Positions 1 through 64,000 of a stretch of DNA of 64,000 nucleotides are shown here, piece by piece. The position numbers and the translations under genes are program-made. Below the pieces are notes generated by a model. It made no database searches. It was given only the letters and a program-made list of their open reading frames with translations, and was not told the DNA's origin. Source of the stretch: Bigelowiella natans CCMP2755 (Eukaryota > Protista > Cercozoa); assembly GCA_000320545.1 (NCBI GenBank), contig ADNK01002970.1, forward strand, positions 34,466-98,465. The letters run 5' to 3'. Every line of letters begins with the position of its first letter. Within the stretch, counting starts at the first letter, position 1.

Positions 1-71
1 AATTTAAGTTGATATATGAATTTATGAGGATTACAAATACTAAGACACAGGCGTGTGTCAATGTGCGCACG

Positions 72-106
<35 letters not shown>

Positions 107-2629
107 ATTATCCTTCGTTCATGCTCACGTTTCATCGTCAGTGGGGTAATTTGAAGTCCTGGTACCTAAAAACCATTCCTCAGAGGAAGCGCATAAACGG
201 GTAATAAGCTCCAACCATGACCACCATCATCATTGTTGTCGCCGCTATTATCCTTTACACCGACGCATGCAGACCGTCACAATAACGAAAATACAACATG
301 GTGCCGGAGATGTATTTGGGAATACAGCAGTCTCTTGTTTCTACCACATCTGCTCATCCTTCTTTCCGTAAATCATGCAACTAAACACCCCATCTTTGCA
401 GAATAAAGGACATGCTACAGAGTCTAGAGATGAAGGTAAATTTTCTCTTTTGAGGATTACAGAGGGGGAAAAGAGGGGGGGGGGGGGGGGTCATCTACGC
501 ACGCGTGTGTATGTGACTTATGTGCCTTTGTAAGTCTTATTCATAACGTGTTTGACAGCTAGAGGGACGTCACCACAACGGCATTGATGACTGCAAAAAC
601 ATGGCTAAAATATGTGTAATATACCAGTGCCTCTGTCCTTAACATGTCACCGTATTTATGAATTTTGGAGGGGATAGAGCAATGTGGTTTCCAGCTCCCC
701 AACATCAATTATTATCGTCACCGCCACCACCATTCGTCGTCATTAAGCTAACACCCCTCCTTCTCCCTTTTTAAACTTATACTACCAGGGGCACTTGCTA
801 GGGCGATCCCTTAAGCCATTCGTCACCGGCAGCACGGATAATTCCCACATGAGTGAGTGATGGGATAGATATGGAATCAAATTCTTCCAACAAAATGAGC
901 TCTGATCTTTTTGTGTATTCATGTGAGATGATGCCATCGATAACGCTCATCCTATCCGTGCTAGCTAGATCTGGCCTTTGATCCGTTTATCGCTTCGCCC
1001 CAAAAATATCAGGGCACATTATTCATGGGCGCGGTGGACGCGGTGGGCGCGGTGGTGCTGGTGGAAGGGGTAACTAATTCCAATATTACATGTGCGCACT
1101 GGGTATCCAACTAGAAATGCAACACTACTCTCATTTTACTAGCTGTTCCACGTGCAGGTCGCCATTTCGTTGGGAAAGGAGAAGGACGAGGTAGGAGAGG
1201 GCGAGGTAGGAGAGGGCGTGGAAGGGGGAGGCGTCTACCGGGAAGAGGAAGAGTAGCCTACTGAATAGGCCATGAAATGAAAGAAGTAATTGGTGGAGTA
1301 GAACAATAGAAACTTATTTTGCATGAAATAACAAAAGTGATGTAAGCGCTGCAATGTCGCTAGGAAACGCTAGAGCACATCGTATGCTGCATGCAGCACG
1401 AGCATAGCTGAGCATTCTAGGCATGGCTTTAGTGGAGTGTAAGCGCGCAATCTGCTCAGATGCGCTGCTTAGCTCAAATGAAACGCCACTGTACAAAATC
1501 ATTGCATGCATAAATACTGCCAGTGTATGCAGTAGTAATGGGAATTTTGGCGTAACTAGACAATCATGCGTGCATGCAGTGCTAAGTACAACTACGTGCT
1601 AGAGCATGCGCATTGCTATAGTAGTACTAGCACATGCACTTGCTAGTTAGCCGCCTTCCAAAGGAAATAAATTTAGGCTATGTCCACACACATTACACAC
1701 ACAAAGCGATAAATCAACTTAAGACAGTGTAGTACTAGCTCTCGACGACTTTTTGTATTTTTGTCACGGCATCATTAGATGTAGCATTGCTAGCATTGTA
1801 GACCATGCACATCCTCCTGATCAAAAGGATGGGCTCATAGCTGTTAGCGCTACTCGAATGACATGCTAGCATGTGCACGTCTAGACGTGCATGCATGCAG
1901 CATGCATGCATATAGGCTAGCGTGTAAAGTTTAAAAAGATGCTTGTCTAAATAATGGTTTTGTTTTAGAATTTGCTAGCATGTACACAAACGAAGTTCTT
2001 AATTTCTCGAACGACGCTGCGCAGCCGCGCGCACCGTCTACACGTGTTAGGCTAACAACGGTTATGTGCATCACCATGTCTAGATGTGCTAGTGTGCCAG
2101 ACCGTGCCTAGCCGCCCCGTAGCACAAGAGCATGTATATGGACTATAAAGTCCCTATGTACGTGTATGCTGTCTGCGATTACTTCATATGTGCCTTTTGC
2201 CTTACATGTACTACATGTCAGCGCACACATGTACATATGCATCCATGTCGTGTACAAGAGCACGTGTGCTTTTTTAATGCACTACGTGAAATAATAAGTG
2301 CATGAGTACATGTGTTTACATGCGCTTACACGTATAATAATGGACTATAAGTCCCTATACAATATACATGCACACATTTGTTGTGTAGTATTGTTAGCTA
2401 GCAGCTAGTAGTCTAGTATTGTTCACAGTCAGATAGTACACACCCTGACATGCTCCAATGCTGACCAGCAAAATGTTCGTGCTTCCGATTGCGCTGAAAA
2501 CAAGTGTGGGCGCACGCACAGCATTGTTAGATTGCGCACAATTATGTTAAGTTAACAGCATAATTTTTAACAATAACAAAACGTTGACTAGGGATTCAAT
2601 GGTACAAGATTATTCACATAAGTGTGGGC

Positions 2630-4142
2630 CTATTTATCCTCAGAAGCTACAACTTCTCTCAAAAACGACATAAGTGAGTCCTGGTATCTCTGGACTCCGC
2701 GTTCCATCAAAAGCTTTATTTGTCCTGTTGCGTTATTGAGAAGTGAACTACTCTCTGCAGGGGTCAGTGTGTGGCTTTCAGATGTCTGGACATATTTCAC
2801 AATGCTCCATTTGAACATCGAAAGAGCCCGCGCGCCCTTTTCGCCCTCTTCGTGAAATGGAGTGAGTACTTTAGAGTTTGCTTCCCTCCTGTTAACCCAG
2901 AATGGTGGCTGGTTGTTGCCTCTATTGAAGCACCGTTGGCCCACAGCAGTGTACCAATCGCCCATTCCCGGAGTATCTAGTCGTTTCAGCCACTTTGAAT
3001 TGGGGATGTGGGGTACAACAAGATAAACAACTCTGTACTTCTCTTTGAGTATGAAATCGGCGACTGCATTCATCTGAGAAACGCCTGGGTATCCCAACCA
3101 TATGATATCCTTGCCTTTGACCTCGTCGGGGTAAAACGGTGTCAAGTTACCGGCTGCCTTGTGATCGAGAAACAGAAAATCGTGATTCATACAGTCTTTC
3201 AACCCTTGTGAGCCCCAATAATCTTCAGCTTCACGTATAAAATCCTCGCAAACATCAAACTGATCTAGCATTCTTTCTTGCTGTTGGAGGTATGTTGTCA
3301 ATTTAGTCACTATTTCGCTTTTGAGGTGGGATTTCCAATTCGTCCACCAATTCGAACAGTAGCTTAGCACAATACCTCCAACCCCTCCCTTTCCAAAGTT
3401 CTTATCTAACAACTTTCGAACGCGAGTTCTCATCTTTGATGCCCTACGATGATAGCTTTTCAAAGGCCAACTCTTGAATGTACGGCGCACTTCCTTCTCT
3501 AATTTAAAACAACAATCTCTCTTCTCCGTCCTATCTTTAGGTATAATATTTGGGTTAGAGGTTTTAAGCATGAAATAGATCAAGCCAAGTCCATGCCCGA
3601 TCATGGACTCCTTCCATTTGCACTCATAAGGTTCTTCCTCTGCTTGAAAAGATCTAAGATACTTGAGCCATTTCATCACTGTCGTGTATAGATTCACTTT
3701 ACTTTTGGCAGCCCGCATTCGAAAATATTTTTCTGCTTGCTCTTGATGCCGCTTGTGAACACTAACAGTAACCCACCATACTAGAAACTTAAACTTTTCG
3801 GATGTGCCTCTTGCGGAGAGGAGTGGCTCTTGAATTGGAAGTTTTTTATTCCTTGCATGCATACTTAATAATTGTTCGCCAATCTGAAAATTCATCACAC
3901 ATAACAAACAGCAGCAGATTTAGGTTAAGAGCTTCAATTTCGCTCTTGATATTATAACCACCCTTCCCTTTTCTGGAGCGATTGGTTTGTTTTTTAACAT
4001 TAGTACCTCATCGTCCAATTGGTGTTTGCAATCCAGAAACAGGTATTTCAAAACGTCTGAATTTTCAACACATCATAATGAGCACATACATACACATAGA
4101 CACATAAACACACAACACACAGCCTAAACATATAAAATAATA

Positions 4143-4182
<40 letters not shown>

Positions 4183-4198
4183 ATATATATGTGTGCGG

Positions 4199-4236
<38 letters not shown>

Positions 4237-4994
4237 TGTCATAAACAGGGACCGTTGTCAATAGTTTCTGTCCTGATCATGTTCCAAAGCAACGAGTCTA
4301 TGTTGCGTGCAGCAATGGGTTTCGCATTATTTCTTAGCAAGAAATTAACCATCGGCATATTGCCTCTTGCACAAGCGATGTAGAGGGGTGATGAAATCTG
4401 ACTGGCGTGTATATCCGCTGAAGGCCCGTTTGGATCTGCTTTTGCTTCTAATAAATATTGGGCAATCTGAAGGTCCTTCCTTTTGTTTTTTTGGGCAGAG
4501 CGATGACATAGAATACCGAGAGAAGAAAGGGGGGAAGCTTTTGCTTCAATGAGAAACCTCACGGTTCTGTATTTACGATTTTCAATAGCATACATCAATG
4601 CGGTCTTTCCGTTGTATGCCTCTTCTATGTTTGCCCCGAACTTCAGCATGATTTTTGCTGCATTTATCCGGCCATTGTAGCAAGCAACCAGGAAGTTTGG
4701 TTCCCCATTGGGGCTGTGAAGGGCATCGCCTTTAAGCTCTATGATTCGCTTGATAAGTTCTCGCATCGTTTTACAAGGATTTTCCGAACTCGGGAACTCG
4801 GAGCGAAGCCCATGCATGCATACATTGTACAACTGAGACGATGGCTCGTAACTACAACTATTTTCGCGGTCCAATTCAGCAATTTCTTCACTCCAATGTT
4901 GGGTTTGTCTCGTCCGCTTTCTTTTCCGTTCTCCTGATTGCGTTCTCCGATTCGAATCCTGCCCAAAGTTTCTCAGTCGTCTTCGTTTCTGCAT
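2630..4994 (-). CDS. Three-exon gene: ankyrin repeats + C-terminal Dam-like (N6-adenine methyltransferase-fold) domain
   Basis: ORFs 4239..5048 (ankyrin motifs GKTALMYA, SPLYIACARGNMPMVNFLL) and 2630..3907 join in frame through GT-AG introns 4246-4057 and 4006-3884 and a 50-nt middle exon 4056-4007 (YVLKYLFLDCKHQLDDE). First ATG at 4994. Segment ~3271-2789 (IIWLGYPG...VYLVVPHIPNSKWLKRL...FWV...WSIVKY) aligns by eye with the C-terminus of the gypsy polyprotein. Confidence 0.8.
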
Positions 4995-5675
4995 CTTGTA
5001 GCTGTCGCGCCCCTTCTTCCTACTTCTGACACGGGGAGGGTGCACCAATCAAGCAACTTGTGCAATGATTTAACTCCTTGTTGCGGGAGGCTGTCTCTCT
5101 TTTCCGACCGTCATTAACGGACGAATAACGGGCATTACCGGTTATTCTCCCGACCTTTTCGCATACCAACGGTTACTGACCGCCGATGTCCTTCTTACGT
5201 GGCTCGGTAATGGATTCAAGTACAAGGACGCGTGCCCATTCTAAAGTCATTCAATGCGCATAAAATGCCCTGCATTTCGTTAAAAAACGTGAAAAAAAGT
5301 GTATGGAAGGTCTGAGAAGTACCTTCACAGCGGTAGGAAGGAGGAGTCGTACATAAAGCTGGTAAGCTGGTGCGAGTAAGCCACTGCTTGCTGGTAGTGG
5401 CGCCCCTCATCTCAAGGGATAGATTGCCCACTAGCAGGAGGCGGAGAATTCGATTTAAAGTAACAAGGTTCTCTCCATTTAATCTGTTGTGCCGCGGAGC
5501 GATCTGTCTAGGTTTGAAAATAGCGTCGCTCTTTTTCTCGTGAGTTCGGAGGACGATGCTTTTCTCCCGATGCAAAATGACGCATCTTTCCAATTCCCCA
5601 CGTTTTACGTTTCTTCTTAGCATTGCACGAAACATATTAAATACTTGTTAGATTGGAGATTGACGGCGAAGTAAC

Positions 5676-6871
5676 ATGAGTTGGCTGGGGTCCATGTTCG
5701 GACGAGGTACTTCTTCTGCGTTCTTCTGACTTGATGTTAGTCTTATGTCTCACAAATACCCAATTTCCTACTCTGGACTTACCATAAGGTGGGGAAAGCA
5801 TTCCCCAATGGAATGGAGATAGATCCCTCGATGGGCACAAGGTAGCAATCTTCCAGCATGACTAATAATACAAGGATATTGACTAGTCGGCAGTACTGTC
5901 TCGATTTGTGTTAGGGGGGTTATCATCATACCTGTAATAACAATAAGTAGATATTGTTGGAATATGTTAGTAATGTAGACTAATTGGCATCATCATCATC
6001 ATCATCATCATCATCATTTTGTGTGTTGCTTTAATCCAGAGACACACGAAAGCACTGCTGACAAATGTAAAGATAATCCGTGAGCGTTTTGCAAACTATG
6101 CGTATCAGGTTGTGGCCACCTAAATACATTCTTCTCCCACAAGAAATAATAGAAATTTACGATCGATCAGTGTTTTAAGTAAATTCACGTATATCCCTCG
6201 ATGATTGTAACTCCTAAGGTCGTCATGATGACGGAAGCTGCAGAGCAACTTTCTGACTGTTTGTCGCAGTTTTACAGGTAATTGCTCTTATTATTTTTCC
6301 AATCGGAAAAGCTTGCTCATTGTTAATATAGACTGTGTTAAATTTAGCATCAAATATCACATAACACACACATCTAGTTATACATAGAAATTGTATAGAA
6401 TATAGAAATTATTCTTAAATTTGTTCTGTATTTGTATTATGGTACGACTTAATCAGCGGTTCAAGGGATAGGGCAGCAAAGCGAAGAGTAGAGGTTAACG
6501 TTACTTCATAGTATTTAATCTGTAACCGGTTTTTGTTTAGCCTGTTATCGCTACTACATCTTCTTCCTCTGCTACTATTTGACCACTATCCCAACATATC
6601 CATGCATATATCTTCCATGCGTATTCATACATATAATAACAGGCCTTTGAAGATGCCAACCGAGGCATGCTTGATCACGCCTCGGCCCATTTTGACGCCA
6701 AGTCATTTGAAGATAAGATACTAAACGAATTCGACGACTTCATTGCGGATATTGAAAGGGTAGTAGCAGTAGTAATAGTAGTAGTAATAGTAGTAGTAGC
6801 AGCAGTGGGGGAATTTTGATGTTATAGTAGGAGCTTATGTCGGTGAGGACTGCATCATACATTGTGTTACC

Positions 6872-6907
<36 letters not shown>

Positions 6908-7478
6908 AAATCAAATGGAAGGGTACAGTTAAGATATAAAAATATCATTCATCTATCTTACGAGCGACGTCTATGCTGCCTTCCCTCTTGACTTTAGTCG
7001 TATTTCCTCATACTTATATTACCTTTTGTCTAAAATCATCTTACATCTTTCTCCTCTCCCCCCCTCTCCTCGTCCCTCTATCCTGCCACCTCAAGGTTGA
7101 AAGGGAGATCCAGCATACTGAAATGGTTGGTGTTGTATATGTATATATATTTTATACCTGTATGAGTAAGCTTTTGTACTTTTCATTCTAGAGATCCCAT
7201 GCCATGGCTTTTCTTCCTTGTTGTGAATAGTTAATAGTAATGATACCGTCTGACAACGACAACGATGAAAATGAAAATGGCACAGATAATCCTGATAATA
7301 CTCACTTTAAACAATGATAACTTGTAGGCGCATCTCGCCGTGAATGAAGTCAAATCTAGGGTATTATCACTTCTGCACAACCGAGAACTCACGTCCATTC
7401 TCTTTAACTACTATGTGTTTTATTCGATAGTATTAATAGCAGTGTTGGCATCATTATTATCTCACCATCAACGCACAT

Positions 7479-7514
<36 letters not shown>

Positions 7515-8119
7515 TTATGATGGTCCATGGCCGAAGGTTGATCAGCTTCTTGAGCGAAAACTAGAAGAAGAGGAGGGTACTAGTACATGTCCATCTTTCG
7601 CGTGTTGTGCAGTTGTGATGATGATGATGATGATGATGATGCAGCAAACAGGGTTCCTCTTATTCTTATTCTTCTTATTATTCACCTTGTTGATGTCGTC
7701 TTTGTTGTCATGGGTATGGATTTTATCTGCTCTAAAAACTCCTGATTACTTATCCATTTCTTCATCACCATCATTGACTATCATTGATTAGCATTTAACG
7801 AGGGTAAAGATCTAGAAGCTTCAGTGAAGAACATGGCCAAACGGTAGTAGTGAGTAAGTAGTATTTGTTGTTAGCAGTGGTTACTTACCATTTAGAAGAG
7901 TAGAAAGATGTTAGTTATTGTGAAGCTGCTTCTTATGGTCCAATTCCAACGAATAATATACCCTCCTCGTCCCCCCCCCCCCCCCCCCTTCCTCCTCCTC
8001 CTCAAACGGTGCAAAGGTCTTCGTTCTACGATCAAATAAAGAGAGGGGTAGATACAACAGTCAAGTATCAACTAGCTAACCGGTACTACTCTCAAAATTA
8101 GTGGAACAAAATTGTAAGA

Positions 8120-8150
<31 letters not shown>

Positions 8151-9232
8151 GAGAGAGAGTAATTAAGATAGTGTTGGTGATGACGCGACGAAGAGGAAGA
8201 AGAAGAAGATGATGATGATGATGACGGCACCCATCCATCAGAGAACAGTCAATTAACAAAACAAGAGTGTTAATTATTGCTTTTCCTTAGATTTTCTTGT
8301 TGTTCTTCTTCTTCGATATCGTTGATAGCTTTAGACGTATGGACGACTCTCTAGTGAAGCTAATGGAGTTACAGTTCATCTTCTTCTCGGTGCTACTGCT
8401 GTGTGCTCATCAGCATTTCTTATTATCATCATCGTTTTAGATAGATTGTATCTCCCTCAATATTCTAGACACCACATGATACACCCGAAAGTTTCACTTT
8501 CAATGCTCGTAACCTCATCATTGAATACTATTACACCACACATTTCACATTTCACATGTAACAATAATATATATATTAATATGATGGTTTACTATCTAAT
8601 CAGTCGGGAGCTGGGACTTTCAGCGAGTTTCGCAATGAGATACCGATGTATTGTCTTCCAATGCATACATGCTACTACGACTACCCCTACTCGTCATCAT
8701 CAGCGTCATTAGTGATGAATATTGACCAACATCTTGATGATGAAAAGATCACAATGATATAATATGTGTACTAGGTATCACAAGCAGCAAGAACAACGAT
8801 TAGCAGATATAAAGTCAAGAGGAGGAGGAGGAGGAGGCGCATATGGGTGGTTCTTATTATTATCATCAGTAGTACTAGAAGAAGGAGAAGAAGAAGAAGA
8901 AGAAAAAGTAGAGCAACAACAGCGACAACTACTAATAAAACAATAGCACGTCTCTCTTCTAATGCCTTATGCTACACTCACAGAACAACTACTTCTAACA
9001 GCAATAATGATAAGAATAGTAATAACAATACAACTACCACTTCTATTAGCAGCACATCTAGACATTCAATATATACTACCACCATCATCATCATCGATAT
9101 TGCTTGCATTGTATCACAGGTATGAGGATGCAAACATCGATTTCACCGAGCTTATCAAGCAAACTCCGGTAGAAAGAAGAAGACGAAGAAGAAGAACATA
9201 GCAACCAGCAGAAGCGTATTATATATATATTG

Positions 9233-9276
<44 letters not shown>

Positions 9277-9373
9277 ATGAAGAGGGAAAGATTACCACAA
9301 CACTGATATACTAGAATAATGGCAAACGTTGTCCGTGGTTACTTTATTTCTTCCTCTGACTTGTTTCTCGATG

Positions 9374-9405
<32 letters not shown>

Positions 9406-9904
9406 GGTGGTGTTCTTCTAGGTTACTATCATGCCATTTACAAGAGTACAAAACGATCAATTTGGCTTATACTCTCTAGATGAATCATACTTCACTCCCA
9501 CAAAGTACCAGTCGTTGTAATAGTTGCAGTAGTTGTAGTAGTAGTAAGTAGTAGTGTCGTAATCATTATTTTTAACGACAACTACTCTTTTTAATAAGCA
9601 ATCGGTGACGTTGCTGTTATTGTTATTGCTGTGTGATGAAATATAAGATTATTCGTTTGTGGTTATTCATTGAGATAATGTAGCATAATGTAGCATACAT
9701 TAATGTAACATTGCATCCTAATCGTTTGTCTTCCTTCATAGGCCATCATCATCATCACAAGGAGGAGGAGGAAGAGGCAGTGGTGAATATTACACACCTT
9801 CAAGTACAGGAGGGGGGGGGAGCATTTCTTCATCACGTTCACAAACACCAATAAAGAATGCTGCCGCTATGCGCCAGGTAGCAGTACTACCAATATTGTT
9901 CAAA

Positions 9905-9944
<40 letters not shown>

Positions 9945-10726
9945 TGTATTACCTTCCAACCTTCACTACTCTTCTTCTTCGGCGCGCTAATCGTATTCCC
10001 ACAAATGATGATCAACGCATCACTGAACTATGAACATGTTATTGAATCTTAGAGCAATGGCGGCTATCATCGTCCTCCTCCTCCTCCTCTTGCATCCGTA
10101 GCAGCAGGAGTAGCAAAAGTGTATAAGGTGCAAGTATGGACACGTCCTTTTGGCCTGACTGTCAATAGAAGAGGAGAAGTTACTCGTGTTGAAACACACG
10201 CAGAAATGGTTGGGATAGTGAAAGGAGATAAGGTGATAATGACAGCGATGATAACGATGATGGTGATGATGACTTATATTTAGCTCATTTGCTTAACAAC
10301 ACACGTCGCATGATAACAATCACAAAGGTTATTGCCCTCAACGATCATTTCATAAATCCGAAGAAGTTTGGGGATATTGCGAGAGGGTCCAAGGTTCTCA
10401 CACGCTATGTACTAAAAGAGATGTCAATGACTCATTTTACCATTCATTAATACGAGCGATCCAGCACTAAGAGCGATTATTGCATATTATTGATTGTTGC
10501 GGAAGGGTAGCAAACTGCAATTCTGTTTATATTTACTTACTATAACAATACATAGAGCTTGTCGTTAAGTGCTATAATTGATTTCTGTTGTTGTTGTTAT
10601 TGTTCTTTATCGATATAATACTTGCAGCTTCCTTACGAACTTACGTTGAGAAGAGAGACTGAATTTGGTAGCACTTACAGTTGTTGTTGCTGTTGTTATA
10701 GCTGTGGTATTTAGTAGTAGTAGTAT

Positions 10727-10761
<35 letters not shown>

Positions 10762-12668
10762 ATGGTAGTGGTGGTATGCATATAATATTCAGTAGTTTCT
10801 GTCATTATTTATATGTTGTTGGTTTAATAGTCCTCGTTTGCTACCTTGTCTTCTCTCATTACACAATGTTGTAGAGGACGCTAAAACGCCTCCCCATGGG
10901 ACCAGCAGCAGCCGGAGATCATCAGTGCAGGTATTTATCCATATCTGCACATGATATTATATCTACTGTATATAATAATATAATTATCTATTTGATCGAT
11001 CAGTCTTTCACCCTTCCCTTCCTCTCTCACACTTGCACCCATTTTCATATGGGGCCTTCGTTTGTGAATACGTCAATTTTGTTTTGGATTATTTTTATCA
11101 CTATCATCATCATACTTTACTCGCGCTGCTGCGGTTTGGTTTTTATGATATTTTATTAACTGTATTGGCTATGCTCGATCTCCAATTTTTGCTTATTATC
11201 GTCACCCTCTTTGTGCTTTCTACAATCCCTTACACCACACATACACGCATACACATTATTATTGTTAATAATAATAATATTAATAATATATCACTGACAT
11301 GCCGCATACACAACGACAACAATAATACTACTAATAATAACTAACACAGCTACCATTATCCTCTATCATTTTCAATAATACTCGACAAAGACGTTCAAAC
11401 TCGCTTTCCTATAGTGTATTTGTAGTAGTAGTAGTAGTAGTAGTAGTTGTTGTTGTTGTAGTTGTAGTAAGATGATTCATTATCATAATCACGATGATGA
11501 TGATAGTAATGAAATACTGTTGCGCTGCAAATAATATTCTTTTTCCGTTTTCTATCGATGATATGGTAATCATTGCCATTATCATTGTGTTGGTGACTTC
11601 CTACCAATATTGATAGCAAGAACGATGATGCATTGATGAAATGGGTGCACAAAATGATGATGATGTTCTTCAGGCTGCAAGGGGGTCACCGCATCGTCCT
11701 AGAGACATTGTTAGCAGCAGCAGCAGCCAGGGAGCAAGAACGGTGCGTGCATGTATCTAAATTGATGACTATATACCCTTATTAGCTTATGTTGTGCTAC
11801 TAGAAGCCCCAACGACGAATAACGAATAACGAAGATGTATTATTGTTATTATTATTATTATTATCATTACCTGTTCTTATAGTTATTATTGTTATTTGTT
11901 GTTGCTGATGTTCTCTGTATGCAGAGCCGTGGTGTTAGGCGTGCACGCACTCCTGGAAGTGGTAGTATTAGTCGTTTAAGCAGCAGTAGAGACTCAAGTC
12001 GTGATAGCTTGAGAGAGGTACTAGCCCGCCCGCCCCCCGTTATTATTATTGATTCATGTTTCACACCTGTTTGCTCTCATACAATAGAATTATTAAGATT
12101 ATTTCATACAACACACAGTGGGTGCTCACTCGCTGTGCTTTGGATCATCATAATAACTACTAATATACCATTCTTCTCACATACTACTACAAACTCCGAC
12201 TACTGGTTTTTGCTAGTATCTTATTACTGCTCGTCTTCGCTCTCACCCCCACTTCCTCTTTTCTCACTGCCCTTATTCGCTCTCACCCCCACTTCCTCTT
12301 TTCTCACTGCCCTTAGCTAGTGAAGATACCTGAAGGCAACAACGATTATGCTACACAGCTTGAACAAGTACATAGACACTCAGTAGTACTAGATATGCTG
12401 ACACTACACAGCTTGAACAAGTACATAGACACTCAGTAGTACTAGATATGCTGACACTACACAGCTTGAACAAGTACATAGACACTCAGTAGTACTAGAT
12501 ATGCTGACACTACACAGCTTGAACAAGTACATAGACACTCAGTAGTACTAGATATGCTGACACTACACAGCTTGAACAAGTACATAGACACTCAGTAGTA
12601 CTAGATATGCTGACACTACTTCTAGTAATACCACTGCTAGTAGTAGTAGTAGTAGTAGTAGTAGTAGG

Positions 12669-12707
<39 letters not shown>

Positions 12708-12759
12708 CATAGTGGGTTTCGTCGTCATCGACTGATTAACAAGACAACAACAACGACAC

Positions 12760-12793
<34 letters not shown>

Positions 12794-14247
12794 TTATAGT
12801 AATAATAATAAATAACAATGATAAAGATCGAGGAGAGTGTGAGAGGAGAGAGCTTGCAAATCTTGATAGTGTTCTTATCAATAACATCTAAGTAACAGCG
12901 ATGATTTGCTTTACCATTCTACTACTACTACCGCAACCAATCACAGGCAAATTTGGATGCATGCCGCATACTGAGGGAAAAAGAGGATGAAATTGTTGAA
13001 TTGAAGAAAAAACTAGGTGATACGACGCATATTACTAGCCAGCAGTAAAGTGTATTGTAGAAGTTGTAGTAAAAATAGTTGTTAGAAGGTAATGTATTTA
13101 AGACCATCATCATTATCATCATCGTCGTCACCAATCTTCGCATTAGATGGTGAGTACACCGTTGTTCTCTCATCATCAATTATGATATTACTCTCTAGCC
13201 ACTACCTCGAGTAGTAATGCATCAACTCCCAGGACAGATCGTTCCGTTAAATCGTCAGGAAAACAGAATGAAAAGATGATTGCACAGCATGATGATCATC
13301 AAAGTAGCAAGCACAACGCAGCTCATCGTTCATCACCTCCAACTCCAAGCATGTCACCATCATCATCATCCTCACAAAGATCAGTACAATCTGGAAGAAG
13401 AGGAAATGTTCAAGGAGAGGAGGAGGAGAAGAAGGGGAAAGAGAGCCACCATTCTACTACTACAACTGATGGTGGTGGTGCTGCTGCTGCCGTTCAAAAG
13501 GTAGTAGTAGTAGTAGTAGTAGTAGTTGTTGTAGTAGTAGTCGTACCATAACGCATGCTTAGTGACGATTCACCAACTAAATACTACTACTACCACTACT
13601 ACTACTCTTCTGTCGTTATTGACGTATCCATTAGAATGGTACTGCTAGTGCTGGTGGTAGCGGTACCAACAGCTGTGTTGTTCCACCCCCCCCTCCTGGA
13701 TTAGTCCCCCCCCTTATGATCAATGGTGGTGATGATGCTGCTGGAAGTATTCCACCACCCCCTCCCGGAATGATGCCTCCCCCTCCTGGCCTTGAAGGAG
13801 GAGGAATACCACCTCCACCACCAGGGGGGCTGCTATCGTCCCCGGTAAGAAGAAGAATGACTGCAGAAGAGGTGCTAATAAATATGAGAAGAACAAGATC
13901 AACATCAACGTATTCTTACTCATCATTTTTATATTCAATGGTGTTATCCTTTCTCTGCTCTTCCTTATTTTTCTTCTTCTTCATCTTCTTTTTATTTATC
14001 TCTTTCTCCCGACCACTAATCATAGAGGCGTGTTCAATTGGCTGCAAAGATAGCGGAAGAGCTGGATCTTCAACCATTGCAGGTAGTTGTAGTAGTAGAG
14101 TAGATTGTAGTAGTTGTGGTTTTGAAAAAATGGCGTGTTCTCTACTATCTTGTCATTATAATACTTCCTATATCATTTTCCCTAAGATCTTGTCCGTGAT
14201 TTTAAATTGTTGTATGTGTTACTGGTATTGGTTGTTACTATTATATT

Positions 14248-14278
<31 letters not shown>

Positions 14279-14571
14279 CTGTTGTTCTTATTTTCATGAT
14301 GACTTCTTCTTGTGGGATTTAGTGTCAAACCGTATATTGTATCTCAGACAGCAAATGATGACAGTATTAAACACCTCAATGATCGATCTCTGATGTTGTT
14401 TCGTATCATCGTATGTTGTTAATACTTTCCCTTCTTCTTCTTCTTCTTCTTCTTCTTCTTCTTCTTTGTTATCTTTACACAATCATGATCGTCATCATCA
14501 TCAATAGCCCATAGCCCCAGAGTCAAAGATGAGAAGGTTTCACTGGGATACTACACCGTTAGATGTGAAGG

Positions 14572-14602
<31 letters not shown>

Positions 14603-15626
14603 AATGATGTGTGTTTGTATGTAAGTTGGTTGTTTTTGGTTAGGAAATAAAGGATACTGTATGGCATGATATTGGACAAATGGGGACATTGGAGAAAGAG
14701 GTCATCATCAATCATCACAATCGTCATCATCATCATCATCATTAAGTATTGTTGTTGTTGTTGTTGGCAAGATAAATTTTTACCATGGTAGTAGTGGTAG
14801 TAGTGGTAGTAGTATGTGCAAATCTACGACTCTCTATTTATGTTTTTATGAGTTCGCACGTAAGTGTTGTGTGTGTGTGTGTGTGTGTGTGTGCTTTGAA
14901 TTGCTGTAAGGTTTGCTTCGATAAGAAGCAATTTGAGAGCTTATTTCATCAACGGGTAAATTAGTTAGTCAGCAGCATACTAAAGCAGTTGTAATAGTAG
15001 TAGTAGCAGTAGTAGAGACTTTTCCTCCTCCTCCTCCTTCTCCTCCTCCTCCTCCTCCTGTATTTGTTGTTGTTTTTATTTCCTTACTGTTCCTTTGTTT
15101 TGGATGGCTGTTGTTGTTGTTGTTGTTGTTTTTCCAACTACTTCTCCACGGTGTAACATCATATCTTCTTCTTCACACTACTCCTGCAAACACATAGATC
15201 AAGTCTTCTCGGAAGGGAAAATCAAGTGCTAACCACCACCAACCCAACCCAACCACCATACTAATACTTATATCGATTATTATCGATGCCTATTATGCAT
15301 CCATGGATTAGATATGATGGCGTTTTGCTGATCTATGATGAATCCCTACCTTGACATATTGCACACACTCGTCGTTGTTGTATGATATTCCATAGAACGT
15401 TTGTTTACGATTTTGAGTAGTGTGATGATCGTTTGAATAACACAGCAATACTACCACTACTACACTATTAACAGAGAATGACGATGATGGTGCGGAAGGC
15501 ACAGCGGGCCAGAAAAGAAAGGGGGGGCAAAAGAACAAATTTCATAAGAAAGTTACTGTGGAGCTCATTGAATCTCGTAGATCTTACAATGTGGATATCA
15601 CGTTATCACGGTCAGTAGTCATCATT

Positions 15627-15658
<32 letters not shown>

Positions 15659-16565
15659 TATGAATCATCACAAGTGCTTTGTCTAGGAATTGATGATGCA
15701 TGTTTACAGCAGCAGCAATAAGTAATGCTCATATGATATATGAATAAGGTTCAAAATGAGCTATGGAGACATGGTGAAAGCAGTGCTTGAGTTGGACGAA
15801 AGCAAGATAGGGTTGGAGGTGCGGATCATCATTTATTATGTGGATATTGATGATATTGATGATGATGATGATGGTGATGGTGATAATATGGACTTGGGGG
15901 TGTAAAGCAGTTAGTTACGAATTATAATAATGTTCTTCTTAAATAGAGGTAGGGGAGCTACTGCTTATATCTACGATGATTCCTCTTTTCTCTTTTCTCT
16001 CTCCCTTATACACAAAACGAATGATGTATTAATTATTATCATTCATATTTCAATAGGGAGTGCTTAAGCTGATGTCTGTCTTTCCTTCAAAGGTGAGTAG
16101 TAATCTGTCAAATATGAAATATACCATCGAGAGGGGAGGGGGGAAAGGGGGAAAGGGGGAAAGGGGGAAAGGGGAGATTTATATCATTCATTCATCATAT
16201 GTGGGATACCTAATTAGAATTAATGGCTGCTGTGACGAATAGAAAGAAGAAGAAAAACACAAATAAACTTGATCTACTCACTACTACTCAATCATGATGC
16301 TCGCCTCCTTCTTCTTCTTGTTATTTTTCCAAATAACCGATTGATAGGAAGAAATGAAGACAGTGTCACAATATGCAGGAGATCCATCGATATTAGGTAG
16401 ATCATGCTCAATGTAGTATAAGCAGCACACATAATCATAACATAATAATAGGCGATTTTCACCACCAAATAAGAAGCTTCCAACCCTACCTTCCTCAATA
16501 CTATTGTTATTATACCAATTCTTTTATCTTAAACAATATTAATTTTTCTTCTTGCAGCTGCCATC

Positions 16566-16601
<36 letters not shown>

Positions 16602-17082
16602 GATTATCATGTTGATACTACTAGGCAAAGTGGAACAGTTTTTCCTTACAATGACCTCTATACCTGGGTCCTGCTACTTACTACTGATATGCATACGAAT
16701 TGAAGAACAAAATGATCAAGATAAAGAAGAAGAGAGGAAGAAGAAGAAGAAGAAGAAGAAGAATAACCTAGTTTTCAATACCGCAATAAGTGTCATCAAC
16801 CCCCTCTGCTGCATCATCAAAATAAAAGTAGTCCTGTGAAATCATCATTAAGTAACAGCATAATCAAACTTAGCGATGATGTTAGTACGGTGATTGTCAT
16901 CATCTGTATCTACCCCCGTGCATGCATAATTACCTAAACTTATTCTACTCCTACTATCATAGCCTACACCTGCGACTTCGCAACTTCCGATTCTTGCTGG
17001 AATTCTCCCAAACAGCTCCAAAAGTTGAAGAAATGCTTAAAGGGGTGTGTGTGTGTGTGTGTGTGTGTGGGTGTATGTGTGT

Positions 17083-17123
<41 letters not shown>

Positions 17124-17382
17124 TGTAACAATGTACCCATAGATAAACATGTGTAATGATATACCGTAATAACGATAATAGCAATAGGAGGAAGAGACAC
17201 ATGCTGGTTAATATGTAGTATGGTACAAAGAACCATCGTACGCACATGAATAGTACGGATATATTAATATGTGTGTGTGTGTGTGTGTGTGTAATATATG
17301 TTGGGTGCTGCATTTTGATCTAATTAGGTGATAGAATCGTGCAAGACCTTAACAACAGACGAAAACTTAATGGTACTGGTAC

Positions 17383-17416
<34 letters not shown>

Positions 17417-17922
17417 TACCCTGCTGAATCCTGAGAGGAATCATAACCAGGAGTTGTGCTTTATATTTATTTTGATTTTGCTAATTCTAATAAGTTGTTT
17501 TGGTATATATTGTTGTTATATCAGTTTTTGCTTCGGTTGATGCTTTATTGTGGTGTCTATTTGAATGCTGGTACAGCAAAGGTACTAGTACCAGCACAAC
17601 AACTAATGGTGGGGGAGAGGGAGGAGGAGGAGGAAGGGGAATATGAGAGTAGCAGTTGTAGTATTAGTGTGTGCAATAGTTGAGAGATATGTTTGTTGAT
17701 CATCGCTCTCTCTCAGGTGCTCATACACTCTCCCCTACACGTGCATACTTACACATACGCACCCTCTCTTATACACACACGCGTTGTCGTATTAGGGTTG
17801 GACCTTTGGTTTCAGACTCACAAGTCTTAACAAGTTTAAATCCCTCAAGTAATAGAATAAATGATAGCAATAAGAAGAAGAAGAAGAATATTAGCGATTA
17901 TTAGTAATAGTAGTTTCTTTCC

Positions 17923-17968
<46 letters not shown>

Positions 17969-18477
17969 TTTCTCTCTATAATATTAGTAATGATGATGAT
18001 GATGAGCCTAGATTCGAGGGAAATGGATATGAGATATATAGAAACATACATAAGGGGGAGGAGACACAACGGAAGAAGAGAATACTTCCTTCGACTTTTG
18101 CTACTACATCACGATGATATTCAACTGGTTTTCCTTCATGTAGTTTGATCCTATATACGATGATGCTGCATCATCATGCTTCATCACCATCTATCCACCT
18201 AGCTTCTTACAGCAGTTCTTGGTCTTGTTCTTCTTCCATCCTCAATGCGTATTATCATCATTTGGCAGATCAACAGATCGCAAGACTACTTTATTGCACT
18301 ACATAGTTAAGAGAGTCAATAAAAGCCACTACTACCGACTACAAAGAAAAGCAGGAGGAGGAGGACAAGGAAGAGAATTTTCATCTAAAAACAGAGGGGA
18401 GGAAGTAAAGACAAACGAATCCAAAATCAGCAGATTGGGGTAGTAGTACTACGTATATGATGAAACAATCGTATCTG

Positions 18478-18513
<36 letters not shown>

Positions 18514-19604
18514 AATATCATCACTTTCCCCCCCACCATATGTGTTTACTTATTCCAAATGGTCCACAGGTCATCATCGTCGTCATCATTTGTGGAGAAT
18601 GTCCGCAATGCGGTGAGACGGTCCAGTAGGGTGGAGATGGCCTATGTAGAGTCAGAAATCAAACAGATTTCACAGAGCATTTCGCTTCTCAAAGTAATGT
18701 TTTACGATGATCAAGAAAAAAATAAAAAGACGAAGGATATTCGTGTTGTAAGTATCAATAACTAGGAAACAAGTGCACTCATACGATAGCAAATATCTTT
18801 TTTTTTGTTCCTTTTCCTTTTTATTTGAGCGAGTGAGGGATTGGTGCATTATGCTGACTATGATAACGATAATGATAATGAGGATGATAATGCAAACGAT
18901 GGATACAGCAGCAGTATATTATGACAAATATCGATTTACACTGCTGTTACGAAGAAATGTTATCCATGATAATGATTGTTGTTGTTTTTGTTGTCGCAGA
19001 TTTCCATCAATGAGGCAGCAAAATCAGGAAACCCGTACCCAGAGAAGGTAGGTTTCTCCTTTGTTTGTGTTTACTTATCATCATGGGTTACTAGCAGTCT
19101 TAGTAGTAGGATTGCTTTTTCCTTTGGTGTATGGATGATGACGTATTCTCTTTCCATCTTACTCTCCATCCTTGTTGTTATTATTACTTTAGGTCACCGA
19201 ATTCTGCACCTATGCTGAGGAGCGATATAGAGCGCTCAGCAAAGAGTAAGAGATGCCTTCATGTCATCAAATAATACAATATAATGCTCCTAACTTAATT
19301 ATTCTTGTTTATTTCTTGTTGTAAATTCTGTTGCTTACTCATATATCCGTGCACCCACTTATCAATCTCCTCCTCCTCCTTCATCTTCTCCAACAGCCTT
19401 TATACTGCACACCGAGAGTTTGCTGAAACTTGCCGTTATTTTGGAGAGAAGGTTTCTTTTGCAGTTTTAGGCAATTGTAGCTTTCATTATCTATACTACT
19501 TTATTGGTGTAGTAGCAGTAGCATCAGCACGTCGTATACCATAATAGCTCTTAAATTATATATAAGTTTATCAGACGATAGTAAGATGCAATGATACCTC
19601 GCAT

Positions 19605-19635
<31 letters not shown>

Positions 19636-19781
19636 TAGTAGGTTGATGATGACATCATGATAACTTACAGCATGCTAATCTACTTCGATAGGAAGCAACG
19701 TGGGAGGAGTTCTTTGCTACGTGGGATTTGTTTTTCGCAGAGTACCAAAGAGCTGAGTATGACGTCAAGAGGTAGTGCGTA

Positions 19782-19817
<36 letters not shown>

Positions 19818-19861
19818 GCTTGTACAGTAGTAGGACCGTGATACTATCTTGTCTGCTCACA

Positions 19862-19896
<35 letters not shown>

Positions 19897-20190
19897 AATC
19901 AAGGAATGTTTGCACGAGTTGTGATGAAGATGAAGAAGAGTATTCAATTTGAAATGATGTCGTCTATTCATTATAAACTAACGAAAGAAGAGGAATGAGA
20001 TAGGGGATACTCACGTGCTGATGGATGTCAATTGCTCTGATTCTTTGTTTTGTGTGGTGTGTTGCTTGCCTTCCTCCTCTCTCTCAGGAATATACAAAAC
20101 GCACTGCGACTTAGGCGAAAGCAAGAATACGAAGTGCAAAGAAAACGTGCCAAGAGAGATCGAGAACGACGTCAACAGCAATCCCGGTAA
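5676..20190 (+). CDS. Multi-exon formin: N-terminal helical BAR-like region, PDZ, FH1, FH2
   Basis: Spliced reading begins MSWLGSMFGR (ATG 5676). PDZ-like exons ~10120-10666 (TRPFGLTVNRRGEVTRV...GIVKGDK|VIALND). Poly-Pro FH1 ~13680-13845. FH2 motifs KMRRFHWD, IESRRSYNVDITLSR|FKMS, GKVEQFF, CGVYLNAGT, GFRLTSLNK, RSTDRKTTLLHYIV, WEEFFATWDLFF. Stop TAA 20188-20190. Some internal exon boundaries are uncertain. Confidence 0.88.
12351..12615 (+). repeat. 53-bp minisatellite x5 spanning an exon/intron junction of the formin gene
   Basis: Unit CTACACAGCTTGAACAAGTACATAGACACTCAGTAGTACTAGATATGCTGACA starts at 12351, 12404, 12457, 12510 and 12563. Confidence 0.95.
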
Positions 20191-20496
20191 ACGATGAGTG
20201 TTGTTGGAACTATAGCCATCATCCGTCCATCATTCATTCCATTCTACGAATGATAACTCGATAAACTTCCATGTCTGTGTAGTTTATTTTCGACTACATT
20301 CAACAATATACTACTCCTCGTGATCTGAGAAACTTGTCAAGTCTTAAACTACTAGTATCAATCAATGTGGATACTTTCTATCTCTACTTTCCCTGCAGCC
20401 TTCTATCTTCTTTTCCTCCTATGACAGCGACGTATTACTACTCATTAGGAAACTACGTGACTCACGGTCACCAAGAATAAGCGAAATGGTATCAAT

Positions 20497-20527
<31 letters not shown>

Positions 20528-21617
20528 CTACGTGTTAGTACGCATGCTGCATAAGAATTTGATACAGGAAACACACATACATACATACAAGGATTCAAAT
20601 GCTATTATCTTGGTAAACAACTCGTTGTTCAACATATTACAGGTTGGAAGCGATATGTTGGCCTCTGAGCTAATGAATGAGGCTTTCGATAAACTCTAAA
20701 TAGCAGCTCTGCCTTTTCTCATTCAAGAAGTAGCAGTATAGCTTACATGTCCTGAACTAGATGGCTTGATTAGAATGTATGCAGCAACGACAAATTTAGA
20801 ACGTAACAAATTAGTCAATGCAAGATGTACCTATCGTTGTCGCTTATGTTGGAATGCATGCATGTACACGCGTACGGTGTAACACAGTATTTGATGATGT
20901 TATTCCAAATGCGCGCTTTTCTGCTAGCTTCTGGAGCTTTGTTTGGACATGCGTTTCGCATGTGATTACTTGTTGTAGAGCTACTAGCTACGTTTAGTAC
21001 AAGCACTTCCATTTTATTCTAGGGACTGCTACCCACTATAGCCCAATCTAGCCAAGCAAGATAAATGCTTCGTACTAGATAATCTAGCGCACATTATCAA
21101 CACACCTCCGTTACATATGTGACCCATCTAAGCCATCTTGCTTGCCTTATGAATGAGCACCGTCATGGCAGTAGCTATGATTTCAACGACAATATCTCTA
21201 CATCAATAAGCATACGACTGTGTATTGTGCACACATTTTTGTTAATGCATGCGACAGTGTGTCATCTAATTGTGCACATTCTGTTCATGAATCCAAGCTT
21301 TGCCATGTCTAACTAGACGTATCTAGCTATAGCTAGTGTCAACGCCGCTACTGCATCTTTTTAGATTCGAGCGCATCAGTTAGTCAGCCGAATGGTGGGT
21401 CCTTTGTTGATCGACTTGCAGAATTTTACACTGAGCTAGTAAGACTACAAAGAGCAAATTGTCCATTTGTTGAGCGGTCATTTCCTTACGCAAGATAAGG
21501 TTGCATTGCCGTACTCAATATCTAGATTTATTGGTGCACGTTGCATGTGTTTGTGATTCCTAATTGCTTGCTATCACCGAATCTGGATACCCGTGATTAT
21601 TGCACTGCATGCTGCAT

Positions 21618-24277
21618 CTACAATTTCGAATAGCCACTGTGTGCTTCAGAGCTTTGACTTGCTCCGACGTCCAACGAAGGATCATGCCTCCTGACGGTAA
21701 AGGATGAACCGTGCCGCAGCAGTGAAGCTCTAGATGGAGCATACCGATACCGCCTATAGAATAAGTAGTAACAGATTCCTAGCACAGCTATTCCGCCTAC
21801 ACCTACACCAATACTCAGCCCAACTAAGAAGGTAACATCATGGCTTTGCTCATCGTGGTCAACAGATCTATGGCTCGTCGTCGGCGAACCTATTGGGCTA
21901 GGTGAGGGCACTGGTGTAGAAGCAGCGGAGGGCTGCGCTGTAGGCGTGGAATCACATGTTCCAACAAGATGTGGAACGTAAGCCTCGCAGTCAGGCATCA
22001 CCATTATGGATGCAGAAACCTCATCAACGTTGTGAAGACGTATTCGAGACTGCTGTGGAAAAGGTCCAGAGAATGCACAGCCAGCGCCATCAAAGATGAT
22101 CGACTGCAACGGTTGCGTCATCCATGGGATTGGCAGTGGAAGGTTGATACCCCCCGCAACAGTGAGGTTGGGACTGCCAGATGGTACGAACTTACTAAGG
22201 GGAAGGTCATTTCTGGTTTGAGAGGTTACAGAATTGCAAGCGAAAACACAAGATATGAAGGAAGCCGTGATGATGCCAGCGCGAACATCAGACCCTCCTC
22301 CAATGCCCTCAAACGCTGCGTACGCGGCGCCGAACGCAACAGAAGACCTGCTGCTTGCATTTTTGGCTGCGACGATATTTTTGGCAAACACAGTCTCTGC
22401 TGCGGTAATATTGAGGGTTGATGAGCACCCAACGTTCGTTACGGAGATGGCACCGCCCATTATCGGTTCTATAGATGAGGCACATAAGCTTGAGTTCGGA
22501 AGTAGAGGTACACATGGGCGGTCCCAACCCACTGGAGGGGGCCACGAAAGAACATGATTGCGGTGCAATGCTGAAGTCTTGACCGTGAGGCTGGTGTTGA
22601 AACAGCCGATTGTGTCGTCCGTTCCATTTGGACCGTTTACCACCGCAACGAAGCCCCCGGAAGCGGTGCATGCCATACCGTTGCAGGCCGCAACGTTTCC
22701 CGTGGCCGTCGTGTTGGTGAAGTGTGCAGAGAGAATGGGGTCCAGCGCAACCGCCCCCCCGGTGCTTCCACACGCCGTACCGGTGCAGGTGGCAATATTC
22801 GAGATGAATGAGATGCTGTCAACATTTAGAGTCGCTGATCCCGCCAATGGGTCACCGCCAATAGATGGTGCTGCGCCCTGCAGAAAAAGAGCGCCTCCTT
22901 CGGTTAGACCAGTGTATTGAGAAGAGGGATTTCCCACACAGTTAACAACATTGTCCTCGAAGCGGGTGCCATCGGTTATGGATACGTGTACACCTCCCAG
23001 GACAGCGATAGCACCACCATTGGCGGTGGCAGAAGTAGATACGCAATTAAATGTCGCTGCTGTATTTCCGAAAAAGGAGCTAGAGGTTACGAATAGGGAT
23101 AGCGAGACACCGGACGCACGTACACGACTAACACCGTCAACTATCGTCGTGTCAATATTTATTGCACCGCCCCCTGCCACGCTGATAAAAAAAGGGGGAG
23201 ATTCGCTAGTAAGATTAAAGCTAGGGACTAGCAAGTGACAACTTCAGAAGAGGATGATAGAAGTGCTTTTGCAATGCAACAAGGGGATCAGACGAGGAAG
23301 ACATTTTAAAGAAAAATATGTTAGATAAGAAATATTTTTTAAAGTAGTGCAGAAAGAGAGGCAAGGAAGAGAAAGGTGCCAATGGAGCGGCTGAGGGCGG
23401 CACAGTTGACAGTTTACTGTGCTGCCTTCTGCCGCTACATTCACACCACAGTAAAGCTACACCTGATGAGGTCGTTGCTGGTTATTGCACCAACGCTGAT
23501 GTTCCTTGGAGCAATGTTAAGAAGTCGATTTTCCATAAATTGCGAAGCTACGACTCGGACTTGGACAGAAAACGATCCCGTGGCTGATATAGATAGCGCC
23601 GCACCACCGATACCGACTCCTCGATCACTACTGCTAGCATTCACATTTACGAAGTTATCGATAAATTGAGTGCCTACCACCTGGATAAGACTCGGACTCT
23701 TGCTTTCCCCAGATAACCTTATGTTGATTGCGCCGCCCTGGCCCGCCCCGTAGATACCGTTTTGGGAGAATTCACAGCCGGTAAAGATGAAACTGAACGG
23801 CGGATGGGCTGCCAGGATAGAAATTGCTCCTCCAAAAATGTATGAAGACGGTGCTGCCGCGCGGGCCAAGCCATTCCGCATTGCACAGCCAATGAATGTC
23901 GCTCGCGATCCGGTAATGGAGATCAGACCATACACCCTCCCCCCTCCTGGATCACTGTTTGCGCTCCTGATGACCGTCAGGTTGGATATGACAGTGCCGT
24001 TCGCAACCAAGTCCAGTGCAATGCCAGGGCATTCGATGATTGTAACCTCATTACCACGACCGTGGATTGTCACGTTCTCGGCAGCGACGGTGATACCACA
24101 GTCGCTACCAGTGAAGGTTCCTGCACCGAGCTCGAGAGTTGCCCCAGCTGTAGCCCCCTGGATGGCTGCAGCAAGACCCCCTGGAGAGACATGTAGCGGA
24201 GCGGCACCGTAGGCCATGAGGAAACACGTTGGGATGAAGGCCATGAGCGTGGCTGCAGAAGCTGATTTCCGTACCAT
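21618..24277 (-). CDS. Type I membrane protein with PMP/pectin-lyase-like right-handed beta-helix repeats (~812 aa, 2 exons)
   Basis: ORFs 23441..24277 and 21618..23234 join through a phase-2 GT-AG intron 23462-23242. N-terminal hydrophobic signal, repeated GGA(I/L/V) and FxxN motifs, Pro/Ser/Thr stalk, one TM helix (FLVGLSIGVGVGGIAVLGICYYLFY) followed by RRYR. Confidence 0.8.
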
Positions 24278-25671
24278 TTGGCAGGAACGATTTTTTGGGA
24301 GATGTATTCGAGTGCAAATGTCTCCTCAGGAGGTAGAATCAGCCTCAAAGCCACCTGGCCTATGAAGTAAGGTTCTGATTCAGACTAGAGGATTGACGAA
24401 GCCCCCTTCTCTTTCAAAACATGCAGCAGATCTGGTGGTCAACCCCCCTAATAGATCTACTACATGTAAAGCATTCTAATCGGAAACTGGACATGAAGGA
24501 ATGTCATGCCGTTGGAAACCGAAAGATTGGATGAATGATGTGAATAACCGCCGCTGTTTTTGGAAAGCGACATGATTATTGTTGTCCAACTCTCCTACTA
24601 GTAGTACTGCGATGCTCGTCACGGTAGAGTGCTCACATACTTGTTTATGAACTCCACCTGAAGGCCATTTCTACGTAGCGACATGCCAAATGAGGTGGAT
24701 CACCAAGTGAAAGGACTGTGATTTCGAGCTCATTATCGGTGCTCGTTGTGGTGTGCCTCGATCGACCGAGTGAAAAGGAAGTGAAATAAATTGGGCATGG
24801 GGAAGGCGTTGTTGTGTTGTAAGAAGGATGGAGGTGCTGTGGAGACCGCTGGTGTAAATCCAAGAACGTGCGTCCCCGTTCCTCATGAAACCTCTTTAGT
24901 TGTGCCGGTTTCAGGAAGAAAAAGGTCACCTCTTTAGCTTTCACATTGTATTCGATTCACAAGAATTTTGATTCAGGACTGAAGACACACTCCAAAGTTT
25001 AACATCACCCATGTCCGAAGAAAGCTTTCGGCTTCATTGTGAAAATTCGGAATTTGCAGCATCCCAACAAAAAATATATATATTTTGAAGAGACAGCGTG
25101 AGAACGCAAGTGGGTTCATGTTTTCACGGACAGCAGCATTTCAGCAATTCGCTGCGACCACTAGACCACGCACTGGAGATTAACATCTTCCATCGAACAT
25201 GGTATCATGCGTGGAAATCATCTTTCAAGAGCAAAGAAGACGACAAAATGAAGGGAATGATGATTAAGTTGCGCCAAAAAAATATATATATGCGTACGTT
25301 ATGAATCGCGTTAAGCTAGTAAGCGTGCTAGTGTGACTGATATAGCGATGTGTGCGTGCTAGCGTGCGTGGCACATGTCTAGACATGTACATGCATTCAG
25401 CATGCGCTGCGAAGTATTTATAAGTACTGCATGTACACGGCACGTGTATAACATGACCTGAATGCTGCAATGTGTTAAGTCATGATGATAGACATGCAAC
25501 ATATTATCATGCACGTGTGTGTGCTGTGTCGCGTTCGGTTCTATAGTTCTGTGATGCATGTGTGACACATGCTAGCATGTCTAGATGTGACACAGTTTTT
25601 CTTGTTTTTTTCGTAGCATGCTCGCATAGGTAGAGTCGTGGAGAGGATCGAAACCCAAAGGTATTACTAGA

Positions 25672-25919
25672 TTAACTCTCTGAATGGTCATCAGACGACG
25701 CTAGGACGACATGGTACAATTTAAAGAGCAACATCGAGATCTTTCATTATCATTTACCACAGCACTACAATATGATTCCAAGTTACATCCAAAATGTACT
25801 TCAATGCTATAGTCTTACTAACAGTTACCAGCTTCTCTTCAAAATGACTCTTTCTTGTTACCATTTCGCTCATATTCCTATGACAGAAAGAGGATATTTG
25901 GTCAAGATAAGGACAAACG

Positions 25920-25972
<53 letters not shown>

Positions 25973-26339
25973 CTCGAAAATAGGCAAATTTGACTGGATG
26001 TCGGTGACATAGTGTAGTAGAGAATCACCTTAATCCCTTCATTTGTGATCTCAAAACCTGGTCTCCAAGATTGTCCCCTGTATTGGATATTTCCATCATT
26101 TAAACCATAACTCCATCAATACGTAGTGGTAATAATTTAAATATGTAATAAAGTGATTTGCAGTGTTAAAATTTTTCGAAGTTCTATCAGCAGCTGCAAC
26201 AAGCTCAGAAGCAGCACAACACAACATGCTTCATTTTGCGGTCACACTTATTGGATGTCCACATTTTCCAGAATTCGCGATCGCTAAGATTCTGATGGTG
26301 ATAGCATCAACATTGACAAAATTAAGAACGATGATGGTA

Positions 26340-26374
<35 letters not shown>

Positions 26375-26877
26375 TGTGATAGGAATGATATGAAGAAACG
26401 AAGGAAAAGGGTATATGAATGGATGCAAGTAACTGTGCAGAGTATCTCGTTCCAATGCTCTTCAAATTCTTGTTCGAATTTGTCATTTTTTGGTCGCAAA
26501 TATGATTCTATCCGCTGAGTAGATATGCACAGAATCAATGGTAATGATAATAGGGATAGAAGTGAAGTGCATGGAGATTATATGATTGCGTTGTGGAAAT
26601 GGAGATTATTCGGTAAAACTATGCAAAATAACGGTCTTCGTGAATCAAATACAAGGCTCTCTGGTGAGGTAGACGTAATCTCTTAGTATTGATTTTATTA
26701 CAGCTATCTTCATCTGTTTCCAATCTCTGTCCATCTGTAGCAATATTGATTTTGGGTAAGTTATCTCTGTCCATCTATAGCAATATTATCAAGATTTTAG
26801 CTAAGTTATTGATATGCTGATGACAACAAATCCCTCGATAGAGATTCACATTGATAGATAGTAATAACGCTGTGGTA

Positions 26878-26917
<40 letters not shown>

Positions 26918-27279
26918 TCTGTTATGCTTACTAGTACTGCTACTACTACTTCACCCGAGCTTTGGCTTGTTTCTCCGTCTCTGATATTAGCGGCCCATTG
27001 TGCTTTGACTTTCTCTTCGCAAAATGGTTGCTACCACCGCTGTCAGATCGCCTTTATCATATTTCGAAATGACTGTTTTTCAATATATGTGAAAACTGCT
27101 GCTTTTTTTGTAAAGATAGAACGAGCAGCAACAAATTGATTGTGGTGGATGGATAAACGGCAAGCGAGATAAAAAAACATACGGATACATTATAATAATA
27201 GGTATTATTATCAGATTAGGTATTACGTTATAATAATAGGCATTATTAGATTAGGGGTCGTGATATTCGTCATTGTGGT

Positions 27280-27311
<32 letters not shown>

Positions 27312-27378
27312 ACTGAATTGAGGGCTCCATCATATTGAGTTGCTTTTCCATGTTTCTGATAGATTTCTACACACATAA

Positions 27379-27428
<50 letters not shown>

Positions 27429-27686
27429 GGTGGGGAGTGGGAGATAATGATTATGTTTGTCCTATGTTGTTGTGACATATAGCAATGCTCATCCTCGTCG
27501 TCATCATCATCATCATCATCATCATCATCACCTCTTTGAAGTAGCCACAAGTCTTCCATCTCTTGACTAGAGTTTTTAGTACGCTTACATTATCTCCAGA
27601 TCTAAAAGGCAATGATGAATAATACACTATCAAGTGCTCGGCCATAGATTGTCGTGCATGCAATGAGATTATTCTTCTTCGCGCTT

Positions 27687-27725
<39 letters not shown>

Positions 27726-28419
27726 AATAAAAACAATTGAATATAGATTCCTTTTCATCCCATTTATGAAAACATATTGGTGCTCCGTGACGGTGTTTAC
27801 CGGAGAATAAACTTATGGGCACTCCTGACCAGTAGTGTTCTATACCTAACGGAGACGGCACAGAAGTTAGGATGAAAGGTCATAGGATTGGGAAAAAGCT
27901 AGGGGGAGATGGTGCATGATCCGTGCGTTGCGTGTTGTTCACGAAAGTCACATGAATGAATACTACCGGGTTTCTCCGTCTAATAAATTATCAACGACAC
28001 AAATTAGGTTCCTTTTGTGCAAACTTGTGGCTTTCTAGGAAATAGATTATAAAGGGGAAAGATTAGGAAGTAGATCATGAAGAAAATAGATTATCCGATG
28101 GGAATAAATCCATGTTGTTATTGGAAAGACGGTAAGACTCACATCCATCCTATTCAATATGGTGTCCAGAATTGGTTTGGCAAAATCCTCAGCGTGAGCG
28201 AGAGCATGCTCGACAACTTTTTTGATGGAAGACTGATCAGCGGAAGAGAGGTTGCTGAGAAGCCCCTGAAACACGCTGATGACAAAAAGTAAATAAATGT
28301 TACGCAAGTGCGTAGCTTTTCCATTTCTCTTGCACATGAACTATTATGCATCCAAATTGCTAGGGCAACAAATACCTCATGGGGTCATAAGCGATGGTGT
28401 TGCTACTCTTGCTCTCCAT
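25672..28419 (-). CDS. Multi-exon CID (Pol II CTD-interacting domain)-like protein
   Basis: Spliced N-terminus MESKSSNTIAYDPMS|VFQGLLSNLSSADQSSIKKVVEHALAHAEDFAKPILDTILNRMD|KATSLHKRNLICVVDNLL...LKTLVKRWKTCGYF matches the CID helical pattern. The 3' exons and the stop are tentative. Confidence 0.55.
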
Positions 28420-28996
28420 TCTCTTTCGTTGACCAATCCTTGTCTGGCTGGCAAGGACTCTTCCTTTCTCGACCCTACTTCCTTCGAAAAATTTCACGTC
28501 TTCGTGATGGATGAGGAAAAATAAGGGCAGTGGAGGGGTGGGACTGATGAATTACGGAGAGGAATATGAAAGACACCCCATCGTAATAAAGCGGGTAGTG
28601 AGCGTAGCTTCCTTGTTGGATTCGATGAGAAATAACCACAATTTTAGGCAATTATATGTCGGAATAATATCTATATTCTATCATTATAATATCGGCATGT
28701 ATTTATTGGATGAATATCTCGCATGATGAAAGCACACTTGAAATACATCAACAACAACATTATTAACAACAATATGAACAACAACTGGTGAAGCATCATG
28801 TCGTTTCAGCATCTAGCAAGAACCGTACAAATACAGGCCATTTTCACGTAAGTCTGCACTACTTAGTTGTCGCAGTCGTCAAGATCTCGACTTGTGAAAC
28901 GACGAACCGTCCAGTCTACAGTACGCTAGAACAGCTCCAAGTAACCCCCCCTCCCGTTCGACACATCTTTGTTACAGCACACTATAGACGAAAATA

Positions 28997-30587
28997 ATGG
29001 CAGAGTCCAAAGAGATTACAGTTGACCAAAGTAAGATCCAATCGCTCCAAATGGAGCGTTCCGTGACCGTTTTCCAAGTTGCCCCGGACACATCTGTAGA
29101 TTTGACGAGTTCGGAGCTGCTTCTCTCAAAAATTTTCGTCGAATTTATTGCAATGTAGGGAAAGTCTCACGCATTTAATCACCAAATTGTTGTGTTCTTT
29201 CTATCTCAGATTTAATGTTGATTGGACTTATTCTGCACTTCTATTCAGGACTCTCTTTGTTTTCATTGGATGTGGTGCCGCAGTGTCCACGTCGGTTGTA
29301 CTATTATCCATTCACCTGCGTGATTTATGCATGAATTATATCGTTTCCGACAACGAATAGCGATTTAGAAAGAATTTTGTCTCATGTGTTCATTTCAGAG
29401 GACGGCAGATTTCGGCTCTGCAGGGTGGGTAACGGGCGTCGCTCTTGCTTTTGGGTTGTGACACTAGCATTCAAATTCCTCCTTAATGCAAAACGATTTC
29501 CTCACCCTCCTGTCCATCATAATAAAAGCTTCGCAATCACGGCACTTGCATATTCTATCGGGCATGTCTCTGGCGGACACATAAACTGCGCTGTAACATT
29601 GGGACTCGTTATTGCAGGAGCATGCCCGGTACTACCTTGACGACGTCGAAAGACGCAATATTTGTGTATGTTGTCAATATGCACAAGCATAGCTAGTACG
29701 ATATATAATATTATACAACGAGTAACTGTGCAGAAGCTGATGATATCTGAATATTAAAGGTGGTCGATGGTCTTGTGATTGTTTGCGGGCAAATCCTCGG
29801 GTCATTATTTGGTGCAGGACTACTCGCTGGTGTATTTAGCAAGAAAATGGATGCCACCGGTGCCCTGGGATCTAACGCCTTTTCTCCTGGTTTTGGAGCG
29901 GTACATATTACATTCTGTCGTATAGGATTGAGAATATGACTTTCATCTACGATAAATCACTGCGCTTTAAAATATATGATGAGTTCGTCGTCTTTATAAC
30001 TGTAATGTTTTCATTAGGGTAATGTGTTCATTGGAGAATGTCTCATGACATTTCTTCTGTTTTTCGTTGTCGCCGAATGCGCATTACGTAAGCGTCTCGA
30101 CTTTAACCCCAAAATTTTCATGGATGGAGTGGGGTTCAATCCACCAATTGCCATTGGTTTCGCTGTCTTCTTGGCGCACATGGTTCTTATCCCAGTTGAC
30201 GGGTACTACATCGTTACATCATCTAATTGTCGTGTAAAGTTATTATCATCGTTACATCATCTAATTGTCGTGTGAAGTTATTCTCATCGTTACATCATCT
30301 AATTGTCGTGTGAATTTATTCTCATGGGGTATACGAAAACCTGCTGTATCTTAACCACTACTCTACATTTCCGTCATCAAAAAACATACCGATATCACAT
30401 GAATAGGTGCTCGATAAATCCCACGCGCTCTTTCGGACCGTTGGTTGTCGCATCAATGAGGGGACTCCCGAAGGGGTCCACTCACTGGGAAAACTTCCCA
30501 GTTTTCTTCTTTGCTCCTATGATAGGAGCTTCGATTGCAGGTTTATACTATCGCCTCACAAAAACTTCGCGTGGGGACAATTCATAG
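28997..30587 (+). CDS. Aquaporin / MIP channel with non-canonical NCA and NPT motifs
   Basis: Eight exons splice in frame: MAESKEITVDQ..., FVEFIAMTLFVFIGCG, GVALAFGFAI, SGGHINCAVT, GQILGSLFGAGLL, FIGECLMTFLLFFVV, PIAIGFAVFLAH, GCSINPTRSFGP, FFFAPMIGA. Confidence 0.95.
30209..30325 (+). repeat. 38-bp tandem repeat x3 just after an aquaporin splice donor
   Basis: CATCGTTACATCATCTAATTGTCGTGT... at 30209, 30247 and 30285; donor GT at 30203. Confidence 0.9.
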
Positions 30588-31313
30588 CAGTGCCACGAAC
30601 GGTAAGGTCTCGAGCTCTTCGTTAGAACCAAGAGGGAAAACGACACATTTTGGAAGAGAAAACATCTAAATTAATGCCGACGTATGAGATCGTAGAAATA
30701 CCTAAGCTCTCACGTAAAACTTACTCGAGAAATAATTAATGTAGTATCATCATAGCTGTGAATACCTGCATGCAAGTTGAACCGACGAACCCTGATTGAT
30801 TGATGGTGATCCTCACATCATGCTCCGCATACTTGTCATCGGCGCAGTACGCGCTACTGCGAGTATATTCATGCAAACAACCCGAGGCTGGACCTTTATG
30901 TTTATATAGAGTGCAAGTGATAACGCACAGATATCCGCATGCACACATGGTAAGACGAATGAAATGAATAAATTAAATTTGTTCAATGGTTATCCTCATG
31001 TAGCTGTGCAATGAAGCGGCTACAGCGCTAATGCACAAACGATGCATACAATATTTTAGTGTATTACAAATGAATATTATATTCCTGATTGGCTGCCGTG
31101 TGCATGGGCGCCACATAGCTGCTAGCTGTGTTCTACAAATTGTAGTCAAGTATTGCGATGATCAAAATTAGACTTTCACTGCATTCACGATTATTTTAGT
31201 TTAACACGATTGTAGGGAATTAAGATGCAGTTTTTTTTAATAATATATTAAATCTGAGTGCCGCTTGGGATATCGGTCGATGTGCATGAACGAACAATAA
31301 TTCCTTATGCAAA

Positions 31314-34300
31314 TTATGAAGCTAGTTTAACATTTTCTCCTACTACAGCCCTTGAATCCATTTCCATAATTTTTTCAATGTCTGGATTCTCCAGATCAAT
31401 TTCAAGCTGTTGTTTGAAGATATTGACAGTATCTCTCTTTATGACATCTGCAACTCTCTTAGTTTGTACTTGATCTCCAGGCAATCCAGCAAATGGTTCT
31501 TCGATCATGTGTCCAATTTCCTCGATGGAAAACAGAGACCAACAAACAGCTGCAATAGCTGGTACGGACCACCAATTTAACATTGGAACCTTTGGAGAGG
31601 TAGGAGGAGGAGGAGGAGGAGGAGGAGGAGGAGGAGGAGGAGGAGGAGGAGGAAAAGGAGACGAAGAAGTAGAAGCAGAGGAATGATCAGAATAAGGAGA
31701 TCACGGAAACAAAAATGACAAAAAAGAAACATGTGAGCGATGTTACTCGGAGTAACTATTTACACACTCACAACGCCATTTTCCCTTGTAATCTAAACAC
31801 ATGCTATCAAGGAAAATGCAAAGAAATCCAGTTATTAATTACCAGTACAAAAGGGAGTGTAGCTGACCAAAGGGTAAGATATCGACTTAAATGTCGAGAA
31901 TAGGAAAGTGGTACTGGACATCCAAGAATGCGCTCACATGCACCAGTCTGAGCAACAAGATTATTAACGTCTTCCTGAAGTATCTGTCTTTCAGGAAGTA
32001 ACTTGAGAGCCCCATCTTCACGCTCATCTGGGTACCGTGCTAATATCGACAATAAGGCACTCAGTTCTCGTCATTAACATCACAACAATCTTCTATGTTT
32101 TGCTGCTGTATTTATTAAGTCTATGCAACTTGGTACAGAAACCACGCACACACACAGTGAAATACACACCTTGTTCAGAAGCAAGAATCTGATTCATAAT
32201 GGATAAGCAAGCAAATGGCTTGGAGAAATAAGACTCGATTTCCTTAAGCTAATGGGAGAAGCAATTAGTCGAGGAGGGTACAGAAATAGCTAGTACCGCA
32301 GTACTATTTACTGTTGGCTAAACCAATTCAATACTTATTTATTTGATGAAAATTTTGTTTATCGTGTCAATAAGAGATATGTAGGGATGATAATGATGAT
32401 GATAATGGTAGTGTAGGTAGGGGGGAAACAAAATATCTGATACTTGGATTTCGTTGAAGAAAGGGAGAACATCATTTGCGTCGGAATAGTCTTTGACCTG
32501 ATGAGAAAATATAATTATTATAAAATTATATTATATTTGGTATGCTATTACTACTACCTTCAGATTTCCATTCCCTGTAAGGTGCTGCCTTAGCATATAC
32601 GGAAATGCAATAGTCATTCGTCCAAATTCAGTTGCAGCGTAGGGGGGAAGTGCAGTAGGTGCCTAATGGTATGGAGGAGGAGGAGGAGGAGGAAGGAGGA
32701 AGGAGGATGGGAATGATTATTACGATGATAATCAAACATTATGTAAATGCATGCACATCTACTGATATAGGGTTGCTTCTGCAACACTAGGGTCTATGTA
32801 GTGCAGATATTCATTCTGTATATAAAGTAAAATGACGAATATCTCAGAAGGACGCAATTACAACTATAATCTCTTTGATGACTCACAATGCGTGCTAGTC
32901 CCCTACAGTTGTCAACGACAGATCCAAGTTTCTTCCGTGCTTCCCAAAATCGGTCATAAGCCTGTAAAAGTTTCATGGCAAGGAAAGAAAAAAAATGAGG
33001 TGTATCATTATACATGTGTTTTATCGAGCTTACAGTATAACTCAACTCATTTGATAACAATGTAGTTATAATATCGAGTTTGTTCTGAAGCGCATAAGGA
33101 GAAAATGTAATTTTCATGTACAGCTACTAGTAGTTAATACCGAGTTTGTCCTAAAGACCAGAAGAAGAGATAATGCAGCGCCTTAATATAACACACTAAA
33201 TATCACTGCTTTCGCACTTTATGTTTGAAAGAATAATTACTGTATTAATTGCAAAAATACCTGAAAGGGAGTGACCAGTAACTCCAATGTTAGGAAATAT
33301 CTCAGGATGGAGCGTGTGCCATACACATCCTCCAATTGCCAGCAGAATATTGAACGATAGATGCCCTAATGAAGAAACAAAAGACAAAAATAGAGAAACA
33401 AAGACGATTTATAAAACAAAAAGATGGTTAGTGGAAGATACTGCGAAAATTTTTAAGGTAAGGAAGATCGCAATTATTCCGACAACCGTGTTTATTATTG
33501 CAATATAAAAGTTATATATTCTCTCTTCTCTTCCTCTCTATCTATTTCAGTCTCCTCCTTTTCAGCACACTTAAATATAGTGAGAGGGGGGAAGGGGTGG
33601 GGGGGGGGGGGGGGGTAGTGAGAGATTGGAGCGGTGCACTGATCACTTGTTGTTATTTACATCTCCACCCACAATATTAAAAAATATTCATTTCAATACC
33701 TCGGATGCGTCTTAGTATCGACGATGCTGGTAGGGATCGCAGATTCCTGGGGACACGCAAGTTATGATGTAATAATGAGCAAGGCTATAATGGAAAGATT
33801 AATAGATTTCATATTCAGGAAGCTGGTTATTTCGTGACAATACCTGAACCAATCATCCGATGTGTACCGCTTTAGCACCAAGAAAATTAAAGAACCAGTA
33901 CGTTACAAAAATAATCAATTGGAGAGTTCACGTTCAGTACGTTACAAAAATAATCAATTGGAGAGTTCATGTTCACGTCAAAGAAGCCAGACGATTTCGT
34001 CATTTCTATATCGTTACAACCAATTCGGGTTTGTTACCACTCCTTTGTTGATGTTCTTTTGTGGTCGCGATAATAACCCACGAAGCGATGATATCAGTCC
34101 ACTGCTTTTCTATAATTGCACAATAGAACAGTGTCGCTTTGGTCATATAACGTTCAATTATAAAATCATAACTCCGCCTATAGGCTTCCTCCAACGTTTA
34201 ATGCACATTACTAGTGCCAGCAGTACATATCTACCATAGGTCTTGCCACCTCATCTGTTCCAATAGTAGCTGAGAAAATCTTTGGTGATGCTGATGATGG

Positions 34301-34599
34301 TGTGGCTAATGGTGAGGGTCGCAATAGTCTTCCCAGCTTCTTTGTCGTAGTCAGCATTGGCACACGGGATGGCAGCTGCGGCACAAAAGCGGGAGCAGCA
34401 GCACTTTTTGTTCGAAGCCCTTGAGGAAAAGATGAGGATGATACTACTTGACCATTTCTGCCATTTGGATTTTCCGAATATAAGTATGGTTTAATTTTTG
34501 AGAAGGTTTTACATTTTTTCCTATTTTAATGACAAAATTAAACTACATTCACCCGGCAGTGGCCAGAAGGACAGTGACTGTTACAGCAATCCGAATCAT
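31314..34599 (-). CDS. Bestrophin-family (YneE/VCCN/BST-like) anion channel with bipartite plastid-targeting leader
   Basis: Spliced motifs LSLLLVFRTNS|AYDRFWEARK, GACERILGCPVPLSYSRHLSRYLTLW, IEEIGHMIEEPF. Leader MIRIAVTVTVLLATAG (ATG 34599) is followed by an S/A/P/R-rich transit-like exon (GLRTKSAAAPAFVPQLPSRV...). Confidence 0.9.
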
Positions 34600-35300
34600 T
34601 ATTTGAACGTCCACAATTCTAGGCCAAGGAAGATCGACTGCGCCTGATTGAAATGGCATTAGAGCAGCATGATTCCGACACAACCCCCTCCCTCCTGCTC
34701 AACCAACCTGCCGTACTTTGAAACTGGGGAATAATTGATGTAACTGTAAACGTAAAGAGGGAAACACGACCTTATTTGTGTGATGCGACAAGAAGAAAGT
34801 CACTGTCGCAAGTGAAAAGCGGATGTGTGGGACACTGTGCTCTCATACTTTTTCTTTTGAAGCACCCCTTCTGGCCGAAACAAAGCTATTTTGTTCCATT
34901 TTCCAGATAAATCCATAAAATTGCCTGAAACTTTGCAACTACGACAACTTGGTGGTCGGCCCATTTAATTCGAGTGAAAGAATGAAAGGGTTTGTTGTTG
35001 TCGCAGATTGTAAATTCCCTTATACAAGTGATTGAATATGGATCTTTGTCTTGTCGTACATGCGATCTACCACATCGTGTTTTGAGGAAGATTGAATTAT
35101 GGGGGCAATGATTACACGTAGGGTGGCTAATAAGTATATCAGCGAAGACTCTGAGCTTATGTCTAATGAGAGAAACGATATCAATATTGCGCAACAAAAC
35201 AGTGACTGAATGTGGCAATAATTAAAATGGGTTGCAGTTGTCTCATGAATATTGGGTTACCTGTGAATTACTTCTTACCATATCTACTGCTATCACATAG

Positions 35301-38063
35301 TAATGGATTATCCTGGCTATGTGTGGCCAGCTTGTATTCTGTGCTGTTCCGGAGGGCTCCACAACATAGTAAGTAGCTATGTTACTCGCGCACCATCTAA
35401 CAACGGCACGTTTTTATTCTTCACAAGACGATACGAAGTCACGATGATTTATTTTCAGGTTTATGCATTTGGATTCGGATACGGGCTAAGTATGGCTGCA
35501 AATGGGGTTACTATGTGTAAATACAATACTAATCCCCTATTTGGAAGTGTGCGTCGTCGTTGTCGTCGTTAAATCGCGAGGTTACATTCTCAAATTGACG
35601 ATAATAGCTTGTTGTATCCTACTATTGAAATACAATTCCAGGTGATGGCGTCTCTGAATTTCGACATAACTCGGTTTAAGTCTACTGGGTATACACATGA
35701 AACTAGTATATATTAAAAATAATACGAACAATACACTAGTACTAAATAGTTTATAGATACGTATTTTTAATGAGAATTCAAGAGACAATGATTGTTCTCA
35801 GTACTGCGTATTCAAAACATCTGTCCAATATTTTCATTTCTAATCTGAAAATGATGGTGTTTCGAATATTTGAAACAAAATTTTGTTATCAATTCGAAAA
35901 TTGTTTTAAGTATACAACCAACAATTGAAGCAGATAATGTTTTTCAGTGCAATTGTCTCTCGTGTCGGTCATATGTGCGGTTATATAGCATATGGAACAA
36001 GACTTTTCCTCTATCTTTATCAGTTAAGAGAGCGAAATAGTAGTTGTGATGATGATGTCGATGATAATAACCAAAATTGAAATTAGAGCCCTTGCTTCTA
36101 TCCTAGTGATCATCATTCTACCTTTCTGATGCACAATTGTGATGTTTAATAATGATTAAGACGGTGGGGGGCAGCGAGTTTTACCGAGAAAGCTGCTGAT
36201 ATTCAAGAAAGGTTGTGGGTAGCTGAACGATAGTGTGGTCTGAGCAGATAAGAATGATAGATAGGGGAAGAAAAGGATATGATGGCACATGCTGGAAATA
36301 AAATTGGTGAAACACAACACTCCGCTCCCTATTTCTTCCTCATGGAAATGAGAATGATAGAATTGTGTTTTATTCTTCTTAGAAGCAATAAGATGGCACT
36401 TTTGGCAAAAGCTTCCATTACACTATTTGTCGGAACCCTCATGGCAACATACCATGTATCAATATGACGTTACTATCATTTTGCATTTTAATGATGTTGC
36501 TCTCCATTCACCTCCTTCATGCTCTGTTAATACAGTGCATAATGTGCTAAGATGCCCTGACAGCTTCTGATAGGATAAAAACAAGAAACTATCACCACAA
36601 TCAGTTTGGCTTATACTTCCACGTGGTGAAGTCCAACAGACGGCCCTCGTCCATCACATGGCTCGGAATGGCAACTTGGATCTTCGGACTCGTCATTGAA
36701 ACGTTTACTTCTCTATCAAATGAAAGAAAAATTATTATTATGACCTTGATATTGACTTTCTTATCATCAAACACACCAAAGTAATAGACTTCTCATCAAC
36801 TGTTACAACTAAGTTGAGAATCAAAAAGTATGAATATTATTATAGCTTGAATCAAATCCTGTGTTATGTCATTATTTTACCAATCATAACTGTGATCAAT
36901 ATCCCTATTATCATCAACGAATCACACTTCTAATAGCATTACTTTGACTACTAGCATCATCATCCATTATCTTTTTTTGCTTAGTATGGCGGATTCGCAG
37001 AAAATGGTTGCAAAAGCTGTTAACCCTCACAAATTCGTATCCACAGGACTCTATCAGTAATGATAAGGAATCCTCATCCTTTGAAACACTATTAAATATC
37101 ATTATGATCATCATCGACAACACCTTAAAGATATTTCTCCAACATTGTCATGAATAAAAACCCAAATTAGCATCAAAGTCATCGTGTTCATACTATCATA
37201 TTTCAACATCTCATTATGGTTTCAATTGCATCGTTTAAAGAATATATTCTCTCTCTCTCGTAGGTTTTGTCGCCATCCTAACTATTTCGGTGAAATAATG
37301 TTCCATATTGGAATGTGGTTAAATGGGCTGCCAGCCTGTGAGTCCTGGATGCAGGTTCTAGTAAACAAACAAAATATAGTGCTGTTTCTCGTTTTTATGG
37401 AAGAGAAGAAGGCAATACACTAAGTGAGAATTCATTTTCGAAAGGTCAATGAGCGGTCATATGACGACTATTTTTACCTTCAAATGTCATCGTTTTATAT
37501 AATACACAAGCCGTCACCCATTTATCAAACAGCTTGTGGTTAATAGGCGCCACGCTACATATATTAGCACCTTACCATCCTCCGCTATTTAGTGTATTTA
37601 TTCAAATTGTGCTGTTGCAATTCGCTTACCGCCTTTAAGATCGCCTTATCTTCCATCGCTCCAGGGATGCTAACATGGGTACGATCGACTCTCTATATAT
37701 TGTTAATGACAGTTTTGCTCATAATCTTTGAAATAAGATAATTTAATTGTTACCTCTTATCACCTATTCGTCTTTGGTTCCTCTCTCTATTTCTATCTCC
37801 ATGTCTCTTTCAGTCTCATATGAATGTGCATATCATGTGTGTATGTGTGAGGGTGCAGTAGAATACTTTCGCATATAGCCGAAATCTACATCTACAATCC
37901 TCTTGTACTTCTCTTAGTTACTCACCACCTTTTGTTCGGTGCATAGGTAATGGTTGGTGCTGCTCGTCGTTTAGATGTCAGTCAAATGGCGAGCTATGGT
38001 AGTGATGCTTCCTTCAGAGCTTATGTTGCCAATACTCCATCGATATTTCCACGGATTGCCTGA
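35301..38063 (+). CDS. DUF1295 / steroid 5-alpha-reductase-like membrane protein
   Basis: Exons encode VYAFGFGYGLSM, YGTRLFLYLY, GLVIET|MADSQK, FVSTGLY|RFCRHPNYFGEIMFHIG, YVANTPSIFP; stop TGA 38061-38063. The true start is probably upstream (possible first exon at ATG 34653) and is not resolved. Confidence 0.85.
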
Positions 38064-39380
38064 ATCTGGCTTTATCTCGATTGTTGCCGTGCTATTACCA
38101 CTAAGCTATTTCGAAAATAGGTCAGTATTAGACAGGTTAGGCATGCATGTCTTCCATGCTGTAGCAATTTTTCTCCTCAACGCCGCACATCACTCATTAC
38201 GTGTCGAAAACATGCCATACGCACGCTCGCGTCCCTATGTGTTTATCCAGTGCAGTGACATTCCTAGATTAGATGATGGACACAACACACTAGTGCACGC
38301 AATGACAGTTGGATAGGCAGTGGCACGCAAACACAACAAGAGAACGCTCTTGCGCCCAAAGCAAAGCCGATTGTGAAAAGGTGATCGTCGAAACGCGAAT
38401 TTTTGGCGTGTTGCCAAGTTGTTTTGTCATGTCCACTGCATGAGCTGCCGAGCGCAATCGATGTGAGCGCGAAACCGGCGCTGCTAGGCTGCTGCAATCG
38501 TCAGGAGCGTCATGTGACAACTCAACACGATGCAAACCAACATATGCAACATTAGCGCTGTAGCCGCTGCATTGCACAGCTACATTAGGATGACCATTGA
38601 AAAAATTTAATTCTTCATTGCATCCGTCTCATGAACATGACGAGATGCGTGACGTTTGCGTTCACAAATTTCACGGTGATTGCACCTTGATGGCACGCAG
38701 AAAAGTCAAATTGCAAGCATTGCTGCGTTCACGTGTTCTTCCAGTCCAGTGGAGTCTTCGAAGTGGTGCGCACTTTGCACTTTGCAAACGGTCGTGTTTC
38801 ACATCATTCGAACTCAAAGGTGTCACGTGTTGACTGCAACTTCTCCCATGTGGTTCTGGCGCACATGGTTTTGATCAATGCTCATGATTTGTTCAATTTT
38901 CACTGTTCAATGTTCAGCTTCGCTTGCATCACATCGCTGTGTCGCACTTGTGTTGCAGACGGTGACTTCGAAAGGGTCAACGATGCACCCCTCAGACATG
39001 TCTGTGTTTGACGTCATGACGTTGCCGTTGTCTTTTTGGCTCCAATGTGTTTGGACAGGGCAGCAGGAACCAGAAGTGAAGTTGTCTTCGTTTGGATCCT
39101 TCTGCCTGTTTTTCTGTTTTGCACCTTGCCTGGCCTTTTTCCAGCCTGCTAGGCAGCTGCCTTCCTGCTTTTGGCGCAACGTGACGCGTGCATGCTGGCA
39201 CGATGCACATCACATCCCTGTGTCCATCATTGCGATCAAAGCCTCTGTGCATCATGGACACGTGACACGATGCACATCCCACACGTGATCTGGATGATGT
39301 CACTTGCACACGTTGTCCATTGTGCCAGTGTGGGCTTCAATGGCCACACGCCAGCCCTTCTCGCAATTTCACCAAACTGG

Positions 39381-40113
39381 CAATGAACGATGAACAATGA
39401 ACAAAGCGTTGATCAAATCTGCACGCGTCAGAACCACATGGGAGACAGCCAGACAGGCGTTTGCAAAAACCAGCTGACAACCCATTTGAGGAAGCTGACA
39501 TGATGAGTTGAGGCCAGGTGAACAGTCTGTCATTCTTTGGCACAGTTGGAATGTGTCCAGGTTGCAACTGAAACCAGTGATCGAAGCCAGACAGGACAGA
39601 ACCACGAAGAAAAAGCTGAGAGCATTGCGACGGGGAAAAAATGGATTGGCGAACAGCAGCAAAGTCATCCAGCAGGACAATGGCTCGACGGAAAGCCCTG
39701 TCGATTTCTTTGTCTGTCGAAGGAACACCAGAGCTGGCCCCCAGAGCAAGGCAGAGCTTTTCACGTGAAGACATGGCTGAGAAGGCACGCAAAGTGATGA
39801 CGTTGTCATTGGAATCAGCACGATGGCGAGACACGAGGTGCCGCACCCTGTTCCAAAATCGGTCTCTGATGGCAGACGTTCCTTGACAGGAGAACAAGAG
39901 GTGTTGCAGCCCTCGTGAGGCTCCAAAGCGAAGAACCTGGCCGTGTTGTGACGCCACCACAAGGCACCACAACGGGCTTGAAGTTTGAGGGACACACCAC
40001 GTCTGTCATGCCATTCATCAAGGTGCTTGGGGCAGCAAAGGTGGGCTTGTTTGCCAACTTCCCCAGAGCTCCATGCACGCAACTTGGAAATCGGCTCCCA
40101 TGAGCGAACCTCC
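39381..40113 (-). mobile_element. 5'-truncated, degenerate non-LTR (LINE-like) retrotransposon 3' end
   Basis: Frameshifted relic KHLDEWHDRRGVSLKLQARCGAL...NTARF...GC / LQHLLFSC...IRDRFW resembles the C-terminal CCHC region of LINE ORF2. It is followed by a 3' UTR and a (TTCATTG)n simple-repeat tail at ~39405-39381. Confidence 0.6.
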
Positions 40114-40684
40114 AAACAATGAACAATGAACAATGAACAATGATGAAGAACCACACTTCCAAAATGCAACAAGACACTTGCAGTGTGCGAAACGCAGTGC
40201 CTCGAACCAACTTTGGTGAGGACTGTCTGGTGAAACCAAAAGGAATGAAGAGTGGCATTGCAGCCACTCCTCCGTTCCTAGTTTCATTGTTTTCAGTGCC
40301 AACTTCAGGATCACGCATCCCCAAATCCTGTTGTGATGGTTTGCTCATGCTTGGAGATCACCAAGCAAGAACACCACATCTGCGAACCCCAAGAAAACAA
40401 TCCCATGGACCACACCTTCATGGTCTGCTTCATGCCCACCACAACATCCCCAGCTTTTGCGGAGACATTGCCCTCAATGGAAGGCATGAAGATGGAGGAA
40501 GATGCACTCTTCGTTCCTAGTCCATTTGGACAGCGAGCTTCGCAATGACCACAACATCCCCGGCTTTTGCGGACACTGGCTTCACGCCAACCACAACATC
40601 CCCGGCCCAATGGAGACATTGCCTGGAGGGCACAAAGTTTGAGGAGGACACCTTCATCCTGACGGGATTCATCCGGGGTGAACA

Positions 40685-41110
40685 TTGGATGCAGATCCGA
40701 AAATCCTTCGTTTGGCATCCAATTCTCCGGTGGCCTGCCCCACCGGTGAACAGGAATGTGGTGCAGGGATGAGGGGAAAAGCCACCCTCGTGACCGAAAA
40801 ACCCACCACCCAGTGCCATTTCGGCGAATGTGACTTTGAATCTTGAATGCAGATCCACACATCCTTCATTTGGCTACCGAGTCACCGGTGGCTGGGGCGA
40901 CAAGTCTGTCTACCCCACCAGTGACCAGGAATGTGGTTCAGGGGTAGGAGGTGATCAACCCCCCGCCCATTGCCGCATCACACCAATTTTTTTCCGAATG
41001 TGACTTTGAATCTTGAATGCAGATCCACACGTCCTTAGTCTGGCTGCCTTGTCACCGGTGGCTGGGGCGACATGTCTGTCCATCCCACCGGTGTCCAGGA
41101 ATGTGGTTCG
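40685..41110 (+). repeat. Imperfect direct repeats (about 180-bp period, 2 close copies plus 1 diverged copy)
   Basis: CGAATGTGACTTTGAATCTTGAATGCAGATCCACAC...GTCACCGGTGGCTGGGGCGACA...CCAGGAATGTGGTTC at ~40825 and ~40995; weaker copy at ~40688. A separate repeat ACCACAACATCCCC occurs at ~40438, 40548 and 40590. Confidence 0.85.
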
Positions 41111-41492
41111 AACAATGAACAATGAACAATGAAGAAAGCGTTGATCAAAAACTGCATGCGCCAGAGACACCGCAAACTGGGCAAACTAAACGTTTTATCT
41201 AGTTTATTTAGGTGTCGCATTTTCATTGTCGCAGTTGACAGAATGGAGGTGAATTTCGGGAAAGCGGGTGAGAAGGATCAAAGATCCGATCTATCGTAGA
41301 TAACTCGGTCTGCTCTGCAGATGTCCACAGAAGTTAGCCTCACGGGAGGTAAAAGCGATGGAGGAGCGGATTGTGATGATAATGATGATGATGATGATCA
41401 TGATGATCATGATGATCATGTTCTGACTCTGATCGTGTAGATCATCGGGGGCATGTAGAAACAATGCAGGTTTTGGCCATTGTTACTAACAG

Positions 41493-43196
41493 CTTCATCT
41501 CGCATCAGACGAAAAAAAGAACGAGTCTTTTGTCGAGGAGGTGCTCGATGGTCTCATTTACCCAAACAATGACCGCGCGGAGAGTGACATTTGGGAACGT
41601 TTGTTCGAACGATTCAAAGGATGGGAGCGGTCAGACAAAGAAACTGAAAAGATTAGGAAGTTGAGGGATGCCAGGAAGAAGCCCCGAAGAGGAAAGCGAA
41701 CAGACAAAGAAGCAACAAGAGAGAATATTAGGGGATATGAGCCTTGCTATGAAACAGAGGAAATCCACAAAAAACGGCGTCTTCTCAAAAAGTTTGGCTG
41801 CTCAAGCATCCATGAGCTCCTGTCCAAAGTCTTCAAAGACTTAGTTGTCACGTTGAAGCGGGGGAAAGGAAAGGAAGGCCCGAGGGTATTTCACTTTCTA
41901 AAACCAACGTCTGATACTATATGTCAGCAAAATCGAGATCTTGTGAAAGAAGCCCTTAAAAAAACTGCAGTTATAGGAAAGTCAGCAACACCAAAGCAGC
42001 TATGGGATAAGATCCTACCCTCCATTGGTATTAATAATAAGAATACACCTGTCGCAACACGAACCGAATTTCTGCGGGAGAAGTTAGGTACCTCATTTGG
42101 CTTCAAGAAAGTAGACCTGCTGCTTTCTGCGTTATATGACATGGAAGATATTTCATTTGTCAAGACTGAAAAAGGCAAAGTTATTCGCTTTGAGGAGGCT
42201 GTGAACCCTCAGGATCAGGTTCGCCATTCGCTCAACGCACATGTAGCTGGGAAAGTATTTACCGCTGATAAAGCCTGGAAAGCTATCGACAGGTGTGCAT
42301 TTATGGTGGCTGGAGGTAAAGTTAATATTTCAAGTGCTAATCGTCGGGACCGAAATAGTGTAATTAAGGCTCAACTTGGCATCTACGCGGCAAATCTGAA
42401 GACAGTGATTAAGACCGCGTACGGTGAAGATTTTGAGAAATTAATGCAACTCAACACAAGGAAACGGAAGAGAAGCCAGAAAGGCGGATCTATGAATGCA
42501 TACCCCCCCGCCCCGCCTGTTCTGTACTGGATCAAATTGAAAGATGGATCGGGGCCACCACCACCGAAGCCTAAGCCTAAGCCCGGAAGTGATGATGATT
42601 CTGGCAAAAAAGGCAGGAAAGGAAAACTTTCTCTAAGAGCTGACAAACCTCGCGGGAAGAAGGAATCAGAGAAGAAACCCGACCAGAAGCGGACGAAAAA
42701 CCAGTGTGAATTTTCATTCCGTGTCGATAATGCAGATGAGAAGACAGCTCTCCATATCCTTGCCAAGAATGCGGAACCAGATGCAGATTTCAAGTTCATG
42801 GGTAAGGCTGGATATGCTAAGAAAGCAGGTGCTGTGATGGAAAGGAGGGGGAACGTGGTGAAAATATCCGTTGACGTCAACCGCAAAGACGTTCCACATC
42901 TTCAAGAACAGCTAAAAGATGAATGCAAGGCTACAGACTTCAAGGCGTTGGGCAAGGAAGTAGGAGTGAAGAAGGCTAAAAATTTTTACAACAAGCGGAA
43001 TGATGACATTAACCCGGAAGAGGCTACGGACACTTCCAAAAAAAAAACGGTGCACGAGAGGAGGAAGGAGAAGGAAGAAGCGGAAACGAAGAGAAAAAAG
43101 GAGGAGAAAAGACAAGATTGGCAGAAGAGCAAGAATAAGAATAAAGGAGCGAAGAGGCAGAAGAAGGGGAGAGGACAAGATAAAAGAAAACGATGA
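41493..43196 (+). CDS. Lys-rich hypothetical protein (large terminal exon)
   Basis: 551-aa open frame with normal TpA content. The frame opens right after ACTAACAG (41485-41492), a likely acceptor. A probable upstream Asp/His-rich exon starts at ATG 41321. No family recognised. Confidence 0.65.
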   Translation, partial: LHLASDEKKNESFVEEVLDGLIYPNNDRAESDIWERLFERFKGWERSDKETEKIRKLRDARKKPRRGKRTDKEATRENIRGYEPCYETEEIHKKRRLLKKFGCSSIHELLSKVFKDLVVTLKRGKGKEGPRVFHFLKPTSDTICQQNRDLVKEALKKTAVIGKSATPKQLWDKILPSIGINNKNTPVATRTEFLREKLGTSFGFKKVDLLLSALYDMEDISFVKTEKGKVIRFEEAVNPQDQVRHSLNAHVAGKVFTADKAWKAIDRCAFMVAGGKVNISSANRRDRNSVIKAQLGIYAANLKTVIKTAYGEDFEKLMQLNTRKRKRSQKGGSMNAYPPAPPVLYWIKLKDGSGPPPPKPKPKPGSDDDSGKKGRKGKLSLRADKPRGKKESEKKPDQKRTKNQCEFSFRVDNADEKTALHILAKNAEPDADFKFMGKAGYAKKAGAVMERRGNVVKISVDVNRKDVPHLQEQLKDECKATDFKALGKEVGVKKAKNFYNKRNDDINPEEATDTSKKKTVHERRKEKEEAETKRKKEEKRQDWQKSKNKNKGAKRQKKGRGQDKRKR

Positions 43197-43982
43197 AGTT
43201 GGAGCAAAACAATTAGGAAGGTGAAAACGACAGATGAAAGAAAGTCTGCAAGAAATGAGGAGAACGCAGCATAACTAGATGAAGCATTCTGAGAGGAAAT
43301 GGATCCAAAGATGCTCAATTGCTCCATGCTCGTACGCACAACAAGACAGTGGACACAACTCTAGAACTAGACAACGCATCACGTGTAGATGTGACATGCG
43401 GTCCGTTCGCACAATGCTTGCGCGCTGTTTTTTTTGGTTGAGCAAGAGACACGTGTGCACTTGTGCACACTTGGTCCCTTAGTCTTGCCTTGTGCCCATG
43501 CCTAAAAAACATTTTGAGTGCACATGGCCATTCACAACTCCACGTCTAGACGTGCATCAACCAAATGCATGCAGATGTGCTTGTGCACACAATGGTGGAT
43601 CGGATGTTGCGAATCTTGCATGAAGAAGACGTCGTTGACTTTGTTCAGGACGATTGTGCCCCAACGCACGCAACGTTCATGAGACCCATTTTTTTGGGAG
43701 GCGTTGCTGCAACATGACATGGCACATTGGCATGCAGAAGGATCTTGCGCTGCAGAACCATTTGTGATGCACACATGAATGCATGTGCACTCATGTGCCA
43801 ACACGTGCAATGTGGCAAACATCGTTTCATTGAATCTCCTCTGTCGCATTTTTCGAGAGCCTGACGAGTGTGAGCAAACTAGCAAAGCATTTGATCGACA
43901 AGAACGTGTTGTTGTGCAGGTGCAATGTTTGCTACGATGAGTTCGACACGCTCTTTTCAACTCAAGTGCAGCTCCGCATGCA

Positions 43983-44308
43983 TGTAGCGCGTACCACTAC
44001 GCGGGCACAAGTCACGTGCGACAACAAAGGGGTTGTCGCGGATATAGAATATAGATAACGTAGATATTAATACAGCATAGGCACGTGGGTTCCGGCGGGA
44101 CTCATGGCAGCACACCGGAAGTGTGCTGCCCCACGTGCGGCGGCATTCGCGAAAGCTTCGCGAATGATTACGCAGTGCACGATTTAATAAAAATATAATC
44201 TTTAATAAAAATAAACACAACTCTTCAAAAGGAAGCAAACGTGCCTTTCCCCCCCCCTGCCTACTTGTGCACGTAGCGCCTCGGCCTGTGAACACCTTAC
44301 GCGCAACA
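43983..44308 (+). repeat. 5' LTR
   Basis: TGTAGCGCGTACC...TTACGCGCAACA; matches 49373-49698. Contains AATAAA signals. Confidence 0.97.
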
Positions 44309-44313
44309 ACCTT

Positions 44314-44331
44314 TGGCTTCCACACACGGGA
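44314..44331 (+). promoter_or_regulatory. Primer binding site (tRNA-Glu/Asp-like 3' end)
   Basis: TGGCTTCCACACACGGGA lies 5 nt after the LTR. Its reverse complement ends ...CCCGTGTGTGGAAGCCA, resembling a tRNA-Glu acceptor end. The cognate tRNA was not verified. Confidence 0.7.
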
Positions 44332-44347
44332 AACGATTTGACTAACA

Positions 44348-47300
44348 ATGTCACAGCAGCTAGAAGAACAGCAGGACTTTGGCTCGCAGGCCGTGCAAGG
44401 GCACGAGCAGAAACAGGAAAGGAAGGGCGATACGGACGCTAAGGAAGGAGGAGGAACACCTCCACAGGCACCGCCGGGACCAGCACCCGGGATTAAGAAA
44501 GCAGATGCAGCAGCAGAGGCACTGGAGAACTTCTACGAGGCGGACGACGAGGACGTGGCCGCCGAAAGCAAGAAGGTCGTAATGGCATTACGAGCCTTGC
44601 GACCCAGGGCGAGCAACTACGCCAAACTGAAAGTATCGATAGAATACAAGTATCAGACACATGATGTTTGGGCAGCTATCATGCAGGACATCATGGATTA
44701 CGAAGCAGACTTACCTCCAGAGTGGGCAGCTTTGTTTAGGAACGACGGGGGTCTGGGCGCCTCGCGGGGGACGACCCAGAGCACCGTCAAGCAGCAGCAG
44801 CCGGTACAGCGGAACACCCAGTTCATGTCTGTTAAAACAGCACCGGTTATGATAACGAAATACAACGGGAAAAGAGGTGAGGCAAGGAGGTGGTGGAAGA
44901 ACGCTAGGAGTATACTCTGTGACTTTACCCCTAACCCCACCGAAAACGACAAGCTCAAATGGCTAGCTATAATAAAGCAAGCCATGGACCTTTACGAGAC
45001 AGGCAGGACCCGGATCAGGCAGCTAGAGAAAATACACACTACAGTTAGTGGGCTACGAGACGTTGAGGCGATAATGAAGGCTTTTGTAAATGAACAGGAT
45101 GCTAACTCCCTACCCCAGGCTATTAGAAAATACAGAGCAATGATGCAGCATGAGAGAGAACCTGTTAGAGACTTTGCCACGCGCTTCCAGGATATGATCG
45201 ACGAACTACATGATTTTAATTACAACACAGGTGATGATCAGGCAAGGTTTGAAGAGTTCAAGTTAAAGATAAAGGAATCCACTTACGTTACGGAGAAAGG
45301 CTACACCACGATGGAGGCAGCAGTGCAGGCTATATCCCTACGCGAGCAGGAGCAGGACCGCAAGTTTACCAGCCCTAAGGTACCTGGCATAGGAAACATT
45401 AACGCTATTAAGCCGCAGCGAGACTGGTACAAGGACAGGGAAGGTAACCGACGTTGCGGATACTGCTCACGTAAAGGGAAACACACCGCTAAAGACTGCA
45501 GAGACAGGAAAGAAGGACGACCCAGGATGACGATCAGGCAGCTCAACGAACACTACGAGAAGTTAAAGAGAAAGAAAGGCAGAGGACAAGGATATAACAA
45601 CAGCAAATGGCAAGGCAGCAACAACGGGAAGAACAATAAATATAAGAACAAAAAGCAGAACAGTATCAATGCTATACAGCAGCAGATAAACGGAATATTA
45701 GATCACCTTAAGCAGGCGCCGACGAAGACAGCAGTACCAGCAACGCAGGACCAAGACAAGCCCATGACCCTAGACGACATAAAGAACTTAGGAGTATGCA
45801 ACATTAATGACGAAGACGCTAACAGGACTATCAAAGTTGCTATGACCAAGGTTAAAGTTAAAGACAGCTACGGAGACTACAAGAAACTACCTGCCCTTTG
45901 GGATAGTGGCAGCATGCCGAAGTCCTTCATAAGCCTAAGCACAGTAAGAAGGTTAGGACTATTGGATCAAGTGACTAAGAAAGAACGTAAATATGCTCAA
46001 GCAGACGGAAGCTCTTCCATGAAGACCGTCGGTGAGCTAATGCTAAAGCTACAGATACCTGGCAGCGACGCGGAGACCCAAATCAAGACCCGAGTAGCCA
46101 TGACTTTATCCATGGAACTACTCCTCGGACAGGATGCCCTAGAAAAATTAGGGGGGATCATATCATTCTACAATCACAAGATATACTTTGCTAAGTTGCC
46201 AAAGAAGTCAGGCAGGACCATCAGCCAGAACATGATACGGCTTGACGAGTGGACCTCTGAGTCAAGCGTTAATGCGTTAGAGTTTATGGACCTAGCGGAC
46301 AACAAGCTACCTACACCTACCGAGCTACGGAAGAAGAACCCCGGCAAGACCATCCGACAGATAACGGAGCTACTGGACAAGACCCCCCCAGCTGATGATT
46401 GGGATATCGACAAAGGCAAAAAGTACATTAATAAAATATTAAACGAGAAGTACTCTGACATCACCAAGCCGACGACGAAGCCCTCCAGCAAGCTTACCCC
46501 AGTAAAGATCGAGCTAAAGAAGGGATACGAAGAGTGCATCATCAATGACCCAGAACATAGGCGACCGGAAGCGGACTGGGAAAAGATAGAGTGGCAGATC
46601 AATGAATGGGCAAAGGAAGGGAAGATAGAGCCAAGCAACTCACCATGGAACGTGAGACATGTGCTAGCTAAGAAACCTACTTACCCTTTCTTCCGCCTGG
46701 CGCACAACTTCATCCGCCACAACCGAGTAATAAAGAGGATCCAGACACCTACACCAAGGATAGATGACGTTATTGAACACGTCATAGGATACAAATACTA
46801 CTCTTCCCTAGATAAAAATGAATCATACATGCAGACACCCATCCACAAAACCTCCCGCCCCATTACCGCGTTCTCCAGCAGGCACAGGAAGTGGCACTTC
46901 GTCGTATTCCCTTACGGCCTAAGCATATCAGGGGATGCGTTCAGTAGTCAGAACTACAGGGCATACACACATGATGGGATGGCGTCTGTGTTGTGGGTGT
47001 TTGTGTTTGTGTATGTGGATGATGACATAATATGTACCAACACAGTCGTCGCTCAGATCTTCCTCCTGGAAAATATATTTATTAGGTTTGCACACTTCGG
47101 TTTTACTATTAGACTGCAGAAGTGTACATTCCTAGCTACAAGAATCAAGTGGTGTGGATATTACCTGGAGCAAGGCCGCATCACCCCAAACCCCGAGAAA
47201 GTAGCAGCACTACAGCAAGCCCCTAAACCTAAGAATGCAAAGGAGTTAAAGTCATTCTTGCAGACTGCAGCTTGGATACTACGTAGGTTCTCCCCTACCT

Positions 47301-49321
47301 ACGCTAGGACTGCAGCTGCTTTTACTACTGCTTACCGGAAGGAGAACTCTGTAGGCCTCAGCTTCGCTAAGGTGTGGGCCAAGGCTGGCCTTGATGCCCA
47401 CTTCGATAACCTAATAAAGTTATGCAGCAACACCCTATTGAATGCTAAGCTAGACACTACTAGACCAGCTACCCTATGGACAGACTGGTCTAAGCTAGGT
47501 ATGGCTGCTGTACTTACCCAAGACCAGCAGATCATACGGGTGTGGGGCAGGGCCTGCACAGCAGCTGAGGCCAAGTACAGCCCTACAAAAGGAGAGTATA
47601 AAGCCATGACTGAGGCGCAGAGGAAACTAAGATACTACCTGCTGTCGGTGCCCAGCTTCACCTTAATGACTGACCACAAGCCCCTCCTAGGCATCGACCG
47701 CAAGCTCGAAGCGCCTAACGATGAGTATGCAGCTATGAGGGCGGACACGGAAGAGTTTAGGGACAAGAGGACAGTGGTCTACGCACCAGGAGACAAGCAG
47801 CTTGCTGACTATTTCAGCAGGCTGTTCGAAAAGAAAGTCCATACCCAGGTCACCCCTATGGTTAACGCGATTACCTTCGAGGACGGCGACTTCCTGCCTG
47901 AGCCAGTGGAGCTCCAGCACCTTCAAGAACACCTGGATAAATACAAACACAAGCATGAGGTACTTAGTGATAGGATATATGTATACACTAATAATGTTAG
48001 GCGTACCTACGTGCCACGGCGGACCAGGGGAGCCCTTCTCTTTACCGCCCATGGACCTGCACACGTAGGAGAAAACCATATCACTGCTCTACTCTACCAT
48101 TACTACTGGCCCTACAAGCTAAAAGAGATAAGGACATACCTGCGTGGCTGCAGGTGCTCCAGCTTGAAGGCGGCAGGCGTCGCCACCAAGGAGTCCAGCA
48201 AGAGCCGTGCATCTAAGAAAATCAAAGCAAGGAACTTCTTAGATATCGTGCAAATTGATGTTTATAAGTACGATGGCTATCACTACCTTACCTTCGTTGA
48301 TGTGGCCACTGGAAAGTGCTGGGTTAAAAAGATTATCAAGGTCAACGTTGCTAAGAAGAACAAAGGCTTATATAAGCAGAGGCTTACTAACTGCTACCGT
48401 ACCTGGGAGTCTGAGCTCCAGGCTATCCCTGATGAAGTTAGCATAAACAAGATACCAAAGAAGTTACATGTGGATAATGAGACCTCTCTTCTACAGCTAC
48501 CACACCCTAATATTGATGCCTCACCTGTATACTATGCCCAGTCCAACTCCAAGGTAGAGCGACTCCACCGCACCTTGGCCAACCTAAGCAGGATAAATAG
48601 CACCACACCAGACAAGATACAAGGGTTAGTAAACGACACCTTCACGTCTGGGGGAGGTATCAAGGATAAGGAGAGGGAAGAAGGCGACGACAACGACGAC
48701 GATACCGAGAGCGAAGACGAGAAGGTCCCGTACGATGGCCGAGTTCTAAAGGAAGGACAGTATGTTAGGGCCAAGGTAAATCTGAGATCGAGAAATAAAC
48801 AAGACCCCTTCTGGGGTGGCGTTGCAAAGGTTACCGAGAGGAAGGGGAGGAAGCAGTACTACATCTATGATGGGAACAGGGTCACCTTGCGCCACATCAG
48901 TCACCTAAAGAATTATGATATCGGTGAGAAGCTCCTAGAGGATGTTAAAGTAAACCCTACTGTGTGGGAGCGAGCAATGCCTTGTTTAGGACCCCGACCT
49001 AAGTTCGATGTGGAATATGGAAACAATAAGGTCAGGGTGAACGACGATTGGCGCATGAAGATTGTCTATCTAGGCTACCCTGGATTACGAAATATGGAGA
49101 GGGTAGCTATGAAAATAAAGGACGGAAAATATCAGCTACTCTACCTAGCTGTTCCCGACTTACCCTTTGAGCACTGGTATAAGGTCCTGGGGGACCTTGA
49201 TGCAGAGGGCTGGTATGGACACGAACCTAAGGACGAAGGTGAGTTCTGGGTAAGCGACAAAGGAGATAAGGTTAGAGAGGAATCTATTACCTGGTGGTTG
49301 GTGAAGTTCCGAAAGCGATGA
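44348..49321 (+). CDS. Gag-Pol polyprotein (Gag with CCHC, protease, RT, RNase H, integrase, C-terminal Dam-like domain)
   Basis: 1657 aa. CGYCSRKGKHTAKDC (45455), LWDSGS (45902), FPYGL and YVDD (47012), WTDWS...TDHKPL RNase H, HHCC-like finger, D(48257)-D(48473)-E(48557), SH3-like integrase C-terminal region, and an extra ~130-aa domain at 48930-49318. Confidence 0.96.
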   Translation: MSQQLEEQQDFGSQAVQGHEQKQERKGDTDAKEGGGTPPQAPPGPAPGIKKADAAAEALENFYEADDEDVAAESKKVVMALRALRPRASNYAKLKVSIEYKYQTHDVWAAIMQDIMDYEADLPPEWAALFRNDGGLGASRGTTQSTVKQQQPVQRNTQFMSVKTAPVMITKYNGKRGEARRWWKNARSILCDFTPNPTENDKLKWLAIIKQAMDLYETGRTRIRQLEKIHTTVSGLRDVEAIMKAFVNEQDANSLPQAIRKYRAMMQHEREPVRDFATRFQDMIDELHDFNYNTGDDQARFEEFKLKIKESTYVTEKGYTTMEAAVQAISLREQEQDRKFTSPKVPGIGNINAIKPQRDWYKDREGNRRCGYCSRKGKHTAKDCRDRKEGRPRMTIRQLNEHYEKLKRKKGRGQGYNNSKWQGSNNGKNNKYKNKKQNSINAIQQQINGILDHLKQAPTKTAVPATQDQDKPMTLDDIKNLGVCNINDEDANRTIKVAMTKVKVKDSYGDYKKLPALWDSGSMPKSFISLSTVRRLGLLDQVTKKERKYAQADGSSSMKTVGELMLKLQIPGSDAETQIKTRVAMTLSMELLLGQDALEKLGGIISFYNHKIYFAKLPKKSGRTISQNMIRLDEWTSESSVNALEFMDLADNKLPTPTELRKKNPGKTIRQITELLDKTPPADDWDIDKGKKYINKILNEKYSDITKPTTKPSSKLTPVKIELKKGYEECIINDPEHRRPEADWEKIEWQINEWAKEGKIEPSNSPWNVRHVLAKKPTYPFFRLAHNFIRHNRVIKRIQTPTPRIDDVIEHVIGYKYYSSLDKNESYMQTPIHKTSRPITAFSSRHRKWHFVVFPYGLSISGDAFSSQNYRAYTHDGMASVLWVFVFVYVDDDIICTNTVVAQIFLLENIFIRFAHFGFTIRLQKCTFLATRIKWCGYYLEQGRITPNPEKVAALQQAPKPKNAKELKSFLQTAAWILRRFSPTYARTAAAFTTAYRKENSVGLSFAKVWAKAGLDAHFDNLIKLCSNTLLNAKLDTTRPATLWTDWSKLGMAAVLTQDQQIIRVWGRACTAAEAKYSPTKGEYKAMTEAQRKLRYYLLSVPSFTLMTDHKPLLGIDRKLEAPNDEYAAMRADTEEFRDKRTVVYAPGDKQLADYFSRLFEKKVHTQVTPMVNAITFEDGDFLPEPVELQHLQEHLDKYKHKHEVLSDRIYVYTNNVRRTYVPRRTRGALLFTAHGPAHVGENHITALLYHYYWPYKLKEIRTYLRGCRCSSLKAAGVATKESSKSRASKKIKARNFLDIVQIDVYKYDGYHYLTFVDVATGKCWVKKIIKVNVAKKNKGLYKQRLTNCYRTWESELQAIPDEVSINKIPKKLHVDNETSLLQLPHPNIDASPVYYAQSNSKVERLHRTLANLSRINSTTPDKIQGLVNDTFTSGGGIKDKEREEGDDNDDDTESEDEKVPYDGRVLKEGQYVRAKVNLRSRNKQDPFWGGVAKVTERKGRKQYYIYDGNRVTLRHISHLKNYDIGEKLLEDVKVNPTVWERAMPCLGPRPKFDVEYGNNKVRVNDDWRMKIVYLGYPGLRNMERVAMKIKDGKYQLLYLAVPDLPFEHWYKVLGDLDAEGWYGHEPKDEGEFWVSDKGDKVREESITWWLVKFRKR

Positions 49322-49363
49322 AGGTCTAAGGGAATAAGGAAGGAAGGAAGGAGCAACGTGACT

Positions 49364-49372
49364 TGGGGGAGG
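49364..49372 (+). promoter_or_regulatory. Polypurine tract
   Basis: TGGGGGAGG immediately 5' of the 3' LTR, preceded by a purine-rich run at 49328-49353. Confidence 0.85.
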
Positions 49373-49698
49373 TGTAGCGCGTACCACTACGCGGGCACAA
49401 GTCACGTGCGACAACAAAGGGGTTGTCGCGGATATAGAATATAGATAACGTAGATATTAATACAGCATAGGCACGTGGGTTCCGGCGGGACTCATGGCAG
49501 CACACCGGAAGTGTGCTGCCCCACGTGCGGCGGCATTCGCGAAAGCTTCGCGAATGATTACGCAGTGCACGATTTAATAAAAATATAATCTTTAATAAAA
49601 ATAAACACAACTCTTCAAAAGGAAGCAAACGTGCCTTTCCCCCCCCCTGCCTACTTGTGCACGTAGCGCCTCGGCCTGTGAACACCTTACGCGCAACA
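49373..49698 (+). repeat. 3' LTR
   Basis: Direct repeat of 43983-44308. Confidence 0.97.
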
Positions 49699-51213
49699 TG
49701 CACAGTGCGCACGAACCAATGCAAGAGCGCTGGAGCGTGAGAATGAGAACTGATGGATGCGTTTGATGTCGTGCTGTCAAGGCAAGCTAGCAAGAGACAC
49801 ATGCGACATGCTTGCATGTGCTTGCAAACTTGGTCTCTTGCTTGAACCATTGACAGCAGCATTGACAGCAGCATTGACAGCAGTTCAGGCATTGCCAGAT
49901 TGGGCAGGCTGCGTGCGTTGTGTGTGCACAGCACGCGAGAATGGTGGGAGGAACAAACGAAGACCTCAGGGGTGCACGCAACGGTTTGAAACGGTGACGG
50001 TGCAACCAGAGCAAGCTAGCAAGCACCAAAACACCAATCGTGGCAAGAGCGCACCGTGCGCCACGAGTTCAGACCAACGCAATGAGTTGCATCGACGTGC
50101 AATTTGGCAATTCTGGAACTGGCTTTGTGACCGAGACGCTGTTGCCTCTGCACCACGAAACTGTCAAAACGAATTGCCACGTGGTCCACGTTGCTTGCTA
50201 GCTTGGCTGGAAACCAAAAACGTTGCCTGCCTTTTCAACGGGTGGGTTGCAATGCTCCTGTCGTTCTAATCGCTTCAAGGTTCAAAGTTCAAGATTTTCG
50301 TTCATTGCTCTTTCTGAACCAACGAATGAATGAACGCCATGTGAGTTCAGGTGGAAATCTCCAATCTTTCCCTGATTTCCCATAACTTCTTTGAACATTG
50401 AACATTGAACATTGAACTTCACATTGTTGCAAAAATGCCCTTGACACTGACTTGTGTTCCGAGACCTCATCTGAAAAGAAAGTTGGATCATGACCCAGAA
50501 TCGAAGATTACTCTTTAGAGAGAGCTTTTCTTCTTCGGCTCCTTCCTTTTGATGCATGTACCAGTTGTTAGTTGCTGTCTATACTTTGGCTTAGTGCACA
50601 CATGCACTTAGTGCTCGATTGCGTCATCTGCTTCCTTTGCTTCGTATTCGTACAGTGCATCATTTGTTCATCATTTGGATGAATTTCATCAGTATTTGAA
50701 AATAATCGGCTGCATTTCGCCATTCAGTTAATGTTTAAAAGCACTTTTTTCGTGCTCCAAGTTCTTTAATCAAGAACTTTGCCGATTGAAAATTCTGGTC
50801 ATTTCCGAGCAAAGGATACAATGATTTTTTGGATTACGTCAACATCACATTCGTTGTCTTTTGCGTAAAATCGTACTTGTCCTAGATGGCGATGTGCCAA
50901 AAATAGAAAAAACTGAATCTAAGTTCGGATCATCCGTATCCGGCAGCATGCAAATGCTAGTTATTAGTACGAACAAGCGCTAGCTGTCAACGGTCGCTTG
51001 AATCGCAGAATTTGAGAGGAAAATGAGCGTACTGCCTACGCCATTGAACAGTGCTTCTCTGTTGAACTTAAATGGTGGAATCCTCACAATAAGGCAAATG
51101 CACAACACCACAATGAAATGCTAATTCTTATTCGTCCTCCAGAGATGCATGAGTGATATTCTTTTTTTCTAACAAAGAAATGTCTTTTTTTAAAATCTTC
51201 ATTTGGATTTCCT

Positions 51214-53338
51214 ATGAAGGTGAAGGGAAAGGCAGAGGGTCGAATGAGGAAGAGGAGAAAGGGGAGTCCCCCTGAAGTTCATTTTGAGGATGATAGATCT
51301 AAGATGCGGAAAAAAGGTGTTTTGCAGTCTGATACCCGAATAACACAAATCGTGAAGACTGCTGGAGATACAATGGCATTTGAGGCCTCTTCCAGCTCCC
51401 AAACCCAGGCGCCCGGTGCATTGGAGAGTAACAAATTTAAAACTCGATCTGTGAAGCAATTCATTTCAACTCCAAGAGGCATTCTAACCTCATCGGTTTC
51501 TTTCCCTGAACAAGGCCAAAGTTCCTCCAGTCATCATCTGGATGTAGAGCCCCTTTTCAGAAGGATGACACCCGAGATCAGACGGGATAGTATAATTCCA
51601 GAGCTTTCACGAAATACTCTTCATAGCAACGAAGGTGGAAACACATACTCCTTGGAACAATCACAATCTCTGTACGCAAGGGTTACTACAAAGAGTGAAC
51701 ACCCCATATATTCATCGATTGGTGGACCCCCTTTAGGCTCACATGTACCATCATCAGTGACTACACCTAAACCAATACAAGAAAGATTTGCATTGCAACC
51801 AATAACGCAAGAAAAAGCTGAAATATGGACAAAAGCTAGGGAACCGGCTAATGAGATACAGCCTCAATCAACGAATCAATATCAAGGCTCCAAACAAGAG
51901 AGAGTCAAACCCTTTATATTTGACTCTGGAAAAGGGGAAGCAATCAGGGATACAAAGTTCTCTTTCCAAACAGATCTTATCACACCAACGCATGTTTCTT
52001 CATCGCAGCATGTCTCCAAAAATATTGCCCTTACATCCCAAGGATCGTCGGGTTTTGCTCCCAAAAATATATCTAGTGTGCTACCTTACACTCCAACTTC
52101 AGAAGTAGGAGAAGATCATTTATCAAGTAAGCTATAATCTGAGAGTAATAATATGGTTTCCATTTATTTCTGAACCCTCATCATTGTCCATGATATTTAA
52201 AAGTCATTTATGTCTACTATTCATCAAAGCGCAACAAACCTCGCTTCTCGAACAATATGACCCTCATCAGATTCCATTTGTGATATCAGAAAAGGTATGA
52301 CGTATAATACTTCAAAGATTCACGCATTTCTATTTTCATAAGATTTTATCGAAATAATCTATTATTTTTTTGCAGGAGCTTAGGGATGTTCACTCACCTC
52401 GAATTGAATTTCGGGCATTTGATTCACCTAAACCAGGCTTGTATGATCGGTTATCTGGGAGAGCATCCCATGTATTCGGACATCACTACTACCCAGCCTC
52501 TGATTCAAAGCTTAGGACCATCATAAGAGGGTTATTTCTCCTCAATTTAATGTCAATTTTAATACCAAAACATTGAACTTCTATTCATAATTTTTGTTTT
52601 CAATTTAGAGGTGATGTGCGAGGGTCAAATGACCCTTCCCAGAATATATTTCATAGTTATCACCCTCGACAAAGTATACTGTCTCTCCTTCCCATGACAC
52701 ATGAAGAGCAGCACTTCGAATCAAGGGAAAGGTATCCACAGATGGGGAGCAGGCAATTACAAAATATGTTCTCACGTACTCCTTCCAGGATTCCTCAGAG
52801 ACGGAATGAACCTATTCAATACACTCAAATGTCTCATTCAATACCTACAACCACTTTACCTAGAAATGCAAATATACCTGAAGATTCGGAGCACTACAGA
52901 CAAATCGAAGTTCTAGATCAAGGCAATCACATGAATTCCTATATTGCGCCAAGGTGATTTAATTTCTAAGCGTTACCTATCTTGGTTATTTGCAGACACC
53001 GGGAAAACTCAAAAAAAGTATCAATGTACCATATGTTCCAAAGTGTGCGGAGCTAGATCGAATATGATCGCTCATGTACGTATTCACACAGGTGTGTAAA
53101 CGTGTAAACAGTAGCGCTTATGTGTGGTCCGCGTGGGATTTGAATTGAATAATTGAATATCATCTAGATGATAAAATTTATTTCAGGAGTGAAACCTTTT
53201 GTGTGCAAGATTTGTGGCAAAGGATTTGCGCAGCATTCAAATTTGAAAAGGCATTACAAAGTGCACGGAAGAGAAGGGGAAGTGTGCATTGAAGAAAGTA
53301 GATTAAAATCAAGAGCATTTAAGGCTGGGAGGCAGTAG
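51214..53338 (+). CDS. C2H2 zinc-finger transcription factor (two C-terminal fingers)
   Basis: Low-complexity S/P/T exons, then YQCTICSKVCGARSNMIAHVRIHTG|VKPFVCKICGKGFAQHSNLKRHYKVH; stop TAG 53336-53338. The start may lie further upstream (~51023). Confidence 0.85.
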
Positions 53339-54977
53339 AAATTGGTTTTGCCTAGATACTTTACACTATAATGACATGTTATGGAATTTCTACTTGCGGT
53401 ACCTACGAATTACATCACCATAGAGAGAGCTGATCCTTAATCTTATTTTGTACAGTATTAAAAAATTAGATACATGTGAAATAAATTTAGCCATTTGTCG
53501 TTGTTTAATTGATAGTTGTTAATAAGTTACTTATTGAATCGAAAGACTAGCTAGTCAAGATTTTAAAGGCACTACAGCAAAAATTTCTAGTCATATGTCG
53601 GTGTTCAATTGATCCTTATTTCATTTATGTCAGTTATTTAATGAGAGGACTAGCGGTACAATTTTAATTGCCGTAAAATCAGGGTTAAGCTTCACATCAT
53701 CATCTCTCAGTGACTGCATTACGTTGACAATAATAAAAACGAATATGCGCCCACATTGGTCTCAACGTGATGCTAGGATTGCACGAAACAGTGCGGTTAC
53801 CCGTTCAACATGCATGCTGCGCATGCGCACTGGAATGATTGTTTGTAGAAAGTCAACGATCTGCGCAATGGGCATTGGGGCACGCTAGCATTGCTGGAAT
53901 CGGCTACATCTAGACATTTGATGCATGCACACAGCGCATTGGTTCCTTGACGTGTCTGTTAGTCCGCACACAATGGCACACGTGCGTGCACATCGCTAGA
54001 TCGGAACAGGCTAGCACTAGAGCAGGACATGTGTTCCACGGGGACTCATGTCGCATGCCATTGCGGCTGTCTAGTTGCACGTGCAATGCACATGTACCAT
54101 CTTGCCACACTTGTGCATGGCGCATGCATGCCAGCAGCTAGCATGGTTGGATGGTCTAGTGGTGCACAGCAGGACATTTGCGTGTAAATTGTTCAAAAAG
54201 GTGTCTTTTGAAAGGATTTTGAAGACCGACAACTTGACATTTGTGTGGCACTGTCTAGGCGTGTCTCTAGTGTCTCTTTGCTGCACATCAAGATGTCTAG
54301 ATGTGTCTAGACGTGATGATCATTGTGCAGGGGACTTGCTCTACTAGTCTAGTCTACTAGTAGTGCTTGTGTTCCTGTAGTTCATGTCCCAGCTACAGAT
54401 GATGCACGAACAGAATCAATCTGTCCAGCTGCCATGTGGATGCCCAGCTGCTACGTGGCATGGATGCTCACTAGCTCAGCATGCAAGTCTTAGTACAGGA
54501 CAGTCACCTGCAAGCTAGCTAGAGTACATCTAAACGTGCTTTGAAACATTCATCATTGATTTGGCATGTTGCACATGCTAGCATCGCATGTCATGACACA
54601 TCTAGCTATTAGACATGTGCGCGCCATAGTAACACACGCATGTGTGGACATTCTGACAGACATGCTAGCATGTATCAATGCTGGTACACGCTAGCATATG
54701 TGGAACTTTACTGCACATTCCACTGATGGGCACACACGTTGCCACCAGGCTGGAATCAGCTAGAACATATTAGCTTCCTTGCATGTGTCTATTCCTTTGA
54801 AATTGTACAATCGTCAGCACACTTGTTATTTCTCACTAATAATCATATCTATCTGCGGTAGCCGCAGCCTTAGCAAGCATGCTTCTATCAATGTAAAGAA
54901 TGAGATAAAGTCGTCGGAAGTTGCAACACCTTATGTGATTTAACTTTGTTGTTATTTTATAATTAATTTGCTGATAA

Positions 54978-57289
54978 TTAAAAGGTTTTCGGATCAGCTG
55001 GCGACTTCGATTTCATTCTTTTTGCTACTTCATTCATCCGTTGTTGTATCAAGGCAGCTATCTCAGCATGGCCGCCCTTCTTTGCCGCTTCTAAGGGTGT
55101 CCCTAATCTAGGATGCCGCATTGCAAATAGTGCTTGTTGCCGCTGCTGGTACTGAGTATCATCTGTTGCTGATGGTGATGATGTGCTATTTCTACTGCTA
55201 TTAAGAAGTAGAGAGACAATGTCCATGTGCCCCATGTAGGCTGCAATTGTTAGAGGCCCAGGGATCGCACCGCTATAGTTCCTCTCATCGTAGTGAACTC
55301 CTGAATTTGTCCGTTTTTTAATCAAAACCTCCATGATTTCCTTATTTCCCCTTTCTGCAGCGAACACCATGGCGCATGCTCCATTGGACAGACGGCTGTT
55401 TATATCAATATTGGCTTCATCTACGAGATATCTGACGAGTTCTGTGTGACCCTCAATCGTAGCCAAAATTAGGCCATTCATCCCTGAAGGGGTCTTTTGG
55501 TTTGGATTTTCTTCATGCTTTTCTATTAGTTCTTTGATTATCTCTTTGCTCCCTGTGTATATGTGGTTAACAGTTAGAAGAGACGTATGACATCGTTGTC
55601 AATCAATCAAAGAATAAAAGAATGATATTATTGGCAATGATATCAATTAATGCATCACTGAAGAAAAACGCTGTGACTACAAAATTATGATCGATATCGT
55701 GAATGGAAAATTATGATGATGATACCGAAAGACGCATATGTTGTATGACCATTTCTGTTAATAATTAGAGTAGAGTACCCCCTCGGCATGCAGCTAGGAA
55801 CGTTGAGATTCCATCCACAGCACAAGATGATGTATTGGCCCCATTCAGTAATAGTATCTTAAAGCAATCATAATTTCCCTGCCGTGCTGCTGCAAAGAGA
55901 GAGGTTGCCCTGGGTTTGCCATTTTTTTGCTCTATGTCAGCCCCATGACTCAATAACTCTCGGACACACTCTGTATTACCGGTTAGACTAGCAATATATA
56001 AGGGTGATACCATTCCAGGGGGTTGAGCAGAATTCGGATTTGCTCCGCTTTCCAGCAAAATTTTTACAATGTGATGATATCCCCTCTGTGAGCTTATGTG
56101 TAAAGCGGTGGCACCTTGTGTTGTGTAGAAGTCAACGCCCGCTCCATTCTCTATTGCATAAGACACTACATTGCTGTGGTTTTGTTGCGAAGCTATGTAG
56201 AGTATTGTTGAGTCTCCTTTGGTATGAACCTGATGTTGTTGATAAATTCATGTAGATGTATAACGCAGTAGTGAGAATATAAAGTCACAAAGCTACTCTA
56301 CTACTATACAGATCGATTAAACTACAAATATGTTTCTGCTGCATTACTACTAGTGATACACATACATTCAAAGAGGCTCCAAGGTCCTTATGTAGAAACA
56401 TAACCATATCCAGCATTCCATGCCTTGCAGCATGGTAAAGTGCAGTCCTCCCATCCTCATCACAACTCTCAAGAATTGACTCCCCGTGCTGATTTACGTA
56501 ATCTTTAACGGCAACTTTATCTCCTTCTAGCACCCTGGCTATCAACTCCATCTCTTTTCCTCCAATGCGAAGCTCATGTCTCAGCACGTAGTACATTGAG
56601 GAATCCTCACCGAAATCGTGAAGAATATTGCTGTTATTACCACTACTTGTGGTGTTGATATCGTCGTCAGATTTTGCAGCAGCAGCAGCAGATATAGTAG
56701 CTGGGGGAGGCGGCGTTGGTGAAGAGGAAACTGCTTGTGAATATACATCAGTAGATGGTGGTTTAACATCTATAACCTTAACCATTCCGGTGGAATTTTG
56801 ATGTATAACCCGCACTAATCGGGAAATGGCACCGTCTTTGACGAAGTATGCAAGTTCGCCTTCCTTTAATCGCAAATAATGAGGGGAATTACGATGGACA
56901 CCCTCTTCATCCTCAAGATAATCCATTCGTCCTCCCCGTCCTCTCCTCCGAACACTATTAACTATTAGACGAAGAGGTGATAGCGCTAGTCGGGCAATTT
57001 TGGTGCCGAAGAAGGGCACATTTCTCACAACTGCGGAACCACTGCTGTTGTTTCTACCTCCACCCCTTTCTTTCTCGTTGAAAATCCTCCCACCACGCAA
57101 TTTTTGAACGAAATGTATTAACTTTTCGTTTTTACACAATTTGTTATGGACATTACCACACTTTCGCAAGGAAGCGTGGGGACCATGCCCAATGTTGATA
57201 CAGCGATTTCTAATGTCTTCTTCCCCCACTGTGGCTACAATAACTACATGCAAGGAGAGTAATACAGTAACAGTGACACCCACTGACAT
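54978..57289 (-). CDS. Ankyrin-repeat protein with N-terminal signal peptide (3 exons)
   Basis: ORFs 56285..57289, 55765..56166 and 54978..55481 carry successive ankyrin repeats (GRTALYHAARHG, GATALHISSQRG, SPLYIASLTG, TPLEAAKKGG). Hydrophobic N-terminus, then a basic leader containing LRGG. Confidence 0.85.
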
Positions 57290-57757
57290 TTCCGTCAGCG
57301 GAAACTTGATCTTATATGAGAAAGACCAAAGCAGCAGATTTTCTTGTGAGAAAGATCAAAGCAGGAGAGGGGGGTAGTTAAGTATTTTTGAGACTGTTGT
57401 TGCAGAATGTTGCCTTCGTTAGACAGTTAAAAATAGGAAGTTTGACGGTCAAGGAGCGAACAACTGTGCATGAGCCAACTTTGCTTGGGTTGAGTCGAAA
57501 AAAGAGACTCTCTGGATGATCTCCAGAGGCTTTCCTTCTTGGAATTATTAGGGTTTGTGAAGTTAATAAATAATACTTCGGTAGGTCTACATGGGTATCG
57601 GTGTTTAATAATTTTAAATTTCTTGTAATTATTGTTGTCGTAAGGCATTTTTGCAGGTGATATAAGCTTATTTTGCAGACTACGACTACGACTACCATGT
57701 CGTAGACATCAACTCACTTCCGAGTTGTAGTGGGTGGACGACCCCTTATTAAACACC

Positions 57758-59177
57758 ATGAATAGTAGACTCCTCTATGACTTTCTTCTACTTTCCCTGC
57801 TCTCATGCAGTACCAAAGCCGCCGTAGAACCGAAAGCTTATTTGGTAGAGACCATTCCACAGCAGACAACAGGCCTTTTACCACTTGAGGGTGTAGAAAC
57901 CACAGCAGAGACGTTAATTAGGCTCGTTAAAGGTAATAATGTCAATTAGTGGTGAGTGAGTGAAGACTGCTTCCACTGCATGATGGGGTCCATCTATAAT
58001 ATACAATTTCACTATTCCAGCTATTATTCATCCTTTGTTGATCACATTCGTAATTGATACTCCTCGTTATCGATTGCATTGGTACATCAGGGACTCAGGA
58101 GAGCCTTGATTTCACAGCAATGTATTGGGCACTTACAACACAAGTAACACCTCCATGCAAGCCTGATGAATACTGTCCCGATGATGCTGGGTTCACTCGG
58201 GATCAATTCAATTATTTCGGAGCTCAAAAGTAACGTTGTTATACCCACATTTATATCCTTGCTTCACCCACCTCGTCATCATCGATCGTCGTTGTTATAC
58301 CCACATTTATCCTTGCTTCACCCACCTCGTCATCATCGATCGTCGCAGTAGTCTTGACTAATCTTCACCATCACCATCCTATGCTCTGTTTTTATCATCC
58401 TGAAATAGAGATATGCTACGATAAACATCCATTCGTATGATGCTTATTCCCTCCAAATGCAATAGCTCTAATTTTAAAATTCTACATTTCAAAAGAGGTC
58501 AGGAGCTTTACGAGGCCATCAGTGACGCAGCTGCTCGAGGAGTAAGTCACAAATGCTGCTGAAGGAAAATAATAGCGATGATCACACCTTCGTTGTTTTT
58601 CCCACGAAATTAAACTTAGGTCAAAATCCGCATAATTGAAGCTCCAGGGTAATTCTATTCATTTATTATTTTTCCATTCAAATATTACGCTTCTGCATTG
58701 TCCTCTAGTTATTAATTCTTTCTTTCTGCACACAGCTTCGATCCGCATGGAAATCCTGAATCAGGAGCCCTTGCGAAAAACTTTACAAACGTTGAGGTAT
58801 TTCAGTACCAGGAGAGCCTCTCTTAGACGAAGATATATTCTTCAAAATAGTGTTTCATTACATTTGAGACTACTCGATTTTGCAGCTGAGGCAAATCGTC
58901 ATGGAAGATTGGTATGCTGGAGGAATCATGCATCAAAAAGTAATTATATTATATATCAATATCTAATCCTTTTGTTCCCCAATCTAAATTTACTACTACT
59001 GCTTGGTTGTGGCGAGGAGTTTAACATTCTAAATTTTTTATATTTATACTTATTTCAGATCTGGATATTTGATAACAAACATGGGTAATAATAAATAATA
59101 ACTCATCCTCTATGTACAACTATAGTCTTAGAATAAGGACAAGATGAAGGGTTGGCAGAGAAATGTACAATAAATGA

Positions 59178-59215
<38 letters not shown>

Positions 59216-59280
59216 CATCGTCATCTTGGTTGCCATCCGAGTGGTAGTACTATAACTACAACAACTACTATTGCGAATAC

Positions 59281-59312
<32 letters not shown>

Positions 59313-60225
59313 TAATACCACAGATATATTGGGAGCGCAAACCAAGATTGGAAATCTCTCGCACAGTAAGTGAATAAGTGAAGAAGAATCGTATCACACT
59401 AACTACCACCATGAAGAAAAGTGTAGAACTTCTTTACTAATACAAATAGAGAGTATAAGTACTAATCTATTTTTTGTAACCAGAGTCAAAGAGCTGGGAA
59501 TTGCTTTCGAAAATGCAGCAGATGTGGTGAAAGTTCTTGAAGATCACTTCAACGTTTGGTAGGAACATCATGCAGAAAGAAGGCCCATAACTACTATTTC
59601 ACCTCATCCTTAATATTATTTAACGCATCATATTCACGAAAGAGTATGCTAGATAATATATGGCTATATTCTAAAAATGAATGAATCATAACAGCGAACA
59701 TTATTTCGTCGTTCAGAGGCTCGTTTTTTCTTTTTATACAAAGAGAACCAACAAGATCATTATTTTTTCAAAATATGCCATAGATCCTCCACAATAAAGT
59801 TGTCAAACTAATGTTTTTCCAAAAATAATGATGATACTGGTGATGATGATGATGATGATGTTATAAACAGGTGGAGTTTCGTAGATCTAGATTCTCATCA
59901 AGGAGGGGCTGTAGCAGCAGTCTTTGATAAGACTTATAGGATATCGAGGCAGGTGTGGAAGCAAGTGCAGATTACATGTGTATGAGATGTTGTTTATCAG
60001 TACTACTACCTACCTACCAATCAGGTCCCATGCTGGAGTGAGCTCAATCCTGATCCTTGCTTCAATCCATTGCAAGATGTATGTTGTCATGTTTGTATGT
60101 ATCCGTATGTATCCGTATGTATGTATCGATGTAGTTGCAATTTTTCAATTCTGATAATATTTTATACGATAATAGTCCCCTATGCCAAAAAGAGTATACA
60201 CAAGATTTTATAATGATACATACAC

Positions 60226-60266
<41 letters not shown>

Positions 60267-60476
60267 TATGACAACAACAACAATAACAATACCAACCACA
60301 ACAACAACGATGGCCTATTAGACATTATGATTGGGTAGAAGACCAGAAGTTCATCACACTGGAACTGCTGTGTATTATATCACATTAATATTTACCAAAC
60401 GTGCTTGTGCAATACAAATAATAATCAGGGATTTATGCTGTCACTTTAACATCAGTCATACCCACGTCGTCACTCT

Positions 60477-60526
<50 letters not shown>

Positions 60527-62043
60527 GTGTTGTGGTGTTTAAATAAGGTAATGCCAAACGATACTCAAGCGAATGCAGAAGCACCCAAATTTGTGCAACT
60601 GAATGGAAATGAGGTACTACTGCTACTACTACTACCACTACTACTCACAATTTAAGAAGAAGATTGGAAGAGAGTAGTAAATAGTAGTATTTTGATGATT
60701 AATTAATGTATTTATTTCTAGAGTGTATTCAGACCACTTTAATGATGTGTTTAGGGTTCCTTCTTCATGTCATGTTCCCCCCCAGAGGTAATAACACTAC
60801 TACTACTACTACTACTTATATTACTGCCATTGCTACTATTACTACTACTACTACTACTACTACCACCAGAACTCTTTTTGACTAGCCATACATATCTTCC
60901 TCTTCTTTTTCGTTTCATTTTCGTTTTATTATTTAGCTAACTAATAGCATCATGATCGTGTCTCTATCAAAGAAGTACACGTAGTCACTAACAGAAGTGC
61001 ATCATCATAAAATGGGCAGACTTGTATTACAAATCGTACAAAGGATGAAGATTCTCTTGTTCATACGATTTTCTCTGCCAAGTAAGTAAAGTCATTTTAA
61101 GCTGTTTTAACCCTGTTGTGTATGACTAGTGGTAGTAGTGGTAATAGTAGTGGTAGTAGTAGCTAGGAGTGTCTAATGCTTCTATTAAGCAGTTAAAACG
61201 ATAATACATAATCGTCGTTAATAATTCTAATTTAAAGGAAGCAAGTTTCAATATCTGTGATGGATTATGTCCCTTCAACATTATACTCCGACGTTCCTAT
61301 CTTCTGGAATGTGCTCAATGATGCTATTCTCAAGGTGGTGGTTGGATGGTTTACGTACAACGATTCTTTTGTGGCCATAATCATTAAAGAACGTTTTGAA
61401 GCCTTTTTGCAAAATATGTTGGGTGTTCTTAACCATTCCATCGTACATACACATATTATTTAATAAATATCTATATATTAAGAAGAAATTCAGTGCATAA
61501 TGCAACAGTACTTTCCTCGAGAGGAGATATTGGGAAGTAGTAGTTTGTTATACTATTATTCTGGATTATTTGGAACAATGTCCTCCATGCTTGTATGTGC
61601 TGATGCCGTTGCGACAATTGTGATAAACGTCGTTTGCTCTGTTAGATAATCAACTCTGTCCCTGGAATGCACGTTCGGCTGCTTGTCAGTAACTGGGCTC
61701 ACACCTCTCCATTAATGGTGTCATGTTGATGATGATGATTGCTTATTGCATACTCTGCTGTGCGATAGAAATCAAACCACGGTGGTGTTTTGACTACGCA
61801 GATGTCGTACTTGAGGAGCCTCCAACAAATGAGTAAAGTTTGTGCTTCAGATGAAGTAAGTCACCTTTCTTGTCGCGATGAAATGCTGATATTACGTTGA
61901 GTTCATCAATGCAGTGCTGCATCTTGTCGCGATGAAATGCTGATATTATGTTGAGTTCATCAATGCAGTGCTGCAACATTCGTTTTATTCATCTGAAATG
62001 TCTTGAGTTTCAGGCCATTACTCAGTATTTCAAACCTTAATAT

Positions 62044-62079
<36 letters not shown>

Positions 62080-62923
62080 CAATACTTTCGCAAAATCAAA
62101 CACCATTCATTGAACTACTTACCACAGAAGATTCACTTCACTATCATTAATGAATATCCTACTACTGGTAAACAGGATCATCCATGTAAAGGAACACTTG
62201 AAATAAGGTAATAGCTAAAAATAGAAAATAAAACGCATTATAATGCTTGACCTTAAACACAAAATCATAACGAGGTGGTTGGATGGTTAAGTTTACATGT
62301 GATATAATGATAAACGAACATGTTTTCGAGAAGAAACGTTGGATTGTTAAGATGTAATATGATATAAATGTAGAGAGTTCCAACTTTCTGGTTGGAATTC
62401 AACTGAAGATGCTTCCAGGCAATTTCCTGGTCACACTAGGTGGGTGGATAGATGAATCAACACTGATAATGTTTGTGTAAACGTATGCTAGTTGATCTGG
62501 TAAATGGCCAAAAAGATCAAACGACTCCTACGATATCCTCCACAGTCGATTTTTATTTTTACATGGAGAATAAAATCCCTGTTTCCTCCCCATGTGATTT
62601 CGTCTTGGTGTCATGTGTACCTCTCAATTTCCATCTCCATTCTTAGGGTAAACCATGGGAAATATATTGTCACGGACACTAGGGCAAACATTGGAACATC
62701 GAACATGGTAGGTTGGAAGCAGGGAGCCGTAGTTTGTAAGTTTCAGCACTTCTTGCCAAATTGTTCTGATGAGTATCTCGATTGACTGTAAATGTAGGTG
62801 TGGTCATATTTTCACAACACGGCTGGTGCAAGTTTCAACTTGAACCACACTGACCTAGTGCAATCTCTTCAACAAGTATTTGATCGCGATTGGAACTCGG
62901 AATATTCTATCCCATTGCATTAG
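57758..62923 (+). CDS. Phospholipase D3/PLD4-like (HKD) nuclease family protein
   Basis: Signal peptide, LVETIP, DAAARG|VKIRI, GGIMHQK|IWIFDNKH|GYIGSANQDWKSLAQ|VKELG, SISVMDY, VRLLVSNWAH, VNHGKYIVTDTRANIGTSNM|VWSYF, VFDRDWNS; stop TAG 62921-62923. Confidence 0.92.
58233..58346 (+). repeat. Intronic tandem duplication (~57 bp x2) just after a splice donor
   Basis: CGTTGTTATACCCACATTTAT...CATCATCGATCGT occurs twice. Confidence 0.85.
61868..61975 (+). repeat. Intronic tandem duplication (54 bp x2)
   Basis: TCTTGTCGCGATGAAATGCTGATATTA(C/T)GTTGAGTTCATCAATGCAGTGCTGCA occurs twice. Confidence 0.9.
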
Positions 62924-62929
62924 ATTGGC

Positions 62930-63666
62930 GATCGCTGACAGTGACCAAGTCCATCATTTTCTAGTTTTGTTGTTCACATCGTGGTTTCGTGCATGTTGCG
63001 TCTCTCCATTGTGCAACATAGTTTGACAATGACAATCGATGCACAGCATGCAATCCTTCACTCGCATTGTCGGTTAGGCAAGTCGCGAGCCAATGTTCGA
63101 TCATGTGATGGCGATGCATGATCATGCACTGTGTCGTGACAATGCTTACCGTTCATGCGCAGGCGTGTTTCTGCACATAGTCATCAAGTGTCAATGATGC
63201 AGTGCATCACTTGCAAAATGAATGCAAATGCAATTGTCAACATCGCGAGTGACTCCAATGCTCATTGAGCAAACGCAATCTCCCAAAGCACAAAACAAAA
63301 AAACATGCATTGCGGTGTCAATCATCTGCACCCAAGTTGTCCACTCTCAAATGCAATGCCTGCTAGACCAGATTTCATTCGTGTGAAATGACCGCAAAAT
63401 TCACGGTTTGGGGTCAAGGATCGGAGATTGAAAGTTTGATGTTCGGCATCAAGGGTTTTGAATCAGGATCACTGGCTGGGGTTGAAGTTGTAGATCACAA
63501 TTCAAAATCGACAGACCAAATCAATGGTTTAGGACATGAGTTTTTCGATTCAGTTTGAGGTCAGAATCAAGGTCAGGGTCATATTTTTCTCCTGGGCCAC
63601 GACCATAGTGACGACGAAAGTGACGGTCGAAACGAGAGTCAAAGTGAGGGAAAATGGTCACAAAAA
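62930..63666. other. Short TpA-depleted subtelomere with degenerate telomere-like hexamers
   Basis: The few TpA are almost all TAG/CTAG. GGTCAAGG, GGTCAG, GGTCAGGGTC and GTGAGGG occur at 63410-63660. Confidence 0.7.

Positions 63667-64000: not shown

What the first reader, a model, noticed from the sequence alone, without database searches (positions are those of the whole stretch)
2630..4994. Host ankyrin gene contains the same LGYPG domain as the retrotransposon (domestication or capture)
Seen: host IIWLGYPGVSQMNAVADFILKEKYRVVYLVVPHIPNSKWLKRLDTPGMGDWY..PFWV..WSIVKY aligns with no gaps in the core to element IVYLGYPGLRNMERVAMKIKDGKYQLLYLAVPDLPFEHWYKVLGDLDAEGWY..EFWV..WWLVKF. The host copy sits in a spliced three-exon gene behind ankyrin repeats, with no RT, integrase or LTR remnants visible. 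Conservation of LGYPG despite otherwise strong divergence implies the odd motif is selected, not decay. Inference: the domain was exchanged between TE and host. An ankyrin-MTase-fold fusion could be a decoy or restriction factor against the element, or part of the chromatin-marking machinery.
Basis: partly seen in the sequence, partly recalled or inferred. Interest (0 to 1): 0.8.

Follow-up and report, generated by a model that had tools for sequence, protein, structure and literature searches.

The report
Host gene keeps retrotransposon Dam-like domain
A single-copy gene of the alga Bigelowiella natans, conserved under purifying selection in a related organism, carries the same dead-looking adenine-methyltransferase-like domain that ends the integrase of a retrotransposon family, which makes it the first candidate for a host-domesticated copy of this transposon domain.

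Summary
The 417-codon minus-strand exon (2633-3883) and the C-terminus of the LTR-retrotransposon polyprotein (44348-49321) share a real domain. BLASTP gives E=3e-9, and an HMM built from transposon copies only scores the host at 72 bits.

The window is Bigelowiella natans. The host domain models confidently (pLDDT 81). Its best structural matches are phage Dam-type N6-adenine methyltransferases. GYPG sits where the catalytic NPPY should be.

The host locus is single-copy and has no RT, integrase or LTR remnant nearby. An ortholog with 76% protein identity was found. dN/dS is 0.19 overall and 0.14 in the domain, with dS 0.86. This is a maintained gene, not a decaying fragment.

All 40 other database relatives are retrotransposon C-termini. 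Transfer from transposon to host is therefore the likelier direction, but the tree is unrooted and cannot prove it.

The fusion to the ankyrin exon is plausible but unproven. The splice sites are canonical, but 163 other in-frame two-intron models exist and no transcript spans the junctions.

The scan has noted the transposon-side domain at least eight times on other DNA of this genome. It had not noted the host gene. The decoy or restriction idea is untested.

The parts
4247..4994 (-). Proposed exon 1: basic NLS-like N-terminus followed by ankyrin repeats. The ATG is at 4994-4992.
   Evidence: Pfam Ank_2 7e-18, Ank 4e-16, Ank_3, Ank_4 and Ank_5. Single copy in the genome. The only database entry is the unspliced 251-aa ORF.
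4057..4246 (-). Proposed intron 1 (190 nt, GT..AG, phase 1). It contains a (CA)n/(TA)n microsatellite.
   Evidence: Sequence read. The length fits the B. natans mean intron of 184 bp (PMC12730881). The donor context CCT|GT is not the AG|GT type. Not verified by transcripts.
4007..4056 (-). Proposed 50-nt exon 2. It would encode an amphipathic helix that completes the last half ankyrin repeat.
   Evidence: Frame continuity worked out. This is one of 163 in-frame two-intron models. Inference only.
3884..4006 (-). Proposed intron 2 (123 nt, GAG|GT..TTTTCAG|A, phase 0).
   Evidence: Not verified by transcripts.
2633..3883 (-). Exon 3, 417 codons (stop at 2630-2632). It holds an N-terminal 200 aa with no known relatives, then the Dam-like domain, then a 50-aa tail.
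   Evidence: ORF. Single copy. The ortholog L060/P0002 has 76.9% nucleotide identity over 3799-2646. dN/dS is 0.19.
2783..3280 (-). Host GYPG (Dam-like pseudo-methyltransferase) domain, exon-3 residues 202-367.
   Evidence: Transposon-only HMM, 72 bits. AF2 pLDDT 80.9, pTM 0.79. BFVD best hits are phage DNA N6-adenine methyltransferases, E 1e-4 to 1e-2. The PDB wide search lists mostly class-I methyltransferases, Z up to 6.1. dN/dS 0.14.
3083..3094 (-). GYPG motif, after the beta-4 strand, in the position of catalytic motif IV (NPPY) of Dam.
   Evidence: Model secondary structure: strand 59-62, then GYPG at 63-66, then a helix. hhalign against phage T1 Dam puts WL-GYPG on WL-NPPY, but that alignment is itself not significant, E=0.12. 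P and the last G are near-invariant in the family.
43983..49672 (+). Resident Ty3/gypsy-type LTR retrotransposon. LTRs are 43983-44282 and 49373-49672, with a single 1657-aa ORF at 44348-49321.
   Evidence: The 300-nt LTRs are 100% identical. Pfam RVT_1, RT_RNaseH and Integrase_H2C2. At least 150 genomic copies have a 100% identical C-terminal domain.
48920..49318 (+). Element-borne GYPG domain at the extreme C-terminus, after the integrase SH3-like tail.

Best explanation
Exon 3 (2633-3883, minus strand) belongs to a single-copy Bigelowiella natans gene. It carries a domesticated copy of the C-terminal domain of a Ty3/gypsy-type retrotransposon lineage.

The domain has the compact fold of phage and DIRS Dam-type N6-adenine methyltransferases. 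The catalytic Asn-Pro-Pro-aromatic motif is replaced by a conserved Gly-aromatic-Pro-Gly. It most likely works as a non-catalytic binding module, not as an enzyme.

In the element it sits where chromoviruses carry a chromodomain. I therefore infer that it tethers the integrase to some chromatin or DNA feature. The host protein has kept the same surface: 10 of 13 family-conserved residues. It probably joins that surface to ankyrin repeats and a basic, NLS-like N-terminus. That would let it bind the same ligand in the nucleus, either for a host chromatin function or in competition with the elements.

Shown: the homology, the fold class, single-copy status, the absence of other transposon parts, the ortholog, and purifying selection.
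Inferred: the direction (transposon to host), loss of catalysis, the ankyrin fusion, and any binding or competition role.
For: Homology: BLASTP E=3e-9; transposon-only HMM 72 bits over host residues 202-367.

Distribution: a profile search of 1.84 billion representatives found 42 proteins. All but the host ortholog are polyprotein C-termini or fragments with the integrase tail in front of the domain.

Host status: one copy of the domain exon, of its N-terminal half and of the ankyrin exon in the 91-Mb genome. No RT, IN or LTR similarity within 12 kb.

Ortholog and selection: P0002/L060 at 76% identity. dN/dS is 0.19 overall and 0.14 in the domain, with dS 0.86. pS is 0.51 against pN 0.15, which by my arithmetic is Z about 10.

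Fold: AF2 pLDDT 80.9. Best BFVD matches are phage DNA N6-adenine methyltransferases. PDB matches are mostly class-I methyltransferases, with N6-adenine enzymes prominent among them (KsgA/Erm/DIMT1, PCIF1, E. coli and T4 Dam). ESM Atlas structure hits go to PF05869 clusters and to RT-bearing metazoan clusters.

Motif: G-[YFHWC]-P-G is conserved across the family.

Literature: the DAM-TE preprint reports that eukaryotic DAM domains are transposon-borne and treats orphan copies as remnants (10.64898/2026.05.21.726589).
Against: - Direction is not proven. The tree is unrooted, and a root on the long host stem (1.29 substitutions per site) would make the transposon copies a clade.
- Placement of the host next to P0018 has only 86/73 support. 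Joining the host to the resident elements is rejected only marginally or not at all (AU p=0.033 and 0.069).
- No Pfam hit to PF05869, and hhalign to T1 Dam is not significant (E=0.12). Dam kinship therefore rests on predicted structure, with middling scores (PDB Z up to 6.1, Foldseek PDB E at best 0.01).
- Loss of catalysis is inferred from the motif alone.
- The ankyrin fusion has no transcript support. The databases hold only the separate unspliced ORFs of 251 and 410 aa, and many alternative in-frame splice models exist.
- I could not verify whether L060 comes from a transcriptome.
Confidence: 0.7

Rival explanations
1. The ankyrin ORF and the domain-bearing ORF are two separate neighbouring genes. 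The domain gene would start at the ATG at 3862, and no ankyrin fusion would exist.
For: Public databases hold only the separate unspliced products, 251 aa and 410 aa. The ESM Atlas entry starts at residue 8 of the exon, which is that ATG. The first donor, CCT|GT, is atypical. Three single-intron and 163 two-intron in-frame GT-AG models exist, so frame compatibility is cheap. The ortholog contig starts inside exon 3 and says nothing about upstream exons. Two scans for an overlapping or ankyrin-bearing contig found nothing.
Against: The two ORFs are on the same strand, with only 377 nt between the stop of one and the ATG of the next. By my arithmetic from PMC12730881, the mean intergenic spacing is about 1.5 kb. 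Both acceptors are good (A/T-rich, then CAG|A). The intron lengths of 190 and 123 nt fit the 184-bp mean. The ankyrin ORF ends in a half repeat that the 50-nt exon would complete with a suitable helix (my reading).
Confidence: 0.4
2. The exchange went the other way. An ancestor of this retrotransposon lineage captured the domain from the host gene.
For: The unrooted tree allows a root on the host stem. Branch lengths are compatible with it. LTR elements are known to capture domains repeatedly (10.64898/2026.05.21.726589).
Against: About 30 transposon clusters at no more than 50% identity carry the domain at the same junction after the integrase tail, against one host lineage. The fold class is otherwise phage- or transposon-borne in eukaryotes. 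The host copy has three lineage-specific insertions and an extra tail that both transposon subgroups lack. The host attaches inside subgroup B, not between the subgroups.
Confidence: 0.15
3. The 3' ORF is only a decaying retrotransposon fragment that happens to lie behind an ankyrin gene.
For: Similarity to a resident high-copy element. The preprint regards orphan DAM sequences generally as remnants.
Against: The ORF is intact over 417 codons. About 250 of them have no transposon homology. No RT, IN or LTR lies nearby. It is single-copy. An ortholog with the same architecture exists, and dN/dS is 0.14-0.26 in all three parts at dS 0.86. Identity to the resident element is only 30-38%, while that element's own copies are 100% identical to one another.
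Confidence: 0.04
4. The domain is still an active methyltransferase that uses an unconventional GYPG pocket. The host protein would then be an ankyrin-guided adenine (or other) methyltransferase.
For: The fold is retained. A conserved Asp and Asn upstream of the motif may correspond to the cofactor-binding region of PF05869 enzymes (my reading; a lead only). Strong conservation of the motif shows that the pocket matters.
Against: The Asn/Asp that contacts the target amino group in N6 and N4 methyltransferases is replaced by Gly, and the first Pro by an aromatic residue, in nearly all members. From established knowledge, degenerate motif IV marks inactive partners such as METTL14. Even canonical eukaryotic DAM domains gave no 6mA in E. 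coli.
Confidence: 0.1

Closest known systems
DAM-LTR and DIRS retrotransposon DAM domains (Fernandez-Moreno et al. 2026 preprint, 10.64898/2026.05.21.726589; Pfam PF05869-type)
   Same: A small Dam-like methyltransferase fold carried by Ty3/gypsy-type or DIRS polyproteins. It is placed after the integrase in some lineages. The predicted structure is a five-strand sheet with flanking helices.
   Different: The PF05869 model does not detect this family. The near-universal Asn-Pro-Pro triplet is replaced by Gly-aromatic-Pro. Searching the text found no mention of Bigelowiella, Rhizaria, ankyrin or domestication. The preprint interprets orphan DAMs as remnants, whereas here one copy is a conserved single-copy host gene.
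Phage Dam-type DNA N6-adenine methyltransferases (PF05869, e.g. phage T1 Dam)
   Same: They are the best structural matches of the host-domain model (BFVD E 1e-4 to 1e-2, TM 0.42-0.55). The order is the same: strand, motif IV, helix, then a strand ending in Pro, then Trp.
   Different: No significant sequence similarity (hhalign E=0.12). The catalytic NPPY is absent. The context is a eukaryotic host gene.
Host genes domesticated from LTR-retrotransposon proteins (gag-derived Fv1 and the PEG10/RTL family; integrase-derived GIN1). Recalled from general knowledge, not tested here.
   Same: A single-copy, intact, selectively constrained host gene that retains one retroelement domain and has lost the LTRs and other element genes.
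   Different: The retained piece is the accessory Dam-like module, not gag, protease or integrase. No function or restriction activity has been shown.
Pseudo-methyltransferase partners such as METTL14 or Tetrahymena MTA9 (general knowledge). MTA1c appears among weak Foldseek hits.
   Same: A methyltransferase fold with a degenerate motif IV, kept under selection for a non-catalytic role.
   Different: No detectable sequence relationship. No catalytic partner has been identified here.

Membership tests
Pfam PF05869 Dam / eukaryotic DAM-TE family | Significant match to the PF05869 profile | tested here: not met
   No Pfam hit at E up to 10 for the host or element domain. The PF05869 model finds nothing in the whole genome. 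hhalign of the family profile against T1 Dam, itself a 236-bit PF05869 member, gives E=0.12.
Pfam PF05869 Dam / eukaryotic DAM-TE family | Catalytic Asn-Pro-Pro triplet followed by an aromatic residue | tested here: not met
   G-Y-P-G in the host and the resident element, and G-[YFHWC]-P-G across the family. The preprint reports NPP in almost all DAMs.
Pfam PF05869 Dam / eukaryotic DAM-TE family | Dam-like compact class-I methyltransferase fold | tested here: met
   AF2 pLDDT 80.9. BFVD top hits are phage DNA N6-adenine methyltransferases, E 1.3e-4 to 1e-2, probability 0.96-1.0. The PDB wide search lists mostly methyltransferases, but Z is at most 6.1, which is within the range the tool calls middling.
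Pfam PF05869 Dam / eukaryotic DAM-TE family | SAM binding and adenine methylation | not testable with these tools
   Needs biochemistry.
Domesticated transposon-derived host gene | Significant homology to a transposon protein domain | tested here: met
Domesticated transposon-derived host gene | Single copy, without LTRs or other element genes | tested here: met
Domesticated transposon-derived host gene | Ortholog in another species under purifying selection | tested here: met
   P0002/L060 has 76% amino-acid identity and the same architecture. dN/dS is 0.19 at dS 0.86. Synteny could not be tested because the contig is only 1360 nt.
Domesticated transposon-derived host gene | Host copy nested within transposon copies on a rooted tree | tested here: inconclusive
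   On the unrooted tree the host sits inside subgroup B (86/73), across a 97/93 branch from the resident element. No usable outgroup was available. AU tests give p=0.033 and 0.069.
Domesticated transposon-derived host gene | Expression of the host gene | not testable with these tools
   No RNA-seq tool was available. I could not verify whether JGI sample 3300017007 (L060) is a transcriptome.
Ankyrin-repeat protein | Ankyrin repeats in the same polypeptide as the domain | tested here: inconclusive
   The repeats are clear in the upstream ORF. The junction is supported only by canonical splice sites and frame. No spanning transcript or gene model was found.

The most novel reading that the evidence does not exclude
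This is the first host-domesticated retrotransposon Dam-like pseudo-methyltransferase. It would be an ankyrin-linked nuclear protein that has kept the ligand-binding surface the elements use at the tip of their integrase. It would act either as a competitor that limits or redirects integration of GYPG-type elements, or as a host reader of the same chromatin or DNA mark. If so, its binding partner would show directly what transposon-borne DAM domains are for, which the 2026 preprint leaves unanswered.
Probability: 0.25. Interest if true: 0.75.

Novelty: new variant of a known kind. Interest (0 to 1): 0.6.

Why it matters
Retrotransposon-borne adenine-methyltransferase domains were described only in 2026, and their function is unknown. 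Heterologous expression gave no 6mA.

Here a branch of that fold has lost the catalytic motif but stays strongly conserved. One copy has been kept as a single-copy host gene under purifying selection. This argues that the module has a selectable non-enzymatic activity.

It also offers a tractable single-gene handle on that activity: binding partners, localisation, and knock-down in a culturable alga with a very active element family. The case further shows that Pfam-based screens miss this branch, and that not all orphan DAM-like sequences are transposon debris.

Tried and rejected
- Pfam at E up to 10 on both domains and on the ortholog found nothing.
- The PF05869 model against the whole genome found nothing.
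- A profile search of PDB sequences gave only a weak eL21 match to the integrase SH3-like part of some alignment rows.
- The first AF2 run, with a 3-sequence alignment, was unusable (pLDDT 47). I repeated it with 24 sequences.
- Foldseek against PDB gave no hit at E of 0.001 or better.
- The ESM Atlas found nothing for the N-terminal 200 aa of exon 3.
- Looking for a transcript that joins the ankyrin exon to exon 3 failed three ways: a metagenome scan with the ankyrin exon, an exact-match scan with the 5' end of L060, and a word search with the ankyrin exon, which returned only the window's own unspliced ORF.
- Searching the genome with P0018, the nearest transposon relative of the host copy, found no subgroup-B element in B. 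natans, only the resident family at 36% identity.
The spliced model was examined exon by exon only.
- I did not attempt rooting with canonical DAM domains. There is no significant sequence similarity to align on.

Full report
**What is there.** The window is nuclear DNA of the chlorarachniophyte Bigelowiella natans. Hits to the element's polyprotein carry JGI Bigna1 names. The window is contig C767:34466-98465 of a 91.4-Mb assembly.

On the minus strand lie two long ORFs. ORF 4239-5048 contains ankyrin repeats (Pfam Ank_2 7e-18, Ank 4e-16). ORF 2630-3907 has no Pfam match.

On the plus strand, 43983-49672 is a complete LTR retrotransposon. It has 300-nt LTRs that are 100% identical. Its single 1657-aa ORF carries protease, RT, RNase H and integrase signatures. 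At least 150 genomic copies have a C-terminal 118 aa identical to this one.

**The shared domain is real.**
- BLASTP of the two ORFs gives one significant HSP: 38% identity over 72 aa, E=3e-9, with an ungapped core from the GYPG motif to the WY.
- A profile of the host copy, its ortholog and the element copy, searched against 1.84 billion representative proteins, returned 42 proteins.
- Apart from the host ortholog, every one is the C-terminus of a retrotransposon polyprotein, or a fragment that still begins with the integrase SH3-like tail.
- An HMM built from 28 transposon sequences only matches the host exon at 72 bits, over exon residues 202-367. The match starts exactly where the integrase tail ends, so no integrase remnant is present in the host.
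- The motif G-[YFHWC]-P-G is kept throughout.
- Of 13 columns at least 80% conserved in transposon copies, both host orthologs keep 10.

**What the domain is.** Sequence methods do not name it. There is no Pfam hit even at E=10. The PF05869 model finds nothing in the genome. There is no PDB sequence hit for the domain.

With a 24-sequence alignment, AlphaFold2 gives a confident model of the host domain (pLDDT 80.9, pTM 0.79). Its matches are:
- **BFVD:** the best hits are phage DNA N6-adenine methyltransferases (E 1.3e-4 to 1e-2, probability 0.96-1.0, TM 0.42-0.55).
- **PDB wide search:** most of the 50 listed chains are class-I methyltransferases, and N6-adenine enzymes are prominent among them (DIMT1/KsgA/Erm, PCIF1, METTL5, E. 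coli Dam Z 4.9, T4 Dam Z 4.5). The best Z is only 6.1, which the tool itself calls middling.
- **Foldseek against PDB:** nothing at E of 0.001 or better.
- **ESM Atlas:** its own model of the protein matches PF05869 clusters and RT-bearing metazoan clusters at TM about 0.54.

In the model, GYPG follows a strand and precedes a helix. That is the place of catalytic motif IV. hhalign against phage T1 Dam, a 236-bit PF05869 member, aligns WL-GYPG with WL-NPPY, and aligns the following strand-Pro-Trp segment in register. That alignment is not significant by itself (E=0.12).

So the fold is Dam-like, family membership by sequence is not met, and the catalytic triplet is absent. A 2026 preprint describes DAM domains on LTR and DIRS elements and reports Asn-Pro-Pro in almost all of them (10.64898/2026.05.21.726589). 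A text search found no mention of Bigelowiella, Rhizaria, ankyrin or domestication. It regards orphan DAM sequences as transposon remnants.

**The host copy is a maintained gene.**
- The domain exon, its N-terminal half and the ankyrin exon each occur once in the genome.
- tblastn of the element's proteins and blastn of its DNA against window 1-12000 find only the domain.
- The word search found one relative, P0002, on a 1360-nt JGI contig (L060, sample 3300017007). It has 76% protein identity and the same order of parts: N-terminal region, domain, tail. A run of N in the contig explains the apparent frame break.
- Nucleotide similarity covers 3799-2646 only, which is the coding part.
- Nei-Gojobori estimates over 383 codons give dS 0.86, dN 0.17 and dN/dS 0.19. 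By part, dN/dS is 0.26 in the N-terminal region, 0.14 in the domain and 0.13 in the tail.
- pS is 0.51 against pN 0.15, which is far beyond sampling error (Z about 10 by my arithmetic).

This excludes a decaying fragment. I could not verify whether L060 derives from RNA.

**Direction and donor.** A maximum-likelihood tree of 30 domain sequences splits the transposon copies into two groups with 97/93 support. The resident element and a second B. natans family (P0038, Bigna1 67480) fall in group A. The host pair (100/99) falls in group B, next to the environmental fragment P0018 (86/73), on a long stem of 1.29 substitutions per site.

Forcing the host together with the resident element alone is marginally rejected (AU p=0.033). 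Forcing it together with both B. natans families is not rejected (p=0.069). No group-B element closer to P0018 than the resident family exists in the genome.

The tree is unrooted, so nesting is not proven. I favour transfer from transposon to host for four reasons:
- The domain occupies the same post-integrase position in about 30 diverged lineages, against one host lineage.
- The fold is otherwise phage- or transposon-borne in eukaryotes.
- The host copy has three private insertions and an extra tail.
- The shared derived GYPG ties the host copy to this lineage rather than to canonical DAM domains.

**The ankyrin fusion.** They keep the frame. The intron sizes of 190 and 123 nt fit the species mean of 184 bp (PMC12730881). 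The gap between the ORFs is short. The 50-nt exon would supply the second helix of a half ankyrin repeat.

However, enumeration finds 3 single-intron and 163 two-intron in-frame GT-AG models. The first donor is atypical. The databases hold only the two unspliced ORFs. Three attempts to find a spanning transcript failed.

I put the fusion at about 0.6.

**Mechanism.** This part is inferred. The module sits at the integrase tip, where chromoviruses carry a chromodomain. It has lost the residue that contacts the target amino group, yet it is strongly conserved. The most likely role is therefore non-catalytic binding that helps tether or target the integration complex. The host gene has probably kept that binding surface for its own use, or as a competitor. 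None of this is tested.

**Earlier notes of the scan.** At least eight notes on other copies in this genome describe the element-side "dead Dam-like domain". They agree with what I found for the host copy. No note mentions the host gene.

Noticed in passing
window 43983-49672: A complete, very young LTR element. Its 300-nt LTRs are 100% identical and it has one uninterrupted 1657-aa ORF. At least 150 genomic places have an identical C-terminal domain, many within intact 1659-codon open frames.
   Followed up: partly
window 41541-43196 (+), with a 115-nt direct repeat at 40825-41109: A 551-aa lysine-rich ORF with no Pfam match lies just upstream of the 5' LTR and outside the element. Its origin is unknown.
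   Followed up: no
P0038 (JGI Bigna1 67480), elsewhere in the genome: B. natans has a second, diverged element family carrying the same domain, with FAGHPG in place of LGYPG. It groups with the resident family in the tree.
   Followed up: partly
P0008, P0009, P0010, P0015 (JGI Bigna1 gene models): Several annotated B. natans gene models join 60-84% of the element's C-terminal region, at 99-100% identity, to unrelated domains (a WW domain, PF10520, a long membrane-like tail). These are probably chimeric annotations over insertions, but exonisation was not excluded.
   Followed up: no
window 21618-24277 (-): Two adjacent ORFs of 538 and 278 aa lie in a GC-rich patch (51%). They have Gly/Ala/Ser-rich repeats with recurrent GGA(I/L) motifs, a signal-like start and a C-terminal hydrophobic segment. 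This looks like a repetitive, surface-type protein.
   Followed up: no
window 56285-57289 (-): Another ORF ends in ankyrin-like repeats. It did not match the ankyrin exon of the studied gene at E<=1e-6 in the genome search.
   Followed up: no
window 4140-4235: A compound (CA)n/(TA)n microsatellite lies inside the proposed first intron. It could be polymorphic and useful as a marker for the locus.
   Followed up: no
alignment A2 columns 1-190; PDB hit 7qca_LT0: The integrase SH3-like tail plus the following helix of these elements gives a weak profile match to ribosomal protein eL21 (E=0.004). This is probably only a shared SH3-like barrel.
   Followed up: no
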